Assembly (NCBI GenBank): GCA_963422365.1
Contig: OY729426.1
Coordinates: forward strand, 1,088,001 to 1,152,000
DNA: 64,000 bases
From: Nitrospirales bacterium
GTDB lineage: Bacteria; Nitrospirota; Nitrospiria; Nitrospirales; UBA8639
Direction of reading: 5' to 3'
Part shown: in pieces, positions 1-64,000 of the stretch
Position numbering within the stretch: the first letter of the stretch is position 1
Layout of the letters: every line of letters starts with the position of its first letter
The notes under the pieces: generated by a model
Seen by the model: the letters and a program-made list of their open reading frames with translations, nothing else
What the model was told of the DNA's origin: nothing
Database searches by the model: none
Program-made: the position numbers and the translations under genes

Positions 1-982
1 TCTTTCAGGTCTTCGGCATCAGTTTGCAGCGCTTCATCCTTGAGGCGGTGGGCGGCACATTCTTGGTAACGGCTCTCTGCCAATTTTTTGGCAACTTCCG
101 CTTCCACTTTTCCTGCATGAGTCAGCAGATCATGTTCGTTGAATTGTAAAAAGACATCCAGCTTGTCTGCCACTGTTTCATATTCATGGTTCGGTGTCTG
201 TTTGCTTGATCTTCGGCGTAATCCAAATACATTGTTACGATGCGGTTCAGTCCACTGATCTCTTTTTCTTCAAGATAGTTTTTAGCAATGGATCCGTCAC
301 CTTTTCGCACTTTTGCACCTTGCCAGGAAGTCAGACCCATATTCGGTTTTTGAGAGTCGCTTCTGTCCGTGCTTAACTCGGCGGCGGTTTTGCCCGTTAC
401 CGACCAGAGCATGTTGTTTTGCACTTTTTTGAAAAAGACGTGGGCTTCGTCGGATTTTTTGTCGTAGTCTATGGCCGTGGCGTAAATATCCCGCACTGTT
501 TGGTAGAAACGTTTTTCCGACGACCTGATGTCGCGGATACGTTCCAGCATTTCATCAAAATGGTCAGGGACGGATGAGCTTTTGTCAGGCGGGTTTTTCA
601 GCCGCTCATCGTCCATAATGAAGCCTTTGATGATGTATTCCCTGAGCCGTTGTGTCGCCCAGATGCGGAAGCGGGTAGCAATGATGCTTTTTACGCGGTA
701 GCCGACGGAGATGACCATATCCAGATTGTAGTAATCCAGTTCGTGCCTTACTTCCCGATTTCCTTCCAGGCAAACTGTCAAAAATTTCTTGACAGTTGAA
801 TTCAACAACAATTCCCTTTCTGCATCAATGTTTTGAATATGAAAGCGTATGTTCTGCTTACTGATCTGAAACAATTCCGCCATCATCTGTTGAGTCACCC
901 AGAGTGACTCATCCTCAAGACGAACTTCCAGCTTTATTTTTCCATTTTCAGTCTGATAAAAAAATTGTCGCCTGATGCCATG
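1..982 (-). pseudogene. Virulence RhuM-family protein, frameshifted near both ends; runs off the window edge
   Basis: ORF 122..898 has RhuM motifs (YNLDMVISVGYRVKS, FRIWATQRLREYIIKGF, RIRDIRSSEKRFY). The N-terminus (YQTENGKIKLEVRL) lacks an in-frame start across a poly-T run at ~958-964. The true C-terminus (KLDVFLQFNEHDLLTHAGKV) continues in another frame from ~165. Confidence 0.8.
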
Positions 983-999
983 CCGTGCTCTTGTTTTGT

Positions 1000-1460
1000 A
1001 GCTTATTCATCCTTCTTCTGCAGCAGTAACAGAATTAACCCAATGATCTTTTCCTTATCTTTCGCGTGACTCTCCGCCACCAATAACGTCAAAACCGTCA
1101 GGGCCTCTGGAGTGAGACTGTCCTGCAGAAGCCCTGCTTTACGTAAAAACCAGATAACGCAAACGCCCTGCTTCGTTTGTTGCCGTCCACGAAGGGATGA
1201 TTGTTCACCATGAAATAAAGAAGGTGTGAGGCTTTTTCTTCAACCGTTGGATACAGGTCTTGACCACCAAAGGATTGAAACACGTTGCCGACAATCCCGT
1301 GTACGGCATCTTTGTTTTTTTCCTGACCGAAAAGATCCGTTGCTTGTTTTCGTACGAGCAGTTCCTGCTTTAGCTCGTGCAGTGCCTGTGTCAGTTCATC
1401 AGCCGTAAAAGTCGCGTCTTTTTTCGTTGCTCAGTTTTTAGGGAAGTTTTGGGTGTCATA
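1000..1460 (-). pseudogene. Fic/Doc (death-on-curing) family fragment
   Basis: ORF 1098..1283 contains QSFGGQDLYPTVEEKASHLLYF and the Fic motif HPFVDGNKR. The flanking frames are broken and the boundaries are approximate. Confidence 0.7.
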
Positions 1461-1854
1461 GGCATCCAGGGAAAATCAGGTGTTCGCAAAAGCCTCTACA
1501 AGTTCCAGAACGTCCTGTGTCTGGATTTGTATTATCTCTAGGCAATAGTGTTTTGAGACCGCCAACCCCCTGTAAGAATGTCTCGTAATTTTCGGTCGTT
1601 TTATTTCTTCGCTTTCTCTTCATGACTTTTTCTCCAATGTAACTCTCTTTCAGCAGTTCTCCGGCCTTTATCGCTTCTGAAAAAATCACATTTTTGACAC
1701 ATATGGCACCATATCTTCTCAAAAAATATATTTATTGAGAAGATAACGGCAGAAATGAGCCTCTTTAAGGACTTTTGGGGGAAAAATTTCAGCCCAGCAT
1801 GTTCTCTGCCGAAAAGGCAAAGAGAGGGCCGAATCGTCAAGGTTGGTCTCTTGG

Positions 1855-2532
1855 CTATTCTGCGAGGTGGGCGATTAGTCGGTTGGCGAGCCGATGGGAT
1901 TCAGGAAAAATTTTCTCCGCTGATTCCAGTAAGGCCTCTGTTGTGGTTTGTGCTCGTTCCACGTCGGTGGAACATTCGCGGCAGAGGGCTTTGACTCCTT
2001 CGGTTTCCAATTCCAGATGAAATAAGAGCCCGTAGGCGCGTTCCCCATACCGGAAGGCTTGAATGGGATAGAACTCGGATGAGGCGAGCCAGAGCGCCCC
2101 TGGCGGCAGCGTGAACCCCTCGCCATGCCACTGAAAGACAGTAACGTGGCGAGGAAACGTTCCAAAAACAGCATCCGTCTCTTCTTCGACGGTGCATACG
2201 ATCGGGGTAGGTCCGATTTCCAGTCGAGGGCCGGGACTGACCTGGCCTCCCAAGACCTTTGCCATGAATTGAGAGCCCAGGCATACGCCTACAGCCGGAA
2301 TTCCTGCCTCGATCGTGTGTCGAATAAACTTTTGTTCTTTCTCAATCCAAGGATCAGAATCATTCACGGACATGGGGCCTCCCATGACCAGTAGGAGATC
2401 CGGAGGCGTGGGCGGAAGCTCTTGTTGAGGGACAAGCAGCGTTTTGAGCTGATAATGACGTTCCTCTAACGCCTGTCGAAACACGCCGGGACCTTCAAAG
2501 GGAACGTGTTGGAGGCAGAGGGCCTGCTTCAT
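1855..2532 (-). CDS. Type 1 glutamine amidotransferase (GMP synthase-like GATase)
   Basis: LQHVPFEGPG, VMGGPMSV, GVCLGSQ nucleophile motif, FHLE; probable start MKQ at 2532. Confidence 0.85.
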   Translation of the reverse strand: MKQALCLQHVPFEGPGVFRQALEERHYQLKTLLVPQQELPPTPPDLLLVMGGPMSVNDSDPWIEKEQKFIRHTIEAGIPAVGVCLGSQFMAKVLGGQVSPGPRLEIGPTPIVCTVEEETDAVFGTFPRHVTVFQWHGEGFTLPPGALWLASSEFYPIQAFRYGERAYGLLFHLELETEGVKALCRECSTDVERAQTTTEALLESAEKIFPESHRLANRLIAHLAE

Positions 2533-2570
2533 GGTGACGACGGAGTAAGGAAAGAATGAGAACGTCGCGA

Positions 2571-3239
2571 TTACGAACGGGGGCAGCCGTTTTTGGCATT
2601 CACGCATTCCACCAAATACCAATACTGGAAGGGATCCATTTTTTCCTGTTTCATCACCTGAAGGGGCGTGCCTTCAAGTACATGATGTAAGGATAAATCC
2701 GTGCGGAAGCCTATCCGTTGGCATATGGGGGAAATCAGTTTCTCTACCGCGGCGATTAGTTTATTTCCGTTGCTGAAGTGGTTCAACATGACAATGCAAC
2801 CGCCAGGGCGGCAGACACGAATCATCTCCGACACGACTTTCCGATAATCCGGGACAGCGGTGACCACGTAGGCAGCCATGACCAAGTCGAAGGTATTGTC
2901 TTGAAAAGACATGTGTCCCGCATCCATGCGCTGCAGCGTGACGTGATCGAGCCCATGCTTGGCAATGCGCTCCTCGGCCTTTTTCAGCATGCCTTCCGAG
3001 AGGTCGATCCCCACAATTTGACAGTGGATCGGATACAAGGGCAATGCCATGCCCGTGCCCACGCCGACTTCCAGTACGTGATCATTGGGAGAGACGTGGA
3101 GGCCTTTGACGGCCGATTCCCGTGATTGATCAAAGGCCTTCCCGAAGGTTTGGTCATAGACCGACGAGTAATTCGTATAGACCCGTTCCAGGCTTTCAAG
3201 ATTCATAGCCTGTTCTTGTTGGTTCATTCTATTTTCCAC
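2571..3239 (-). CDS. Class I SAM-dependent methyltransferase, PmtA-like phospholipid N-methyltransferase
   Basis: VLEVGVGTG SAM motif, GIDLSEGML, YVVTAVPD, RVCRPGG..NHF. Confidence 0.75.
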   Translation of the reverse strand: MENRMNQQEQAMNLESLERVYTNYSSVYDQTFGKAFDQSRESAVKGLHVSPNDHVLEVGVGTGMALPLYPIHCQIVGIDLSEGMLKKAEERIAKHGLDHVTLQRMDAGHMSFQDNTFDLVMAAYVVTAVPDYRKVVSEMIRVCRPGGCIVMLNHFSNGNKLIAAVEKLISPICQRIGFRTDLSLHHVLEGTPLQVMKQEKMDPFQYWYLVECVNAKNGCPRS

Positions 3240-3583
3240 ACAAGACCTCTGCTTATTTGAGGGATCAGTCAGTGACAGCTACAATAACTCTCATTCAGGA
3301 GGTATGATCAGGGCGCGATCCCGTTCTGCTCAATAACCGTCGGAAGGCCCACTTGGAACGGGCATGATAAGAAAAAGACCTTAACACTACGTCACAGGAT
3401 GAGTCAACCATTTGCTTTCCCCATCCTTTCTCATCCGTCCCGATCGGTGTGACAACTGGAGGGCTGATAAGCGTTGAAAAGAGGCAAGGTGGTTTCTTGC
3501 AATTTAGCAGGGTGTTGGTGAGCCGGTTCCTTGTTGATCCCTTCATAATCCATATCCATTTCTCAACGAAAAGGAGAGACGGC

Positions 3584-4246
3584 ATGCGTTCATATGGACG
3601 ATACAATCACCAGAAAAAAGGACTCGGGTTCATGCTGCTGTGCTTGTTGGGAGGAATGGGTTCGCCGGCGTTTGCGATTGACGTCCAGTTAACCCTGGAG
3701 CAAGCCAGGCAGATCATGGACTCAGCCCGAGAGCCCATGGAGCAGGCTGCTTCCAATGATGAAATGTTTGGCATCATCAAAGCGGCGGATAAAAACTCCC
3801 GCATTGGGGACGATCCTGCCACCAAACCTTGTGGCAGTAGCGTGATTTTACGAACGAAAACCTATTGGTTCGAATATTTTGGACGCGAAGAAGGCCGACG
3901 GTCCAAGGTTGCTCAACAACAAGTCCGGATGCCTGAAGCCAACATCCAGGAAATTCTGAATATGCCGAATCTTGAAATGGAGATCGGGCTATGCGGGCCG
4001 GAAGAGTTTTTTGCTGAAGGGGCGGACGTGGCACTGCAACAAGGGGCGACGAACGTGATGGCCGTGGATAAAGGCAAGCCCAGCCGTGGCCGGAAAATTC
4101 CTGGATCCGAGATGGAGTATGTGTCTCGGTTTTCCGCCCGATTTGCCTATCGGGATTTTGACCCGCAGGCTGTGACGAATATTGTCGTCTTTTTCCCGGA
4201 CGGGCAATTGATTAGTATTGAGGCAGACTTTTCCAAGATAAAGTAA
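3584..4246 (+). CDS. Hypothetical exported protein
   Basis: AAGGAG RBS before ATG 3584; signal-peptide-like N-terminus ending PAFA. Confidence 0.65.
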   Translation: MRSYGRYNHQKKGLGFMLLCLLGGMGSPAFAIDVQLTLEQARQIMDSAREPMEQAASNDEMFGIIKAADKNSRIGDDPATKPCGSSVILRTKTYWFEYFGREEGRRSKVAQQQVRMPEANIQEILNMPNLEMEIGLCGPEEFFAEGADVALQQGATNVMAVDKGKPSRGRKIPGSEMEYVSRFSARFAYRDFDPQAVTNIVVFFPDGQLISIEADFSKIK

Positions 4247-4311
4247 GTGTGCCGGGCAGAAAGCTCGGGCCTATCGGACAGCCCTCCCCGCACGACCATC
4301 ATTGTCGAATG

Positions 4312-6057
4312 TTAGGATTCAGGGGAGTCCGTTTCCAATTCCACCATCCGCAGTGTATACAGATGGCGGTACAGGCCGTCCTGTTGCATCAGTGCCGTAT
4401 GCGTGCCTTCTTCGACTATTCTGCCCTTGTTGAGAACAAAAATCCGGTTGGCTTCCTGAATGGTCGTGAAGCGGTGGGCAATGACCACGGTCGTCCGTCC
4501 TGCCATGAGTCGTTGTAACGCGTGCTGGACCAACATCTCGGATTCGGAATCCAGCGCCGAGGTCGCTTCATCCAAAATTAAAAGCCGAGGATTTTTGAGG
4601 ATGGCGCGGGCAATCGCAATGCGTTGCCGTTGCCCCCCCGAAAGATTGACGCCTTTTTCGCCGACCAATGTGGCGTACCCATCAGGCAGAACCGAAATAA
4701 AATCGTGGGCGTGAGCGGCCCGACTCGCTGCAACAAGGTCTTTTTCTGACGCGTCTTCTCGTCCATATCGAATATTTTCCAGGATTGTGTCGCCGAATAA
4801 GATGGTTTCTTGGGGCACGATAGCCACTTGTCGATACAGGCTGGTCAAATGCACGTGCCGAAGATCTTGATCGTCGATCGTGATGCACCCTTCGACAGGA
4901 TCATAAAACCGGTGTAACAGATTCGCGATTGTACTTTTCCCCGACCCCGTGGGACCGACTAACGCCACGATTTCCCCTGGATGCACGTCAAAGGAGAGAT
5001 CGGTGAGCACCGGGTGACGCGGATCATACGCAAAACTCACGTGTGAAAAGTTGATATGGCCTTGAATGTCTCGCAACGCTCTGGCTTGTGGGGCATCAGT
5101 CACCTCTGGCGTGGTGTCGAGTAACTCAAAGACGCGTTGCAGGGCACCCTGTCCCTCCTTCATTTTTGAAAAGATTCGTGCCGCTGATCCAAAAGGGCCG
5201 ATTAAAATTCCCGCAAACAACACGAAGGCTAAGAGGTCCCCAGGCGTCATGGCCCCATCGATGACTTGTGTGCCGCCGTACCAAAGGACCGCCCCGGCCA
5301 TCATAAACGTCAAGAGGGTGATGATGGGGATAAACACGGAGAGGATTTTGGCCCGGGAGAGCGTCCTGGCACCCAACGCGTGTACCGCTGTGCCGAATCG
5401 TCCTTCCTCTCGGGTCGTCTGGACAAAGGATTTCACAACTCGAATCCCCGAGATCACTTCTTCAATGAGCGTAGAAAGAGAGGCGGTGTGATCTTGTATC
5501 TGCGTAGAGAGGGACTTCAATCGCTGTCCAAACAGACGGGCCACGAAGACCAAGAGCGGAAGCAACAAGACAATAAGCAGACAGAGTTTCCAATTCATGA
5601 ATAACAAAAACCCGATTCCGCCGATCAGCGTCACCAGTTGTTTGGCGGAATCGATGGGGGTTTCGGTCACGAGGTTCTGAATCACCCCCACGTCGTTCAT
5701 GAGCCGCGAAAGAATTTCCCCCGTTCGTCGTTTTGCAAAAAAACTGAGGGACAGGGTGTGCAAATGACGAAACAGGTGTGTGCGAAAATCGGCGATGATC
5801 AGTTGAGAGAGACGGGTGGTCAGATAAGTCTGCCCCATGGTCAAGACACTTTGGATGATGGCGATTACCAGAAAAAGCAGAATCGTTTGCGTCATGCGTT
5901 CAACATGACGTTGAACCGTGATGAGGTCCCATAATGTGCCTCCGAGTTTCAGCAACGTCAGGTTGAGGGCTGCCACGCCCATGATCAAGGCTCCGGCCAA
6001 TATCATTTGAGAAAGATAGGGACGAAGAAACGGGAACAGGCGAGAGTATTGACTCAT
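4312..6057 (-). CDS. MsbA-like ABC exporter (permease plus ATPase)
   Basis: N-terminal TM domain, Walker A GPTGSGKS, LSGGQRQR signature, LILDEATSALD. Confidence 0.9.
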   Translation of the reverse strand: MSQYSRLFPFLRPYLSQMILAGALIMGVAALNLTLLKLGGTLWDLITVQRHVERMTQTILLFLVIAIIQSVLTMGQTYLTTRLSQLIIADFRTHLFRHLHTLSLSFFAKRRTGEILSRLMNDVGVIQNLVTETPIDSAKQLVTLIGGIGFLLFMNWKLCLLIVLLLPLLVFVARLFGQRLKSLSTQIQDHTASLSTLIEEVISGIRVVKSFVQTTREEGRFGTAVHALGARTLSRAKILSVFIPIITLLTFMMAGAVLWYGGTQVIDGAMTPGDLLAFVLFAGILIGPFGSAARIFSKMKEGQGALQRVFELLDTTPEVTDAPQARALRDIQGHINFSHVSFAYDPRHPVLTDLSFDVHPGEIVALVGPTGSGKSTIANLLHRFYDPVEGCITIDDQDLRHVHLTSLYRQVAIVPQETILFGDTILENIRYGREDASEKDLVAASRAAHAHDFISVLPDGYATLVGEKGVNLSGGQRQRIAIARAILKNPRLLILDEATSALDSESEMLVQHALQRLMAGRTTVVIAHRFTTIQEANRIFVLNKGRIVEEGTHTALMQQDGLYRHLYTLRMVELETDSPES

Positions 6058-6104
6058 GGCAAGGGACGTTCGTTAGGCGTCGGTCGGCAGAATGGAGAAA
6101 CACA

Positions 6105-6235
6105 TGCCATGAGGCATGTCCCTCGTATCAGGGTACGGGGCAGGCTCTGCCTCCGGGCAGGGCTGGGGCCGAGACCATCCATCTTTTCGTAGTAGGAGCA
6201 TCTCATGCGGTCTGACAGAAGGTGCCACATGAGCC
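6105..6235. repeat. GTAG-type REP/REPIN-like palindromic element, degenerate copy
   Basis: GTAGGAGCATCTCATGCGG (6192-6210) and CCATGAGGCATGTCCCT match modules at 41723, 44601 and 50400. Confidence 0.55.
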
Positions 6236-6753
6236 TGCCCTTGACCTTGATCGGGGGATGGCGCGGTTACACGGGATTACAAAAGGGCCGCGACACGGTT
6301 CTACATCAATGGAATCAACAAATTCCCGACTCCCCATGCAGCCCCGCTCACCCGAATTGTGGTTCGTGTTCCCAGGAGCATCTTCCACACCTAGTGATGG
6401 AATGGTAAATCTTAGTTCCGTCGACGAGCAAATTTCATGCGTCGGCGAAGTTTTTTATGCTTATGCTTCCGCATTTTTTTTTGTCGTTTTTTGACTACAC
6501 TCGCCATTCACACTCCTTTTTTTCCTCACGGGGAAGGTGGTTGCGCTTCTGGGGTCTTACTGAAAGCAAAGAGAGATGTGCTCCAAGGTGCGGAGTGGTT
6601 TCACAGGTAACATAGCGTTTCAGGAAGTGTCAAGAAAGGAACGGGGTCTGTCTCCATGAGTCGTCAGGTTGCCTTGGAAGTAGCAGGATCCTCCATGGGA
6701 GTCAGGGCACGTTCCCTCTCCCGTTGTACGGACGGAACAGGTAACACAGGTTT

Positions 6754-7543
6754 GTCTTAATCCCTTCTTCATCAGGTCTTCACTTCAGACCTTGCGCCCC
6801 CGCCCTACGGGCGGGGGGGCGATAAATGCTGATTAATATTCCGCCTCACGCGCGGCGATCATCTCGCGGGCCTCATCCCATTTGGGTTGCCGGCGCGTGG
6901 CGGCACCCACGCGTTGGATGATGGCCTCGGCATTGCGTTTGCGTTCCAGAGTCCCCCGGCCGCCGCCGGCGATCTCAAGCGCAAACTCGCTGAGCGAGCG
7001 CCCCATCCGAGCGCTATGGCACCCCACGCAGGCGGTGACCAGATTGCTCGGATGAGTATTGCCGTCACCGCCGGTCACATCGTCGATGAGCAGGCCGGCA
7101 CACTCCTCATCCTCGATCACCTGCCCGCAGTATACGCAGGCCAGGTGATCCCGCAGGTAGATGCTAGTTATGGTGGTTATATCCATTGTTTCCCCCTTGC
7201 GCCCCCCGCCCTACGGTCTTAATCCCTTCTTCATCAGGTCTTCACTTCAGACGAAGAATAAAAATCGGGAACGGGCTCTCATCGACCGTCTTAATCCCTT
7301 CTTCATCAGGTCTTCACTTCAGACCCGGATCGGCCGTTTAATGATTAGCATAAAATTAAGAAGGTCTTAATCCCTTCTTCATCAGGTCTTCACTTCAGAC
7401 TCCGCCGAGAATCAGAGAGGGACGTGCACGGGATCGTCTTAATCCCTTCTTCATCAGGTCTTCACTTCAGACAATGGAGATTAAAACTTATGTGAGTACC
7501 GGGAGAGTCTTAATCCCTTCTTCATCAGGTCTTCACTTCAGAC
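6754..7543 (-). CRISPR. CRISPR array: 6 identical 37-bp repeats and 5 spacers (425, 35, 39, 35, 34 bp in + order)
   Basis: GTCTTAATCCCTTCTTCATCAGGTCTTCACTTCAGAC at 6754, 7216, 7288, 7364, 7436 and 7507. The minus-strand form ends ATTAAGAC (type III-like 8-nt 5' tag) and the leader side abuts cas2. Confidence 0.98.
6833..7186 (-). CDS. 117-aa HNH/McrA-fold Zn-binding protein encoded inside the 425-bp CRISPR spacer
   Basis: IYLRD..CVYCG...IDD....G...SNLVTACVGCH matches the HNH pattern RD..C.YCG...DH..P..GG...NLV.AC..CN. RBS AAGGGGGA lies 4 nt before the ATG; TAA stop inside the spacer. Confidence 0.8.
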   Translation of the reverse strand: MDITTITSIYLRDHLACVYCGQVIEDEECAGLLIDDVTGGDGNTHPSNLVTACVGCHSARMGRSLSEFALEIAGGGRGTLERKRNAEAIIQRVGAATRRQPKWDEAREMIAAREAEY

Positions 7544-7719
7544 TCCTTTCTCGAAAAAACCCTTTTCTTAGAATGGCTTGCAAAGGGGGTTGCAGGAAAT
7601 GTCCCAGGCTGCAAGAGGAACGTCACTATCATAACGCCGTGCATGGGGGACTCGATCAAACGAAGAAAAACGAAGTATACGATTTTTTTAATCAATCGTC
7701 AGCCTCATCCCCTAGGGAT
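7544..7719 (-). promoter_or_regulatory. CRISPR leader
   Basis: Non-coding, A/T-tract-rich segment between the terminal repeat and the cas2 stop; imperfect inverted repeat AACCCTTT..AAAGGGGGTT near the first repeat. Confidence 0.7.
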
Positions 7720-8043
7720 TCACGGTCGGTCGGGGGGATCTTGGATCAGTGCCAATCGACTCTGTCCGTTTTCGATCAGTAACGTGTTTGTGGCAAAAAA
7801 CTGTTGTCCCAATAGGGTCACGTCACCGGTGGCGGGCAACGGGTACGCCCGAACGTCATCGTGTTTTGGATCAATCATTGCCTCAAGCTCAGACAGGATG
7901 TGATTGAGTCGGGAGTGACTCAGCGGCGCGGCGAAGACGGAATACTGTACCCGACAAGCGTGCTGACACAGATATCTGGCGACCCGTCCCAGGCGCTTGG
8001 GGTCTGCAATATCGTACGCAACAAGATACAATCGCTGACTCAT
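7720..8043 (-). CDS. cas2: CRISPR-associated Cas2 (copy B)
   Basis: LYLVAYDIADPKRL...RVQYSVF...IDPKHDDVRAY. Confidence 0.93.
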   Translation of the reverse strand: MSQRLYLVAYDIADPKRLGRVARYLCQHACRVQYSVFAAPLSHSRLNHILSELEAMIDPKHDDVRAYPLPATGDVTLLGQQFFATNTLLIENGQSRLALIQDPPDRP

Positions 8044-8804
8044 ACGAAATCCACCAAAAAGCCTTGCAGACGGCTGGTCAGCCTGCGCGCAATTCGCGCC
8101 AACCGGTGACTGTGTTGCTCAAATAATGCCACAACGTCACGATCATTGATACGCTGGTGTGCCGGCCGCCGGCTTAACCATTCACTCAGGGGCAGTTGCA
8201 AGGACAGGGATAATAAATCAGCAGAATCAAGGGGTATGTTCAGCCGTTGCTCAAGATAGAGACTGCGTTCGGCACTCAGCCCTGCTTGCTGTAAGACCTC
8301 GTTGGCGAGATTGCTGCACAACCCATGCAAGCGTCGTTGCAGATCACTTCGCTGGCGCGTGTCAACGAATTGTTCCATATGGCGATCCAGCCTGGCACGG
8401 ATTTGCTTGAGCGAGAACTGGTCCGATTGCACGTTCAATGTGCGGCACAGTGCTCGTCGAGCACGGCTGGCAGCCGCAGCGACCCAGATCTGATAACGGT
8501 CAGGCCAGTCGGGGCGGTCCAGGAGATCACGCAGGTGGGTAAACAAGTCATCGTTCGCTCGGCTACGACCAAACACATGCGCCCTGATTGCGCCGTCATG
8601 CCGTAAGAAGGTGACGGTAATGCCACGCTCTGCGCAAGCAAGCAGAGTGGATGTCGCGCATTCCGGTGACCCGGAAATGACAAGACGGGACATACGGCGC
8701 AAGGGGACAAGCACGGCAGCCTGCCCTGATGCCGCGATACTCAAGGATGGGCCATCTAGGTTGATCTGCATCCCTTTCCGACCATGAATGTAACAGGGCT
8801 TCAT
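8040..8804 (-). CDS. Degenerate, probably catalytically dead Cas1 paralog
   Basis: The N-terminal region parallels the adjacent Cas1 (LDGPSL..VPLRRMSRLVI..LLACAERGITVTFL). The C-terminal half keeps AGL and FEQ but lacks the EG, GFYH and DxxE motifs. Confidence 0.75.
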   Translation of the reverse strand: MKPCYIHGRKGMQINLDGPSLSIAASGQAAVLVPLRRMSRLVISGSPECATSTLLACAERGITVTFLRHDGAIRAHVFGRSRANDDLFTHLRDLLDRPDWPDRYQIWVAAAASRARRALCRTLNVQSDQFSLKQIRARLDRHMEQFVDTRQRSDLQRRLHGLCSNLANEVLQQAGLSAERSLYLEQRLNIPLDSADLLSLSLQLPLSEWLSRRPAHQRINDRDVVALFEQHSHRLARIARRLTSRLQGFLVDFV

Positions 8805-9766
8805 GCGTCATCTGCCTCGGGTAACTCAGGGGCAGCATCCAGCAGGGCCCGTGCGATCTGATAGCTGCGAAGACGCAGATACCGTCGCCATGGCCCGGCA
8901 CATGCGTCATACTGTTCAAAAAACGTCCGGCGGCCGTTTTTGTTGAGCAGGCAGCTTTGTCCTTCGCGGCTGAAGTGGCCCGTGCTCAACAGACGTTGGC
9001 GAAATACATGCCAGACCCAGCGGTCGACCCGCGGCCGCAATGGTTCAATCACGTCACAGGCCAAAGATTGGCGGCCATACGCAGGCTCATGGTAAAACCC
9101 CAGCAGCGGATCGAGTCCTGCTCCATGACAGGCACGTACCGCTTCATGGTGTAGCAGGGTATACACCAGCGACAGGCAGGCGTTCACCGGGTCGCGCGGG
9201 GGACGACGATTCCGCCCGGTGAAGTCCAGACTGCCGGCAAACAGGTGCTGAAACCCGGCAAAGTACATGGCCGCTGCCGACCCCTCCAGACCACGCAACA
9301 CGTCCATGCTCACGGCCTTGTGCACGGAGGGCACGAGAGAAGCCAGCCCTGTTGTCGCGGTACTGAGCGGGTGACGAAGATCGAGTCGGCGTAACAGCGC
9401 GGACTGTAATAGTTTGTGCTGCGCGGTGATTTTCGCCTGCACCAGTTGCCGGCTCCAGTTCAGGCGTCGTTCGGTATCATGCCAGAGCTGATACTGGGCA
9501 AGCCGGCGTCGTGCATCATTATGACCCGGACACAAGAGTTGCAGACGTCGCTGACCTGCGCGCCCGTGCATGATGGTGACGCCTATGCCGCGCTGCCCCA
9601 GTGTTCCCAGCAGACGGCTGTCCAACGTCACCTGACTGTGGATGACGACCCGATCCAGCATTGTGAGCGGCACACTCTGTGGTCCTGCATCGGGTCGCCG
9701 GACCAGCAGTCGTTTCCCGTCCAGTTCGAGTTGCAAGTCTTTGCGATCAATGCATAACGTCAGCAT
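8801..9766 (-). CDS. cas1: CRISPR-associated integrase Cas1
   Basis: LRGLEGSAAAMYF, RNRRPPRDPVNACLS, GLDPLLGFYH, SLACDVIEPLRP; catalytic E/H/D motifs present. Confidence 0.96.
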   Translation of the reverse strand: MLTLCIDRKDLQLELDGKRLLVRRPDAGPQSVPLTMLDRVVIHSQVTLDSRLLGTLGQRGIGVTIMHGRAGQRRLQLLCPGHNDARRRLAQYQLWHDTERRLNWSRQLVQAKITAQHKLLQSALLRRLDLRHPLSTATTGLASLVPSVHKAVSMDVLRGLEGSAAAMYFAGFQHLFAGSLDFTGRNRRPPRDPVNACLSLVYTLLHHEAVRACHGAGLDPLLGFYHEPAYGRQSLACDVIEPLRPRVDRWVWHVFRQRLLSTGHFSREGQSCLLNKNGRRTFFEQYDACAGPWRRYLRLRSYQIARALLDAAPELPEADDA

Positions 9767-9771
9767 CGCGT

Positions 9772-10053
9772 TCAGCCGATGTAACAGTAGGATTGATCTT
9801 CGGGTGCGACACCCTTGCCCAAGGTCTTGATGTCATCCGCAGAGGCCAGCGGCAGGAGCAGAAACCGATCCTCATCCGGATCGATGATCCTCCCGATGGT
9901 CTCGACCAACTCCCGCCGCTCGGTGCCGGTCAGAAAACACTCGAAGACGGATTTCTGGCGGCCACAGGCAAACCCTTTCAATACATACAGGGCAGCCCGC
10001 AGGCGGCTGGTGTTGCTGATGTCATAGGCGGCAAGATAGAGTCGGCGTTTCAT
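9772..10053 (-). CDS. cas2: CRISPR-associated Cas2 (copy A)
   Basis: LYLAAYDIS..RL...QKSVFEC...IDPDEDR. Confidence 0.93.
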   Translation of the reverse strand: MKRRLYLAAYDISNTSRLRAALYVLKGFACGRQKSVFECFLTGTERRELVETIGRIIDPDEDRFLLLPLASADDIKTLGKGVAPEDQSYCYIG

Positions 10054-10093
10054 GCCGACAAGTTAAACATATGGAAGCGCACTTTGCCGGATT

Positions 10094-10138
10094 GGCAAGC
10101 TTGTCGTGGCTGGACAGTTGCTTTGAAGACTCTATAAT
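10094..10138 (+). promoter_or_regulatory. Sigma70-like promoter with upstream palindrome for the CARF-RelE gene
   Basis: GGCAAGCTTGTC 10094-10105, TGGACA 10111-10116, 16-nt spacer, TATAAT 10133-10138. Confidence 0.7.
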
Positions 10139-10175
10139 GAAAGCAGCATCTCACATTGAACGTGGAGGAAGTCAT

Positions 10176-11291
10176 ATGAAACCTAAGTTTGTGCTGTCAC
10201 TTTGCGGGACCAGTCTGCTCACGAATGGCGCAACAGGCTATGAACGGGCTCTTATCACTCGTCACGCCAACGTCAAAGACGAACAAGATATCAAGCATGA
10301 GGAACGCGAAAGCCTGCGAGCCAGGATTGACCACGTATACTCAACATTACAAGAAGCCGCTGAACACCAAATCACAGACATGTCGGCAGAGCTGAATGCG
10401 CTGTACAAACTGTATGACGGCCAACTCGGTCAGGCTGTCAACGACCAGCATTGGCTGCTGTGTACTGATACGTGGCTGGGGAAACAAACAGGGAAACTGA
10501 TACAAGAACAACTGGAACGTCGTGGGATTTCCTCCGTGCAAATTTGTCAGCCAACGGATCTGCGTACAGAGGAACTTCTCACCTTTCAAAGCGCGTTGTC
10601 AGATCTGGTGAAATGGTGTGACGAAACGATAGAACCCTGTCGGTCTAGCTGCCATATCGTTTTCAATCTCACGGGTGGCTTTAAAAGCATTCAGGGGTTT
10701 CTGCAAACGCTGGCGATGTTTTATGCTGATGAAGCCATCTACGTCTTTGAATCCGGCACGGAATTATTACGGATACCCAGATTGCCGATCAGGCTGGACA
10801 CGGACGACGTGGTACGTCAACACCTTCATGTCTTCAGGCGTTTGGCCAAGGGTCTCGGTCTTGATGAACAGTGCCAGCTTGATGATATTGATGCTATTCC
10901 AGAGACGTTATTGCTTCGCCTTGATAACGATGTCGATTTGTCGCTTTGGGGAGATTTGGTCTGGAAGCAGACGTATAAAGATGTTTATGGTGAAAAACTC
11001 TGGCCTTCTCCAAGCAAAAAAATCATCTACGGCGAAAAATTTGAGGCAAGTGTTGCATCACTTCCACCTGACCGGATCGGGCAGGTCAACAGTCGTCTGG
11101 ATCAGCTTGCCGTCCATCTTGAACGTGGAGGGCACAATTTGTCTTCCCTGGATTTCAAACCGCTGAAGGGCAGGATTAAAAACTATACTCATGAGCTTGA
11201 CGCCTGGGCCGACCAAGACGCCAAAAGGATGTATGGACGCCTTGAAAATGGTGTTTTTACAGTCGAGGTCCTTGATGAGGCTTTGCATTAA
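10176..11291 (+). CDS. cami1: APE2256-family CARF plus C-terminal RelE-like domain; Cami1-like cOA-activated mRNA interferase
   Basis: CGTSLL, SAELNAL, TDT..G, FNLTGGFK, YVFE..LP CARF motifs. The C-terminal LDFKPLKG..HELDAW..AKRMYG resembles RelE. GGAGG RBS before ATG 10176. Confidence 0.8.
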   Translation: MKPKFVLSLCGTSLLTNGATGYERALITRHANVKDEQDIKHEERESLRARIDHVYSTLQEAAEHQITDMSAELNALYKLYDGQLGQAVNDQHWLLCTDTWLGKQTGKLIQEQLERRGISSVQICQPTDLRTEELLTFQSALSDLVKWCDETIEPCRSSCHIVFNLTGGFKSIQGFLQTLAMFYADEAIYVFESGTELLRIPRLPIRLDTDDVVRQHLHVFRRLAKGLGLDEQCQLDDIDAIPETLLLRLDNDVDLSLWGDLVWKQTYKDVYGEKLWPSPSKKIIYGEKFEASVASLPPDRIGQVNSRLDQLAVHLERGGHNLSSLDFKPLKGRIKNYTHELDAWADQDAKRMYGRLENGVFTVEVLDEALH

Positions 11292-11416
11292 GTTTATGAA
11301 GCCAGAAAAAACATATCTGCTATTCGTGAGAGGGGAGGATCGGGATTATCCCGTTATACCGGGCTTGAACCGGTATCCCGTTACGAGTATCACGCGCGAA
11401 AGCCTGAGCGAGAGCC

Positions 11417-11725
11417 TTACGCCGAGTCTTTCTTGACGACTTTCGTGATCGTGTATTCTTCCAGTCGCGCACCGAATCTCCGCATGTCTTCCGTGCTTAA
11501 CTCCATGCCACGGTGAGTGGCAGGTATATCCATGGATAAGTGAAAATACCGTCCGCCGCGCTCGCACACGGCTGCTGCTACGTGAACGGGCAGTGTGCCA
11601 AGGACCTTATCACCGGGAACAATCGTTGAAAGATCGAGATGCTCGACCATCGCGTCGACTGAAAACCCTTCCTGTTCAGTCCAGGCTTTGGCGCCGGTGT
11701 GACGAGTGATGAAAATCGTGCCCAT
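11417..11725 (-). CDS. csx16: CRISPR-associated Csx16 (ring-nuclease candidate)
   Basis: FITRHTGA..W, HLD....GDKVLGTLPVHVAA.VC.RG.RYFHL......RG.EL. Confidence 0.9.
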   Translation of the reverse strand: MGTIFITRHTGAKAWTEQEGFSVDAMVEHLDLSTIVPGDKVLGTLPVHVAAAVCERGGRYFHLSMDIPATHRGMELSTEDMRRFGARLEEYTITKVVKKDSA

Positions 11726-11729
11726 ATCA

Positions 11730-12113
11730 GTCGTCCATCAATGGGACATCTTCTCCAGGATCGGCAAAGGTGTGGGGCATTGGCAACATTACTTGCACTC
11801 TTGATGGAAGTCGTTTGTATAAACACCATTCAGGCATATGATGCCGGGCGATCTGCTTCTTCAATGACTCAGCGGGGATGCTCAGATTTGATGGCTTCAA
11901 TCGGGTTCCAGTTCACTGCTTTGGTCTCCCTAATCACCCATAACTGATTTTTGCTCAGCCCATGATTAGAAGCTATCTCATAAATGGATGAAGGCATTTT
12001 TCTGACCGCCCGACCTTGCTGTCATCCTGAAGTGCAGGCGCTGCTTTTTCAGTGAGCGATTCTTCGTCGCCCGCTCCTCAGAATGACATATTGAGACAGC
12101 TTCTAATCATCAC
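11730..12113 (-). pseudogene. Decayed minimal nucleotidyltransferase (MNT) gene interrupted by a MITE near its start
   Basis: Removing 11969-12103 plus one TA restores MINHGLSKNQLWVIRE, an MNT-like N-terminus, downstream of GAGG and of a HEPN remnant. The remainder is degenerate. Confidence 0.45.
11969..12103. mobile_element. 135-bp MITE with 12-bp TIRs and a TA target duplication
   Basis: GAAGCTATCTCA ... TGAGACAGCTTC (1 mismatch), flanked by TA on both sides. The reconstructed empty site ATGATTAATCAT is palindromic. It carries an internal GTCATCCTGA..TCAGAATGAC palindrome. Confidence 0.75.
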
Positions 12114-12179
12114 GGGCGCCTCTATAGGCCATAGAGAGTTTTTCCTATCACTCGGCAAAACAGTGGAGGTACGTTGCCT

Positions 12180-12353
12180 CTATTTTGTTTGCCAGGCTCA
12201 TTCCGTACAATACTCAAATCGTTGAATCATCCCCTCTTTCGCTCATTGATCTTATGGACGATCCCGACTCCTTTCCGCCGCTTCTTGGAGCAGAAAGTAC
12301 GCTCTCTTAAAATTATCAAATCGATATTGCCAGCGTTGCTTTTCTTCCGTCAT
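12180..12353 (-). pseudogene. HI0074-family nucleotidyltransferase substrate-binding (HEPN) remnant
   Basis: Manual translation: MTEEKQRWQYRFDNFKRAYFLLQEAAERSRDRP*DQ*AKEGMIQRFEYCTE*AWQTK*. Confidence 0.75.
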
Positions 12354-12372
12354 CCAGCCGCCTCAATTCCTT

Positions 12373-13152
12373 TCATTGCAAAACGCATTCTTTCAATTTT
12401 TGGATGCTTGCTTTGCGCTCTTTGCCCTTTTTTCCTTTCAACATTCCTAAATGACGATAGATACTCTCCGCCAAATTACAGAGTTCAATTCTGGCTTCTT
12501 TGGGCCAGTTGGCTGCACTGGTTATCAGTGCAGCCAAACGACCCGGAACACGGCCTTGCTTCGTGAGCGCGTTATTGGCTTGATCTTGATCAAACCATAT
12601 TTTTAACTCTTCAATAGCGCGTTCTTCCTCGGTCATGGCGGCGAGCCGCTGTTGCTTTTCCCGTTCTGCCTGCTGTTCAGCTAATTTCGCCTGCTTTTGT
12701 GCTTCTTCTTGTTGCTTGCGCTGGGTTAGTTTCTCCTGCAAGGCTGTGATGCGACGCCACTGTGTTTCCAACCATTGTGGCTTTGAATGACCAATCTGTT
12801 CGATTAAATTCTCCAGTACGACAGGCGGTTTGTCCGGCGGGTCAATTTCAATCAACAACCAGCCGAACGGCACCATTTCCGATCGTGAATCTTGTGCGTC
12901 GGCGGCCAGCCATAAGGTACGAGGTTTCGGCTCATCTACGGACTTTTTATTGCCGACCATTATCTTAATGCTTCTGACACCATTTAAAGTAACCGCCTCA
13001 GCGCCACTATGCCGCCCCACACGCAATAACATCATTGCTTTGTTTGATTCCAGTAGTGGTGTGATGCTGGCCAGCAATCTGTGGATGCGCTGTTCCCAGT
13101 CAGGCTCGACATAACGTCTTTGTCCGATGATTGTTATTTCCTGCTCCAGCAA
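12373..13152 (-). pseudogene. 5'-truncated second Csm5-like RAMP (C-terminal part plus coiled-coil/helical extension)
   Basis: LLRVGRHSGAEAVTL G-loop and PFGW motif typical of Csm5 C-termini. The N-terminal RAMP motif is absent and there is an in-frame stop just upstream. Confidence 0.65.
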
Positions 13153-13305
13153 GGCTTTTTAATATATGTAGTTATATGTAGTCTATTTCAATCTGATCAT
13201 CAACCTTGACGAAACAACCATGTTTCCAACCTGAGACATTTCTCACATATCACATGCTGTCGTTGGTGCCGTTGAAAATTTACACCAAACTTAATCCGGC
13301 GTGCA

Positions 13306-14739
13306 TCAATTTTCTCCTTTATAAATTTGCAAGGCCTTTTTAATCGACTTGCCTGGTGGTGGGTTATCCCACCACCCCTTTTCCTGCCAGCGTGCCTGAA
13401 TGTCTGCTAACGCAGTCTGTTTTAGGTCACCGTCTTCAATTGCTTGCCAGGATTTTGCTAGTGGTTGGCCACGCAGGGCTTCATCAGCTGAAGCATGGTG
13501 CTGTTCTTGAATGGCCGCAATTTGTTCTTCCACCCATGGGCTGCGCACGACGTCTGTCGAACTGGTTTTTTGACTTGCGGCACGTATTTCTGTCTCATCC
13601 GACCAGGGTGACAATCTTATCCAGCCCAGTGGTAAACGGGGATTGCCTTGTACGGCTAATCTCCTGGTTTTTGGAAAATTTTCAGATTTTCCGAGACGAT
13701 AAAGTCCACGCATTTTTTCCTGCGTTTCTGCATCTTGCCAACCGCCCGTCATTCCCCGCCAACCACTGCCCCAAGCCAATCTTAGATAAGCGGCATTCTC
13801 TGTTTGTTGAATGGTTTCCCGTAATGTTTCGCATTGTTCGACGATTGTTTGCTGCTTGTAACGCTGAAAAAATTTTATTTCCTGTTCGAGGATATGTCGT
13901 GCGTGACCGTTGAGCTTTGCACAGAGTCCGGCAAAATCTGCCGGTAATAACTCAAGACTGTGCTGAGGCGCGTACCAACGATTTGGGTCTTTCAGCAGGA
14001 ATCGATCCCACTGCAGTGACATCGCTGCGATTGCGGTAGGTGCTAGAGTCTCGGCGTAAATACCGGTTGCGTCCTGCCACCTGTTCTCGTTTTTCCTGTT
14101 AGACATATTGCGCCATTTCGCGAACTGTCTGTCATTGGATCTGGTGATATTTAGCCAACGAACGTCGGCAAGACACAGATCACTGGTTTGGAAGTTAGCA
14201 TCACCTACGTGCAGAGCACGCAGCAGATCTTTGTTTGGATCAGAACCAAAGACATATTTTGTGATAGCAGTTGCTGCCATCTTAGGAGAACAGGTAGGCT
14301 TCTTCTGCGTATTATCCCACCGTGGAAGACGGCTTGCTATCCCACTCGGTCTGCTGTGCAGCCATGCGGCTAACAGTGCGGTGCGGATAGCGCCTTTTAT
14401 TGAACTGCCCGGCAGGTAGGGATGCAACATGGCATCTTTGATAAACTCCCTGAATTTCTCCGGCAGGGCCATTTTCCCCTGCAAATAGGGAAGTGGGTAG
14501 CCGTAGTATGTGCCTGCAAGCCTGACAGAATCACTCAGTTTGGGATTTGCTTGCAGTAGAGTATCAAGTGCTGTATGACCCGATGCAATGGCATTAAAAG
14601 TTCGGTTCTGATCGACAACAAAAACCTGTCCTCGTTGCTCCACGTAATCAAGTTCACGATATAATTCTTCCCCTGAGCCAACGTGTACCGGTGTCAATAT
14701 TTCAACGGCAAGTTGAATCGTTTCCGTTTGTCCTTTCAT
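13306..14739 (-). CDS. csm5: Type III-A Csm5 RAMP
   Basis: LTPVHVGSG, PYLPGSSIKGAIRT, LRLAWGSGW, PLGW; follows csm4. Confidence 0.92.
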   Translation of the reverse strand: MKGQTETIQLAVEILTPVHVGSGEELYRELDYVEQRGQVFVVDQNRTFNAIASGHTALDTLLQANPKLSDSVRLAGTYYGYPLPYLQGKMALPEKFREFIKDAMLHPYLPGSSIKGAIRTALLAAWLHSRPSGIASRLPRWDNTQKKPTCSPKMAATAITKYVFGSDPNKDLLRALHVGDANFQTSDLCLADVRWLNITRSNDRQFAKWRNMSNRKNENRWQDATGIYAETLAPTAIAAMSLQWDRFLLKDPNRWYAPQHSLELLPADFAGLCAKLNGHARHILEQEIKFFQRYKQQTIVEQCETLRETIQQTENAAYLRLAWGSGWRGMTGGWQDAETQEKMRGLYRLGKSENFPKTRRLAVQGNPRLPLGWIRLSPWSDETEIRAASQKTSSTDVVRSPWVEEQIAAIQEQHHASADEALRGQPLAKSWQAIEDGDLKQTALADIQARWQEKGWWDNPPPGKSIKKALQIYKGEN

Positions 14740-15728
14740 GAAACAACTCCCGTTCCTATGAAAAAGCCTCTGCCGTCCCGATAGATAGGATGAGGGGATG
14801 CTTTCCCTTCCGGCGTATTGGTAGGTGTAACCTCAACCACCCGGCCGGTGAGGGACCGACGGAACTGACTGCCTTCGGTAAACATGCGCAATCTCAAACG
14901 TCGCAAACCATGATGTGCAATCCATCCTCCTCGACTCATCAGGTTGTAGCTCGATCCTTCAAGCCAAGTCCCTGAAAAATCTGTTGGGGCAGGGCTGACG
15001 AGTGATAACGCAGTAAAAATGCCGTTATCAGTGGTCTTCAACTCAGGAAAATTGTCTGCTTTTTGCCATTCGAAAAAGCCGTTGCCATTGCTTCGGTCTG
15101 CGCCGATGCCACTGTCCCCCAATAAACTGAGCGCAGCCTCGAATCCTTTTCTATCATTATCGTTGCCAAAATGTGCCAGGAAGTATAAGCCCGATTCCGA
15201 GTGGAAGTGTACGCGCCCGAAGTTGAATAATTGCCCCTCCAGCGGGGCACCACTGGCGCGGTCAGTCGCTAGCCTTGGGCGTTCCTCCTGCGCCCATAGC
15301 GTTAATTTTTCTACCTGTTTGCAGATCGCCTTGGGCAAGGCCAGTGTCGATTGAACAATATCGATAGCATCAAGGTTTAGCTGCCAGCCATTTGTCGCGG
15401 TATCGTGCCACAATTCTGGCGCTATCCATTGAATCTTTTTAAGCTTCTTATAGCTGCGCAGGTCTTTATCGGGTAAGTCCGGTGCAGTGCTTCCAATAGG
15501 GCGAGGCAAAAAGTAAGTGTTCTGAAAATAGGGGAATGCCGAACTGAGTAGGAACGGTGGTGCCGCAGCCCGTTCAGTCGCAACATTCGGTTCCAACAGC
15601 GCCCACGCTGATAAAATCGCGGCGCTCAACGTATCCGAGTGAATAAATATCTCGGATTCATCATAGAAATTGTTGCCGCGATTATCGACGTGAAAAGGCG
15701 CTGTAAACTTGAGTTTGTAGCAGTCCAT
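14736..15728 (-). CDS. csm4: Type III-A Csm4 RAMP
   Basis: HSDTLSAA, LSSAFPY, LGDSGIGADRSNGNG, MFTEGS, HPIYRDG. Confidence 0.93.
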   Translation of the reverse strand: MDCYKLKFTAPFHVDNRGNNFYDESEIFIHSDTLSAAILSAWALLEPNVATERAAAPPFLLSSAFPYFQNTYFLPRPIGSTAPDLPDKDLRSYKKLKKIQWIAPELWHDTATNGWQLNLDAIDIVQSTLALPKAICKQVEKLTLWAQEERPRLATDRASGAPLEGQLFNFGRVHFHSESGLYFLAHFGNDNDRKGFEAALSLLGDSGIGADRSNGNGFFEWQKADNFPELKTTDNGIFTALSLVSPAPTDFSGTWLEGSSYNLMSRGGWIAHHGLRRLRLRMFTEGSQFRRSLTGRVVEVTPTNTPEGKASPHPIYRDGRGFFIGTGVVS

Positions 15729-15739
15729 AACAGTTTATT

Positions 15740-16522
15740 TCAGGCAACAGCTTCGGCTTCTGTAGCAGACGGCTTGAATTCATCTGGTATCTTGTAATCC
15801 GACAAATCCGCTTCCTTGTTGCCTGATTTGTATTGTTCCGCAGTCCGTTGGGTCAGTGAAGTCCTAGAAAATTTGACCTGCCCATAACCGCGCGAACCGT
15901 TACCACCGAGTGTATCCGCTTGAACCAGACGCAATCCTTCAAATAGCAGGTTGAGGAAATGCTTCTGATCATCGTCTTCAAGCAAAGTAAGAATGAATTC
16001 GAAATCAAATTCCGCTCCCGCGGGCACACGTTCGATCTGGCGTGGATTTGCGGCGGAGGTAATGCGATCAATCCAGACCTCGGTTTTGACTTCGGTCATC
16101 GGCATATCGGCATTGGGCGCTGAAAGAAGCTTAACTCGACTCGCTTTTGTCAACAGCGCATCACGAACAATCAAACGTGTTGGTTCTATTGAGTCTTCAG
16201 CCGCAACGCCAAATAGTTTGCCTAGCGACGTATCCGACTTCTTCCCCGCCAAGGCTTCCTTCTTCTCACGTATAGAGAAGCCCCCTTCGACGTTCTGGTT
16301 ATTTTCCTCATTTCCCCGAACCCGTTCGAGTAATGCCCTCATTTTGCCCCGTAATGACGAGCCTGGAATATACGGATCATTGGTTAGCGGGTTCCGCACA
16401 ACGACTGAATCGGCGCCACCGATAGCCATGCCGACGGAATTACCTCCGATATGCAACCCGGTTAAAGCTGTCAAATGACCTCGAACAAAAATTTTACTGC
16501 TTACTTTTTTGATGTCAGTCAT
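15740..16522 (-). CDS. csm3: Type III-A Csm3 backbone RNase
   Basis: TGLHIGG, IGGAD (catalytic Asp), PYIPGSSLRGKMR, KTEVWIDR..ANPRQIERVP, LGGNGSRGYG. Confidence 0.96.
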   Translation of the reverse strand: MTDIKKVSSKIFVRGHLTALTGLHIGGNSVGMAIGGADSVVVRNPLTNDPYIPGSSLRGKMRALLERVRGNEENNQNVEGGFSIREKKEALAGKKSDTSLGKLFGVAAEDSIEPTRLIVRDALLTKASRVKLLSAPNADMPMTEVKTEVWIDRITSAANPRQIERVPAGAEFDFEFILTLLEDDDQKHFLNLLFEGLRLVQADTLGGNGSRGYGQVKFSRTSLTQRTAEQYKSGNKEADLSDYKIPDEFKPSATEAEAVA

Positions 16523-16524
16523 GG

Positions 16525-16926
16525 CTATTTTCCTCCTGCTGCTTTATGGTAAGCGACTATTGCTTCAAAAAATTGGCAAAATCGCTGAAACGATGCTTCA
16601 TCATTGACAGCGTCAATCGCACTATCCATCACCTTTTTCAGCTCTTTCAAACCGTCACCATGCCGGCCTGCTGCATAAGCCAACCTGGTTTTGAGAAGAA
16701 GCACTTCGCGCCGTGTGCGACTTTGCCAGCCAGACATCTCCAGCTTTTTCATATTACCGTATGCATTGCGAATTTGGCTGGTAGTAACTTTTTTAGTTTG
16801 CAGAATTTCTCCAAACCTTTCTGCAAATTGAACCATTTGTTTAGCAGTATCGTCTTGAGCAATGTAGCTTTTAATCTCTTCAGGTGTTGGCATTGGGGTT
16901 TCACCGCTTGATCTATTTGTTGGCAT
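16525..16926 (-). CDS. csm2: Type III-A small subunit Csm2
   Basis: TTSQIRN, LLKTRLAYAAGR, FFEAIVAYHK; start may be 16893. Confidence 0.93.
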   Translation of the reverse strand: MPTNRSSGETPMPTPEEIKSYIAQDDTAKQMVQFAERFGEILQTKKVTTSQIRNAYGNMKKLEMSGWQSRTRREVLLLKTRLAYAAGRHGDGLKELKKVMDSAIDAVNDEASFQRFCQFFEAIVAYHKAAGGK

Positions 16927-19498
16927 CAGCAGATCTCCTCGTTAAAAATTCGGCCCACCGGGTGGGCAGTTCCAACCATTCAATCGCTGGTCGGATTGAT
17001 TCAGTCCGGCTTTCAGTAATAGTTGCGATCAAATTGTTCAAATCTTCCTCAATAGCAGGGGTGCGACGTGCCACGCGTTTCAGGTTGTAAACCAGACGCC
17101 AGCGCCATTGTTGCCAATGTAACAGTTCACGTATTTCATCTTTCTGTAATTGTCGTTTATCACTGAGCCGTCGGAACTCTTCAACTGCAAGCACGACCGA
17201 GCGTAATCTGTCGAGTATTGCCCGATTCCCGGTTTTTTCAATAATGGTTTCGATTTGCTTTTTTAACGTCAGAGCACGAGGATATTCTTCCCAGCCGATA
17301 GTTATGCCAAGCAGCGAGACAGCATCTTTTTCACGCTTGTTACGTTTCAGTACTTTTGCGCTTGACTCAGCTTCACTAGCCAAATCGGCGGCCCGTGATA
17401 TAGGGTATTTGCCGTCAACCATGATAAGGCCACCAGAAAGTGTAAACACAGGATTGCCTGCGCAATAGCGTTGAAATTCTTGCCGAATTTTATCAGCGAC
17501 ATCCGGCAGCTCATCCCAGGAACCGATGATAAACACATCGTCGCCCCCTGAATAAATAACTTGGCTACGCTTATAAGTTTTGAGCAGCTCCATAAGGTGA
17601 CCGGCAAAAAACAGGTGTAGCTGACGGGATAGAGTAGCCACCCTGGATAATGATCCCATTTCTTCTTCTGTGCCTGTTGCGCTTGGGAATTTGAGTCCAC
17701 GAATGAATATCTCACCCAAGTTATCGACATCCAGACGTAATACACCCATACGTCGAATACCCTTAGCGTTTTTATCAAAATCATCAAATTCCCATGGGGC
17801 TGCTTCTTCTTTGTCGCGGTCCCACCTACCAAGTAACCGAAAACCACTCGCATAACCATGCTGGTTGAATTTCGGATCAGTAATTTGATTGATACGTTCA
17901 TAATAGCTGGCAGCCAGCGAGCGTAACTCACTGAATTCAGGTAAACCATTTTGTTTTGAAACATGAATATGCCAATCCGTACCAGGTAAAGAAATACAAG
18001 CTAATTCCTTTTCCTTGATACTGTCCAAGTCACTTTTCCAAACCCAGAAAAAGGCTTCTGCGTCAGTCAGGCTTTGCCCCAACTTTTGTAAATTATTACA
18101 TTGCTTACAGATTGCTCCATCATCCGTCTGGCTGATTTCGGCATCTTTATCATCCCGGCTACAAACCCTGCACGCGGAGCCGGGAGCAAGTTCTTGCGGC
18201 GTAAAAAAACTATGGTCTTTTTCCAGTAATGGGCGGAAACGCTGCTGCCGGTCACGCATCAGGTTATCATTCGCAGCTTTCCAGCGTTTGCCCATGTTGC
18301 CACTGGCGAAATCTCCACCACATACCGGTGCGATACCGGTGCCGAGAAAAATGTCTCCTTGAAATTCTTTAATCAGAGCCTCATTTATTGCCGCCATCTC
18401 GTCTTTCAATGATTGCTCCAGACAGTCAGGTATGAGCAGGTAAAATTTGCCGCCAGAAGAATAAATGCGGGCAGTGGGGTAGAGTTTAAGTTTCCGTAAT
18501 AAATGTTCCGCAACACCGTCACATAACAGTTGTATATAAAGTGATCGTCCACGTAGACCCTTGGCAGCACCTTTACGGGTAATCTTGTAGATGAAATTCT
18601 GGATACCGGAAAAATCACCACAGACCAGACGCCATTTGTGGGTGGTTTTATCATTAAATGTATCAGGCTGATCAAGTGTGTCATGATGCTGATGATGTAG
18701 AAATAAACCTTCTGCAATAGCTGCCGTAACACGCAAATGGTCATATAACGATATGTCCGGGTGGATGACGTTCGTTGCCGCTGGAACGGTAGTCAAGAAA
18801 CGTTCCATCTGTGCCAGTAGCGTCATCATGAATGAACGCAAAGCGGCCGTTGTGAGTCGGTCATATTCGGGCACCTTTTCCATTGCATTCAGCAAACCAT
18901 CAGCCAGTTTCTGATAATCGTCCGATAAGTCCGTTGGACTGATCCAGACTGGATTTTCTCCAGCCTCTATCTTGGTCATAGGCGGATCAAATGCAGTTGT
19001 CGGCAATGAAAATATATCCCGGCCAGTTGTTAAGGGGTTAAGGCCTGCCCGAAACTCGGTAGGTTTGGAAACACCATCTAAATTGATGCGTTCAAGCATG
19101 GGTTCCAGAAGAGTACGGCGATGAATATTTCGTTGATAAAAATTTCCCTGTTCACGTTCGGCACTGGCGAAATGATCAGCTGCCTGAATAAGACGTTCCA
19201 TGTCCGTAGAGGCCACATGATGATGTGCGGCCATATTGATCCAGTTGGCTGCTGCTTGCGGATCATGTTGTTCTGATGGCTGTAAAATGGGAACGATACG
19301 ACAGAGCTCTTCACAAAAACGACGGGTATGTAATACGTGCAGGTGACTCCAGTAGCCACCACTCCGATGCCAGGGACAGTCCTGTTGCCTTTGGTCCTCA
19401 TTAGCACGATATTCACCAAGCCGATTTGCTCGCTCGAAAAATTTGCCTATGTCGTGCAATAAAGCGCCAAATACAATGTGGTCATGCGGTTCCATCAT
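16913..19498 (-). CDS. cas10: Cas10/Csm1 with intact HD nuclease and GGDD cyclase motifs
   Basis: LLHDIGKF, DISLYDH, GDFSGIQNFIY, LRGRS, Zn finger CRVC..CKQC, DVDNLG, YSGGDD. Start placed at 19498 because a -10 box lies at 19532-19537. Confidence 0.97.
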   Translation of the reverse strand: MMEPHDHIVFGALLHDIGKFFERANRLGEYRANEDQRQQDCPWHRSGGYWSHLHVLHTRRFCEELCRIVPILQPSEQHDPQAAANWINMAAHHHVASTDMERLIQAADHFASAEREQGNFYQRNIHRRTLLEPMLERINLDGVSKPTEFRAGLNPLTTGRDIFSLPTTAFDPPMTKIEAGENPVWISPTDLSDDYQKLADGLLNAMEKVPEYDRLTTAALRSFMMTLLAQMERFLTTVPAATNVIHPDISLYDHLRVTAAIAEGLFLHHQHHDTLDQPDTFNDKTTHKWRLVCGDFSGIQNFIYKITRKGAAKGLRGRSLYIQLLCDGVAEHLLRKLKLYPTARIYSSGGKFYLLIPDCLEQSLKDEMAAINEALIKEFQGDIFLGTGIAPVCGGDFASGNMGKRWKAANDNLMRDRQQRFRPLLEKDHSFFTPQELAPGSACRVCSRDDKDAEISQTDDGAICKQCNNLQKLGQSLTDAEAFFWVWKSDLDSIKEKELACISLPGTDWHIHVSKQNGLPEFSELRSLAASYYERINQITDPKFNQHGYASGFRLLGRWDRDKEEAAPWEFDDFDKNAKGIRRMGVLRLDVDNLGEIFIRGLKFPSATGTEEEMGSLSRVATLSRQLHLFFAGHLMELLKTYKRSQVIYSGGDDVFIIGSWDELPDVADKIRQEFQRYCAGNPVFTLSGGLIMVDGKYPISRAADLASEAESSAKVLKRNKREKDAVSLLGITIGWEEYPRALTLKKQIETIIEKTGNRAILDRLRSVVLAVEEFRRLSDKRQLQKDEIRELLHWQQWRWRLVYNLKRVARRTPAIEEDLNNLIATITESRTESIRPAIEWLELPTRWAEFLTRRSADANK

Positions 19499-19531
19499 TA
19501 GCGTAATAACCTTCTCTTGATCATCGTCTTG

Positions 19532-19579
19532 AGTGTAATCGATTTCCAGATGCAATTGTTCGACGGCAAGCTTGCCGTC
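19532..19579 (-). promoter_or_regulatory. Palindromic operator plus -10 box upstream of cas10
   Basis: Perfect 18-bp palindrome GACGGCAAGCTTGCCGTC 19562-19579; TACACT on the minus strand 27 nt from the 12-bp core. Confidence 0.7.
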
Positions 19580-19583
19580 TCCG

Positions 19584-20726
19584 TCATGTTTCCAGAAACC
19601 GTACCTGTTCTTTTTTCAGCGTTAACCCTTTCAACCGGCACCGCGACTCTGGAATCACGCCGATAGGACTGATCAGATAAGGGGTGGCCGGTTCCTTGCC
19701 CAGGCTTCTTTTAAGAAGCCCATTGATTTTGCTCGTTTTCTGATCCATAAAATCCTGGTCCATGCCACGTCTTAAACTGTCACGTGCATTCTCATAATCT
19801 GCGCTGTACTCACCGACAATGTGGACATATTCTTCGAGGTATTCTTCGCTGACGTTTTCCTGGGTCCAGTGTATGCCCGGAGTGCCTGCCAGTAGACGAC
19901 GGGCAAACCAGGCGTAAAAGGCGAAAAGACTGGGAGTAAGGGGCACAGGGTGGTCGCCGCAGTGAATGGTCTTGTTGTTGCTGTCGAGGATCAGTTTCGG
20001 CGGATTAACGTTGCGTTGTGTTCGGGAGACGGTTTCCGAATAACTCATGCTTTCGCCCAGTATGCTGCTATCCAGGTGCCCGCGCAGTCGCACAAAGGGG
20101 ATGTCTGCCAGCGTGATCTCGGCGTCACGGGTATGGATGGGGCGTTTGTTGTGGTCTCGCAGGACTTTCGGTTTGGGGGGCGGGTAGTAAAATTGTGGGT
20201 GTGACTCAAACGGTGGTGAGACCAGTACGTGGGACAGGCGATCCTGCTCGCGCCCGAACAGACTCATGGCGTAGCCCAGGTAGAACCCCATGGTCTTGCG
20301 GCCACCGGCGATAGAGGCGTGGATGATGGTCTGTGGATCAGCAGTCAGGCGTCGCACGATAGCGGTGATGGTATCGGCAGCGGTTTCATTGTCGGCAAGA
20401 CTGCGAATGTCGTCCAGTGGTTTCTTGTCATCCGCAGGGATCTGATGGATGGTCTCTCCGTCGAATCGGATGCCACCTGGATCGATGTCAAGATCAGCGC
20501 AGAGCCGATAAAAATGCTGTTCTTCGGGGTCGCTTTCGAGGAGCGTCAGGCGTACCCTGTCGGCTCCTTCGGCGGTGGTGATGATATGAATGGCCGTCGG
20601 GATGAATGGATCGTCTCGCGTGGCCAGTGCATAGAAGGTTTCGGTAATCACCTGTGGTGATAAACCGGCGGCACACAGCAAGATGCGTTGTGAGCAACCG
20701 ATGGGTGAGCGTGCCGCGTTTGTCAC
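19584..20726 (-). CDS. NE0113-family CARF protein with C-terminal HTH-like extension
   Basis: GLSPQVITET, DDIR, SIAGGRKTMG, SLFGREQDRLSHVLV, FESHPQFYYP. The track ORF starts at 20867; the true start is probably the GTG near 20726. Confidence 0.85.
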   Translation of the reverse strand: MTNAARSPIGCSQRILLCAAGLSPQVITETFYALATRDDPFIPTAIHIITTAEGADRVRLTLLESDPEEQHFYRLCADLDIDPGGIRFDGETIHQIPADDKKPLDDIRSLADNETAADTITAIVRRLTADPQTIIHASIAGGRKTMGFYLGYAMSLFGREQDRLSHVLVSPPFESHPQFYYPPPKPKVLRDHNKRPIHTRDAEITLADIPFVRLRGHLDSSILGESMSYSETVSRTQRNVNPPKLILDSNNKTIHCGDHPVPLTPSLFAFYAWFARRLLAGTPGIHWTQENVSEEYLEEYVHIVGEYSADYENARDSLRRGMDQDFMDQKTSKINGLLKRSLGKEPATPYLISPIGVIPESRCRLKGLTLKKEQVRFLET

Positions 20727-20873
20727 TGGATACGCCTGTCTCGGATTTGATCCAGAATATCTTTCGGTACAAGGCTGGATACGGGATGACGGCTTTTCAG
20801 TGCAGGCCTCGTTCCGGTGTCGGTGGATTGCATGACGGTTTCCATGAACGATGGTCGTTCTAGGCAAGCCCTG

Positions 20874-21854
20874 TTAATCGACGCTGATGATTGCATACTT
20901 GCCCAGCCCCATGCTGGTGTTTTTGCCCGCGTGAGTCCATTGGCCGAGCCAGATGTAGTGCCAGAAAGGCACGAGTGCGTTGCTTCCGGAACAGCCGCCG
21001 GCGCTGACCTCGAACGTCACCGTGCCCAACAGTCCGCCAAGCTGCATCAGGCTGTCCTGACGGCTGGAATAGCGGGTCCAGTCATGCCAGCGCAGTTCAT
21101 GACGTGCCACGGGTATCGCTTCAGCTGCCCGGGTCAGCGCGGCAAAGTCGGTTTCCAGCGGCGTGTCGGTGTGAAACGCGGTGAGCAGGGAGAGACGCCG
21201 CAATAACGTCGAAAAGAGGGTCTTGAACGTCAACCCGTTCGGCGTGATAAGGTGATCGCGGGCTTTCACGCGCAAGGGCGTGAGGAACTCGATTTTCAAT
21301 TGAGCCGGACAATCCGGCGGATTGCGACACTCCGGAGGTTGCGGCTGGAGATTTCCTCCTGGCCGGTAGATTGACAACCATGCATCCTGCACGTGCTGTT
21401 GAACCTCAAGTAACGTGAGTGTTCCGCGTTGTTTGCCAATACCTCGTTGGGCGGCTTGGTCAAGCGCGTGAATGATATAGGGCAGATGACGATTCCCACG
21501 TCCGAACAGCGTCATCTCCAAGCTGTGCTCGGTCTCCGCCGCCAGGGGACCGTGCATCGTGTCGCCCGGATTCAGGACGAACGGGTGTGGCGCGGCGTTG
21601 TATTTGCGCAGTTTGCCGACGCCTGGATCCGGCGGTGTCTCAAAAATATAGGGGTAGATACAACTGCGATACAACAGGCAGGGTTCACAGTGCGGTTCGC
21701 GGGTCACGCAGACCAGTCTTTTGAGGCTGTTGCCGAAGGCGCCGCGCCAAGCGGAACCGGAATAGTCCGGCAGGCGCATGGAGCCGGCTGTTCGAAACCT
21801 GAACCGATAGTGCGCCAAGGGTAATGATGGTTCGCTGAATGATGCTGTATTCAT
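20874..21854 (-). CDS. cas6: CRISPR pre-crRNA processing endoribonuclease Cas6
   Basis: GSAWRGAFG, Cys cluster C..C.L...C.Y, PHPF, TPLR, DWTRYSSRQ, G-rich loop HAGKNTSMGLG. Confidence 0.92.
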   Translation of the reverse strand: MNTASFSEPSLPLAHYRFRFRTAGSMRLPDYSGSAWRGAFGNSLKRLVCVTREPHCEPCLLYRSCIYPYIFETPPDPGVGKLRKYNAAPHPFVLNPGDTMHGPLAAETEHSLEMTLFGRGNRHLPYIIHALDQAAQRGIGKQRGTLTLLEVQQHVQDAWLSIYRPGGNLQPQPPECRNPPDCPAQLKIEFLTPLRVKARDHLITPNGLTFKTLFSTLLRRLSLLTAFHTDTPLETDFAALTRAAEAIPVARHELRWHDWTRYSSRQDSLMQLGGLLGTVTFEVSAGGCSGSNALVPFWHYIWLGQWTHAGKNTSMGLGKYAIISVD

Positions 21855-21973
21855 AGAAGTTTCCCGTTTGTTGCAACAACGTAACGGGTTACCCAAAGTT
21901 GTTCAACGCGAAAATTCTATATGTTACGATAGGTTATGGAGATAATGTGTTGAACCCCTTGCTTCAGGCGTTT

Positions 21974-22018
21974 ATTGTAGAATGAAACGCTGCTGCGGAA
22001 ACGGGTGGCAAGCTTGCC
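21974..22018 (-). promoter_or_regulatory. Palindromic operator plus -10 box upstream of cas6
   Basis: GGCAAGCTTGCC 22007-22018; TACAAT on the minus strand at 21979-21974, 27 nt away. Confidence 0.7.
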
Positions 22019-22191
22019 GTGACGCAGGTTACTCGTTATCTGTGAGCCCCTTCCTAAGGATCGGTGCGTATCAATTGGGTATAAATAACGTAGGGCCAAC
22101 CCTGGATGACAACATTCCAGAACCTATGCCGGAACGTCTCTTCCTGTTGCCTCATTTTGTGGTTTCATCGTGCTTTCGCTATAATGGGCTC

Positions 22192-22665
22192 ATGTCTCGA
22201 TCCCACTCCGGTTTTTCTTCTTTCGCCTGGGCCTTGTTTTTGAGCCTCGTCGTGTTGATGGCGGGGTGTGAGTCCAAACAAGGCCCGAAGTATCCCGAAG
22301 ACCACGAACGATTTGGGCGCGTTGTGGAGGCGGTGGATGCTTTACGCTCAGCATATGAAAAGCAAAATCTCGACGCGATCAGAAAATTAATGTTGCCGTC
22401 AAAAGGATTTCAGCGGCTCCAACGTGAGATGCAACAGGACTTTGCCACGTCTTCTGCGATTGCCTTAACCATGACGATTGAGCGAATGTACGTTCAAGGG
22501 GAACAAGCAAGGGTCAACATTCGATGGGAGGGAGAATGGCAACCATCATCCGAAGACAAGGTGGTAACGGATCGCGGACACGGCATCTTGATCTGGAGCG
22601 GCACGCAGGTCATTTTGTTGGCAGGAGTGGAAGGGGATCTGCCGTTTGGGATGGCCAGCCGTTAA
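22192..22665 (+). CDS. Putative lipoprotein, NTF2-like
   Basis: Hydrophobic stretch ending in the lipobox-like MAGC; start uncertain. Confidence 0.6.
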   Translation: MSRSHSGFSSFAWALFLSLVVLMAGCESKQGPKYPEDHERFGRVVEAVDALRSAYEKQNLDAIRKLMLPSKGFQRLQREMQQDFATSSAIALTMTIERMYVQGEQARVNIRWEGEWQPSSEDKVVTDRGHGILIWSGTQVILLAGVEGDLPFGMASR

Positions 22666-22761
22666 CCCCTGTCGCCTATTCTGATGAGGCCGTAGCGCCT
22701 GGGCCATTTTGATGGTGCCGGTTTTGCTGGATGGCCTCAAAACCCATAGATTGTTCTGCTC

Positions 22762-24384
22762 ATGAAAACAGTCGCGACGAAGTATCGTTGGGGGCCGGAA
22801 GCTGATTTTCTCGTCATTGGAAGCGGTATCGCCGGGTTGCGTGCCGCGATTGAGTTATGTCGCCATGGACGAGTGCTGATTGTGACAAAAGGCAGCCGCT
22901 TGGAAAGTAACTCGATGTACGCACAGGGCGGAGTCGCCGTCGCCCTGAATGCTGAAGATGACGTGAACCTGCATTTCTCCGATACGATTCGGGCCGGGCA
23001 CCAGCTCGGTCGAGAAGCTGCGGCTCGGGTCCTGGTGGAGGAAGGGCCGACTCGTATCCAGGAATTAATCACCTGGGGTACGCAGTTTGATAAGGTCGGT
23101 GGGAAGTTTGCCTTTGCCAAAGAAGGGGCTCACAGCCGAAACCGAGTGCTGCGGGCTCGGGGCGATGCGACGGGCAATGAAATGATTCGGGTCTTGCTGG
23201 GACGGGCCAGACAACATCCGGACATTCAATGGCTTGATCGTCATTTTACCAAGGATCTGTTGGTCGTGGATGGCCGGTGTTCCGGCGTGGTTGTGGTGAA
23301 TGAAGCCACGGGGGACGTGGTACTCCTTCCGGCGGTGGCGGTGATCCTGACCACTGGAGGTGCAGGCCAAATTTATGCAAGGACCACCAATATGGGAAAT
23401 GCCACGGGCGATGGAATAGCGATGGCCTATCGGGCGGGGGTCATTTTGGAAGACATGGAATTCGTTCAATTTCATCCCACGGCGTTGTACCTTCCCTCCA
23501 CCCCGCCGTTTCTGCTGTCCGAAGCCATGCGGGGTGAAGGAGGTGTGCTACGAAATCGAAAGGGGGAGGTGTTTCTGTCACGGTATCATCCCGCGGCGGA
23601 AATGGCCCCACGCGATATCGTCGCGCGGGCGATTTGGTCGGAAATGGCCTCTTCTCGGTCGCGCCACGTGTATTTGGATGTCACCCATTTGGAGAAAGGC
23701 TTCATCAAAAAACGGTTTCCCACGATTTATCGGACCTGCTTGCGTTTTGACATCGATATCACGGAGGAATGGATTCCCGTTGCTCCAAGTGCCCATTATT
23801 TCATGGGAGGCCTGAAAGCAGGGATTGATGGAGAGACGTCCTTGCCCGGCCTGTTTGCTGCCGGCGAAGTGGCCTGCAACGGGGTCCATGGGGCGAATCG
23901 TTTGGCAAGTAATTCATTGTTAGAAGGGCTGGTATTCGGATACCGTGCCGCCAAGTCAGCGTCGTCCCTTCCTGTTGGTCTCAAGCGGGCTCGTCTGAAA
24001 CATCTCCTTCCCGGTTTCGTGGCGGAACCAATCGGGACGTTGGAAGATAGCGAAAAACTGAGAAACTCCTTACGGCGTCTCATGTGGAACAAGGTCGGGT
24101 TAGTCAGGACCGGCGATTCCTTGATCCAGGCTCTTGCGCAGATCTCTCGTTGGGACCCGCAGATTCAGGCTTCGCTGCAAACACGACCGGACCTCGAAGT
24201 CAAAAATATGATTCAAGTTGCGCGGTGTCTGACCGAAGCCGCTTTGTGGAGGGAAAACAGCCTGGGGACCCATTACCGGGAAGATTTTCCGAGTTGCCAA
24301 GGTTCGGGGTGGAAAACGCACAGTCAGGTTTGGCTGGCAGAGTCTGTCAGTTCTTCTCCCACAACCCGGCATCGTGCCGGGTAA
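22762..24384 (+). CDS. nadB: L-aspartate oxidase
   Basis: IGSGIAGL, NSMYAQGG, EGAHSRNR, QFHPT, SEAMRGEG, AHYFMGG, GVHGANRLASNSLLEG. Confidence 0.93.
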   Translation: MKTVATKYRWGPEADFLVIGSGIAGLRAAIELCRHGRVLIVTKGSRLESNSMYAQGGVAVALNAEDDVNLHFSDTIRAGHQLGREAAARVLVEEGPTRIQELITWGTQFDKVGGKFAFAKEGAHSRNRVLRARGDATGNEMIRVLLGRARQHPDIQWLDRHFTKDLLVVDGRCSGVVVVNEATGDVVLLPAVAVILTTGGAGQIYARTTNMGNATGDGIAMAYRAGVILEDMEFVQFHPTALYLPSTPPFLLSEAMRGEGGVLRNRKGEVFLSRYHPAAEMAPRDIVARAIWSEMASSRSRHVYLDVTHLEKGFIKKRFPTIYRTCLRFDIDITEEWIPVAPSAHYFMGGLKAGIDGETSLPGLFAAGEVACNGVHGANRLASNSLLEGLVFGYRAAKSASSLPVGLKRARLKHLLPGFVAEPIGTLEDSEKLRNSLRRLMWNKVGLVRTGDSLIQALAQISRWDPQIQASLQTRPDLEVKNMIQVARCLTEAALWRENSLGTHYREDFPSCQGSGWKTHSQVWLAESVSSSPTTRHRAG

Positions 24385-24437
24385 CCGTTCGACCCCTTTT
24401 TGATTTTTTCCCCGATTACAACCGTCGGGGACAGACC

Positions 24438-25292
24438 TTATCGACTCTGTTCTCTTAGCAGGCGGTTGTACTGGATTTGAAGCATGTCTACCCAAGAGTG
24501 AGCCGCTTGTTTCGGAAAGGGACGTCCGTCAATTTTTTCAACCGGCAGAATGCCGATCCCGCTACTGGTGACAAAACATTCATCCGCGTCATCCAGGAAT
24601 TCAGGGGTGTAGCGGCCTTCTTGGGGGTGAAGGCCCAGGGGAGGGGCGACTTCGAGCACGACCCCTCGAGTGATGCCGGGTAACGCGCCACATGCCAGCG
24701 AAGGGGTATGCAGCGTCTTGTTCCTAATAAAAAAAATGTTGCTCATGGAGCATTCGGCCAGATGCCCATCGACGGTCAACAGCAACCCTTCAAAGGCGCC
24801 CCGTGTTGCAGCCTCTTGTTTCGCTAACAGATTGTTCACATAGTTCAGGGTTTTGGCTTGAGTTGGATACGAAAGCGGTGACGGCTTGCGAATCGTGGTG
24901 ATGGTGATCGGTACTCCGTTGCGCCGCTGGGATGGTGTCACGTGCGGGAGGGACCGTGGAAACAACACGATTGTCGGGTCAGCGCAAGCATCTGGAGGTG
25001 CGGGTCCCTGGCCTCGGGAGAGCGTCAGGCGAATCGCCGCATGGTCTAACTGATTTTTGTCAATGACCGTCTGAAAGACTTTGGCCCAATTTCTTTCAGG
25101 TGACGGCACGGTAAGGTGAATCTGCTGGCAGGAGTGGGTGAGCCGTGCAAGATGACGCTCTAGCCACACTGGGTGGTGGTCATAGATTCGGACGGTTTCA
25201 AATACGCCCTCTCCATACAAAAATCCACGATCAAAGACAGAAATGCTTGCCTGTTCTTCATGCACGATCCGGTTATTCAGATAAATCCACAT
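24438..25292 (-). CDS. Class IV aminotransferase / aminodeoxychorismate lyase
   Basis: DRGFLYGEGVFET, HLARL, KTLNY, LPGITR; adjacent to a chorismate-binding enzyme. Confidence 0.85.
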   Translation of the reverse strand: MWIYLNNRIVHEEQASISVFDRGFLYGEGVFETVRIYDHHPVWLERHLARLTHSCQQIHLTVPSPERNWAKVFQTVIDKNQLDHAAIRLTLSRGQGPAPPDACADPTIVLFPRSLPHVTPSQRRNGVPITITTIRKPSPLSYPTQAKTLNYVNNLLAKQEAATRGAFEGLLLTVDGHLAECSMSNIFFIRNKTLHTPSLACGALPGITRGVVLEVAPPLGLHPQEGRYTPEFLDDADECFVTSSGIGILPVEKIDGRPFPKQAAHSWVDMLQIQYNRLLREQSR

Positions 25293-25317
25293 GGAAGGAT
25301 GAGTTAAACGTGATGTC

Positions 25318-26805
25318 TTATTGCAAAGCTTCAAACAGAGCTTGGGCTTTATAGAGGGTTTCCTGGTACTCACGATGGGGATTGGAATCTGCGACGATTC
25401 CGGCACCTACTTGGAGGTAGGCCTGTTGCTGCGTCAACACCATGGTGCGAATAAGAATGTTGAAGTCCACATCGCCGGTCCAGCTGATGTACCCCAAGGA
25501 CCCGGTATAGGGCCCGCGACGAACGGGTTCCAGTTCTTCAATGATCTCCATACAGCGGATCTTCGGTACTCCGGTGATCGTGCCTCCGGGGAAAACGGAT
25601 CGGACGAGGTCTAGCATGCGACAAGCCGGATTCAGCGTTCCCCGGACCTCGGATACCAAGTGCGCCACGTGCGAATACGGTTCAATCGTCATGAACTCCT
25701 CAACGTGAACCGACCCATATTCGCAGACTCGACCTAGATCGTTGCGGGCCAGATCAACCAGCATGACGTGTTCGGCTCGTTCTTTCGCATCGATCCGAAG
25801 GTTGTCCATAAATTCATGATCTTCAACGACTGTGCGGCCTCGGGGTCGAGTGCCGGCCATAGGACGCGCGGTTACCTGGTTGCCGGTGACTTGGACGAGT
25901 CGTTCAGGCGACGAGGAGACCAACGCAAGCTTTTCGGTCACGAATAACCCGGAAAACGGCGAGGGATTCACCATGCGCAGACGGTGGTACAAGTTGTGGC
26001 CGGCTGTTTGCAGCGAATGGTCCTCTGCCGGATTACATTCGACGGAAAAGCGTTGGGCGAGATTGGCTTGATAAATGTCGCCGGCTCGAATGAACGTTTG
26101 GCACCGTTGCACTTGCTCGATGTACTCCCGTTCGGAATGTGTGCCCTCCATGGTTGAGGCAATGAGTGGAGACCCTGATGGGCCGGTCTTCACGAATGGG
26201 GAGCACAAGAGGCTGTCCAGTTCGGCGATCCGAGCGGTTCCTTCACGATGCAATGCATCATGGGATTCTGAACGCAGCCGCTCGGGGGCCGGGGTAAAAA
26301 CAATATGAAGAGATTGGGTGTGGTGATCAATCACGACCACCAGATCGAAAAACAGAAACTCCAAATCGGGCAGTGGGAGGTCATGGCGAGCAAGCGAAGG
26401 GAGCACTTCGTAGTGCCGAACGGTATCATAACTCACGTACCCAATGGCTCCACCGATAAAAGGAGGCAGGGAGGTGGAACGAGGAACAAGGGAAGGACCC
26501 AGAAACCTGAATAATGCTGGAAGCGGATCCTCTTGATGCTGCGTCTTTCCCTGTACCGTTTCGAGGGTATAGTGTCTCAAGCCTCCAGAAAAAATAAGGT
26601 ACGGGTTGCCGGCCAAAAATGAATATCGGGCTAGCCTGGAAGGCTGTTTCCCACTTTCCAGAAGGACGGAAGGTCGGTGAGGGGTTGCGATCCGTCGGTA
26701 GACGTCCCAGGGACTTTCTTCAAGAAAGGGCTTTGTCCGGATCAGCGGAAATTGCCCTGTGTCAGGACGATTCGAAGCATGTGAGGAAAGAACGGGTTGG
26801 CTCAT
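25318..26805 (-). CDS. Anthranilate synthase component I / PabB family
   Basis: LLESG, GDIYQANL, NPSPF, SSSPERL, KERAEHVMLVDLARNDLG, FPGGTITGVPK. Confidence 0.9.
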   Translation of the reverse strand: MSQPVLSSHASNRPDTGQFPLIRTKPFLEESPWDVYRRIATPHRPSVLLESGKQPSRLARYSFLAGNPYLIFSGGLRHYTLETVQGKTQHQEDPLPALFRFLGPSLVPRSTSLPPFIGGAIGYVSYDTVRHYEVLPSLARHDLPLPDLEFLFFDLVVVIDHHTQSLHIVFTPAPERLRSESHDALHREGTARIAELDSLLCSPFVKTGPSGSPLIASTMEGTHSEREYIEQVQRCQTFIRAGDIYQANLAQRFSVECNPAEDHSLQTAGHNLYHRLRMVNPSPFSGLFVTEKLALVSSSPERLVQVTGNQVTARPMAGTRPRGRTVVEDHEFMDNLRIDAKERAEHVMLVDLARNDLGRVCEYGSVHVEEFMTIEPYSHVAHLVSEVRGTLNPACRMLDLVRSVFPGGTITGVPKIRCMEIIEELEPVRRGPYTGSLGYISWTGDVDFNILIRTMVLTQQQAYLQVGAGIVADSNPHREYQETLYKAQALFEALQ

Positions 26806-26979
26806 GGTTTCAGAACGATCTCGGATGGTTGTTTGTGTATCATAACGGGAGTCGGTAGGGAGAGAAAGGCCCCTCCTTGAGAAATTTACAGGAAAACGGG
26901 GGTCATTTCCGATCCGTTGCTTGACAGTAGAATCAACATTTTGTTTGAATAAAACCCTCGCATTCGAGAGGTCAGGCCT

Positions 26980-27201
26980 ATTCCTTCGTCACCAAATCCA
27001 TTGTACTTGGGGTTAGGGCAAGCCGTGCGGGTGGGCACGAATTTACTTGCGACCCTGATGGTGGGCGGAGGATTGGGTTGGAGCATGGATTTCTACCTGT
27101 TTCCGACTGAACCCTGGTGTTTGGTGGGAGGCCTGATCCTCGGACTGGTTGCCGGTATTCGAAACGCCTACCGTAGTGCCCAACGCTGGGATCAATCGTA
27201 G
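26980..27201 (+). CDS. AtpZ/AtpI-family membrane protein
   Basis: Two TM segments with G..LGW..D motif, directly upstream of atpB. Start is ambiguous (ATT 26980 or TTG 27001). Confidence 0.75.
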   Translation: MPSSPNPLYLGLGQAVRVGTNLLATLMVGGGLGWSMDFYLFPTEPWCLVGGLILGLVAGIRNAYRSAQRWDQS

Positions 27202-27232
27202 CGTTTCCTTATGACACGAAAACGAGGTTTCT

Positions 27233-27985
27233 TTGGAAAATCCACTGCATCCCTTTGAGCTTCATACGATGGTCCCCTTGTCCCTTTTCGGCCTCGATAT
27301 TTCAATCAACAAGGCTGTCATCGTCATGTTTTTGGTTGTGGGACTGGTCATCCTGTTGATGACGAAAGCCTGCCCGCGACATGGTGTATCGGGGGCGCGT
27401 TCGGCAGGATCCCTTGTCCCTACGAAGTTGCAAAGTCTGGCCGAAATACTGGTGGAGTTTATTCGCGGCATGATTCACGAGACCATGGGACCGGAAGGGA
27501 TGCGGTTTGTCCCGTTCATCGCGAGTCTCTTTTTGTTTATTTTAGGGTGCAATCTCTTGGGACTCATTCCCGGAGCCTATACGGTCACCAGTCAACTCGT
27601 TGTGACCGGCGTCTTTGCCTTGGGCGTGTATGCCCTCAGTATTATCGTCGGGCTGAAATTACACGGGGCCAAGTTTCTGGGCATTCTCGTGCCGCCGGGG
27701 ACGCCCGGTTGGTTGGTGCCGCTCATGATCCCCATTGAACTGATTAGTCAATTAGCTCGTCCTATTTCGTTGGCGGTTCGATTGTTTGCCAATATGACCG
27801 CCGGGCACGTCATTCTCGGGGTCCTCTTTGGATTGACGATGAGTGGTGGGCTGTTGATTGGGTGGCTGCCTTTTTCCTTTACCGTGGCGTTGTACGGATT
27901 GGAATTAGGGATTGCCTGTATTCAAGCCTACATCTTTACGATCTTGACGTGTGTGTATATGGGGGACGCGTTCCATCCTCATTAG
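27233..27985 (+). CDS. atpB: F0 ATP synthase subunit a
   Basis: NLLGLIP, PIELIS..RPISLAVRLFANMTAGH, IQAYIF. Confidence 0.96.
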   Translation: MENPLHPFELHTMVPLSLFGLDISINKAVIVMFLVVGLVILLMTKACPRHGVSGARSAGSLVPTKLQSLAEILVEFIRGMIHETMGPEGMRFVPFIASLFLFILGCNLLGLIPGAYTVTSQLVVTGVFALGVYALSIIVGLKLHGAKFLGILVPPGTPGWLVPLMIPIELISQLARPISLAVRLFANMTAGHVILGVLFGLTMSGGLLIGWLPFSFTVALYGLELGIACIQAYIFTILTCVYMGDAFHPH

Positions 27986-28085
27986 GTTCTGGTAAACGTC
28001 TGTCAAGGGAGTGCTCGTTGTTGCCGATGGTTACGGCAGAGAGTTTAGACCTTATTCACGATTTCACCAGGGAGAACACAACACA

Positions 28086-28316
28086 ATGGATTCTGCAGCG
28101 TCAGCATTATTGGGAATGGGGCTCGCAGCCGCAGGCTTTGCCGGCGCGGGTGTAGGCATCGGGTATATCTTCGGAAAAATGATCGAGGCGGTGGCCCGTC
28201 AACCAGAGGCGGAGGCACGGGTGGGCAAGTATATGTGGATCGGCTTTGCGTTAGTCGAAGCGATCGCGCTCTATGGGTTGGTGATCGCCTTTATCATTAT
28301 GGGCTTGAGAAAATAG
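28086..28316 (+). CDS. atpE: F0 ATP synthase subunit c
   Basis: GAGVGIG, ARQPE, ALVEA. Confidence 0.96.
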   Translation: MDSAASALLGMGLAAAGFAGAGVGIGYIFGKMIEAVARQPEAEARVGKYMWIGFALVEAIALYGLVIAFIIMGLRK

Positions 28317-28328
28317 GACCTGAACGTC

Positions 28329-28856
28329 ATGCCTCAATTCGACAGCCAGTTTTTTTCGTCCCTGATTTTTTGGGAACTCATCTCGTTTGGTATCCTTGCC
28401 TGGATTCTGTACAAATTCGCGTTTCCGCCGATTGTAGAAGCCCTGGAAACCCGTGAACGAAAAATCCGTGAGAGCATTGAACAGGCCGAGCACCATCGAC
28501 TAGCCGCCGAAGAGCGCTTACAAGCCTACGAAGCCAAGCTGAGCGGGGCTGCCCAAGAAGCTGAGGCGGTTATAGCGGAAGCGAAAGCCCAGGCTCAACG
28601 ATTGCTGGAGGAAAACGAGCAGCGGCTGCGAACCGATTCCGAGCGTATCAGGGCCGAGACTGCACGGGAAATCGAGCGGGAGCGACGAAAAACCCTCCAA
28701 GATATTCGAAGCGAGGCTGCGGATTTGGCCTTGATGGTGGCGGAAAAAGTCCTGGTGCGAAGTCTCTCGGATGATGATCATCGTCGTCTGGCCCAGGAAG
28801 CGTTGCACGCGATTGCCGCTGACGAATCTCAAGAGTCACCCTCAATAGTTGGTTAA
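28329..28856 (+). CDS. atpF: F0 ATP synthase subunit b
   Basis: N-terminal TM, PPI..LE.R, long coiled coil. Confidence 0.93.
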   Translation: MPQFDSQFFSSLIFWELISFGILAWILYKFAFPPIVEALETRERKIRESIEQAEHHRLAAEERLQAYEAKLSGAAQEAEAVIAEAKAQAQRLLEENEQRLRTDSERIRAETAREIERERRKTLQDIRSEAADLALMVAEKVLVRSLSDDDHRRLAQEALHAIAADESQESPSIVG

Positions 28857-28929
28857 AAGATTCCTCGCTTTGGTTGCCCCACTGCCTTGACTAACTCAGC
28901 AGCGTGGGACACGGAGATAGGAGCCACCC

Positions 28930-29202
28930 TTGTCTAACAATGACAAAGGATATTTGCAGATTGTGCTCGAACCCATCCGAGTATCCGCTGCGTACAAACC
29001 GAAATTCGGTCAAGGGAGCAGAGGCGGTGGTTTGTCGCCGGAGAAATTCCGAAATCTTTATCAGAACGACCCTTTCTATTGCTGGTTTGGCCTTGATACT
29101 ACGCTGATGTACACTGCCCATAAGGCATCCGGCGGCATGACGAGTGTCTAGAGACAGATTGGAATCGGCTGTGAGAAGCTATTCCGTACCATCTTGCAGG
29201 AC
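28930..29202 (+). pseudogene. Putative type II restriction endonuclease N-terminal fragment
   Basis: YKPKFGQG..DPFYCWFGLD..AHKASGGMTSV*RQIGIGCEKLFR with an internal TAG at 29149-29151; runs in frame into a methyltransferase fragment. Confidence 0.5.
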
Positions 29203-30230
29203 TTACCTTGGCCTTTCTGCGGAACTGGGATAACGGCTCTTTGTGCGGCTTACCACGGCTACAATGCGGTAACGACGGACATCAATACTTTTTTGGTTTG
29301 GTTCAGTTGTACCAAGATCGACTGTTATTCTTCACGGTTGATTGCTGATCTGAGGCCAGCTGGCCCTACGCTATGCGACGATATTCGTTATGAAAGAGTG
29401 CCCAAAGTACCGGCCCCGCCTATGCACAACCTCGAGCGATGGTGGAGCCCCGTCGATTGCGATTTTCTTGGTGCATTCAAGGGAGCGATAGATGCCGGAT
29501 TTGCCAAGAACGATAAGCGACATTCTTGTCTGTTGGTTGCGTTTTGTCGGACGCTGCTTGATCTTTCCAATGCCGCTTTTCATCACCAGCCAATGTCTTT
29601 CAAATCAAATTTCCAACCTACTGCTGATTTCGATACTGACTTAGAAAGAGTATTTCTTCGCTATCTAGGCATCGTTCTTGACGGGGCCGAACACAACCCG
29701 ACGGGTCAGGTAAAGGCGCACGTGCTGATGCCCGTCGGCTGTTCAAGGAAGACACGGGGTTGGTTGATTGCGTCATTACCTCTCCGCCGTACGTGAACCG
29801 AATGTCATACGTTCGCGAGCTTCGCCCCTCCATATACTGGCTTGGCTACATCATGCATGGCCGTGATGCAGGCGAAATGAACTGGGAAGCGATTGGCGGA
29901 ACGTGGGGCGTTGCGACCAGCAGATTGAATGAGCGGCGGCTCCCGTCAGACGGCTTCACATCGAAGCTCCTGCAACAAACCGTAGAAATCATCGGAGATG
30001 ATGAGAATAAGAATGGTCAACTTTTGGGAAACTACGTGTTGAAATATTTCGATGATATGTGGAGCCATTTTCAATCTCTCATCGGTGGACTCAATGATGG
30101 AGCCAGGCTTCACTCTATCGTCGGCAACTCAACGTTCTATAACGTTCTCGTTCCCGTTGAGCAGGTGTACGCGGAGATGTTGTCCCAACTCGGCTTTTCT
30201 AACGTGGTATGTGTCCCCGTTTCGGGTATA
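29203..30230 (+). pseudogene. Amino-DNA methyltransferase (N4-C type) remnant
   Basis: PFCGTG (motif I) in one frame and VITSPPY (motif IV) in another; frameshift near 29720; N-terminus missing. Confidence 0.75.
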
Positions 30231-30332
30231 CCTTGGGAACAGGAACGCGTCTGCAATGATGGTGCGGCATCGCAGGTTGAACGCTTCGCCGTGTCGGCAT
30301 CCTCGGTCGCAAATTTGAGCAAGACGGCGCTT

Positions 30333-31196
30333 TCACCTCTCGCTGAGACCAGGGGTGAGAAATTCAGGTTGCCGCACGCCTCCGCCCAGCCGATAGCCTT
30401 CCAAGTCTAACGTGACGAATTGAAACCCGAGTGTTTTCAATCCTTGGGTCATGCGGTGACGTCGAACGGGCTCAAGAAAATCGGAGAGTTCTTTCGGGTC
30501 CACCTCGATGCGCGCGATGCCTTCATGATCGCGGACGCGAACAAGCCTGAATCCTTCCTCCCGCAACAAGCGCTCGGCTTGTCCCACGCGCTGTAACTTT
30601 TGTTCGGTAATCCTTGTGCCTCGAGGAATACGAGAGGACAGACAGGCAGCTGCGGGCTTGTCCCAGTTGGATAAGCCCAAGGTTTTGGCCAGGGTGCGAA
30701 TGTCAGCCTTACGAAACCCAGTTTCCACCAACGGGCTGCGAACGCCAAACTGTTGGGCCGCCTGCATCCCCGGTCGATCATCGCCCAAGTCGTCGACGTG
30801 AGTACCATCGACAATCGTGGAAATTCCCGTTTTTTGTTTGATGGGAGCAAAAAGCTGATACAGATCGCTTTTGCAGTGATAGCATCGCATCGAGTCGTTG
30901 CGAACAAAATCCTCGATGTTCAGTTGATTCGTTGAGGCTACGATCAACCGTGCCCCAATATCTTCACTCAGTTGCCGAACGGTCTCCAACTCCTCGTGCG
31001 GCAAGGTGGGCGAAGCGGCGGTGACGGCGGTAGCCCGGGGACCTAAGACGTCCGAGGCTATTTTGAGGACGAGGGTGCTATCGACTCCTCCGGAAAATGC
31101 GACCAGCGCGCCCTCCAGCCCTTGAAACAAGTGAAGAAGGTTCGCCGCTTTGCTCTGAAGGCCTTTGGGAAGGGGAGGCAGTCGCAATGCTTGCAT
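30333..31196 (-). CDS. larE: ATP-dependent sacrificial sulfur transferase LarE family
   Basis: AFSGGVDS PP-loop, RCYHCK, DDLGDDRPG, WDKPAAACLSSR. Confidence 0.9.
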   Translation of the reverse strand: MQALRLPPLPKGLQSKAANLLHLFQGLEGALVAFSGGVDSTLVLKIASDVLGPRATAVTAASPTLPHEELETVRQLSEDIGARLIVASTNQLNIEDFVRNDSMRCYHCKSDLYQLFAPIKQKTGISTIVDGTHVDDLGDDRPGMQAAQQFGVRSPLVETGFRKADIRTLAKTLGLSNWDKPAAACLSSRIPRGTRITEQKLQRVGQAERLLREEGFRLVRVRDHEGIARIEVDPKELSDFLEPVRRHRMTQGLKTLGFQFVTLDLEGYRLGGGVRQPEFLTPGLSER

Positions 31197-31225
31197 CAGG
31201 TTCCTTGGATGAGTGTGGGAGCAGT

Positions 31226-32272
31226 TCACGCGGACAGTTTTCCAAGTTGCCCGCATGCCCCCCATACATCACGCCCACGATTTTGTCGAATGAAGACATC
31301 ATACCCCTTTTGCCGGAGGATCGTCTGGAATGTCGCAATGACGGTGTCCGTCGGTCGACGGAATGGGCTATTCGGAAATTCATTGAACGGAATGAGATTG
31401 ATTTTACAACGAATACCTTGAAGCAGTCGGCTCAGGCGGATGGCGTCGTCTGCCGAATCGTTTTCCTCTCTTAATAACACATACTCAAACGTTAAGTGAC
31501 GGTTCGCCGGTACCGGGTAGGCCCGGCACGCCGCGAGTAGGTCGGGTAAGGGGCACAGACGATTCATCATCGGCATGAGCCGGTCTCGCTGCTCAGAAGT
31601 CGAGGCGTTTAATGAAATCGCCACGTTCACCCCGAGCGTGGCTACGGCGTGAAGTCGTTGAGAAAATCCTGCCGTCGAAATCGTCATGCGTCTTTTGGGA
31701 AAGCCCATCCCCCACTTGGTATTGGTCAACCGCATGAGGGCATCCGAGACTTCATCAAAATTGGCTAGAGGTTCGCCCATGCCCATGAACACCAGAGACG
31801 TGATGCGGTGTCCGGGTCGGAGCAGATCCTGGGCCGTCAAAATTTGATCAACAATTTCATGCGCCTTCAAATTTCGCTTGAGTCCCATTTGTCCTGTAAC
31901 GCAAAAGCGACAGTCCAAGGTGCACCCAACTTGGGTTGAAATACATTGGGTCAACCGCTCCCCATCCGGGATGAGAACACTTTCAATGGTCAGGCCGTCT
32001 TGGAGGGAAAACAGTAATTTTTGGGTCCCATCGACGCTTTGGAAAAGAGTCGGAGACTCCAATCGTTCAATAATGGCCCCATTCCCAATCGCCTCCCGAT
32101 CTTTCCATGACAGGTTACTCATCTGGGCGATGTCTCGAATCCGGTGTTGGTAAATCCACTGAAGGATTTGTTTGGTCCGATAGGATGGCCAACCCAACTG
32201 TGTAACGAGGGAAGCCATTTTCTCAAAATCGAGAGCAATAAGATTAGTTGGTGTTGACGTGACAGTAGTCAT
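31226..32272 (-). CDS. rlmN: 23S rRNA A2503 C2-methyltransferase (radical SAM)
   Basis: CISTQVGCTLDCRFC, MGMGEP, FEYVLL, NLIPFN, ACGQL. Confidence 0.95.
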   Translation of the reverse strand: MTTVTSTPTNLIALDFEKMASLVTQLGWPSYRTKQILQWIYQHRIRDIAQMSNLSWKDREAIGNGAIIERLESPTLFQSVDGTQKLLFSLQDGLTIESVLIPDGERLTQCISTQVGCTLDCRFCVTGQMGLKRNLKAHEIVDQILTAQDLLRPGHRITSLVFMGMGEPLANFDEVSDALMRLTNTKWGMGFPKRRMTISTAGFSQRLHAVATLGVNVAISLNASTSEQRDRLMPMMNRLCPLPDLLAACRAYPVPANRHLTFEYVLLREENDSADDAIRLSRLLQGIRCKINLIPFNEFPNSPFRRPTDTVIATFQTILRQKGYDVFIRQNRGRDVWGACGQLGKLSA

Positions 32273-32636
32273 GGCAATGATGGGTGAAGAATTGAGAAAC
32301 CCTATCATAGTTGAGAAATTCACCACAACAAATCCACAGCATACACAATTCACGAAGTCATCCCATGGCACCTTCGGATGGACCATGAGGCCATCGTTCT
32401 TCATCATACATGATGGTTTCCATATTTTGTGGATGGGGAGAAATACTACAAAATCTAGGCTTAGAAATATTGTGTGACAATAAGTTCTTTATAGTATCAG
32501 ATGCTAAAAAAAGTTTATTAAAATTAAAAAATACTAAGTTGTCTTAAAATTTTATTCATTTAAATCGATTCAAAAATCTAACAAGTTATGATTGACTTGC
32601 TTTAGATGTCATGATAAAAGCAAGCAAGAATAAAGC

Positions 32637-33173
32637 TTGATTATGGAAGAAATTAGAGATGAACTGAAGGATATTATTGTTGGCTTGGAGCAACGCATTA
32701 CTGCGTATGAGACCAAGCTCAAAGACTTCAAGAAAAAAAAGGAGAGGCTCAATGAAGAAATTGCGACCATTGAGAAATACTTGGAGTTGGCAAAGACGTT
32801 ATATCGAGTTGAAGCGGACAAAGCAAAATTGGCCAGTCTCTCCAGTCAAATCATTTCTGATGAAACAGGTGCACAGCCATTGCCGGTCATGGATGTCACA
32901 GATCAATCCAGGGAAATTCTTCTGGGACGAAGCAAGTACGTGGGCATGAGTGTCCCTGATGCCGCGTTTATCATTTTGCGGGAAACGCGAGGGCCGATGC
33001 ATGCGAAAGAATTGTGTCATCGTCTCATTGAGGGAGGGATACAGATCCGAGGAAAAACGCCGGTAATTTCAATCGCCACGTCCCTTAAACGAGACCCTCG
33101 TTTTAAAAAAGTTGCACCAAATACATTTGAGAATGTTGAGCCAACTGAGAGACCTTTGACCCAGGCCGTATAA
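32637..33173 (+). CDS. Coiled-coil plus C-terminal winged-helix (HARE-HTH-like) protein
   Basis: N-terminal heptad region; AAFIILRE..PMHAKEL...GKTP..SI...L..D.RF. Confidence 0.7.
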   Translation: MIMEEIRDELKDIIVGLEQRITAYETKLKDFKKKKERLNEEIATIEKYLELAKTLYRVEADKAKLASLSSQIISDETGAQPLPVMDVTDQSREILLGRSKYVGMSVPDAAFIILRETRGPMHAKELCHRLIEGGIQIRGKTPVISIATSLKRDPRFKKVAPNTFENVEPTERPLTQAV

Positions 33174-33281
33174 AATCAAAGACTTGGTTTGGGGTTCTCC
33201 TGGCCGAGAGGTCGAGAGTGAATCGATGAACAAAAGCGTATCTAATGATCATTCCCTCAATACTGGAAGGAGGTGAGACAG

Positions 33282-33425
33282 TTGGCAACAGCAAAGAAGG
33301 CTCCGGCTAAGAAAAAAGCCGCCAAGAAGAAAGCACCGGCCCTCAAAAAAGCACCAGCCAAGAAAAAAGCACCAGCCAAGAAAAAAGCACCAGCCAAGAA
33401 AAAAGCACCAGCCAAGAAACGGTGA
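33282..33425 (+). CDS. 47-aa histone H1-like Lys/Ala/Pro-rich protein (below the ORF-track cutoff)
   Basis: AAGGAGGTG RBS, TTG start; MATAKKAPAKKKAAKKKAPALKKAPAKKKAPAKKKAPAKKKAPAKKR; 18-bp tandem repeat GCACCAGCCAAGAAAAAA. Confidence 0.8.
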   Translation: MATAKKAPAKKKAAKKKAPALKKAPAKKKAPAKKKAPAKKKAPAKKR

Positions 33426-33449
33426 TACCCCTCCTTTCATAACGACACT

Positions 33450-33492
33450 GCTGGGAGTAGACGGGTCTACTCCCAGCCAGCCTCACTTTTTA
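33450..33492 (+). terminator. Hairpin, probable terminator
   Basis: GCTGGGAGTAGAC-GG-GTCTACTCCCAGC followed by a T-run a few nt later. Confidence 0.55.
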
Positions 33493-33568
33493 TGTTCCCA
33501 AGAGAGAAGATCTCACCCGTTCTCAGGTTTTGCTTCCCGAAGGAGAATGGGCGTACAATCGTGCATGC

Positions 33569-34360
33569 ATGTCTCCTTCCTCGTTTCTAACGCTGCTGCA
33601 TCGGCAGTGTGCTTTTCCGAGGCGCCCTGGCGTGGTGGTCTCGATCCCACTGATGGAATATGAAGCAGCCCGTCAGTTCCAATGGCGTCTTCACGATGAA
33701 CGGATTGCGGATATTCGACCGGACACGTTGGTGTTGTTGGAACATGAGCCGGTGATGACGCTCGGCCGGACAACGAGGAAAGCGCATTGGAGCGGACAGC
33801 GTGCTGTGTTCAGGAATCAAGGCCTTCAGGTGATTGAAAGTGAGCGCGGCGGTTCCGTGACCTATCACGGACCAGGGCAGGTAGTGGGGTATCCGATTGT
33901 GATGCTCAGACGTTTTTGCTCAGGCCCGAAGGCATATGTGCGAATGTTGGAAGAGGTGATCATTCGAGTGTTGGCGGAATGGGGGATCAAAGGATACCGC
34001 GTGGGAAAGTTTGTCGGCGTGTGGGTGGAAGATCCTACGAATCCCGATGGGCCTTTAGCCAAAATTGCGGCGCTGGGTGTGAAGGTTGCTCGTGGGGTGA
34101 CCTTGCATGGCTTTGCGTTCAATGTCACGGTCAATCTTGAGCCATTTACCGGTATCGTGCCGTGCGGCATTGAAGGCTGCCGCGTGACATCGATGGCGGA
34201 AGTGTTGCGTCGGGAGGTTGAGCTTGCCAAGGTCCGTCACCAAATCGCACGGTCTTTTGGGGAAGTGTTTGGGCTGGAATGGAAGGAATCCTTGTTACAA
34301 GCCCCACCCGCCGCTGACGTGAATATTTGTTCCCGTCACATACCGAGCCTCATCGGATAA
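33569..34360 (+). CDS. lipB: Lipoyl(octanoyl) transferase
   Basis: LEHEPVMTLGR, RGGSVTYHGPGQVVGYPI, KIAALG, HGFAFNV, IVPCG. Confidence 0.93.
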   Translation: MSPSSFLTLLHRQCAFPRRPGVVVSIPLMEYEAARQFQWRLHDERIADIRPDTLVLLEHEPVMTLGRTTRKAHWSGQRAVFRNQGLQVIESERGGSVTYHGPGQVVGYPIVMLRRFCSGPKAYVRMLEEVIIRVLAEWGIKGYRVGKFVGVWVEDPTNPDGPLAKIAALGVKVARGVTLHGFAFNVTVNLEPFTGIVPCGIEGCRVTSMAEVLRREVELAKVRHQIARSFGEVFGLEWKESLLQAPPAADVNICSRHIPSLIG

Positions 34361-35029
34361 CAAATACTTCACAGCCGAGACGGTATCTTTCACGTCGCCA
34401 ATGTACCCGGCCGGCACTTTTTGGGCCATACCATCGAGTTCTTCTGGTGGGGCACTCCCTGAATCAATAAAGCCTGGTGAAATCGCATTGACCGTAATCC
34501 CATCCGGGGCCAACATTTTCGCCAGGGTTCGCGTAAGGATCAGGATGCCTACCTTGGCGATATAGTGTGCCGTGACCATAGACTGGGCTTCTATCTTGTC
34601 CGCGTTGGCCATGCTGAACGAAATGATTCGGCCGGACTTTCGCTCTTTCATGCCAGGCGCAACTGCCTGGGCTAAATAAAAAATCGGGTGCAGGTTATTG
34701 GTGAACATGTCCGCCCAGCCTTCTGGTGTTTCGTTGAATAAATTGACCCGATGATACGGTCCCGCCCCATTCACCAGGACGTCAAGCTTTCCCCATTGCC
34801 CCTCAACCTGCTTGACCAAATCTTTGCAGGCCGTAGGATCAGAGACATCGCAGCGAACGGCGATCCCTTGGCCGCCTTGTGCGATGATGGCCTTTGTGGT
34901 GGTTTCAGCTTCTTGTGCGCTGGTTCGATAGCAAAGGGCAATAGCCCATCCCTGTGCTGCCAGATTGAGTGCAATCCCTTTTCCAATGCCGCGTGCGCCA
35001 CCGGTGATCAGTACGACGTTTGGTTTCAT
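34295..35029 (-). CDS. Short-chain dehydrogenase/reductase
   Basis: TGGARGIG, LVNGAG, Y...K, VNAISPG. Confidence 0.88.
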   Translation of the reverse strand: MKPNVVLITGGARGIGKGIALNLAAQGWAIALCYRTSAQEAETTTKAIIAQGGQGIAVRCDVSDPTACKDLVKQVEGQWGKLDVLVNGAGPYHRVNLFNETPEGWADMFTNNLHPIFYLAQAVAPGMKERKSGRIISFSMANADKIEAQSMVTAHYIAKVGILILTRTLAKMLAPDGITVNAISPGFIDSGSAPPEELDGMAQKVPAGYIGDVKDTVSAVKYLLSDEARYVTGTNIHVSGGWGL

Positions 35030-35175
35030 CAACGTTCCCCCTTCAACGAACGGGTTGACTTGACAATCGAGCAGGCCCTGCACTCCGGCCTTTTGCCCAA
35101 CGGGAAGAGTCAGCAAATTGGCATTGAGAACCTCGTGAAGTCTTGAAGTAGGGCACTGGTTCCTCCAGTCGTCTG

Positions 35176-35943
35176 TTACGTGGCCGAAGGGTTCCCATGC
35201 CTTTGGATCAATGCGTGAAACACGTTGCCCGTTCGAGTCGACAAGGTCTTATTGCCGGATCCGGTTTCTTCGTGCAAAAAGGCCTGCATATCGTCAAAGG
35301 TATCGATATCGCGTTCGGGAGCCAATAGCTCGATAGCAAGCCCCACTTGTGCAGCACGTGCTTGGCTTTGGGTGAGGACGCTGTCGGTAGACCAAGAGAT
35401 AGTGGCAAAGAGTTCAGGGACGGGGTTTTTCGTTCCTACCAAATAGTAGCCTCCATCTTTCGTGGGACCCAACACCACATCTGTGGCTTGCAAGACCTCT
35501 TTTGCGTGGTGATAGTGTCGACTGGAAAGCGTGGGAATATCCGTTCCAACCAGCAAGGCGTACGCGTACCCACGGGTGAACATGGCGGTGAGGGCATGAT
35601 CCATGCGCTGTCCAAGACCCTCACCCATTTGGTCGCACAAGTGAATGCGATGCCTGGCCGCCAACGTTTGAAAAAACGGATGGTCCATGCTGGGCGTGCA
35701 GGCCAAGAAAATATCAAACCCCCGAAGCGACTGGGTCTGTTCCACGGTATCCATAACCATACTCCCGTGCAGACTCGCTGCCTCATCGGGGGCTAGGGGA
35801 GGACACATGCGCGTTTTCACTTCTCCGGGCACCGGCGCCTTGGCAAAAATAATGATCGCCCCCTCAGCAGGCCCTGAAGATGGCCTGTCTCTCCTTTTGC
35901 GGTGGTCTTGATGAGATGAAGCAGTGTTACCTGATCGAGACAT
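35176..35943 (-). CDS. DUF2064 / TIGR04282-type glycosyltransferase-like protein
   Basis: IFAKAP.PG.VKTR, LGQRM, GTDIP, VLGP..DGGYYL, DIDT. Confidence 0.85.
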   Translation of the reverse strand: MSRSGNTASSHQDHRKRRDRPSSGPAEGAIIIFAKAPVPGEVKTRMCPPLAPDEAASLHGSMVMDTVEQTQSLRGFDIFLACTPSMDHPFFQTLAARHRIHLCDQMGEGLGQRMDHALTAMFTRGYAYALLVGTDIPTLSSRHYHHAKEVLQATDVVLGPTKDGGYYLVGTKNPVPELFATISWSTDSVLTQSQARAAQVGLAIELLAPERDIDTFDDMQAFLHEETGSGNKTLSTRTGNVFHALIQRHGNPSAT

Positions 35944-36631
35944 ACAATTGATGCAAAAATTTGGGGTGTATGCCGATCCAGTACAAAAAGCGGAGGATCC
36001 ACATATGCAGAATGGTGCGGAGGGCACCCTGTTGCTCCCATCGTCGAAACGACGTGGTCACCTTGGTGCGTAAGGCTGCAACGGATCCTGCGCGCTTGAG
36101 GCGTTGCAGCAACTCGATGTCTTCCATCAAGGGCACGTCGGCAAACCCGCCTAGGTCGTCAAACACGGCGCGACGAACGAAAATCGCCTGATCCCCTGTG
36201 GCAATGCCGGACCAGCGTGATCGCCAATTCATCAGACGACTGATGAGCCAGGCCCACCCGCGGTCGTCTTCGAATCGTACGTCGAATCGTCCCCCCACAT
36301 ACTTGGGATTCTCCAAGACTCGGCCGATCTCATGTCGCGTCTCTGGTGGAAGAAGCGTGTCGGCATGCAGAAAAAGCAGAACGTCGGATCGAGTTTCCTC
36401 TACGCCGGCATTCATTTGTTTGGCACGCCCCTGCTCCGATGCAATAACCTTTGCGGGTTGCCGGCTGAGCCCATGCAACTGGTTCTGCGCAATGCAAACC
36501 GTCTGGTCCCGGCTGCCACCATCCACGAGGATCACTTCATTCAATCGAAGCTGTCGAAGAGCGAGGAGCGTCCGTGGCAGGGCTCGTTCTTCGTTCAAGG
36601 TTGGAATCACGACGGCGATTGAAGTGGGCAT
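35927..36631 (-). CDS. GT2 glycosyltransferase, TIGR04283 type
   Basis: VIPTLNEE, VDGGS.D, GRAKQMNAG, FLHADT, GDQAIF, PLMED. Confidence 0.88.
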   Translation of the reverse strand: MPTSIAVVIPTLNEERALPRTLLALRQLRLNEVILVDGGSRDQTVCIAQNQLHGLSRQPAKVIASEQGRAKQMNAGVEETRSDVLLFLHADTLLPPETRHEIGRVLENPKYVGGRFDVRFEDDRGWAWLISRLMNWRSRWSGIATGDQAIFVRRAVFDDLGGFADVPLMEDIELLQRLKRAGSVAALRTKVTTSFRRWEQQGALRTILHMWILRFLYWIGIHPKFLHQLYVSIR

Positions 36632-36741
36632 GTTGCGTTGCTGTCCGGCAGGATGAGTGAACAAGGAAGAGTCCTGGGCGATGAGAAAAAAACGGCCCTT
36701 CCTCACGGTTGCCCCATCACTCAATCTCTGGTTCAAATCCG

Positions 36742-37212
36742 CTACGACGGCTTGGATGGTTGCTTGGGATTCTGAAACATGAAATAGACCACCAAAGCAA
36801 TGGTGCCCCAGTAGATAACGTATTTATGCCAAAAGAGCACTTCGCCAAGTTGGATGAATGCCAAGATGCAGAGGAGGGAAAAGGCAATCACCCCGTACCG
36901 AACAGCGGGGATTGTCACGGAAGAATAGGCCCAAAGGGCCAGACCCGCAAAATACAAGATCATGGGAAAGATTGAAATCTCCGCGCCGATACCGACAGAC
37001 AGAAAAACCTGAATAAAACCGATGAACACCATAGCGGAGCCCACCATCTTCATGGCCACTTTCATTTGCAGGGCTTCGTGTGCTTCTTGGTCCACTTCCG
37101 ATTTCGCATGTGGCGGTCCCACGGGGATACCGGGCACCTGACGTCTGGATGGTTCAGGCGTCTCGGAAAGGTTGGGAGGGTCTGGGATTTGCTGTTTTGT
37201 CTCTTGTGCCAT
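36742..37212 (-). CDS. Hypothetical membrane protein
   Basis: Four hydrophobic segments; operonic position. Confidence 0.65.
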   Translation of the reverse strand: MAQETKQQIPDPPNLSETPEPSRRQVPGIPVGPPHAKSEVDQEAHEALQMKVAMKMVGSAMVFIGFIQVFLSVGIGAEISIFPMILYFAGLALWAYSSVTIPAVRYGVIAFSLLCILAFIQLGEVLFWHKYVIYWGTIALVVYFMFQNPKQPSKPS

Positions 37213-37215
37213 GAG

Positions 37216-38385
37216 CTACCACTTAAAATGTTTACTGAGCGTGAGCCCTTGCTGATGATAGTTGGACCCAATGGAGGCCCCATACAGGTGTTCTGGTAGT
37301 TCTAACATTTTCTCATACACGACTTTGAAAAACGTCTGGCCGTCGTGAATCAGGAACGGCACATCATGAGGTCTGACTTCGAGCACAACCTGTGTCCCTT
37401 TTCGTGGCCCGCTGCCGACCCCAAAGCCTGGATCGAAGAACCCGGCATAGTGGGTGCGTAATTCACCACACGCAGCCTCATAGGCCACCATTTCAGTAGC
37501 ATAGCCTTCCGGCACTTTAATTCGTTCTTTTGAAGCAAGGATATAAAATTCCTGTGGTTCAAGTATGAGGGAATCACTCGTGCGTCGATAAATCGGTTCC
37601 CAAAAATCTTGAGCCGTGTAATGACCAATTTTCGAGAGATCAATGACTTGGCTGTTTTTTTTTGCCCGATAGCCAATCACGGAGTCGGGAGCCGAATGAC
37701 CTTGAAGATCAATTCGTAAAAATAGTCCATTGTCCACGCGAATCTGTCGTGAAGGTACCGGTCCATTGCCACTAGGAGGATCATCGTTGTGATAGAGCAA
37801 ATTTTCTTCTCGATATAGTTCTCGAAGTTTCTTGTCTGAAACTGTGGGACGCCGACGCCCAGTGATCAAACGCAGTTGATTCAAGGACAATCCTGTTTGA
37901 ACACGAACGGTAAAAGAGAGTGGCACAATTTCCAGATACAGGGGACCGTGGTATCCCGACCGTACTTCGTCAAACCCGACGTTCAAGTCGGTAATCATTC
38001 GAGTGAAGATATCCAGGCGTCCTGTCGAACTTTTTGGATTAGCTCGTCCTCGAATCGATTTGGGAAGGCGTAATTTTTCCAACAGCGGGACCAGATACAC
38101 ATGCCCTTTTTCCAAAATAGCCCCTTCTTCTAAGTCTAAGTCTATCTCATACATCACCAAGTTGTCTTTATAGAGATCGAGCACATTCAAACGAGTCGTG
38201 ATTTCTGATCGTTCGGGATGAAAGCTGCTCAAGAGGCGATACGCTTTTGTGCCTAGTCGTAAATCCAAGCTTGCGGGCTGAATTTGCTCATCGTCAATAG
38301 GACGGTCGGCAGGAATGGATCCTTCGACAATCAGTTGTTTGAGTTGGCGATCAGGCAGAATGCCTTGCTTACGAGGAGAAGCCAT
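37216..38385 (-). CDS. dcd: 2'-deoxycytidine 5'-triphosphate deaminase (long form)
   Basis: QIQPASLDLRLG, ANPKSSTGRLD, HYAGFFDPGFG, QGLTLSKHF. Confidence 0.88.
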   Translation of the reverse strand: MASPRKQGILPDRQLKQLIVEGSIPADRPIDDEQIQPASLDLRLGTKAYRLLSSFHPERSEITTRLNVLDLYKDNLVMYEIDLDLEEGAILEKGHVYLVPLLEKLRLPKSIRGRANPKSSTGRLDIFTRMITDLNVGFDEVRSGYHGPLYLEIVPLSFTVRVQTGLSLNQLRLITGRRRPTVSDKKLRELYREENLLYHNDDPPSGNGPVPSRQIRVDNGLFLRIDLQGHSAPDSVIGYRAKKNSQVIDLSKIGHYTAQDFWEPIYRRTSDSLILEPQEFYILASKERIKVPEGYATEMVAYEAACGELRTHYAGFFDPGFGVGSGPRKGTQVVLEVRPHDVPFLIHDGQTFFKVVYEKMLELPEHLYGASIGSNYHQQGLTLSKHFKW

Positions 38386-38387
38386 CG

Positions 38388-39515
38388 TTACCCGTCCATG
38401 GCCCCGTTGCTGCAAAGTCCCCCAAGCCTCGACGCGCCCACCATGGGCAGTTCACGCGTGCGGCCTTGGTCGGGCTGTGGGTAGTGATAGGTCTTGTTTT
38501 CGTAGTTTTTCAGCACGGCACCGTTTTCATCAAGGTTCAGCAAATAGTCATTGGGTAAAAGCGGAATTTTTCCTCCGCCTCCTGGGGCATCGATCACAAA
38601 ATGGGGAACGGCCATGCCGCTGGTATGCCCTTGGAGCGCCTGAATGATTTGTAGCCCCGTTTCCACGGTGGTGCGGAAATGGTTGGTCCCTTTGGTCAGG
38701 TCGGCCTGGTACAAATAATAGGGCTTCACGCGGGCCAGAAGGAGTTGATGCATGAGCTGTTTCATGATTTCCGGATCATCGTTCACCCCTTTCAGCAACA
38801 CCGTTTGGGCACCCAGCGGCACACCGGCGTCGGCCAAGCGCCCACAGGCTTCTTTGACTTCTGGGGTGAGTTCAGCAGGATGATTGAAATGCAAATTCAT
38901 ATAAATCGGATGATACCGTTTGACCAGCTCGCACAGTTGGGGGGTGATGCGTTGCGGGAGTGTCCCTGGTACGCGTGAACCGAATCGGATGAGTTCGAGA
39001 TGGGGGATCGTTCGGAGTGCCTTTAAAAGGCGTTCGATCAAGTGATCGGGCAACAACAAGGGATCGCCGCCCGAGAGGATGATATCCCGAACTTCGGTAT
39101 GTTCGCGGAGGTAGGCGACGGCTTGATCCAATTCGCCTTTCTTCAAAAACCCCGGTTTTCCGACTAACCGCTTGCGAGTACAAAATCGGCAATAGATCGG
39201 GCATTGATTCGTGACCATCAACAGCGCGCGGTCCGGATAGCGATGGACCAAGTGTGGGACGGGACTATCGGTGTCTTCTTCCAAGGGGTCGTCTGGTGCG
39301 TCAAAGTCCTCCATCTCAATGTCCTCTGGAACAACCTGTTTCCAAATGGCGTCCCCTTTTTCTTTGATCGTGGCGAGCACCGTGGGTGTGATGCGCATAG
39401 GATAAGGGCCCACGATCTGTTCCACTTCTTTGGGATCCACGCCGAGATGTTTCGCTAAATCTTTAGGTTTGGTGATGCTCTCGGCTAGGATACGTTTCCA
39501 ATCATCCATCTGCAT
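38388..39515 (-). CDS. KamA-family radical SAM (lysine 2,3-aminomutase-like)
   Basis: HRYPDR, CPIYCRFCTRKR, SGGDPL, HFNHP, DAPGGGGKIP. Confidence 0.92.
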   Translation of the reverse strand: MQMDDWKRILAESITKPKDLAKHLGVDPKEVEQIVGPYPMRITPTVLATIKEKGDAIWKQVVPEDIEMEDFDAPDDPLEEDTDSPVPHLVHRYPDRALLMVTNQCPIYCRFCTRKRLVGKPGFLKKGELDQAVAYLREHTEVRDIILSGGDPLLLPDHLIERLLKALRTIPHLELIRFGSRVPGTLPQRITPQLCELVKRYHPIYMNLHFNHPAELTPEVKEACGRLADAGVPLGAQTVLLKGVNDDPEIMKQLMHQLLLARVKPYYLYQADLTKGTNHFRTTVETGLQIIQALQGHTSGMAVPHFVIDAPGGGGKIPLLPNDYLLNLDENGAVLKNYENKTYHYPQPDQGRTRELPMVGASRLGGLCSNGAMDG

Positions 39516-39558
39516 TCCTCGTCAATAGGGGTGAACGTGTGGGTTGGGTGGTTCGACA

Positions 39559-39900
39559 TCAGACAGCGAGACCCCCCTCGTGGGCCGGGTTGCTCGATGA
39601 GGTCTCGATTGGGCTCTCGACGGGTTCCGGCCCATCCGGGGTGGGCCCCTTCAGGGTCGAAGCCAATGCGTCAAGGTGGTTGAGAATGTCTTGCGTTTCC
39701 TTCAGGACGGTGTCTCCATCAACCAAGACAGGAACATCATATGGTCCCGATAACTCAAATATTTGTTTTCTGAACGGACGGACCGTGGGAACCATAACAC
39801 TTTTAGACTCGATCTCCAACTCATCCAGTTGGTGACGAACCAGGGTGCATTCCGGGCACCATTCAGTATTACAACGTTATTGAGTGCCTTTTCTCTTATG
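39559..39900 (-). pseudogene. Glutaredoxin/GST-N-like protein with an apparent 5' frameshift
   Basis: In-frame upstream extension TEWCPECTLVRHQLDEL (CxxC) has no start before a TAA; VPVLVDG motif. Confidence 0.6.
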
Positions 39901-39960
39901 CGTTTCACGATCCATTCGGGCAGGCACGGGGATATGCCTTATGGCGCTTGACTTCTCTGG

Positions 39961-40041
39961 CGTTCCCGACGTTTTTAATCGGGAATCCATCCTTCTGTGT
40001 TCCTAAGAATCTTCTGGATTCCCGCTTCCGCGGGAATGACA
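39961..40041. repeat. Small palindromic repeat element (GGATTCCCGC..GCGGGAATGAC type)
   Basis: TTCCCGA..TCGGGAATCC plus GGATTCCCGCTTCCGCGGGAATGAC; related fragments at ~42748-42866. Confidence 0.65.
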
Positions 40042-40059
40042 GAAGGGAAAGAGGCGGCT

Positions 40060-41541
40060 CTACGGAGCCTGTAGCGCGCATGGTGCCAGGATGGCATCGC
40101 GCATGCCATGAATCACCTTTTTCTCCTTAGGGCAAACGGTCGCCAAAATTCCGTGAAGGGTCACCTCATCTCCAGACACAAAATAATAGGGTGACAGTCG
40201 AGCCCGCCCCTCCATGGGTTCCAGTCGTCCGGTGTGCGCATTGAAATAGGTCATCCCGTACCGTCGGCCCTTGTGAAATGGTTGGAAGACATAGGGTGTC
40301 GAGGCAAAGGCATCCAGCGCGTGCTCCAATTTTTCCGCCCATGCGGACTGCGGAATATCATGCCCAACGATCACCCCACGGCTGCCCCAAGCCAGTTCCG
40401 AAAAGCCTGAAGGCTTCAACACGCAGTGTCGCTGCTTTTGTGTCGCATGGGTGAATTGTCGCCAATCTGACACGGCCTTTCCACCAAGCGTGAGATTCGG
40501 GATGACTGCTGATGGAGGAAGAGGACGAGGGTCGACGACCCAGGTTTTGGGCATGAGCCGTCCGAGACTATGAAAGACCTCCACCCCTAGCGCGTCGGAC
40601 CAAAACCCTTCCAGCATAGGGTGATGCAAGAGCGCGAAGGCCAACTTCTCTTCCATCCAGGGCTTATACGGTGGTGTCACGCTCACCTGCCCTCTTTGGG
40701 CCTTGGACATGAGTAATGCAGATTCTGGAATATTCTCGAGATCAAAGAGTTCAAAAAATCGATAGATGAACGAAACAGGCTGTTCCCCGAAAGGGGTAGA
40801 CGTGAACAACGTCTGTTCAGTGAACCGAAGATCGCGAGGATGGACACAATAGGTTTCCAGCCCAGCGGTTCGTAGCTGGCAAGCCACCCAGACCATTTCA
40901 TTCCGGTACTCCTCAGCCTCATCAGACACCACGATGGCGAGACAGCCCGCTCCCTCGCCGAGTCGGCCTTGGAACAGCTTTGCAAAGCCTTCAATTATGC
41001 CGTTACGACCGCCAATGAGAGAATCTCCTAAGGCGCCGTAGGCGGAGGATAAGCTTCCCGTGATCCCAATGCCGCCTGGGACAGCGTCCAGTTCCGTGAT
41101 CGTCATGCCCGCCTCAGTCGGAATCACATCAGGGCGAATAACCCGAGGAATTGCCTCACGAAATCGTTTCATGCGAGCATAGTCCAACAGGGCTTCCGGC
41201 TTGCCTTGGTCGAGATAGTGGTGAACCCAGCCTGGTTGAGTGCCTTTGAGACTATCGAGATACAGTCGATTGAGTGCTTTAGAGAACGACCATAGCTGGG
41301 GGCCTAGGTTCTCAAAGAAGGAAACTTCGCTTTCAGTCAATTGAAACGGGAAGGGTGAGAGCCGCCATGCAGGTGCTGACTGTAGGGAAAAGATCCCTGA
41401 CGCTTGAAGGGCCTGTTGGACAGAACGGCATCGCTGACTCTCTTTGCGGAGGGAAGCCGTTGGAGCAGGAGATAAGGCAGAAGGGGCCGATGCGTCCGAA
41501 CACCTCTGAATCATGGGGCATGTCGCCGAGAGGTGGGCCAT
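40060..41541 (-). CDS. Conserved hypothetical ATP-grasp-like (circularly permuted / Gsp synthase-like) protein
   Basis: IRPD....ELD..PGG.G, YRFFELFD, LKPSGFS..AWGSRGV; start uncertain. Confidence 0.6.
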   Translation of the reverse strand: MAHLSATCPMIQRCSDASAPSALSPAPTASLRKESQRCRSVQQALQASGIFSLQSAPAWRLSPFPFQLTESEVSFFENLGPQLWSFSKALNRLYLDSLKGTQPGWVHHYLDQGKPEALLDYARMKRFREAIPRVIRPDVIPTEAGMTITELDAVPGGIGITGSLSSAYGALGDSLIGGRNGIIEGFAKLFQGRLGEGAGCLAIVVSDEAEEYRNEMVWVACQLRTAGLETYCVHPRDLRFTEQTLFTSTPFGEQPVSFIYRFFELFDLENIPESALLMSKAQRGQVSVTPPYKPWMEEKLAFALLHHPMLEGFWSDALGVEVFHSLGRLMPKTWVVDPRPLPPSAVIPNLTLGGKAVSDWRQFTHATQKQRHCVLKPSGFSELAWGSRGVIVGHDIPQSAWAEKLEHALDAFASTPYVFQPFHKGRRYGMTYFNAHTGRLEPMEGRARLSPYYFVSGDEVTLHGILATVCPKEKKVIHGMRDAILAPCALQAP

Positions 41542-41722
41542 GAGAAAGTGATACCGGGATAGATCGTAATAATGGAGTGTGCCTGAATGGAGGATGGATA
41601 TTGGCAGAGCTCGTAGGATGACAACAGACTCAAATGATACCATGACCTCTTTGAGCGAGACAAGCGACGATCCTCATGGCGTGCCTGGTCACGATTCCCT
41701 GTAGGGCGGCATCTTGAATGTA

Positions 41723-41783
41723 TTTGTAGGGCCGCGCATCTCATGCGGCTCAGAAGAGGCCGGATGAGATCCCGCCCTACAAA
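41723..41783. repeat. GTAG-type REPIN-like element
   Basis: TTTGTAGGG-CCGCGCATCTCATGCGGC...GATGAGAT-CCCGCCCTACAAA, with inverted ends. Confidence 0.7.
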
Positions 41784-41927
41784 GAGATCTTGTGCCGTAT
41801 CGAGAACGGTTCTTGTCCATCGTCGGGACCCCACGTATAATAGATCCTCACAGGCGAACCCTCCATCAAGTGGCCTCATCAATCGAAGCATGCCCTCGAC
41901 TCCGATCTGGAAGGAAGCAGACAACAC

Positions 41928-42740
41928 GTGAAAGGACACGAAATCGACATCGAACAATATTGGATCAACGAAGAGCCGTTTTATGAAGAGATCAACGGCG
42001 AAGTCGGTCTCGTCATTATTGCGGCTCAACGGCATCTGCCGGTGATGCTGAAAGGCCCGACGGGCTGTGGAAAGACCCGTTTTGTGCAACATCTGGCTTA
42101 CCGATTGAGGCGTCCGCTTATTACGGTCGCCTGCCATGAGGATTTGACCGCATCTGATTTGGTCGGCCGCTATCTCCTCAAAGGTGAAGAAACCGTGTGG
42201 ATTGACGGCCCCTTGACCCTTGGGGTGAAGCATGGGGCCATCGTCTACTTAGATGAAATCGTCGAAGCCAGAAAAGATACGACGGTGGTCGTGCACCCGC
42301 TCAGTGACGATCGTCGGTTTCTGCCGATCGAAAAACGTGGACAGGTTATCGAAGCAGTCGATGACTTTCTGCTTGTGATTTCCTACAACCCCGGCTATCA
42401 GAGTGTGCTCAAAGAATTAAAGCAAAGCACGAAACAGCGTTTTATGGCGATTGAATTTACGTATCCCCCTGCTGAGATTGAAACGAAAATTATCGAGCAT
42501 GAAGCCGGTGTCTCCAAAGACGTGGCCCAAAAGCTCGTCAAACTGGGTGGCAAGGTGAGGAATTTGCGCAACCATGGGCTCGAAGAAGGCGTCAGCACCC
42601 GACTGCTCATTTACGCCGGAACCTTGATACGGCAAGGTGTCGCCCCCGAGCGGGCTTGTCATGCTGCAGTGATTCAGCCGATCACGGACGATTTCGATAT
42701 GCATCGCAGTATTCAAGAGCTGGTGAGAGCAATTTTTTAA
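41928..42740 (+). CDS. CbbQ/NirQ/NorQ-family AAA+ ATPase
   Basis: [41 protein letters not shown]. Confidence 0.92.
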
Positions 42741-42887
42741 AGGATGACATCGGGAATCCAGTCATCTGTCAGTACCGGAATCTGTCGCTCAACAACCGAA
42801 TGCCTTGAAAGCCGATTCTTTACTTCGTTCAGGATGACAATGTCGGCTCGTTGCTCAGGGTGACAAAGAGGCGTTTCCAGATCCCTC

Positions 42888-43766
42888 ATGGCGGAACCAC
42901 AAAACATTATCGCGATCGTCTACGATTTTGATCTTACGTTAAGCCCGCATTACATGCAGAACCAAACGATTCTGCCCCATGCCAAGATTACGCCTCAAGA
43001 ATTCTGGGACAGCTGTACCGCGCTTATCAAACAAGAAGGGTATGATCAGGAGCTCGCCTATATGAAGCGGATGCTCGATTATAAGGCGATCCGATCCTTG
43101 TCGAACCACGATCTTCAACAGATGGGGACGAAACTCACATTTTTCCCTGGGGTGCCCGATTGTTTCGGCGAATTGAACACCATTGTCCAGCAACCTCACT
43201 ATGAGGAGTGGGACATCCATCTTGAGCATTATGTGGTCAGTTCAGGGCTGAAGGCGATACTGGCGGGCAGCGAGGTAGCCAAGTGTGTCAAAGCCATGTG
43301 GGGGTGTGAGTTTGCGGAAGCAGACGGTCACATTAGTTTTCCAAAGCGGACCATTAGTCATACCGAAAAAACCCAATATTTATTTCGGGTCAACAAAAAT
43401 CTCCTGAACGCGAATCAAAATGTGAATGACCACATGCCCGAAGAAGTCAGACGAGTGCCATTTCGTCATATGATTTACGTGGGTGATGGCCCGACTGATG
43501 TTCCGTGTTTTACCGTCATCAAAAATTACGGGGGGCTGGCCGTTGCGGTGTATAATCCGGACGATCCCGACGGACAGTCTTTTAAAAAATGTTACGACCT
43601 CATGCTGCATGCGAACCGGGTCCACATTATGGCCCCTGCCGATTATCGACAAGGCAGTCATCTTCGCTTAATCTTAGAACGGCATCTGACTGAAATCGCC
43701 GATCGTATCGTCGAACGCCGTCGACGAGGCATTGACGCCACTCGGGTGGCTGCTCCTCCGCCGTAG
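42888..43766 (+). CDS. HAD-like hydrolase
   Basis: YDFDLTL, VSSG, KTQYLF, YVGDGPTDVPC. Confidence 0.85.
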   Translation: MAEPQNIIAIVYDFDLTLSPHYMQNQTILPHAKITPQEFWDSCTALIKQEGYDQELAYMKRMLDYKAIRSLSNHDLQQMGTKLTFFPGVPDCFGELNTIVQQPHYEEWDIHLEHYVVSSGLKAILAGSEVAKCVKAMWGCEFAEADGHISFPKRTISHTEKTQYLFRVNKNLLNANQNVNDHMPEEVRRVPFRHMIYVGDGPTDVPCFTVIKNYGGLAVAVYNPDDPDGQSFKKCYDLMLHANRVHIMAPADYRQGSHLRLILERHLTEIADRIVERRRRGIDATRVAAPPP

Positions 43767-43893
43767 GGGGGGCTCGCGCGACTCAACGGTCTTGATTCCT
43801 TCCTCTCTTGTCTCTTGGATCCTTCCGTTGCGGAAACGTCCCAAGAGGGATAAAGTAAATACAGAAAAATCCCTAGACTAGGGGAGGTGCCTC

Positions 43894-44544
43894 GTGAAAA
43901 AGCAATCATCTTTCCCAGATAGTCCAGACTCTCATCGTACCAATCGATACCTAAGCCTCATCAGCCGTTCGTTCCTCCTTTTCGCCTTGGTTGTTCCCTC
44001 AATCGTCTGGGGGGAAGAAACGAAAGGGTTGGCCCCCAAGGCTGCCACAAAGGAGAGTGAGGGAAGTGTGACGACACAGACCGAACTCATGGCGTTGGAT
44101 CAAAGAAATTGGCAGCGTCCGCAATCAGCCTTTAAATGGATTGCCATGGCTCGGGATATCAAAATTCCCTGGGATACGTTTGGACGACAGGGGTGGATGA
44201 CGGATGATGCCTATGTGGAACCAGTGGCTCCTGGGGTTTCCGAATTTTCTTCGGATACGGAAATATTTTATCTCGTCTTTGCCGTGTCGGCCCTGGATGC
44301 GCCGTCTCAGTATCGAGCGGCGTGGTATCACATGCCGGATGGACACATCCCTTCAAAAGAACTGACGGGAACCGATGCCCTGTTTATGGAAATGAACGAA
44401 AAAGCAGGGTACCTCGAAATCTTTCGCCCTGAAGGCGGCTGGAAAAAGGGGAAGTATTTGCTCAAGCTCTATTTCGAGAGTCCGGGGCAAGAACTTTACG
44501 ACCCCAACGTCATCGGCACCATGGAATTTACAATCACGGATTGA
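43894..44544 (+). CDS. Hypothetical exported protein
   Basis: GGAGG RBS, signal-like segment, beta-rich C-terminus. Confidence 0.6.
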   Translation: MKKQSSFPDSPDSHRTNRYLSLISRSFLLFALVVPSIVWGEETKGLAPKAATKESEGSVTTQTELMALDQRNWQRPQSAFKWIAMARDIKIPWDTFGRQGWMTDDAYVEPVAPGVSEFSSDTEIFYLVFAVSALDAPSQYRAAWYHMPDGHIPSKELTGTDALFMEMNEKAGYLEIFRPEGGWKKGKYLLKLYFESPGQELYDPNVIGTMEFTITD

Positions 44545-44584
44545 TCGGCGTGTCCGTCCCGTGAACGGCCGCGCGATCTTCGCT

Positions 44585-44692
44585 TGCCTTCTTCCCCTTC
44601 TTTTGTCGCGACGGCCATCTCATGGCGCTTGCCGCTAGCGGCAGAAGATAGTGTCCTACAGGGAAAGGCCGCATGAGATTCGGCCCTACAAA
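44585..44692 (-). repeat. GTAG-type REPIN-like element (reverse orientation)
   Basis: Reverse complement GTAGGGCCGAATCTCATGCGGC..ATGAGATGGC..GCGACAAAAGA.GGGAAGAAGGC closely matches 50429-50503. Confidence 0.7.
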
Positions 44693-44729
44693 GACATTTG
44701 AGAACGACGGCGTCCTGAAGGGGAAGAGC

Positions 44730-46343
44730 TTACGGGGTGAGCGACGATTTCCTCCGCGTCGCCGTTCGTGACCGCAAAAGTTCTTCCAGTGTCAGCAACG
44801 CCTCCCGGCCCGAGTTGGCCTGAATGCCCTGGGAGAGACTTTCGTCGGCATAGGTGTGGCCGTGATCCTGCGTGGCGCTTTGACTGAGGCTCCCGGACCA
44901 GTGACGCGGGTCACGACTGCCGTGTTTCTTGTTCCACGCTGTGAGGCAAGCTTTCGCAATCAATGTGTTGAGCGGAGCGGGATTGTAAAGTAATTTTTTC
45001 ACGTTCCAGGGCGCGAGGCTGAGTGGATTGTAGCCTGCCGAAAGATAGCCATCCGACAAGAGCCGCTGTTCCAAATCCGTATTCGGTTGAATGCCAAGAA
45101 AGAACATCAAGGGGAACACGCGATCGTCTCCAAGAATCGACGCGACGACTTTATACGACTCAATGCTTTGCAGCAGCGTCTCTTCGGTTTCCTCTGGAGA
45201 GTTGAGCGAATAGTTGAGAATCACACGACCTGAAAAGCCTGCCTCTTGCAAATAGCGACAGCCGTCATACAGGTGCTCGAGTTTGAATCCCATGTGCAAG
45301 CTGTTGAGCACCTTCTGTGAGCCTGCGGTAATCGCGACCTCCAAATCACCCACCCCGGAGTTGACCATGAGCTTCGCCATCTCGGCTGAAATGAGCGACG
45401 TGCGCACGTAGCCCGACCATTCAATCTCCAAGCCTTCCCGAATAATCCGTTCTAAGATTTCCGTGCATTGCGGATACGCATCTTTTCCCGTAATGAATTG
45501 CGCATCGGTAAACCAAAAGCGACGCGCTCCCCATTGATGGTAGTACTGCGAAATATCATTCACGACGTTTTGGGCCGGTCGATAGCGAACGCGCTTTCCC
45601 TCGATATAGGGGTAGAGACAAAAGGCGCAGTCATAGGGACAGCCCCGTTTAGTTTGCACCCCGATACACTCATCCACGTATTCCGCGTACTGTGGAAAAA
45701 TCGAGGTCAGATAGGGAAGATCGACTGTCAACGAATCCAGCAGGGCCGGCGTATGTTTCGAGCCTTTGGTGACGTGTCCGTTTGTTTTGATGATGACACG
45801 TTCGTCGGTCAGGGGCTCATCGTTTAAGACTTTGAGGATCGCATCCTCCCCTTCGCCTAAAATGCCGAGTATGTCTTCAGGGAGTTTTTCAATCAGTTGA
45901 TCGGCAAACGCCGTGAAGGCGCCGCCTCCGATCATCAGGCGGGCATTCGGGAACTCTTGATGAATGAGCCACGGGTACGAAAGGTTCGAACGGATGTCCT
46001 GGTAGTACCGATAGAGATTCTTGAGGCCGTGAAAGGAGGCCGCGATACGCTTGAAGGGATTGCCGGCATAGTAGAAGTTAAATGCCTGCTCCAACGACGC
46101 ATCGCCTTCGTGGGGTGAAAAAATCTGAATATCGCGCCACGAAAAACATACCAGGTCGGGCTTGAATCGTTGTACCGTCTCCCGCAACGCGCGAGACCGC
46201 GCAGCACGGGGAAACAACGAGAGATCCAAAATATGCTGACGAACGTCCGGACGGCGTCGGTGAATGAAGTCGGCTAAATACGTAATGCCGGTCGGGTAGA
46301 CCTTTTTACACGGCAGAAACACGTAGAGGAGGGAATTTATCAC
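44730..46343 (-). CDS. B12-binding-like radical SAM protein, Slr0320-like family
   Basis: LPC..VYP.G..YL, FSWRDIQIF.P, GVQTKRGCPYDCAFCLYPYIEG, FWFTDAQF. Confidence 0.8.
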   Translation of the reverse strand: MINSLLYVFLPCKKVYPTGITYLADFIHRRRPDVRQHILDLSLFPRAARSRALRETVQRFKPDLVCFSWRDIQIFSPHEGDASLEQAFNFYYAGNPFKRIAASFHGLKNLYRYYQDIRSNLSYPWLIHQEFPNARLMIGGGAFTAFADQLIEKLPEDILGILGEGEDAILKVLNDEPLTDERVIIKTNGHVTKGSKHTPALLDSLTVDLPYLTSIFPQYAEYVDECIGVQTKRGCPYDCAFCLYPYIEGKRVRYRPAQNVVNDISQYYHQWGARRFWFTDAQFITGKDAYPQCTEILERIIREGLEIEWSGYVRTSLISAEMAKLMVNSGVGDLEVAITAGSQKVLNSLHMGFKLEHLYDGCRYLQEAGFSGRVILNYSLNSPEETEETLLQSIESYKVVASILGDDRVFPLMFFLGIQPNTDLEQRLLSDGYLSAGYNPLSLAPWNVKKLLYNPAPLNTLIAKACLTAWNKKHGSRDPRHWSGSLSQSATQDHGHTYADESLSQGIQANSGREALLTLEELLRSRTATRRKSSLTP

Positions 46344-46346
46344 CCC

Positions 46347-47114
46347 TTACTTTACAGCCACGTGAATGGCCACGATCCCACCGCTCAGATTGTGATAGTC
46401 CACCTGCGCAAAGCCGGCTTCTCGAAGCATGGCGGCCAAGTGTTCTTGATGGGGAAAGGTTCGAATGGATTCAGGCAGATAGTGGTACACAGCCGTGTGA
46501 TCCTTAGCGACCCAGGTGCCGATTGTGGGAAGGAGGTGAAAGGAGTACCAGTCATAGACTGGCCGAAGCCAGGCCAAAACCGGCCGAGAAAATTCAAGAC
46601 ACACAAAACGGCCTCCTGGTTTGAGCACGCGGTAAATTTCGTGAAAGGCCAGTGCCCGGTCTCCGACGTTACGAATGCAAAAGCCGGCGGTGACCGCATC
46701 AAAGGTGTCATCGTGAAACACGATCCGTTCGGCGTTCCCTTGCAAACAGGCGATGTGGCCGGCTAATCTGCGCCGAGTGATCTTCTCCGCACCGACTTGT
46801 AACATAGCCTCATTTAAGTCCATCGCCACGACCCTGCCGTGCTTCCCCATCCGGCGGTTCAGCAACAAGGCAAGATCTCCCGTTCCCGAGCCTAGGTCCA
46901 AGGCTCGCCCCTGCGTGCAGACCGGCACATGGCGTACGGCCAGCACTTTCCATCGATAATGCAGTCCGAAACTCAGCAGGGAATTGTTGAGGTCATACCG
47001 CTTGGCAATTGCGGTAAACATGCGCTGCACGGCCTGTTCCCGAGGCGCACCAACCCATTGGGACACCGTCTTCCCCGCTGAGGCGCCAACAGAATTGTCC
47101 ACGGCTGGTAACAT
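46347..47114 (-). CDS. ubiE: UbiE/MenG-family quinone methyltransferase
   Basis: MFTAIAKRYDLNN..LSFGLH..W, DLGSGTGD, CLEFS, YLPESI..FP. Confidence 0.88.
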   Translation of the reverse strand: MLPAVDNSVGASAGKTVSQWVGAPREQAVQRMFTAIAKRYDLNNSLLSFGLHYRWKVLAVRHVPVCTQGRALDLGSGTGDLALLLNRRMGKHGRVVAMDLNEAMLQVGAEKITRRRLAGHIACLQGNAERIVFHDDTFDAVTAGFCIRNVGDRALAFHEIYRVLKPGGRFVCLEFSRPVLAWLRPVYDWYSFHLLPTIGTWVAKDHTAVYHYLPESIRTFPHQEHLAAMLREAGFAQVDYHNLSGGIVAIHVAVK

Positions 47115-47423
47115 GGGCAGGAGGTAGCACCGCCCAGCGGGTTTGTCAAGGCGAGTGGGGACATCATCGTCCGCGAAATGACGTGTGGAGTGGCCCCGCT
47201 CATGTTGCTCCCTATTTGTCGCTACCGCATCCCCCTGTCGGAGCAGGAGACAAACTCATGCTGCCAAAACAGGCAGTGTAAGATGCCGCCAAAGAATAGA
47301 TAACGCCGGAGCGGCTCGTGCATCACTCGTCATTCGCTGCAAAAAAGACTTGAATACCCCCCCCTAAAATCCAGCGACCTTTTTACCCGTTCAGTGCAAT
47401 CTACAACACCGGAAGGATGAGTG

Positions 47424-48885
47424 ATGAACAAGAAAAAACCATGCCTGTGCTTCGCCCTGATCGCCACTGTGGCCGTGACCGGTGGCGGGGGGAGTAGGAG
47501 TACACCCCTTGAGAGTGGATCTGGCGGGGTCGTCAAGTCACGCCTGGCCTCCACGTCAATACCCGAAGTGGCTAAAGAAAATTCATCCGTTGCCCGGGGA
47601 GCGGAGGCCGGCATTAGAATCGTGGCTACAGCCCAACCTGTAGAAGGCAGCATCATGCAGGTATCAAATACGGACAAGAAGGTCGCGGCTACTAAGGATG
47701 GAAAGCTGTTTTTCAACAACAAGCCGGTTTACTCGGCGAAGGACCTCGACTTGGTAGAACTGATCTTAGAAAATCTTGATGCTAAAAAAGCATATCTCGA
47801 ACACGGGGGATGTGTTCACTGATGGATGGAGAGGCACAAGAGCTTTTCGGTCGAAACCAATGCAGGAACGATGTATTTGCGTCAGTATGGTGCCAATGTT
47901 TCCAGAGATGAGAATGGCCCTGGCTATTCCAGCGAGGAAGCGTGGATAAAATCGGAGTTGCCAGAAGAGTGGAAAGCATGGTGGGACAAACCACATCCTA
48001 CTAAAGATATTTGGGAAAGCACCCTCAACATTGAGTGAGAAAAGCTGCCGGACCGGACTGGAACATACGTGGCATGGGACATAGGCCAGAGTATACAAGG
48101 AGAGAAGGATGGCACGCTTGGGCAATTTTATTGTGGCGACGTCGGAATTCCCAGCGTAGGTTGTGGCCTCTACCTTGAAAATGGTCGTGTTGTGAACATG
48201 ATTATGCATGAAGTCGTTTTTGTTCCCGACGGTTTTGTTCCCACCACAAACGGAGCAGACGAATCCATGCAATCAGGACAAGCACGGGCCAAACGGGACA
48301 TCGGAAAAATAGCCGAAAGACTAAGGCACACTTGGAAAAAATGTATAACACCAGCTATCTATCCCTGGCCAGTTGGCTGTTCGTTCCGAAGAATGTCGAC
48401 AGCGTCAAGGACTATGAAGTCGTCGTCTACGCCAATGGCGAAGACCCGTTTGATCAGAACACCCTCAAGGGGCTGACCGGCTCTGCCATCTACAGTGGGG
48501 ATGCGATGGGTCTTCGTATGCACCGGCCCTCCGACGCTGCCGATCCGGTGATCAAGGAGTCACTGCGGCCGTCAACCTGACGGCCGACTTCGATGAAGGC
48601 CCGCTTGGGACTGTGAACGGGAAGGTGGACGACTTCAAGGTGGAGAACGAGCCGTGGAACATGACGCTGAAGCTGGAGGAAGCCAGCATCACGGATACCG
48701 AGGGGGGGCGCTTCACAGGAGGAACCAGCGCGGACGGCGGGTTCACAGGCAAATGGGGTGGCTAGTTCTTCGGCAACGGGGAAGCTGCGACTGACCAGCC
48801 TGGCTCCGCCGCCGGTATCTTCTGGGCTGCCAGGGACGATAGGAGTGAATGGTGTATCGGGTGCTTTGGGACGTGGAAGGAATAG
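47424..48885 (+). pseudogene. TbpB-like surface lipoprotein, fragmented
   Basis: Signal-like start with a GGGGS linker but no lipobox Cys. Later frames read GSAIYSGDA.G, VNLTADF, GTVNG, GKWGG*FFGN, PGSAAG; multiple stops and frameshifts. Confidence 0.6.
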
Positions 48886-48952
48886 ACGGAATAAGACGGC
48901 CTCTAACCTGCCTGCGTGTTGGCTATGGGTGCTGCCCGTCTCGTCCATCCGA

Positions 48953-50341
48953 ATGGCCTCCCCTTTCCTCTTCACCGTGCTGCCCAGGCTGCTGGGCGTA
49001 CTGGTCCTGGTCGCCGGTTTCTCCGTCTCGGGCTGGACCGAGCCCGCCCCACGGGCCGAGGCGTTGGCTGGAGCCAACGAGGAACCCAAGCCCTTGTCAG
49101 CGGTTGACCGGTCCCACCTCTCGGCCGACCCCCTGGTTCGCCATGCCTGGGCCTTGGTGGACACCGGGCGCTTTGCCACTGCCCTCGCCATCCTGCGCCC
49201 GCTCCTCGCCACGCACCCGGCTCAGACCGAGGTGCGGTTTCTCCTCGGCCTGGTGGCGATAGAGGCGGCTCAACAGCCGGAGACCACGGATGAAGCCACG
49301 CCCGCTCTCTTAGCCGAAGCCATTCGCGGCCCTGCGCGCCATCCTCATCGACCGGCCTGAACTCGTGCGCGTGCGTCTGGAACTGGCGAGCGCCTTCTTC
49401 CTCCAGCAAGAGGACGACTTGGCCCGCGACCAGTTTGAGCGGGTCCTAGCCAGCCAGCCCCCAGCCGCCGTGGTGTCTAATGTCCAGCGGTTTTTGTCGG
49501 CGATGCGGGCCCGACGCCGCTGGAGCGGCTACGTGAGCGTTGCCCTGGCCCAGGATACCAACATCAACGCCGCCTCGGACGCAGAAGTCATCTATCTCAA
49601 CGGCCTGCCGTTCCGCCGGAATGCAGCGGACCGGGCCAGTTCCGGCATCGGCGTGGTGGGCTGGGCCGGCGTGGACTATCAATATCCCCTGATGGCCCGC
49701 CTGCGGCTGCGCACAGGGCTTGATCTCGCCCATCGGGAATACAGTGGCACCGCGTTCGATCAGACTTTTGTCTCGGGCTACCTCGGGCCACGCTGGCTGC
49801 TACCCGGGCCACCGACCTTAGCTGCTTCGCCTCTCTGAATCGGGCCTGGTTGGCCGGTGCGGGCTTCAGCTACGCTCTCGGCACTCGCCTCGAACTCGCC
49901 CACTGGTTCACGGCCTGTCTCAGGGCGACAGGCCGCTCCTCGCGCTCTCCCTCGGGGGGACCTACATCCTCACGCCGACCGTGCGAACCGAGGCCTTGGT
50001 GGGCTATACCCGCCAACGCTCGCAAGCGAAGGTCTGGCGCAATACAGGGGTCTGGACGCGGCTGTGGGCCTTCGTGGCGTTGCCCTGGGGCTTCACACCC
50101 TGGCAGGGAGCGGGGAACTGCGCTGGACGACCTTCGAGGGCCGCTGGGCACCGTTCACGCCCAATGGCGCATCGCGCGCAGACCGTACCCGAATCCTGCG
50201 AGCCTCCGTGCTGAATCGTGCCATGACCCTGTGGGGCTTCAGCCTCCAACTCGTGCTGGTGCATGAGGCGCGCGCCTCCAACGCGCGGTTGTACGACTAG
50301 ACGCGCAACCCGCCGAAGTGCGTTTCGTGCGGCAGTTTTAG
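48953..50341 (+). pseudogene. Slam/DUF560 outer-membrane translocon (TPR plus beta-barrel), fragmented
   Basis: FLLG, RVRLELASAFF, DTNINAAS, C-terminal RFVRQF*; spread over several frames with an internal TAG. Confidence 0.75.
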
Positions 50342-50398
50342 GCCACCCTGGACATCCACTCCCCCTTTTTCCTGTAAAGCGGTATCCTGGTTTATGGC

Positions 50399-50550
50399 CA
50401 CGGGGACATGTCTTATGCCATTGTATGTGTAGGGCCGCATCTCATGCGGCTCAGAAAAAGGCGCGATGAGATGGCGCTGCGACAAAAGAGAGGGAAGAAG
50501 GCGCCATGAGGTATGTCCCTGCCTGTGAACAGGGATCTCGACCTACAAAA
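50399..50550. repeat. GTAG-type REPIN-like composite element
   Basis: GTAGGGCCGCATCTCATGCGGCTCAG (50429) plus GGGACATGTCTTATG / CATGAGGTATGTCCCT modules, ending CCTACAAAA. Confidence 0.7.
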
Positions 50551-50553
50551 AGC

Positions 50554-51564
50554 TTACCCGAACAAATCTTGATCTTTACTCTTGCCGAAGTGCTGGTAGG
50601 CTTTGGCCGTGAGTTGGCGGCCACGGGCGGTGCGGTCTAGGTACCCGGCTTGGAGGAGAAAGGGTTCATACACGTCTTCGAGTGTGGCTTTTTCTTCTTG
50701 GACCGCAGTGGCTAGGGTGTCCGCCCCGACTGGCCCACCGTTAAATTTTTCCAAGAGGGTTAACAAGATTTTGCGATCCATTTCGTCAAACCCTGCGCCA
50801 TCCACACCCAGCCAGTGCAGCGCCTCTTGGGCCACCTTCTGGGTAATGGTGCCTTCGGCTTTGACTTCAGCAAAGTCTCTGACCCGCTTGATCAGCCTGT
50901 TGGCGATGCGTGGTGTCCCACGTGCGCGCCTGCTGATTTCCATCGCGCCTTCGGATTCGATGGCCACGTTCAACAGGCCTGCCGAGCGGTTGACGATAAT
51001 TTCCAATTCCTCAGGCGTATAGAAGTCGAGCCGATACACCAATCCGAACCGTTCACGAAGCGGGGAGGTCAGGGCGCCGGCTTTTGTGGTGGCGCCGACT
51101 AGGGTAAACGGGGGAAGATCCAGCTTCATGGTGCGGGTGGCTGGTCCTTGGCCGATGACGAGATCAATTTGACAATCCTCCATGGCGGGATACAACGCTT
51201 CTTCGACGGCCGCCGGCAGGCGGTGAATTTCATCGATAAACAAGACGTCGTGGGCTTGGAGATTCGCTAAAATCGCGGCGAGGTCTCCGGCATGGTTGAG
51301 GACGAGCCCGGAGGTCGAGCGAATGCCGCCCCCCATTTCTTTGGCAATGATATGCGCGATAGTCGTCTTGCCCAGTCCAGGTGGGCCGTAGAAAATGGCG
51401 TGGTCTAGCGGTTCGCCTCGACGGTGTGCGGCTTGGATGCAGACCCGAAGCGATTCCTTCATGCGCGCCTGGCCGATATAGTCTTCCAGTGTTTGTGGGC
51501 GCAGAGAGCTTTCGGTATTTTGCTCTTCTTCGAGTCTGTGGTTGGTGACGACACGATCTCCCAT
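50554..51564 (-). CDS. ruvB: Holliday junction branch migration helicase
   Basis: [45 protein letters not shown]. Confidence 0.97.
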
Positions 51565-51648
51565 GAAAGCCACTCGGAAGCCGTCTGGTTGGACAATGGG
51601 CTGTGGGCAAGAAGAGCCTCCCACCCAAGATCGATGCATGAGAGGCGT

Positions 51649-52176
51649 TTACGGAAATTGAAATTCGACGTTAATGTCCCGCCCCAGGTAGTTCACAAGA
51701 AATCCTTGGTTTTGGTAGTGCAACATTGCCCCCATGACGTTTTCATCTCCAATGTCTTCGGGCCCCAACAGTTCACGGATTTCTTGCGCACTTTGGGCTG
51801 TGAGCACCCGCCGGAAAATCCCCCGGATTTTATGGGCAAAGCGATTATTGATGAAAATCAAGTCGACGCGGCCATCCATGATCCGGACACCAGCCATGGC
51901 CCCGGTGGGGTTCGATTGATCCCACAACAACACGAAGACACCTTCTTGCTCAGCTCGGACTCCAGAAATTTTTTCATTGATCAGCATTTCCACGGCATCG
52001 ATTTCAGAGTCTCCCAATCGTACGCCATACAGAGAAACGGTCGTGCTGTCGACATCTGCGGGTTTTTGAACGTTATTCCTTGTGAGTTCGTATTTCTTGG
52101 CCAAGACTTCAGTGGAGACCAACGGCCCTCCCACTCCCACCAAAAAGGCCAATCCAATCAATGACAGTATGTGCAT
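51649..52176 (-). CDS. Hypothetical exported protein
   Basis: GGAGGAG RBS; signal peptide ending VLA. Confidence 0.65.
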   Translation of the reverse strand: MHILSLIGLAFLVGVGGPLVSTEVLAKKYELTRNNVQKPADVDSTTVSLYGVRLGDSEIDAVEMLINEKISGVRAEQEGVFVLLWDQSNPTGAMAGVRIMDGRVDLIFINNRFAHKIRGIFRRVLTAQSAQEIRELLGPEDIGDENVMGAMLHYQNQGFLVNYLGRDINVEFQFP

Positions 52177-52407
52177 GGAATGCTCCTCCCCCAGCCTGGT
52201 AAAAAACCCTCTCTTGCATTACGAAACTGGAATACCAACCAGATGACTCTGTCAGTGTAACGAACGGTCTGTGCAGAATCAAATAGACGAAAAGCCTGAG
52301 ATGAGAAGCAGAAGAGCCAGCCGCTTCCCGTAAGGCGATGATGGGCTATGGTATAGTATACTCCAACTTTTTCGACCCTTTTTTGACCGGGTGTCTTCAC
52401 CAAGTTT

Positions 52408-54918
52408 ATGAGCCGACATATTCATATTAAAGGGGCCCGCGAGCATAATCTCAAAAACCTCGATGTGGTGATCCCGCGCGATCAATTGGTCGTGGTGACA
52501 GGGTTGAGCGGGTCTGGCAAGTCGTCACTCAACTTTGACACGATTTACGCCGAGGGGCAGCGGCGGTACGTCGAGTCGTTATCAGCCTACGCGCGCCAAT
52601 TTTTAGAACAAATGGGCAAGCCCGATGTCGATTCGATTGAAGGCCTCTCTCCCGCCATTTCCATTGAGCAAAAAAATACCAGCCATAATCCCCGGTCTAC
52701 GGTCGGGACCGTCACGGACATTTATGATTATCTTCGCTTGCTCTTTGCCAGAGTGGGGCAACCCTTTTGCGTTCAGTGCGGGCAGCCGATCGCGGCCCAG
52801 ACCGTTCAGCAGATGGTTGATGCTATTGGCGCGTTGCCGGCCGGGTCGAAGTTTCAAGTCGTCGCCCCGATCGTACGGGGGCGGAAAGGGGAATATCGAA
52901 AGGAATTAGCCGAAGCTCGGCGTGCCGGCTACGTGCGAGCCAGGATTGATGATAAACTTGTCGGCCTTGATGAGGCGATCACGCTGGATAAACAGCGGAA
53001 ACATACGATTGAGATTATCGTGGATCGACTGATCATGAAAGACGAGGAATCGCTGCGGCGGCGGTTGGCGGATTCGGTCGAGACGGCCTTGAAATTGACC
53101 CAAGGCTTGGTGGGGATTCTGACTGACGAGCATGGGGTTGTGCTGTATAGCGAACGGTTGGCCTGTATTCATTGCGGCGTCAGTTATCCGGAAATGGCGC
53201 CACGGGTCTTTTCGTTTAACAGCCCTCATGGAGCGTGTCCCGCGTGTGATGGGATCGGCTATGAGGTGTCCGTTTGTCCGGAGGGGCAGGAGTATTCCGA
53301 TAGGACTGTATGCCCGGTGTGTCAGGGGGCTCGACTGAAGGCGGAAAGTTTAGCCGTCAGAGTTGGCGGGAAATCCATAGCCGAAGTCACGCGGCTTTCG
53401 ATTCGTGAGGCCGAGACGTTTTTCGAATGTTTGGCCTTCACCGAACGGGATCAATTGATCGGTCAGCCCATCTTAAAAGAAATTCGAGAACGGTTGGAGT
53501 TTTTACTCAACGTGGGGTTGGATTATCTCACGTTGAATCGAGCCGCCGCGACCCTGTCGGGTGGGGAAGGACAACGCATTCGACTGGCCACTCAAATCGG
53601 GTCGGGGCTGGTGGGGGTGTTGTACATCCTCGATGAGCCAAGTATCGGCCTGCATCAACGGGATCAGCATCGGTTGCTTCAAACCTTGCTTCGGCTCCGC
53701 GACCTGGGCAATACCGTGTTGGTGGTGGAGCATGATGCCGCAACCATGCGTGCGGCCGATCATCTTGTCGATATGGGCCCCGGTGCTGGAGTGCATGGCG
53801 GGTATGTCGTGGCGCAAGGCTCGCCTGCAGAGGTGATGAACCATCCCGACTCGCTGACCGGGCACTATTTGCGTGGGGGCAAACAGGTCGCGTTGCCGGA
53901 ACGAACCCGCCAACCCAAAGGGTCGCTCACCATCGTCGGAGCCAACAAGCACAATTTGAAATCGGTGAATGCCCGGATTCCGCTTGGGCTGTTGACTTGC
54001 GTCACCGGCGTCTCCGGGTCCGGTAAGAGCACCCTGGTGCTGGAAGTCTTGTTCCCCTCGCTTTCGCAATTGCTGTATCAGAAAAACCCTAAGATGGAAG
54101 GCTGTCGGGCGCTGAAGGGGGCTGATGCCTTGGATAAGGTGATCGATATCGATCAATCACCGATCGGCCGTACGCCGCGGTCCAATCCCGCCACGTACAC
54201 GGGGGTCTTCACCTTTATTCGAGATGTGTTCGCCGGGTTGCCGGAGTCGCGTGTCCGTGGCTATCGGCCCGGGCGCTATAGCTTCAATGTCAAAGGTGGT
54301 CGGTGCGAAGCGTGCCAGGGTGAGGGCCTTCTCAAAATCGAAATGCATTTTTTGCCCGATGTGTATGTCACCTGCGAAGCGTGTAAGGGACGGCGATATA
54401 ATCGGGAAACCCTGGATGTCCGACACAAAGGAAACACGATTGCGGACATTTTAGAGATGACCGTGACAGAAGCCTTGGAATTTTTTGCTCACATCCCGCC
54501 GATCGCGAGAAAACTGCAGACGTTGGCCGATGTCGGGTTGCACTATATCAAGCTCGGGCAATCGGCTACGACGTTATCGGGTGGCGAGGCGCAACGCGTG
54601 AAACTCAGTCGTGAGCTCTCCAAGCGGGCCACGGGACGAACCTTGTACATTTTAGATGAGCCGACGACGGGGTTGCATTTTGCGGATGTGCAACGTCTTC
54701 TCGACGTCTTGAATCGGTTAGTCGAACATGGGAATACCGTGCTCGTGATTGAACATAATTTGGATGTGATTCGAAATGCGGACTGGATCGTCGATTTAGG
54801 CCCGGATGGGGGAGATGGCGGGGGGGAGATTGTGGAAGAAGGCCCTCCTCCCGCTTTGATTCAATCCGGGACTTCCTGGACGGCGCAAGTGTTACGAGAA
54901 GAAGGCCGAGTCGCCTGA
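52408..54918 (+). CDS. uvrA: Excinuclease ABC subunit A (short form)
   Basis: [29 protein letters not shown], two ABC cassettes, Zn fingers. Confidence 0.97.
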
Positions 54919-55009
54919 TGCAGGGTCATGAATGTTTTTCTTCTGTGTTCCTGCAAAGACTCTGGATTTCTACCCCGCTCGGGGGCGAGGACATGCCAGA
55001 AGCGCTCTT

Positions 55010-55345
55010 TTAGCTGAAATTGATCAGGGCCAATAGGGTCAAGATGCCCAGTATATATGGAATCATGCAAGCATAACAGACCACTTTCAGCGGCGCGATG
55101 CCCGTGAGAGCGGTATGCCGGGTTTGATGCTCTTTGTAAATAAATTCATAGACCAGAATGATGACTGCGAAGGTGAGGGTCATGACTCGACTGGAACGGG
55201 GCCACGTATAGGCCCCGCTGAGTATGAAGTCCATCGTAAAAAAGCCGCTCCAGGCTGAGAGAAGGATGGCTAGCGCGAGGTTGACGAAGGCAGAAAGGGG
55301 CAATTTCCCGAGTCTTGTTTCTTGTGAGTCTGGGATGGCGTTCAT
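55010..55345 (-). CDS. Hypothetical membrane protein
   Basis: Three hydrophobic segments. Confidence 0.55.
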   Translation of the reverse strand: MNAIPDSQETRLGKLPLSAFVNLALAILLSAWSGFFTMDFILSGAYTWPRSSRVMTLTFAVIILVYEFIYKEHQTRHTALTGIAPLKVVCYACMIPYILGILTLLALINFS

Positions 55346-55362
55346 GCCCCGATGGTCAAGGT

Positions 55363-55623
55363 CTACGGCTGCTCGATGGGTGCAGCTTTTACGAGAGTGT
55401 GCTCGCAGTTGAGGCACACGCGGGGCTGTCGTTTGAGGAATTTCACCTTTCCGCTGACGAGACACGCATAGTGCACGAACCGATGGCACACTGAACAGCG
55501 TTCCCATCCCCCCTTGAGCATGGTGGTGTTTCGATACAGCCCTTGATGGCACACCCCACAGTTCTCAGGCTCAATGCCCAAAAGAAGGGATTTCCATTCG
55601 CCGGCACCTTTCCGAATACTCAT
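55363..55623 (-). CDS. Small Cys-rich zinc-finger-like protein
   Basis: CGVC, CSVC...H..C, CLNC (PHD/RING-like spacing). Confidence 0.6.
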   Translation of the reverse strand: MSIRKGAGEWKSLLLGIEPENCGVCHQGLYRNTTMLKGGWERCSVCHRFVHYACLVSGKVKFLKRQPRVCLNCEHTLVKAAPIEQP

Positions 55624-55842
55624 AGAGTATGAAGTATAGCCCGAGGATCAGGGTCATGACAAATGTCTTGTCATGACCCGCCCAGGCCCTTCCCGCTCTT
55701 TTGTCGCGGCGCGATCCCCGCTCGGGGGGCATGCTTCATCGTGTCTTCTGGCGGCATACGATGCCACCCTCCATTGTTTGACACCCCCCTGGGCCTTTGT
55801 TACGTTCTCGAATCCGCGAAAATCTTTTCGGAAAGGCATTCC

Positions 55843-56739
55843 ATGTCCGTGGATATTGGGAAATACCTTGGCCAAAAACGGGATATTGTTGATCGATATT
55901 TAGAAGCCCACCTTCCTGATCCGCGAACCCAGCCGGCTATCTTGCACGAGGCCATTCGGTACAGTCTGCTGGCTGGGGGAAAACGTATTCGGCCTGCCTT
56001 GGCGATTGCCACGGCGGAGGCGATCGGGCCTCCGCCTGCCTCATTGCTTCCTGTGGCCTGCGCGTTTGAGTTTATTCATACGTATTCGCTGATTCATGAC
56101 GATTTGCCGGCGATGGATAACGACGATTTTCGCCGTGGGCGAGCCACGAATCACAAAGTCTATGGAGAAGGACTCGCGATTTTGGCAGGAGACGGGTTGC
56201 AAGCCATGGCGTTTGAATGGTGTAGCCGTGCCGATCTCGTGACGGATTTAGACCCGCGGTGTCAGGTTCAGGTTATCGCAGAGCTTGCAATGGGGTCTGG
56301 TCATGCAGGAATGGTGGGTGGACAAGTGCTGGACATTCAAGCTGAAAATCGGAAGGTTGAATTAGCGGAATTGCACATGATTCATGTGCAGAAAACGGGA
56401 AAACTGATTCGTGCCGCGGTGCGAGCCGGTGCGCTCCTGTCCGGGGGCAACATGACGCAGCTTGAGCATCTGACCGGCTATGCCGAAGATATTGGCTTGG
56501 CTTTTCAGATTGCGGATGATGTGTTGAATGTGACGGGCACGCGGGAGGAATTGGGCAAAGATGCCAAGACGGATAGCGAACGGGGCAAGCAGACGTATCC
56601 CTCGATTTATGGTCTTGAGGGTGCCCAAACCCTTGCCCAGGAATGTGCCGATCGCGCCATTGGTCGACTTCGCGGCTTTGATGAGAAGGCCGATCCGTTA
56701 AGAGCAATGGCACAATATATCGTCAGCCGCAGAAATTAA
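55843..56739 (+). CDS. ispA: Geranyltranstransferase / polyprenyl synthase
   Basis: GGKRIRP, HTYSLIHDDLPAMDNDDFRRG, KTG, AFQIADD. Confidence 0.92.
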   Translation: MSVDIGKYLGQKRDIVDRYLEAHLPDPRTQPAILHEAIRYSLLAGGKRIRPALAIATAEAIGPPPASLLPVACAFEFIHTYSLIHDDLPAMDNDDFRRGRATNHKVYGEGLAILAGDGLQAMAFEWCSRADLVTDLDPRCQVQVIAELAMGSGHAGMVGGQVLDIQAENRKVELAELHMIHVQKTGKLIRAAVRAGALLSGGNMTQLEHLTGYAEDIGLAFQIADDVLNVTGTREELGKDAKTDSERGKQTYPSIYGLEGAQTLAQECADRAIGRLRGFDEKADPLRAMAQYIVSRRN

Positions 56740-56766
56740 CGGTCACCTCATTCGGAATAGGACGAA

Positions 56767-57061
56767 GATCTTTCCTGCAAAGAAGGTGGAAGTGGCCGGC
56801 TTGATCGGATGTTCAAAGAGCCAGCCGATAGGCGAGCAGAATCTTTGCCCCGGATCACAAGGAACTCCAAAATCTATTTTGCCGTCTTCTAGGCGTCTAA
56901 TCAAACCAAGTGCAAGGTTATCTCCGAACTCGCTCCTAACGTTGTGGTTGCCGAAACGGAGCGTCAACAGGATAGCAGCGAGAAATGCGATTTCTCATGT
57001 TGGGTTTTCCATTGACTGGGCTCGCAAGAACGGGCGAACCGTGTATGAAGATCAATCTTAA
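56767..57061 (+). pseudogene. Possible restriction endonuclease C-terminal remnant
   Basis: Manual translation LSCKEGGSGRLDRMFK..RITRNSKIYFAVF* then a frameshift to RNAISHVGFSIDWARKNG; lies directly before a DNA methyltransferase. Confidence 0.4.
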
Positions 57062-57157
57062 ACGCACATGGTGTTGTCCCTGCCCGTTATTTCCCCGTGC
57101 GACGTGGTCTCTGGCGGTCTTGGTTGGGCATCAGACTGAGAGGAGAAATCACAAACA

Positions 57158-57937
57158 ATGCTTGCTCATGATCGAATTTACCACGCGGATGCACAAATCG
57201 ATGACGAATCCGTCGATCTGATTATTTGCGATGGTCCCTATGGGGTGACCACCAACAACTGGGACAGAATCGGCAATAGACAGGAGTTTGACCTGAAGAC
57301 GATCAGGAATTTTGCTCCTAAACTCAAAGAAGGCGGCGCGCTCTATCTGTTTGGAAAACCAAACTGCCTTGACTTCATCGACTACCGCCCGTTCCTCAAT
57401 CTTCGATCTAGAATCGTGTGGTATCAGCCGAGCCGGTTGGCTCAGGGACGGATCAATTATACGAACTATGACGTGATCTGCTACTTTATCAAAGGGAGCC
57501 GACCGGCGATGTTTAATCTTGACGCAATCCGGGTCGCTCAACTTGTCGACATGGAACACCGACTGCGATGTGAACGAGTCCCTTCCGTCACGAACGGGCG
57601 ATTTGGTAAAACGAAATTGCACGGTCAGGGCAAAAATCCCGGCGACGTCTGGGGTAACATCAAGCAATTGACCTACAAGTCAAAAAAGCTGGTCAGCAGG
57701 GAAACACTCAGCACGGTTTAAAAACCGGAAAAACTGATGGAGAGATTGATCAAAGCAAGCTCTGTCGAAGGTAATCTTGTTCTTGATCCATTGATCGGGG
57801 TTGGGACGTGTCCTGCTGTATGCCGAAGGTTCGGCAGGCACTTCATTGGGTTCGAGAAGAACAAGCATTACGTTGAAGCGGCAAACGCTAGGCTGAGAGA
57901 AGTGGAGAACGACTTGGTAAAAAACCTGTTTTTTTAA
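57158..57937 (+). pseudogene. Beta-class amino-DNA methyltransferase with an internal nonsense codon
   Basis: VDLIICDGPYG, NPGDVW, then TAA (57719-57721) in frame with KPEKLMERLI..VLDPLIGVGT..FIGFE. Confidence 0.85.
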
Positions 57938-57947
57938 TTTCCTCATC

Positions 57948-58934
57948 ATGAAAGCACTCGTCACCGGAGCAACGGGTTTTATCGGATCGGCCGTGTCTCG
58001 TGCGTTGATTCAGGCCGGCACGGAGGTCAGGGGGTTGGTCCGGCCTGGAACCGACCGGAAGGCCCTGGATGGGCTGGCAATTGAAACCGTGTCCGGTGAT
58101 TTAGGCGATGCGGCTTCCCTTCGGTCGGCTCTTCATGGCTGCCGGCAGTTGTATCATGTAGCAGCGCATTATGCTTTGTGGGCTCGTGATCCCTCCGTCT
58201 TCTACAAAGTGAACGTCGAGGGCACCAAGGCCTTACTCACTGCGGCGAGAGGGGCAGGGATTGAACGTATTGTGTATACAAGTACGATCGGCGCGATTGG
58301 GTTGCCCCAAGGTGGGGGATTAGGCACTGAAGAGACTGCGGTCTCCTTGGCCCAGATGGCAGGGGATTATAAACGCTCCAAGTATTTTGCTGAGCAAGCA
58401 GTCATGAAGTTGGCAAAGGCGGGATTGCCCGTTGTGATTGTGAATCCTTCGGCTCCGGTGGGGGTGTACGACGTGAAGCCGACTCCGACGGGGCAAATCA
58501 TTGTTGATTTTATGAAAGGGCGAATGGTGGCTTATCTTGAAACCGGCATGAATCTCATCGATGTGGAAGACGTGGCCATGGGCCACATCCGAGCCATGGA
58601 GCGTGGACGGGTGGGTGAACGGTACATCCTCGGTTGTCGCAATCTGATGCTGAAAGACGTGTTTGAGCTATTGAGCAGGTTGACGGGAGTCAAGTCGCCG
58701 AAGCTGAAGCTTCCTCGCAGGTTGATCCTGCCCTTGGCCCATGTCAACAAGTGGATTGCGGATTATGTGACGCATCACACCCCGCGCATTCCGCTTGAGG
58801 GAGTCCGCATGGCTCGGTACGTGATGCATTATGATTGCTCCAAGGCTATTCGAGACCTGGGGTTACCCCAGACTCCGGTGGAGGTGGCCTTGGAAAAGGC
58901 GGTCAAATGGTTTCGGGATCATCGTTATGCGTAA
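57948..58934 (+). CDS. hpnA: Hopanoid-associated NAD-dependent epimerase/dehydratase
   Basis: TGATGFIG, HVAAHYALW, YKRSK, VNPSAPVG..DVKPTPTG. Confidence 0.85.
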   Translation: MKALVTGATGFIGSAVSRALIQAGTEVRGLVRPGTDRKALDGLAIETVSGDLGDAASLRSALHGCRQLYHVAAHYALWARDPSVFYKVNVEGTKALLTAARGAGIERIVYTSTIGAIGLPQGGGLGTEETAVSLAQMAGDYKRSKYFAEQAVMKLAKAGLPVVIVNPSAPVGVYDVKPTPTGQIIVDFMKGRMVAYLETGMNLIDVEDVAMGHIRAMERGRVGERYILGCRNLMLKDVFELLSRLTGVKSPKLKLPRRLILPLAHVNKWIADYVTHHTPRIPLEGVRMARYVMHYDCSKAIRDLGLPQTPVEVALEKAVKWFRDHRYA

Positions 58935-59000
58935 CGGGTACTGCGACAAGAAAACTCCGTCTTCAGATCCTTTCCTGCTTGTGAATGAGCGAACCTACCC

Positions 59001-59795
59001 GTGGACATTCCCCTTCTCTTCTTGAAGACTCTTCTGCTTCGGCCCTATGTCTTTTTCTTTTTGGGCGTATCGTTGGTCGCAGCACTACGGTTGTTGGGAT
59101 GGAAACGCACCGGGGTGCTGTTTGGTCTGACGTGGGTCACTGCGTTTGTCTGTGAATTTTTGTCAACCCGTCTTGGATTCCCGTTTGGCGACTACTATTA
59201 CACGGCTTCGACCGTGGACGAAGAGTTGTATATTGCCAATATTCCGTTCATGGATTCGTTGTCGTTTACGTTTTTATTGTATGCGAGTTATTGCTTGGCC
59301 CTCTGGTTTGTCTTGCCTTCTCAATCCTCTTCGCCACCGCCGGGTCGGCGGTGGCTTGCGCGCGAAACGCTCTCCTGGCCAGTGATCGCCCTGACCTGCT
59401 TGTTTTTTATGTTTATCGATATTGTGATCGATCCTGTGGCGCTTCAAGGGGAACGATGGTTTTTAGGACAAATTTATGGGTATCCTGATCCCGGTGTGTA
59501 TTTTGGCGTCCCGCTGGCCAACTTTGCCGGGTGGTTTGTGGTGGGATGGGTTGCGATGTTGGGATACCGATTGGTGGACCGGCGCACAGAGATATTGCCC
59601 GAGCTTCCCCACACAATCCCGGCCAAAGAGGTATTGCTTGGATGCGGATTGTATTATGGGGTGCTGCTCTTTAATTTGTTTGTGACGTTCTGGATCGGCG
59701 AATATTTGTTAGGCATCGTGGGGTGCGTGATCTATCTTCCTCTTACCGCCTTGGCGATGCTGAAAATCTGTCCACGACGCTTGTCCCCGACCTGA
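59001..59795 (+). CDS. CruF/DUF422-like carotenoid biosynthesis membrane protein
   Basis: E..S...GFPFG.Y.Y, DIVIDPVA, GVPLANFAGW. Confidence 0.75.
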   Translation: MDIPLLFLKTLLLRPYVFFFLGVSLVAALRLLGWKRTGVLFGLTWVTAFVCEFLSTRLGFPFGDYYYTASTVDEELYIANIPFMDSLSFTFLLYASYCLALWFVLPSQSSSPPPGRRWLARETLSWPVIALTCLFFMFIDIVIDPVALQGERWFLGQIYGYPDPGVYFGVPLANFAGWFVVGWVAMLGYRLVDRRTEILPELPHTIPAKEVLLGCGLYYGVLLFNLFVTFWIGEYLLGIVGCVIYLPLTALAMLKICPRRLSPT

Positions 59796-60047
59796 TCGGG
59801 TATCTAATCGGGGATTCGATTATTGCTTCCTCCTTCTTCTTCCTCAACAATGTCAGTGAAACGGCGTGCGTGCATGGAATCAATGCTTGTATGAAGTTAG
59901 TAGCCTGGGTAAGATAGTATTGGATGTCCTTTCAAGGCTTGCCTATTCCCCTGAACGATCAACCAGGAGCGCTGTCCCCCCCTCCCTTCTGAGATGAGGG
60001 ACAGCGGCGTATGAGCATGATGGCCATTAGCTCTCCAGGGTCATAGT

Positions 60048-61118
60048 ATGAAAACAATCAGCGTGGCAGCCGTGTTTGCGCTTGCGGCCTGGTTTGGGAG
60101 CGGAGCCCTTGGCTTTCCTCACGTATTCCAGGTGATGTTTGTGGCCTATGTGGCGTTAGGCCTTGTGGTGTTTCTGCTTCTCGATGCCCCTCCCATGAGG
60201 AGGTTGTCGGGGTGGGTTGCTGGTGTGGTACTGGTTGGTTTTTACCTTGTGCTTTCAGCGATTTATATCATGGGGGCGTCGGCTTGGCCCCAATATAATC
60301 CTGAGGTGGAAAAGGGGAAAATCGAAAAAATTCTCAAACGCAAGCGTGAAAAGGCGTTGGCTGAGAGTGACCACGTGGAACAGTTGCTCCAACAGGTACA
60401 GGCGCTCCAAGATAATTCGCAGACGGTGGTGGCGCGGCTCCGCCGGTTTGCCCCAGTGGTAGAGGGGGTGGAAGCACCTCAAGACCAAGGCGGGGCCCTC
60501 ACAGTGGTGGAACGAGGGGCCGAGGTCTATGATTTGTATGAGTGTTATAACTGTCACAAAATCGGGGGTAAAGGGAGCGTGAAAAAACGGGGCCCCATTT
60601 TGGACAACATTGGCAGTTTGTTGACGATCAATGATATCAAGCAAAAAATCTTCGATCCCACGTATCTCTATGCAGAGGGATTTGAGGAACAGCATAAGAA
60701 GGGTCGGATGCCGGATACATATAAAGATTTGATGACGGAGGAAGAAGTGCTGGCTCTTGCGACCTATTTGTCCACGCTCAAAGATCCCACGGCGAAGACC
60801 CCGAACCCTGTTTTTGTGAAGTCCAACGTGGAACATGGCTTTACGGTGTTTGGGTATGCCCGTGATCCATCGGGCCAGGGGGTAGCCGGTGTCACGATTC
60901 ATGCTAGGCCCAAGGTCAAGGGAGGGCATGGGGCTTCAGGCAAGACGAATGAGGCCGGGTATTACGAAATTTTCCTGCATATGCATAATAACAATGCCGG
61001 ATCGACGGTCGAAGTTTCGGCTCAAGGCGTTAAGAAAACATTTGTGGCCAATTATGATCCCAATGATACAGTGACCAGGCGGCAACAGTCTCTGGATTTA
61101 ACGGTGGCTGTGCAGTAA
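60048..61118 (+). CDS. Membrane-anchored c-type cytochrome with a C-terminal beta-sandwich domain
   Basis: Three N-terminal TMs, CYNCH heme motif, GP.L, MP axial Met. Confidence 0.8.
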   Translation: MKTISVAAVFALAAWFGSGALGFPHVFQVMFVAYVALGLVVFLLLDAPPMRRLSGWVAGVVLVGFYLVLSAIYIMGASAWPQYNPEVEKGKIEKILKRKREKALAESDHVEQLLQQVQALQDNSQTVVARLRRFAPVVEGVEAPQDQGGALTVVERGAEVYDLYECYNCHKIGGKGSVKKRGPILDNIGSLLTINDIKQKIFDPTYLYAEGFEEQHKKGRMPDTYKDLMTEEEVLALATYLSTLKDPTAKTPNPVFVKSNVEHGFTVFGYARDPSGQGVAGVTIHARPKVKGGHGASGKTNEAGYYEIFLHMHNNNAGSTVEVSAQGVKKTFVANYDPNDTVTRRQQSLDLTVAVQ

Positions 61119-61140
61119 AGAGCATGCTCAGGATATTTCT

Positions 61141-61542
61141 ATGAGGGGGTTTATTCTTCGCTTCATTGTCACGGGTGCCGCGGTTCTTGTTGCGACCCAA
61201 ATAATTCAAGGCCTGACCATCGATTCGTTTGCCGCGGGGGCAGTCGGTGTGCTGGTCTTAGCGGTGTTGAATGCCGTGGTCCGTCCGATTTTGTATTTGT
61301 TCTCAGCTCCCTTCATCGTCGTGACGCTTGGCTTATTTATGATCATGATTAATGCCTTTTTGCTGGGTGTGGTCTCCGTCTTAGTCAAAGGGTTTCATGT
61401 GCATGGATTTTGGTCGGCAGTAGGAGGGGCTATTTTGATTAGCCTCGTCAGTGGGATGATGAATCTGATGATCTCTGAGCGGGGCCATGTGGAGATGGGC
61501 ATGGCTCAATCTCGATCACGAAAGATTCGGCATATTAATTGA
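61141..61542 (+). CDS. YvlD/DUF360 (phage holin 4 family) membrane protein
   Basis: LNAVVRP....P....TLGLF...INA, GF...GFWSA. Confidence 0.85.
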   Translation: MRGFILRFIVTGAAVLVATQIIQGLTIDSFAAGAVGVLVLAVLNAVVRPILYLFSAPFIVVTLGLFMIMINAFLLGVVSVLVKGFHVHGFWSAVGGAILISLVSGMMNLMISERGHVEMGMAQSRSRKIRHIN

Positions 61543-61590
61543 GGGTACCTCTGCTCCTCATGACAATCACGACATTCTTCTTCCACGGTT

Positions 61591-63393
61591 ATGACGATGA
61601 ATAGAAAGAAAGCTATGGACTCGGTTCGGACCTCGAAGCAGACGACGCTTCAGCGCATTTTAACCATGACGGTCAATGATTTGGGTATGGATGCGGCGGT
61701 GGCCATTATGAACCAACCCAAGGGTCCATTGGTGTCTCAGGTGACAAAAGGGTTTTCAGCCCGTGAGGTCCGCGCCATACTTCGAACTCTTTCAGGAGGA
61801 GAAGGACAGCGAAATAGTCGCCCCTGGAGTCCCGAGGGGGCGGATGGGAATGTGGCCATCGAGTTTCGAATGGTGACCCCTGGTTCGAAGAATCTTTTAG
61901 CGATGCCCCTTCAGGATCGCAAAGCGGTCTATGGGGCGTTGGTTGTGGGAAAACAGGGGAGGCCCTTTACGAAGCGGGAAAAAATCACGATCGACTCGGT
62001 CAGTCGTCGGATCACTGATCAAGTACGAGAAGCGAATCTTTTTGATCATTCCGTGCTCTTAGCACGCCCCTGGGTCTTGCAAGAACCAGGAGCTGAGGAA
62101 CCCCTTTCTGAGGCTGTCGAATCGATGATGCGAACCTATACCTCGCCTCAGATTCAGGAGCGAGTTGCCAGAAGTTTGACCGAGGCGCAGGTCTTGGTGC
62201 CGTGTGATCGGGGATGGGTCACATTGTATGATCCGTTAGCCGCAGTCTTGGAAGTCTTAGGCTGTCTGGCTGGGCATAAAAAAGAGCTTCTCCCTGGTCA
62301 GCGATTGTCTTTGAACGAATCCGCTTCGGGTTGGGCTGTGCGGCATCGCAAGCCTCGTGTTGATCAAAACCTGGCATCCACGCAAGGGCGCTTCCAAGAT
62401 TATAAACAGTTGTACCGTGACCGATTCCGGTGCACGTTCGTGCTTCCCTTTTTTGTCCGGGGGCGTGTGGCCGGCACGATCACCTTGGCGTCTAAGACAG
62501 CCGCCCAATATGAATCAGCGGAAGCTGAATCAGGCAAGCTCGAACCGATTACGACCCAATTAGTCCAACTCTTTGAAGAACCTTTCCATAAGCTCTCGGT
62601 CTTTGCTTCGCCCGATGGGGTTGCCACCCCTACGCTGGAGTCGTCGGTATCCAGTGCATCAGAGCCGGCTATTCGGCGTCAGGAACGGCAATCGGCCTTG
62701 AATGAAGTCAGCTCATTTCTCGCAACCGAGATTCGGGAACCCATGGGATATATTCGTGCTCAATTGGAGGAAGTGACGGGTGAAGGCACACTCGACTTTG
62801 AATCCCAAACCTGCATCGAAGCGGCCATGCGAGATCTGATGCGGATGGAAAGTCTGCTCAATGACATTTTGGATTTTGCCAAACCTCTCGAATTGGACCG
62901 GCGTCCTTGCCATGTCATCGATTTGATCGAAGAAGCGCTCGCGTTGCTTGCCACGGACCTGAAAGTGAACCGGATTGAGGTCACAAAGGAATTCCCCTCG
63001 CGGTTAGAGCAAGTTCGGTGGGATAAAGAGAAAATACAACATGCGTTCCTCAGTATTTTCACGAATGCCTTAGAGGCGATGTCACCAAGTGGGAATTTGC
63101 AAATCTCCGTGTCTCAGAAACGGGGGAGCCAGCCTGAAATGATCATACGTATTCACAACGATGGCGCCACAATTCCCGAAGAATTGGGCGAAAAAATTTT
63201 TGAACCCTATTTCACAACAAAACGGTCGGGAACGGGATTGGGCTTAGCGATGGTGAAAAAGATTGTCGAGGAACATGAAGGGCACATTGCGATCCATAGT
63301 CGTCCACAGGAAGGGACGTTGGTCACCATTAAATTACCGGCCATGCGCCAGAGAGCCCTCTATCGGCGGAGAGGTCGGTCGCCAAGGCGGTGA
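61591..63393 (+). CDS. GAF-domain sensor histidine kinase-like protein
   Basis: GAF-like regions; N box NALEAM, IFEPYFTTK, GTGLGL; the H-box reads LATEIREP. Confidence 0.85.
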   Translation: MTMNRKKAMDSVRTSKQTTLQRILTMTVNDLGMDAAVAIMNQPKGPLVSQVTKGFSAREVRAILRTLSGGEGQRNSRPWSPEGADGNVAIEFRMVTPGSKNLLAMPLQDRKAVYGALVVGKQGRPFTKREKITIDSVSRRITDQVREANLFDHSVLLARPWVLQEPGAEEPLSEAVESMMRTYTSPQIQERVARSLTEAQVLVPCDRGWVTLYDPLAAVLEVLGCLAGHKKELLPGQRLSLNESASGWAVRHRKPRVDQNLASTQGRFQDYKQLYRDRFRCTFVLPFFVRGRVAGTITLASKTAAQYESAEAESGKLEPITTQLVQLFEEPFHKLSVFASPDGVATPTLESSVSSASEPAIRRQERQSALNEVSSFLATEIREPMGYIRAQLEEVTGEGTLDFESQTCIEAAMRDLMRMESLLNDILDFAKPLELDRRPCHVIDLIEEALALLATDLKVNRIEVTKEFPSRLEQVRWDKEKIQHAFLSIFTNALEAMSPSGNLQISVSQKRGSQPEMIIRIHNDGATIPEELGEKIFEPYFTTKRSGTGLGLAMVKKIVEEHEGHIAIHSRPQEGTLVTIKLPAMRQRALYRRRGRSPRR

Positions 63394-63574
63394 TAACGAA
63401 CGGAGACCTGCTGGCCTAGAGGCTTATGCGGATCCCCTGACCTCCCGTGTACTCAGGCTTGACACCTCCTGGTGAAAACGAATAAAATTTGTCTCTCTTT
63501 CTTAAAAGTCAAATGTCAAATTTTAAATTCACGTCTTTATCGTCCATAACCTGTCTTAACAAAGGAGCGGAATT

Positions 63575-63931
63575 ATGAAAAGTATTCACCTTTTTCTTAT
63601 TGCAGTAGCGGGTACTGCCTTGATGGCTTCATTGGCGTTTGCAAATCCAGGCATGCTTCCTTCACATCCTGGTTATCCTACGGCAGAAACCTCTTCTCCC
63701 GCTGATGGGACGCGGACAAGCCATGATGCCGGTCAAGCTAATGCAGTTGGTTCCGAAGCATTGATGGCAGGTGCTTCCACTGCTGATGCTGCTTCCATGA
63801 ATAGTACGGCCGACTCCAATCGTATGCGGATCAAAGCTTCTCAGGGTGCCGGAGTCTTGCCGGAGGTTGAAGGAGCATTGAACCGGGTAAACGTCAATCC
63901 TGCTGGTGCCATGTCGACAGTCATTCAGTAA
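63575..63931 (+). CDS. Hypothetical exported protein
   Basis: AAGGAG RBS; signal peptide ending AFA. Confidence 0.7.
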   Translation: MKSIHLFLIAVAGTALMASLAFANPGMLPSHPGYPTAETSSPADGTRTSHDAGQANAVGSEALMAGASTADAASMNSTADSNRMRIKASQGAGVLPEVEGALNRVNVNPAGAMSTVIQ

Positions 63932-63957
63932 CCTTTTTTCAATTTATTGATCGTGTG

Positions 63958-63996
63958 AAATGGGGGCTTTTCTCTCTTGAGAGCCCCCATTTTTTT
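63958..63996 (+). terminator. Rho-independent terminator
   Basis: AAATGGGGGCT...AGCCCCCATTT followed by a T-run. Confidence 0.8.
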
Positions 63997-64000
63997 GTCT

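Follow-up and report, generated by a model that had tools for sequence, protein, structure and literature searches.

Spacer acquisition by CRISPR-Cas systems of type III-A is tightly sized. In the accessible parts of the reports, ~99% of new III-A spacers are 32-42 bp long and adaptation prefers hairpin-forming DNA, taken up in either orientation (PMC8860593), while the assays size-select ~70-bp expansions (PMC8860593; PMC8860600), so that gene-sized captures would escape them. Intervals of at least 100 nt between repeats appear in a survey of IS-caused long spacers (PMC4524480, Table S4). Other described cases, each as given in the accessible portion of its source, are a whole prophage with its integrase that splits a CRISPR repeat at an 8-bp att site (bioRxiv 10.1101/2020.10.09.333658), standalone repeats and mini-arrays with cargo (bioRxiv 10.1101/2023.03.03.530964), and the PeSL cassettes of T4-type phages, in which recombination of repeated stem-loop cassettes yields gene mini-circles (PMC2839356). 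In the literature searched, which lies mostly outside subscription journals, no whole-gene spacer with terminal direct repeats is described.

Integron cassettes are promoterless genes with a ribosome binding site (RBS) and a downstream hairpin, kept in an array that is read from one upstream promoter. The unit considered here, a 425-bp interval in a CRISPR array of a Nitrospirales bacterium (genome G000), shares these traits, but it is bounded by CRISPR repeats, its hairpin is found in no other interval, and nothing points to excision, to reshuffling or to a dedicated integrase. Identification as an integron cassette is not supported, for lack of a shared attC-like hairpin, the hairpin pattern matching 1 of 302 loci, this insert alone.

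Against canonical III-A acquisition, as far as the accessible text of the two reports describes it (PMC8860593; PMC8860600), the insert shares foreign DNA, two full repeats, adjacent cas1 and cas2, ends at hairpin-forming DNA and an orientation that is free at capture; it differs in being 425 rather than 32-42 bp long, in holding a whole gene with its RBS, and in its flush terminal direct repeat. With the IS-caused spacers of the survey (PMC4524480, Table S4) it has in common at least 100 nt between repeats, but it contains no transposase or inverted repeats, has no remnant of a normal spacer on either side, and is single copy and of phage type. An IS or MITE is not supported as its identity, for want of a transposase, inverted repeats and multiple copies. 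Like a PeSL cassette, it is a small gene bounded by stem-loops that could form a one-period circle, a likeness by description drawn from the accessible text (PMC2839356), although no promoter was detected in the insert element and the unit sits in a CRISPR array. Standalone-repeat cargo, in the accessible portion of the report (bioRxiv 10.1101/2023.03.03.530964), resembles the RmuC, SNase and Cas_APE2256 genes between decayed repeats in the related genomes G023, G048 and G052, whereas G000 has foreign cargo between perfect repeats that keep register with an active array. The published prophage also places phage DNA inside an array, but it splits the repeat at its 8-bp att site and is whole, with an integrase (bioRxiv 10.1101/2020.10.09.333658, as far as accessible); with no split repeat, att site or integrase at the insert, that identity was rejected.

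The window, by which we mean the whole 64,000-nucleotide stretch analysed, contains the array and its cas genes (Table 1). Six identical 37-nt repeats are separated by intervals of 425, 35, 39, 35 and 34 bp, and the two repeats flanking the insert are complete, unsplit and in register with the array. The description in the earlier note, 425 bp between two perfect 37-bp repeats where the other intervals are 34-39 bp, an intact 117-codon ORF behind an RBS (AAGGGGGA-AACA-ATG, 7186->6833, the RBS 4 nt ahead of the start), no transposase, no terminal inverted repeats and no split repeat, was borne out. The insert is real, rare and spacer-like, yet its length fails the spacer ruler (34-39 bp in this array).

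Table 1. Features of the array, the insert and the cas locus (window coordinates)
Feature	Position	Strand	Basis
Terminal CRISPR repeat, leader-distal, 37 nt, perfect	6754..6790	-	Repeat comparison
Oversize spacer, 425 bp, 64% GC, single copy	6791..7215	-	
Direct repeat at insert terminus, copy 2 (19 nt); hairpin loop, 3' arm and 4-nt tail	6791..6809	-	
GC-rich hairpin, 3-nt loop, 12 nt downstream of stop codon, no U-tract	6794..6820	-	Folding
117-aa ORF, ATG start, 117 codons, intact	6833..7186	-	
Shine-Dalgarno-like AAGGGGGA, overlaps end of direct repeat copy 1	7191..7198	-	Sequence
Direct repeat at insert terminus, copy 1 (20 nt); half-hairpin that begins 1 nt ahead of the loop	7196..7215	-	
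Five perfect repeats (7216, 7288, 7364, 7436, 7507) and four normal spacers (35, 39, 35, 34 bp)	7216..7543	-	
Leader, similar to G023, G048 and G052 leaders	7544..7673	-	By-eye comparison
cas2	7720..8043	-	Pfam PF09827
Short divergent cas1-like gene, 254 aa	8040..8804	-	N-terminal half of Cas1 profile only
Full-length cas1	8801..9766	-	PF01867 E=2e-76
Second cas2	9772..10053	-	Profile search
Cas_APE2256-family accessory gene	10071-11291	+	
Cas_VVA1548-family accessory gene	11417-11725	-	
Type III-A effector genes: cas10 (16913-19555), csm2, csm3-like RAMP, csm4, csm5-like RAMP	13306..19555	-	
Cas_NE0113-family gene and cas6 (20874-21896)	19584..21896	-	

The GC content of the insert is at the 94th percentile of genome windows, and a search of the genome found no further copy of the 425 bp. 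Pairing of AAGGGGGA with the 3' end of the host 16S rRNA is computed at -9.8 kcal/mol, and an ORF of such length arises in 35 of 2,000 shuffles. Because the leader near 7544 on the minus strand is shared, by eye, with G023, G048 and G052, and because repeats decay at the end opposite the leader in relatives, the array is read as transcribed from the minus strand, which makes the insert its oldest unit and places the gene in sense, the orientation proposed earlier. The spacers of the five arrays of this repeat family in the genus and of two other arrays in G000 showed no match to the insert beyond 12 nt.

The most informative feature of the insert, overlooked by the earlier note together with the protein family described below, is a 19/20-bp direct repeat at its two ends, flush with both CRISPR repeats. 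The copies differ by one extra G in a run in copy 1 and pair at -28.2 kcal/mol as DNA; no random genomic 425-mer among 20,000, and no GC-matched window among 5,000, scored as high as their 16. Read in sense, the insert runs from a half-hairpin through RBS, gene, stop and full hairpin to the first bases of a would-be next RBS, and so amounts to one 406-bp hairpin-RBS-gene period with a 19/20-bp terminal overlap. The GC hairpin that had been reported 3' of the ORF is confirmed (-24.6 kcal/mol, z -3.75, 0 of 200 shuffles equally stable). It is not a canonical terminator, a terminator scan did not call it, and an Rfam search gave no match inside the insert. A host repeat family was considered as its source and rejected, only the two terminal copies occurring in the genome. 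Its stem is reminiscent of those of type I-C repeats. The insert begins CGTAG; in several loci of the same repeat family (L016 at 7493-7527, L149 and L095), GTAG-starting REP-like palindromes lie directly after or inside trailer-end repeats.

The ORF product is HNH-like (Pfam HNH score 18.4, below the 21.4 cut-off). Protein representatives include 356 relatives at E<=0.001, of which the best share 38-50% identity with it. The family is encoded in 400 of the 600 viral stretches scanned, and a structure model (pLDDT 94) has as its best viral fold match a Caudovirales HNH protein (TM 0.83, E 8e-9), with PDB fold matches that are weak and mostly to Cas9 HNH domains; the viral-stretch scan and the fold matching are our basis for a phage origin of the family. 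No close ortholog was found in 300 genomes of the order, a count that may include the unpublished genome G280, on which no positive claim depends, the best match being E 1e-6 at 30-35% identity. In HNH enzymes the general-base His after Asp and the metal-ligand Asn are catalytic. Residues were compared across 143 aligned relatives of <260 aa, with 6 longer matches left out. The insert protein keeps the Zn-type cysteines C17, C20, C53 and C56 and the IYLRD and NLVT motifs, while His36 (His in 142/143 relatives) is replaced by Asp, Asn57 (Asn in 141/143) by His, and Arg6 (present in 137/143) is lost. With both catalytic residues replaced while fold and cysteines are kept, the protein is predicted to be nuclease-dead, and the gene, judged by its sequence, is a degenerate member of a phage small-HNH family. 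Loss of active-site residues from an intact structural core suggests that this pseudo-nuclease state already existed in the donor.

The locus is of type III-A, with cas10, csm2, csm4, two further RAMPs (named csm3 and csm5 from RAMP matches and gene order), cas6, a full cas1, a short cas1-like gene and two cas2 genes. RT-Cas1 acquisition from RNA was rejected, as G000, 98.6% complete, has 0 matches to the reverse transcriptase profile (PF00078). A single promoter-like site (7702-7674) is at chance level. The short cas1-like gene of the adaptation module (7720-10053) aligns to positions 6-151 only of the Cas1 profile and also occurs in G052 and in 11/401 genomes of another class. A link between this gene and oversize spacers was considered: G000 and G052 have it, and a search of the G023 and G048 loci did not find it. 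The link is not supported by four long-contig arrays with a cas2-cas1-short cas1 module, picked via a short cas1 match among 12 outside regions: two are all-normal, one has an IS-type insert and one a 517-bp trailer interval. The IS-type insert (L306, array 1037-5884, G574) is a 1,144-bp mid-array unit with transposase-like ORFs that we take to be IS630-type. The 517-bp interval (L305, 10373-10925, G553), at what is probably the trailer end of a related array, is bounded by a terminal repeat with 3 mismatches and by a perfect repeat, and no terminal direct repeat was found in it. G000 itself has two further arrays (C1 771168 and 875192; 26 and 100 repeats) near Cas4-family genes, with normal spacers.

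A whole repeat duplicated on either side of foreign DNA marks the action of Cas1-Cas2. Since both flanking repeats are perfect and unsplit and cas1 and cas2 lie adjacent, capture by these proteins is favoured, the role of Cas1 being drawn from repeat duplication and proximity only. Our estimate is a probability of about one half that this real, single-copy insert stems from a single Cas1-Cas2 integration event of the wrong size, which took up a phage-type gene unit with its ends in a repeated GC hairpin; the best reading is of a rare, hairpin-guided capture that then persisted. The donor would have been a tandem hairpin-punctuated phage region, or a mini-circle excised from it, cut at two copies of the element; we infer the tandem arrangement, since the donor was not found. 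The hairpins would have attracted the type III-A integrase and fixed both ends of the insert, and the ~20-nt overlap may have paired two distant 3' ends, which would have reached the repeat together with ~385 bp looped out. Repair would then have duplicated the CRISPR repeat as with any spacer. Because the 19-20-nt overlap is shorter than the 34-39-nt ruler, this geometry is unlike that of a normal prespacer, and the pairing step is not general, as 0 of the 12 other oversize intervals in the genus carry a terminal direct repeat (scores 3-6 vs 16).

Once in place, the insert may have persisted as harmless, given a predicted dead nuclease and a sense orientation. Long intervals are likely lost by deletion between repeats less often than short ones and would gather at the old end of the array, which requires no selection if deletion falls with distance. 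Neutral persistence alone leaves unexplained the sense orientation, discussed below, of every distinct cargo gene that matched a family or homolog (6 of 6). The clean junctions, perfect repeats with a ~20-bp overlap in a hairpin, provide a specific, testable hypothesis for the integration of long DNA by Cas1-Cas2. If it is true, CRISPR arrays would be an occasional route for whole genes from phage to host, and donors that end in direct repeats might serve site-specific insertion. If the insert is a mere accident that stuck, it still helps to explain the gene-punctuated array ends of relatives.

Recombination in two steps, an unlikely alternative to mis-sized integration, would account exactly for the flush terminal repeat: a 19-20-bp hairpin-derived spacer is acquired first, and a 406-bp phage mini-circle then enters by a single crossover that duplicates the shared segment. 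Twenty base pairs are short for RecA recombination. The first step, moreover, needs a spacer ~15 bp under normal, and among related-repeat intervals 0 of 1,500 lie 9-31 bp below the array median, the tail holding one each at -8 and -32. Mini-circles as such are described for PeSL cassettes in the accessible text (PMC2839356), which speaks for the second step.

The repeat family of this array occurs in 5 of 38 genomes of the genus and in no other genus among 401 genomes of the order, a count that may include G280. The five arrays share one chromosomal site, and each has oversize intervals at its leader-distal end, 13 in total: 425 bp in G000; 655 bp in G005; 874 and 227 bp in G023; 234, 3,275 and 125 bp in G048; and 1,007, 1,057, 3,073, 360, 412 and 403 bp in G052. 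The normal intervals of the same arrays number 62, of 32-39 bp. Only two oversize intervals lie between perfect repeats, the 425 bp of G000 and the 1,007 bp of G052, each in the last such position. The latter is 66% GC, begins with host-type palindromes and has three sense ORFs, the last cut by the repeat; a search of the 114 other family genomes did not find the interval, while five homologs of its first ORF, at 76-98%, lie on other contigs. The 655 bp of G005, delimited by a decayed far repeat identified by alignment and by eye, hold a frameshifted phage gene (phrog_4786). Both are foreign-looking and apparently blind captures at the same position. What is left of the G005 array (L017) is three repeats and the phage-gene interval, with a different leader, and cas1, cas2 and cas6 gave no match in the fetched locus. 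Intervals between decayed repeats contain Cas_APE2256, RmuC or SNase genes or repeat-rich non-coding DNA, and as this cargo is partly common to G023, G048 and G052, it is inherited rather than independent. The 6/6 sense count includes G048 genes whose orientations were taken from same-strand alignments among those listed. In G052, the Cas_APE2256-family gene (L054 4103-5194) begins 2 nt past the last perfect repeat. The purine run of the repeat could serve as its RBS, and Cas6, cutting at 8 nt from the end of the repeat, would take this candidate site away, a possible translation switch.

The earlier note had called for a scan of arrays with this repeat family for other gene-sized spacers; oversize intervals recur in 5 of 5 arrays in the genus. 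Outside it, in 123 loci with related repeats, 0 of 1,523 intervals among the matches listed (flanking repeats with <=2 mismatches) exceed 55 bp. Four longer outside intervals among these matches all involve decayed repeats. The outside loci are mostly on short-read contigs, and a trailer flank of 500 bases is available for only 29 arrays; the number of long units there may be an underestimate. The two other arrays of G000 have 0 oversize among 124 intervals.

One ambitious extension would have the ruler bypassed at donor ends with short direct repeats and the old array end of this genus selected as a landing pad, with sense cargo expressed from the leader and the dead HNH protein acting as a decoy or in defence; to this we give only a small chance. 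Rather improbable, too, is the proposal of the earlier note, a gene-capture and expression platform in which Cas6 releases a translatable monocistronic RNA, here considered as under selection. The predicted Cas6 product of the insert is 462 nt, with the RBS at nt 26-33 and the AUG at nt 38-40 (8-nt tag assumed). In the III-A system of Staphylococcus epidermidis, Cas6 intermediates lose sequence at their 3' end under the Csm3 ruler until mostly 31-43 nt are left (accessible text of PMC5389561). Csm would likely load the product of the insert and trim it to an ordinary short crRNA that covers RBS and AUG, and the gene would be trimmed off unless the 3' hairpin blocks nucleases. The hairpin could indeed slow exonucleases, and the intact sense ORF, the strong RBS, a protein that keeps its fold (pLDDT 94), the oversize trailer intervals in 5/5 loci, the 6/6 cargo genes in sense and the G052 gene 2 nt after its repeat all speak for the platform. 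Against these, the RBS core is predicted to be only 23-33% unpaired, one cargo gene is frameshifted and another cut while some cargo is non-coding and repeat-rich, the old cargo is common to three genomes and hence not independent, most neighbouring genes share the orientation anyway, and no oversize interval stands among the near-perfectly flanked ones listed outside the genus or in the other arrays of G000. Masking of the RBS by a G-quadruplex was also considered and rejected, the predicted fold being unchanged. Any translation of the gene would, on this analysis, more likely start from the unprocessed precursor RNA. Of the original proposal, capture of a whole foreign gene between intact repeats is supported, whereas the integron-like expression platform is not, the protein being predicted dead.

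A non-autonomous mobile element, either a 386-bp core inserted into a short spacer with a 19-20-bp target-site duplication or a rolling-circle element (IS91/IS200-type) with hairpin ends, is a poor fit. The flush direct repeat looks like a target duplication, but it belongs to the insert's own hairpin and RBS, unlike a random target, and a 19-20-bp spacer would again be required. The + strand of the insert ends in CTTG, an IS91 target tetranucleotide, and an IS-type insert sits in one other array (L306); the insert itself is a single genome copy without transposase or terminal inverted repeats. In the accessible part of the survey, IS elements make up most long spacers (PMC4524480, Table S4).

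It is very improbable that a prophage or integrative element took the CRISPR repeat for its attachment site and was later mostly deleted, leaving the insert behind. The cargo is of phage type, and prophage integration into CRISPR repeats is known; yet the published case, as far as its accessible text goes, splits the repeat at an 8-bp att core (bioRxiv 10.1101/2020.10.09.333658), both repeats are whole here, there is no integrase, and deletion would leave no direct repeat flush at both junctions.

The earlier note had proposed a search of phage and plasmid databases. The protein family proved phage-borne, but a nucleotide donor was not found, which weighs against the mis-sized integration of a phage unit. 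A word-indexed protein search returned self only among 18 candidates, and no donor came from viral and metagenome contigs searched with the single protein, from phage records (tblastn and blastn) or from plasmids. The hairpin and RBS patterns had no match in viral contigs, where the CRISPR repeat was not found either. Of 80 viral loci of the family, only 1 has a flanking repeat that scores at least 16; among control pairs the share is 0.7%.

The reads agree with the assembly. A repeat-insert-repeat unitig of 483-485 nt occurs in 4/4 runs of study P1, one of which may be the source of the assembly; it holds 29-30 repeat bases per side, below the 31-base bridging rule. Insert depth equals that of the flanks in X2 (119 vs 115/115), X3 (75 vs 75/76) and X4 (6.7 vs 7.2/6.3). 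It is lower in X1 (192 vs 301/271), as are two normal spacers (189 and 116), and these X1 unitig depths (window 6761-7536) hint at array variants there. In X7 (study P4, depth 3), the left flank, repeat 1 and 70 insert bases are bridged; X5 (study P2) and X6 (study P3) have identical interior insert pieces only, and X8 does not cover the insert. None of the runs listed with the insert is an RNA run. No homolog of the insert was found in 40 relatives. In the CRISPR-free genome G001, the left flank and the gene found at window 21982 are immediate neighbours, which means that the CRISPR island as a whole occupies an otherwise empty site. Although the right junction is seen in P1 only, in unitigs one base under the bridging rule, two of the ways in which the earlier note had said it could be wrong, misassembly and a stretch of ordinary chromosome lying between two arrays, are scarcely credible given the flank-equal depth in X2, X3 and X4, a left junction bridged by an independent study, 0 of 40 relatives with a homolog and an empty G001 site without such DNA.

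Beyond the array, a strongly conserved minus-strand stretch (window 6388-6527) encodes a small Lys/Arg-rich protein and serves as a synteny anchor in the genus. Five further genomes of the genus have a single diverged repeat and no array at the same chromosomal site (L019 4430, L020 1808-1844, L022 4151, L057 and L062), which looks like a recurrent CRISPR landing spot.

Follow-up and report, generated by a model that had tools for sequence, protein, structure and literature searches.

The stretch of DNA analysed here (hereafter, the window) is 64,000 nt long and comes from the genome of a Nitrospirales bacterium (GCA_963422365.1, contig OY729426.1, positions 1,088,001–1,152,000 of the forward strand). 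It contains a CRISPR array at 6754–7543 with six identical 37-nt repeats, which start at 6754, 7216, 7288, 7364, 7436, and 7507; the spacers between them are, in order, 425, 35, 39, 35, and 34 nt in length. The cas genes are located to the right of the array and are all on the minus strand; therefore, the 425-bp slot is leader-distal. The features of the locus are as follows:

6754–6790, minus strand: leader-distal CRISPR repeat, a perfect 37-nt copy (direction assigned from the cas genes, the leader side, and the spacer strand bias)
6791–7215, minus strand: oversized spacer of 425 bp, present in a single copy in the genome
6791–6809, no strand: left copy of the terminal direct repeat, 19 nt, with five C residues (C5), abutting the CRISPR repeat exactly
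6795–6821, no strand: GC-rich hairpin with a 3-nt loop and without a U-tract, ending on the transcript strand 4 nt before the CRISPR repeat
6833–7186, minus strand: gene of 117 codons belonging to a phage HNH family; the four Cys are present, catalytic His36 replaced by Asp, and Asn57 by His
7187–7198, minus strand: purine-rich ribosome-binding site (RBS) upstream of the ATG, recognised from the sequence
7196–7215, no strand: right copy of the terminal direct repeat, 20 nt, with six C residues (C6), abutting the CRISPR repeat exactly and ending one base beyond the hairpin loop
7216–7543, minus strand: five further repeats and four ordinary spacers (35, 39, 35, and 34 nt)
7544–7719, minus strand: putative leader region
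7720–10053, minus strand: adaptation module (cas2 at 9772–10053, cas1 at 8801–9766, a short cas1-like gene at 8040–8804, and a second cas2 at 7720–8043)
13306–21896, minus strand: type III-A effector block (cas6, an NE0113-family gene, cas10/csm1, and csm2–csm5)

The leader region contains one weak sigma-70-like site (7702–7674), whose score is within chance. The short cas1-like gene of the adaptation module encodes a divergent protein of 254 aa, which aligns to the full Cas1 over the first ~65 residues only. The pair of the full cas1 and the 254-aa cas1-like gene recurs in other taxa carrying the same repeat family. The short Cas1 was considered as the cause of long inserts and rejected, since it is also present in taxa without them.

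Like an ordinary spacer, the 425-bp slot has two identical repeats at its sides and lies near cas10/csm, cas6, cas1, and cas2. It differs from an ordinary spacer in length (425 nt versus 34–39 nt in the rest of the array) and in guide direction, its ORF being sense to the array transcript. It is foreign gene-bearing DNA with perfect repeats on either side, as in pseudo-spacers of the SiL-E1 type, and the insert works like a pseudo-spacer. Its GC content is 64%, compared with 53% for the genome. On the transcript strand, the insert reads as half a hairpin, the RBS, an ATG located 29 nt after the repeat, 117 codons, a stop, 11 nt, the full hairpin, 4 nt, and the next repeat.

The assembly of this region was checked in short-read contigs of four of the 16 listed runs. 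A 485-bp contig of run X1 (6761–7245, depth 192) and a 483-bp contig of run X4 (6762–7244) each span repeat, spacer, and repeat with no other letters and no gaps; the study label is the same for both, and the source sample may be among them. In X5 and X6, which belong to two further studies, only inner pieces of the insert are present. Fusion of the array to a phage contig might be suspected, given that the genome comes from a mixed sample and that repeats confuse assembly graphs. However, since the X1 and X4 contigs are unbranched, cross both junctions without differences, and have a depth like that of the neighbouring spacer, the insert is not an assembly artefact, the chance of which we regard as practically negligible. 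For the same reason, the difference between the C5 and C6 copies is real, and it could have arisen by later slippage. No collapsed or circular joint was listed in the contigs of the four runs, contigs being prone to lose rare variants. The depth of the X1 contigs over 6400–7800 is 192 for the giant spacer, 189 for the next spacer, 301 and 271 for the flanks, and 116 for the leader-proximal spacer; this unevenness hints at mixed array versions, contig depth not being equal to the share of cells. No RNA dataset was listed among those containing the insert, which is neutral with regard to expression.

The first-pass annotation had described the slot as bounded by a 19/20-bp direct repeat flush with the CRISPR repeats, and this description was confirmed; the two copies differ by one C, and the junction ambiguity between the insert and the repeats is 1 nt. 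The left copy does continue into a full hairpin (6795–6821; −16.4 kcal/mol as DNA, z −3.7, matched in none of 200 shuffles), which is the strongest of the 78 windows folded within the spacer. The right copy is indeed cut at the loop: it stops one base past it, forms no hairpin (z −0.9), and is adjoined by the RBS. The terminal-repeat motif has only two sites in the 2.5-Mb genome, both at the ends of the insert. Against the 19 nt observed, the chance maximum was 9 nt for 3000 shuffled sequences and 12 nt for 3000 425-mers drawn at random from the genome. A fragment that runs from one copy of a repeated unit into the next ends on the repeat by necessity; what is non-random is the location of both insert ends within the unit. 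An Rfam search gave no matches, and a sequence scan of 6791–7215 found no promoter-like or terminator-like site. A host REP-like element as the origin of the unit was rejected because the shared start is only 8 nt long and there is no second genomic copy. Within the HNH gene, an imperfect palindrome of 36 nt (7115–7150) overlies the first Cys pair.

The 117-aa protein has 356 relatives at E ≤ 0.001, the best of which are 45–50% identical to it. It matches a PHROG HNH family at 4.5e-8, while no Pfam match was found for the protein itself; every atlas match with an assigned family is HNH, and relatives are encoded by 400 of the 600 viral candidate stretches. The structure model has a pLDDT of 95, and its top fold matches are the HNH domains of Cas9 (probability 1.0, E about 0.005). 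The catalytic site was compared with those of 138 relatives shorter than 200 aa, 12 of the 150 listed proteins being left out as having at least 200 aa. The conserved Asp is followed by His in 137 of the 138 relatives and by Asp in the insert protein; at the Asn57 position, 136 relatives have Asn and the insert protein has His. The four Cys, Asp35, and Asn48 are retained, and the N-terminus is about 14 residues shorter than in the relatives. Thus, judged against HNH endonucleases (phage RLAIYLRD-type relatives), the protein has the fold with four Cys and lacks the catalytic His; from these residues, it is predicted to be nuclease-dead. The gene is likely phage-derived. In 37 genomes of the genus, no close relative of the gene was found, each giving a weak generic HNH match, and none of 18 candidates contained a relative of the protein besides itself.

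The repeat family was scanned in 97 loci, many of which are from one fragmented genome. The scan yielded 1378 distinct intervals between repeats: 1361 of them are 28–47 nt in length, one is 3 nt (two repeats of L196), none is 4–27 nt, and 16 exceed 55 nt. It had been expected that terminal direct repeats would be a general trait of oversized spacers. This expectation failed: none of the 16 other long intervals carries one, although the test recovers that of the insert, and the 16 include two gene-sized intervals between perfect repeats in sister genomes (G052 and G044). Hence, a terminal repeat is not needed for long inserts elsewhere. Five of the 16 are broken repeats or assembly gaps. G052 has four more long intervals beyond the 16, which were checked by visual inspection only. 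Interval 21 of L175 (106 bp), which is among the five, was rejected as a circle inserted in a 34-nt spacer, as the final 15 nt of the repeat of that array are present in it; its spacer is partly duplicated around the broken repeat.

The sister genomes overlapped by some of these loci are titled Nitrospirales. The comparison took arrays with three or more repeats and 1.5 kb of sequence visible beyond the distal end, which left 34 of 72 arrays after the removal of seven overlapping views. Intervals of at least 120 bp are present in four of the five sister arrays versus three of the 29 others (Fisher p 0.003, a value overstated by the non-independence of kin). In the three non-sister arrays, the long interval is a cas gene block between two arrays, a 558-aa ORF that we take to be transposase-like, and a duplicated leader block. 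At L242:3900–6620, a duplicated leader-plus-repeat block surrounds an ORF6N gene, which begins 47 nt after the repeat, and a ParB/DNA-methylase gene, both of which are sense. The long inserts of the sisters are located at the leader-distal end: L148:11096–12102 (G052), L249:7660–8732 (G044), L150:11318–12191 (G023), and L149:2699–5973 (G048). Two of them, of 1007 bp in G052 and 1073 bp in G044, are gene-sized, lie between perfect repeats, and have no terminal repeat. The two other arrays of the source genome, with 25 and 99 intervals, contain no long insert.

The orientation of the inserts was compared with that of ordinary spacers. Among 1297 family spacers, the RBS–ATG signal assigns 66 as antisense to mRNA versus 11 as sense. 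Every credible gene in a long interval has the sense orientation relative to the array transcript, which represents about six independent events; what counts as credible here is the analyst's judgement, and the cas operon is on the same strand as the sense inserts. In G044, the sense gene is a 204-aa ORF beginning 26 nt after the repeat. In G052, there are three chained ORFs, a CARF gene, an RmuC gene, and a 64-aa ORF with an RBS; G048 and G023 contain RmuC and SNase-family genes. Some of the sister inserts are common by descent. The APE2256-family CARF gene of G052 (L148:12103–13215) begins 2 nt past a perfect repeat, and the RmuC gene of G048 begins 9 nt past a degenerate repeat (L149, near 5974). 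One may speculate that the purine run of the repeat serves as the RBS of the CARF and RmuC genes and is lost on Cas6 cleavage, which would make it a translational switch. A single degenerate orphan repeat occupies the same chromosomal site in six sisters (L252 and L254–L258, from G022, G002, G008, G007, G053, and G003), and the closest relative, G001, has no adaptation module at that site.

The last ORF of the 1007-bp insert of G052 (L148:11863–12139) has the homologues P0153 and P0154, which are 80% and 74% identical to it. Both end in a peptide equal to the repeat read in another frame to its stop, and therefore long retention beside the repeat is suggested: P0153 and P0154 would also abut a repeat, and the cassette is perhaps old and conserved. 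For the G044 insert protein, no relative but itself was found; the 129-aa protein of G052 has no atlas match, and the searches for the origin of the sister inserts gave one weak viral match. A search for the G044 insert in the 37 genus genomes gave no match outside its own genome. In the same 37 genomes, the matches listed for the G052 insert outside its own genome are confined to the CRISPR repeat and a short palindromic element. In L150 (G023) and L149 (G048), two leader-distal spacers of ordinary length are host palindromic repeat elements, presumably REP-like; as spacers, they fit hairpin-biased type III-A acquisition. Arrays in this lineage may occasionally capture and express whole genes.

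The first-pass annotation had proposed that the donor was a tandem array of hairpin, RBS, and gene cassettes. This layout is plausible, with indirect support from viral relatives of the gene; the donor itself was not found. Of 80 viral loci with an HNH relative, 54 could be scored (22 had no callable start and four were at an edge). A repeated intergenic element adjoins the HNH relative in 18 of the 54, compared with none of 54 for the in-gene control window, and it is present on both sides of the relative in two. In one viral locus (L071), a stop, a GC hairpin with a 3-nt loop, an RBS, and an ATG follow one another in the layout of the insert. Searches of viral contigs for the donor by protein and by five DNA patterns were blank, and phage and plasmid records contained no donor. 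A pattern scan of metagenomes gave 12 matches, all of them single copies that lack C-run, hairpin, gene, and CRISPR repeat alike; the pattern with two mismatches gave eight isolated matches in 300 other genomes of the order, which is the control level. The HNH profile revealed no donor in 400 other genomes at E ≤ 1e-22. Capture from RNA by an RT–Cas1 is unlikely because the source genome (G000, 98.6% complete) has no reverse transcriptase, as judged by the lack of a PF00078 match. Integration of a prophage of the PhiAP1.1 type was also rejected: the insert has a lone 117-aa HNH ORF and no integrase, and its overlap with the repeat is 1 nt.

We tentatively propose, without rating it as outright probable, that the insert originates from a phage region with repeated hairpin-plus-RBS units between small genes, that a 425-bp piece of this region was inserted whole by the host Cas1–Cas2, and that the terminal repeat is a relic of the donor. 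The donor fragment would have been broken or trimmed at two adjacent hairpins, with 3' ends 4 nt beyond the first stem and at the tip of the second one. Each 3' end would then have been joined to one edge of a repeat, which was duplicated as in normal adaptation, the 400-bp loop bypassing the ruler. With both ends in neighbouring hairpin units, the overlap of two unit copies would appear as a terminal repeat. Possibly, the insert was kept because it faces the array promoter. Type III Cas6 cleavage leaves an 8-nt tag on the released RNA, and Cas6 cuts would free an mRNA consisting of this tag, the RBS, and the ORF. A trimmed guide from the insert would be sense and so would not target the donor mRNA, and a disabled nuclease would be harmless and hence tolerated.

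Several observations are consistent with this origin: the junctions are flush on both sides, the one-C difference between the copies is what two donor copies could show, and a full-length Cas1 adjoins the array. Given that the inserts of G052 and G044 have no terminal repeat, one repeat-independent route would cover all three. In the type III-A adaptation of S. thermophilus, hairpin DNA is preferred (PMC8860593) and early phage genes are favoured (PMC13575424). Against this origin, the two-cas1 module is present in other taxa whose arrays have no such inserts, and 99% of the new type III-A spacers described for S. thermophilus are 32–42 bp (PMC8860593). No biochemical precedent for Cas1–Cas2 integration of a 400-bp fragment was found in the literature consulted. 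When five long inserts were folded, a hairpin was found at the 3' end of two (the present one, rank 1 of 78, and, arguably, the 412-bp one of G052, rank 12 of 75); hairpin-defined ends as a general rule for long inserts are not supported by these five.

Other explanations give the terminal repeat an active role. A frozen Cas1–Cas2 cointegrate is possible, if rather doubtful: a 406-bp one-gene circle with nicks in its two strands 20 bp apart, or a linear fragment with annealed terminal repeats, would have been integrated via its two 3' ends, the 20-bp core would have been duplicated by fill-in, and the product would never have been resolved. The order of CRISPR repeat, duplicated segment, body, duplicated segment, and CRISPR repeat is the pre-resolution product of the replicative route proposed by Ma et al. 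2021 (PMC8390005), in which a duplicated protospacer surrounds donor DNA between two repeats. With one copy taken away, what is left is a tidy cassette with a full hairpin, an RBS, and an ORF, and T4-type phages are described as yielding ~400-bp one-gene circles via recombination of repeated regulatory units (PMC2839356). In the insert, a duplicated donor segment is indeed flush with both repeats; however, on the route as proposed, the duplicate should be spacer-sized (34–39 nt), whereas here it is 19 nt on one side and 20 nt on the other. The first-pass suggestion that annealed terminal repeats mimic a prespacer holds for the topology, but the 3'-to-3' distance would be 19–20 nt, against a family ruler of 28–47 nt. 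As none of the 1378 intervals is 4–27 nt, a 20-bp core, whether as a prespacer or as a prior spacer, needs a length never seen in the family. In addition, the circle form predicts identical copies, yet these are C5 and C6; recombination would be expected to resolve a cointegrate, yet the contig listings of the four runs, which lose rare variants, contain no collapsed joint; and the 16 other long intervals are devoid of terminal repeats. The terminal repeat is more likely a donor relic from successive hairpin–RBS units than an integration handle.

Homologous recombination with earlier spacers, either by a double crossover between the donor and two ordinary sense spacers derived from adjacent hairpins, with loss of the repeat that separated them, or by entry of a circle into an abnormally short spacer, is likewise a doubtful but serious candidate. 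A double crossover would give flush junctions without the ruler problem, hairpins are described as hot spots of type III-A acquisition (PMC8860593), sense spacers would spare the mRNA of the donor, and recombination has been named as plausible for the Sulfolobus pseudo-spacer (PMC3718332). It would, however, need two collinear sense spacers, a class making up only 11 of the 77 spacers that can be oriented, and the same kind of event would be required again in G052 and G044. The insert is unmatched among the 1297 family spacers (best matches 13–15 nt) and in the other two arrays of the genome. The single crossover, which the first-pass annotation had offered as the recombination of a ~405-bp circle into a short spacer, is disfavoured: it requires a spacer of 19–20 nt, within the length range that is empty among the 1378 intervals, and the contigs of the four runs list no collapsed joint. 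It is quite improbable that the gene came to lie beside the end of the array by another route and only afterwards received a copied repeat on its far side, through ectopic integration or gene conversion. Long inserts do cluster leader-distally, in the company of degenerate repeats, palindromic elements, and genes of the cas type (CARF, for example), but such copying leaves unexplained why the two ends of the insert fall in one donor unit and adjoin the repeats exactly; the outer repeat is close to the position of the sisters' last or orphan repeat, and the gene is without a close relative in the 37 genus genomes. A broader and unlikely interpretation regards the type III-A array of this Nitrospirales genus as an integron-like platform for gene capture: the adaptation module, with its full and short Cas1 and two Cas2, would place whole cassettes or cassette circles between repeats, oriented towards the array promoter, and Cas6 would process them into single-gene mRNAs; the insert would be a natural cointegrate that was not resolved, with a phage nuclease disarmed after capture.

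Gene-bearing inserts between CRISPR repeats are known. The pseudo-spacer SiL-E1 of Sulfolobus islandicus LAL14/1 is described as about 2 kb of gene-bearing mobile DNA between repeats (PMC3718332), and locus F of S. solfataricus contains an 899-bp pNOB8-like insert between CRISPR repeats (PMC4390879). The accounts of these cases offer two mechanisms without choosing between them, namely faulty processing of the protospacer and recombination with spacers. The present insert resembles them in being gene-bearing mobile DNA with identical repeats on both sides; it differs from the Sulfolobus cases, as described, in that it is found in a bacterial type III-A array, carries a phage-type gene in a full RBS–ORF cassette, has a terminal direct repeat within a hairpin unit, is sense, and has recurrent counterparts in sister genomes. 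In the PeSL cassettes of T4-type phages (PMC2839356), as in the insert, a stem-loop/RBS unit lies by a small gene, and recombination there gives one-gene mini-circles of ~400 bp. On the two sides of the ORF, the unit of the insert can be followed only up to the insert's ends; unlike PeSLs, which are described as holding a strong (sigma-70) promoter and a terminator, the unit of the insert shows neither. Type III-A adaptation in S. thermophilus (PMC8860593, PMC13575424) involves the same subtype, and both ends of the insert are in a hairpin near a gene start, but the new spacers reported there are 32–42 bp (PMC8860593). The prophage PhiAP1.1 is reported to integrate into type II-A repeats (bioRxiv 10.1101/2020.10.09.333658), which is likewise phage DNA between CRISPR repeats; in contrast to this whole prophage, the insert is 425 bp in length, has one ORF and no integrase, and its donor ends are dissimilar to the repeat. 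In the open-access literature, no report was found of oversized spacers with terminal redundancy, nor of a lineage-wide sense bias of gene cassettes within arrays of type III-A.

Ever since the Sulfolobus cases, it has been a question how gene-sized DNA comes to lie between CRISPR repeats, and the trace left at the ends of the insert makes the mechanism testable with the adjacent adaptation module. If Cas1–Cas2 does place 0.4–1 kb of DNA at a fixed site, it would be a useful tool. Should the terminal repeat be no more than a donor relic, the case would still provide a lineage with oversized spacers frequent enough for study. Capture and expression of the sense inserts in the sisters, if real, would mean that CRISPR arrays contribute to gene gain in addition to immune memory.

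Follow-up and report, generated by a model that had tools for sequence, protein, structure and literature searches.

Passages of PMC8102632 and PMC12259127 describe the solved CRISPR integrases as Cas1(4)-Cas2(2) hexamers, in which each Cas1 dimer holds one catalytic and one non-catalytic Cas1. For the type III-D RT-Cas1-Cas2A-Cas2B module of Vibrio vulnificus YJ016, the relevant parts of PMC6821258 report a requirement for each of the two Cas2 proteins and propose a Cas2A/Cas2B heterodimer; they also place the two-Cas2 set-up in RT-CRISPR clades 6 and 13. Passages of a bioRxiv preprint (10.1101/270033) count 69 clusters as diverged variants of known Cas proteins, and the supplement of that preprint may list the family of dead Cas1 proteins considered here. 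PADLOC-DB v2 holds an entry, PDLC01185, which is a label only, the literature that we found giving neither a function nor a complex for it.

The locus analyzed here lies in the window, a stretch of 64,000 nucleotides of contig OY729426.1 from a Nitrospirales bacterium. Its type III-A gene set is complete, with NCBIfam matches above cut-off for Csm1, Csm2, Csm3, Csm4 and Csm5 and a Pfam match for Cas6. The effector operon, csx16 and the CARF-RelE gene are upstream of the adaptation genes, and the putative leader and the array are downstream (Table 1). An earlier note on this DNA had described four coupled adaptation genes with 4-bp overlaps. All four ORFs were found, with ATGA overlaps at 8801-8804 (cas1/paralog) and 8040-8043 (paralog/cas2B); cas2A and cas1 are instead separated by a 5-bp gap, with no overlap. 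The absence of RT and Cas4, also noted earlier, was confirmed in that no RT motif occurs in positions 1-22000 of the window and neither family was detected among the 15 locus proteins scanned with Pfam and NCBIfam. Counted from the leader, the array spacers measure 34, 35, 39, 35 and 425 nt. In many homologous loci, too, an array comes after cas2B and has the same orientation.

Table 1. Features of the adaptation locus and its surroundings (positions in the window)
Feature	Coordinates	Strand	Description
cas2A	9772-10053	minus	93 aa, first Cas2 family; Pfam CRISPR_Cas2, E 3e-12
cas1	8801-9766	minus	321 aa; catalytic residues E161, H226, D238, E241; Pfam Cas_Cas1, full-length, E 2e-76
Dead Cas1 paralog	8040-8804	minus	254 aa; N-terminal beta domain intact; helical domain without Glu helix and NRRPP loop
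cas2B	7720-8043	minus	107 aa, second Cas2 family; Pfam CRISPR_Cas2, E 3e-18
Putative leader	7544-7719	minus	placed by position alone, between cas2B and first repeat
CRISPR array	6754-7543	minus	6 identical 37-nt repeats, ...GAAGAAGGGATTAAGAC family
Giant spacer	6791-7215	no strand	425 bp, leader-distal
HNH-like ORF in giant spacer	6833-7186	minus	117 aa; PHROG HNH families, best E 5e-8
CARF-RelE type ancillary gene	10071-11291	plus (opposite strand)	PADLOC CARF7--CARF_RelE, E 3e-125
csx16	11417-11725	minus	TIGR02620, E 1e-31
Type III-A effector operon	13306-21896	minus	cas6, NE0113-family CARF gene, cas10, csm2, csm3, csm4, csm5

The four catalytic residues of the 321-aa Cas1 are invariant in 46/46 orthologs, as in an active integrase. 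The two Cas2 proteins are divergent, as had been claimed: both match Pfam CRISPR_Cas2, and they share 37% identity over 81 aa. Alignment of 47 cas2A orthologs showed that Y10 and D11 are invariant and that the C-terminal tail, P.DP..FY.G, is conserved; the cas2B family alignment comprised 50 orthologs.

The 254-aa product is a Cas1 paralog that is conserved but has lost its active site by deletion. Its match to Pfam Cas_Cas1 is restricted to residues 10-155 (E 1e-9), and BLAST against the neighboring Cas1 aligned only the first 67 residues. Comparison of the two families with hhalign gave an end-to-end alignment (probability 98.9), in which a gap of ~34 residues in the paralog takes out the helix that carries E161 along with the NRRPP loop. 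The positions of H226 and E241 are occupied by other residues in the profile alignment, and the metal-binding E, H and D/E residues of an active integrase are not all in place. The G.EG motif is present in 8/149 paralogs, compared with 46/46 neighboring Cas1 proteins. The His motif is still retained in 9/28 paralogs from Nitrospirota, suggesting that the active site decayed in steps. The predicted structure of the paralog (pLDDT 94) contains an N-terminal beta domain and a C-terminal helical domain in Cas1 topology. Its best structural match is 7cr6_A (Z 19.3, rmsd 3.2, 248 of 254 residues aligned), each of the 12 top matches is a Cas1 or casposase chain, and the next unrelated fold has a Z of 5.2. 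The earlier description of an open, Cas1-like frame that has lost its catalytic motifs is therefore correct. Conservation within the family averages 0.56 at residues 1-80 and 0.30-0.44 elsewhere, and conserved Arg columns are numerous.

A word-index search recovered 61 proteins related to the paralog, the query included, and an exhaustive search of a 50%-identity library (E <= 1e-10) recovered 206 paralog representatives. Most are 240-285 aa in length and they are spread across two phyla, with a few of ordinary Cas1 length. The gene was found in 26/401 sampled Gammaproteobacteria, and a full-length match in 6/115 genomes of the window's family. A metagenome scan revealed eight short paralog loci and nine weak cross-matches, mostly ordinary cas1, and a plasmid collection contained no match. 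A search of proteins of 500-2000 aa for a paralog fused to a partner found none, a weak negative; an apparent paralog-cas2B fusion in locus L017 is actually a frameshift near the 3' end of the paralog.

The paralog evolves under purifying selection, with dN/dS of 0.11-0.30 in 7/9 pairs; the other two pairs are saturated, and one pair includes a split copy. Together with the fixed order cas1-paralog-cas2B in all loci compared, this bears out the conservation on which the earlier note had staked its reading. Decay of a cas1 pseudogene might be suspected from the faster evolution of the paralog (tree length 39, versus 22 for cas1), from the split or frameshifted copies in 3/51 loci, and from an in-frame deletion of 20 aa in the paralog of L004. 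That explanation has almost no probability left, being refuted by the selection and by the spread of the family, whose representatives keep a steady length and a confidently predicted fold.

We compared 51 paralog loci, a set that includes some near-duplicates. In 51/51, cas1 is upstream and cas2B downstream of the paralog, and cas2A is present in 48/51, two of the three exceptions being contig ends. Across 400 Gammaproteobacteria genomes, the partner Cas1 clade is followed by the paralog at 26/28 places; the other two are a 24-aa remnant (G297) and a contig end. In the window's phylum, where 40 genomes matched and 30 loci were returned, the partner Cas1 is likewise followed by the paralog in 28/30. 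The distance matrices of cas1 and the paralog correlate (rho 0.72, 41 loci), at a level that shared descent alone could give. Tree correlations of the paralog with cas2A (rho 0.55) and cas2B (rho 0.59) indicate no special Cas2B-paralog pairing.

To trace the module, we built a phylogeny from 47 active Cas1 proteins, with 20 of the paralog-linked ones among them. The paralog-linked proteins are monophyletic (support 98/93), and their sister group consists of five cas2A-cas2B-cas1 loci without the paralog (joint support 100/98). Arrays in 3/5 sister loci have the same repeat family. A stand-alone RT is present in 2/5 sister loci (L126 and L131), and the other three have neither RT motif nor paralog. 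Profile scores of the paralog decrease from the neighbor clade to the sister clade to type I-like Cas1. The paralogs fall together on a single long branch, whose approximate attachment is to the two-Cas2 lineages (support 89). Since the paralog-free sister loci have both cas2 genes and the paralogs join two-Cas2 lineages, the two Cas2 genes probably came first, or together with the dead Cas1. We infer that duplication in a type III Cas1 lineage with two Cas2 genes gave rise to the dead Cas1 long ago.

The N-terminal domain of Cas1 mediates Cas1 dimerization and contact with Cas2. We hypothesize that the paralog is the non-catalytic Cas1 subunit of a four-protein integrase (Cas1, dead Cas1, Cas2A and Cas2B), in which it can be replaced by ordinary Cas1, and we put the probability of this reading at slightly better than even (about 0.55). 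On this view, the Cas1 gene would have been duplicated long ago in a type III lineage already equipped with two Cas2 genes, and one copy would then have kept catalysis and the other the N-terminal domain. Each arm would be a Cas1/dead-Cas1 heterodimer seated on a Cas2A/Cas2B core. The paralog would be a specialized scaffold in the non-catalytic position, raising efficiency or fidelity without being essential, and ordinary Cas1 could stand in for it. The earlier note had proposed an integrase that is obligately heteromeric and asymmetric and has a relaxed ruler. The heteromeric part is plausible, because the paralog is conserved, selected and dead, and accompanies a single Cas1 clade together with two families of Cas2; the terms "obligate" and "relaxed ruler" are not supported, in view of the natural loss and the spacer lengths described below.

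A search for the array repeat in the window's taxonomic family revealed arrays in two genomes, G014 and G027, neither of which has a paralog match. Both belong to the same genus as the window and are single-contig genomes, 99-100% complete. Their modules, which are 90% identical to each other, have the order cas2A-cas1-cas2B with an identical deletion, leaving ~40 nt that resemble both ends of the paralog, and genome-wide searches found no paralog elsewhere in either. Every catalytic residue of Cas1 is kept. Between the two genomes, dN/dS is 0.10 for cas2A, 0.25 for cas1 and 0.46 for cas2B; the latter two values are above those of most intact pairs, which suggests that the three-gene module may be partly, and slowly, relaxing. 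Their arrays contain 13 and 32 spacers, 34-37 nt long and separated by uniform repeats, with none in common, and the simplest reading is that acquisition went on after the loss. Both genomes also encode other Cas1 genes, which could have supported array growth in trans. As G014 and G027 lost the paralog, keep selected cas1 and cas2 genes and have unshared spacers, the paralog is probably not essential, contrary to the earlier claim that it is obligate. The clean loss in one lineage and the remnant in G297 are as compatible with a regulator as with a subunit.

One such regulatory role would be that of a damper, with the paralog poisoning or diluting Cas1 dimers, or competing for Cas2, and thereby limiting acquisition and self-targeting beside toxic CARF effectors. 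The retention of the dimerization-side domain without catalysis would suit this role, as would a clean loss while arrays seem to stay active and the Csm6-, Card1- and CARF-RelE-type effectors encoded in paralog loci. We nevertheless consider it unlikely. The 4-bp overlap with cas1, present in many loci, suggests fixed co-translation and not separate control, arrays in paralog-bearing loci reach 131 repeats, and in the predicted model the helical domain is wholly retained and folds.

The paralog might alternatively be an accessory DNA-binding factor outside the hexamer, acting in prespacer capture or leader-repeat binding in place of Cas4, RT or IHF. No RT motif was found in any paralog locus, and neither RT nor Cas4 was detected among the 71 scanned of 124 unassigned ORFs neighboring these loci; paralog-free sister loci can carry RT, and the conserved Arg columns would also be compatible with binding of DNA. 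However, conservation of the paralog peaks in the N-terminal beta domain and not on the helical, DNA-binding side, and the majority of sister loci do without both RT motif and paralog. This makes a DNA-binding accessory distinctly improbable in our view, and the non-catalytic subunit of a heteromeric integrase is the reading that we retain.

We then examined spacer lengths in the 34/51 paralog loci that have an array, counting spacers <=60 nt. The 823 spacers have a median of 34 nt and an SD of 2.0, with 813/823 at 30-39 nt, and the SD of single paralog arrays goes down to 0.63. Paralog-free sister arrays (n=3, 61 spacers) are similar, with a median of 33 nt and an SD of 1.7. In the closest clade the SD is 1.6-1.9 with the paralog (four arrays), compared with 0.7-0.8 without it (two arrays, representing one deletion event). 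A pooled Levene test (p 6e-4) was rejected as proof of a wider spread, as it derives from that one event.

Six gaps of 61-1600 nt, the range counted, are present in the paralog arrays. The first is an IS1595 element, the second an IS-like insertion inside a repeat, and the third a 517-nt non-coding stretch ahead of a degenerate last repeat. The remaining three are gene-bearing distal spacers with perfect repeats on both sides, one each in the window, L004 and L087, which belong to a single genus; their lengths are 425, 1007 and 1073 bp, and they account for 3/3 same-genus paralog loci with an assembled array. Apart from insertion elements, no gene-bearing gap in this size range was found in the other 31 paralog arrays. 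Within the genus, gene-sized distal inserts are also present in the paralog-free array of G014 (874 bp) and in an orphan array of G029 (~650 bp), and the array of G027 has no giant insert.

The giant spacer of the window has a GC content of 64%, compared with 53% for the genome, and contains a 19-20-nt direct repeat at both ends as well as a GC hairpin. Its 117-aa HNH-like ORF matches Pfam HNH with an E of 0.0025, below cut-off. An assembly artefact was ruled out, as the spacer was recovered as a repeat-to-repeat contig with flank-like depth in three read runs (X1, X2 and X4), all from a single study, with the source sample possibly among them; coverage in a fourth run was partial. Viral contigs yielded neither an exact match to the hairpin nor a relative of the HNH ORF, and the genome itself contains no second copy of the spacer.

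These data bear on the reading of the earlier note, an obligate asymmetric integrase whose relaxed ruler made the 425-bp spacer. The near-universal linkage of the paralog and the gene-sized distal spacers of the same-genus paralog arrays are in its favor, and the wider spacer spread in the closest clade is a weak hint in the same direction. Against it are the natural deletion, after which acquisition apparently continued, the narrow length distribution shared with the paralog-free sister clade, and the low SD of other paralog arrays. Giant inserts track the host genus and not the module, because G014 and G029 have them and the other 31 paralog arrays show only the IS1595, IS-like and non-coding gaps. 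We therefore regard the obligate relaxed-ruler integrase as very improbable. The most likely origin of the giant spacer is a separate process tied to the host lineage, and the paralog is probably not its cause.

A related reading is a fully asymmetric integrase with unlike arms, one of Cas2A and active Cas1 and the other of Cas2B and dead Cas1. It would fix spacer orientation without PAM or Cas4, allow spacer lengths to vary by a few more bases and, now and then in this genus, capture whole genes as the founding spacer; the 20-nt terminal repeats of the fragment could anneal into a short prespacer-like duplex. The occurrence of a gene-sized spacer between perfect repeats in 3/3 same-genus paralog arrays speaks for it, as do the narrower spread where the paralog was lost and the greatest relaxation, after loss, in cas2B. 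We consider unlike arms quite doubtful.

Among the 10 PADLOC matches of the paralog, PDLC01185 ("Cas1, diverged variant, second in the loci") ranks first (E 4e-14); it covers paralog residues 5-206 on a 246-position model and also detects the gene in 3/4 other genomes tested. The best-scoring profile and the position after cas1 in all 51 loci place the paralog in this family. It resembles the entry in length class and in place after cas1, and differs in its modest score (51 bits, compared with 45 for the ordinary Cas1c model), suggesting that distant members served to build the model. The "inactivated Cas1" of PMC3150331 was discarded as a precedent, since the passages concerned deal with Cas10. 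A full-text literature search, with subscription journals outside its coverage, found no functional study of a dead second Cas1. The module is thus apparently a catalogued variant of the Cas1-Cas2 integrase of unstudied function, and its dead second Cas1 is common, as the Gammaproteobacteria counts indicate. The new contributions are the lineage that forms a natural knockout and the survey of spacer lengths; between them, these remove the terms "obligate" and "relaxed ruler". The four-gene module of the window and the three-gene modules of G027 and G014 are ~84% identical over cas2A-cas1 and have nearly the same repeat, providing a natural knockout pair for experiments.

Comparison with the V. 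vulnificus module, as far as the cited parts of PMC6821258 describe it, shows that both have a type III adaptation operon with two divergent cas2 genes. An RT is beside or fused to cas1 there, whereas the window locus has no RT and an extra dead Cas1, and the two Cas2 pairs are likened by their arrangement. With the canonical Cas1(4)-Cas2(2) integrase, as outlined in passages of PMC8102632 and PMC12259127, the module shares the Cas1 fold in both copies, of which one is catalytic, and spacers of 30-39 nt. Unlike that complex as outlined, the non-catalytic role would here have its own gene and the Cas2 core would be encoded by two genes, giving four protein types instead of two. To our knowledge, the catalytic and non-catalytic Cas1 positions of characterized CRISPR integrases are all filled from one protein. 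With separately encoded Cas1 roles and two Cas2 proteins, the six positions could be mutated one at a time, making the asymmetry of integration directly testable, including the leader-side arm and spacer orientation in PAM-free type III systems.

Among the six assessable genomes of the same genus, five carry a gene-sized insert at the leader-distal end of an array of the repeat family found in the window (Table). The array of this family in G027, a genome without the dead Cas1 paralog, has no gene-sized distal insert. The five inserts show no sequence relationship to one another, and three of them, those of the paralog-bearing genomes, are flanked by perfect repeats.

Table. Inserts and associated features at the compared loci (L-numbers), in positions of each locus.
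Feature	Locus	Position	Strand	Size
Gene-sized distal insert	window	6791-7215		425 bp
Gene-sized distal insert	L004	12102-13108		1007 bp
Gene-sized distal insert	L087	7659-8732		1073 bp
Gene-sized distal insert	L164	~16320-17190		874 bp
Gene-sized distal insert	L166	~4530-5220		~650 bp
Array tail with CARF gene and small cassettes	L004	13109-19574		
IS1595-family transposase in paralog-linked array	L008	~12815-13920		
IS-like insertion within a repeat of a paralog-linked array	L077	~4630-5760		
259-aa ORF	window	12373-13152	-	259 aa

The CARF gene of L004 (PADLOC CARF7-DUF2103, E 8e-130) starts 1 nt past a perfect repeat and ends within a partial one. Downstream of it, eight more degenerate repeats flank small gene cassettes, and the tail as a whole resembles a cassette graveyard. 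Insertion elements also lie within paralog-linked arrays at two other loci.

The genome of the window contains two additional CRISPR loci (G000:C1, ~769-771 kb and ~873-884 kb), each equipped with its own cas1-cas2; a further, broken cas1 lies near 884 kb. Their arrays, of 26 and 100 repeats with spacers of 33-38 nt, lack long gaps.

Five modules of the sister clade (L125, L126, L127, L129, L131) have the order cas2A-cas2B-cas1 and no paralog; an array of the window's repeat family accompanies three of them, and two carry a stand-alone RT. Paralogs from distant families of the window's phylum (L179-L199) often keep the His motif and are missing the Glu helix, giving a snapshot of an active site lost stepwise.

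The 259-aa ORF of the window had no family match in Pfam, NCBIfam or PADLOC. At four loci (L003, L005, L018, L019) homologs of it make up the C-terminal portion of longer ORFs of 540-680 aa, and three of these also show a weak Csm5 match.

Both ends of the 425-bp giant spacer of the window carry an identical 19-20-nt sequence (6791-6810 and 7196-7215), corresponding to half of a GC hairpin, with a ribosome-binding site and a single HNH-like ORF between the copies. This structure is compatible with a circular unit integrated into a short spacer, or with capture of an end-annealed fragment; the giant spacer looks like a single unit from a gene array of a mobile element in which the intergenic hairpins are repeated.
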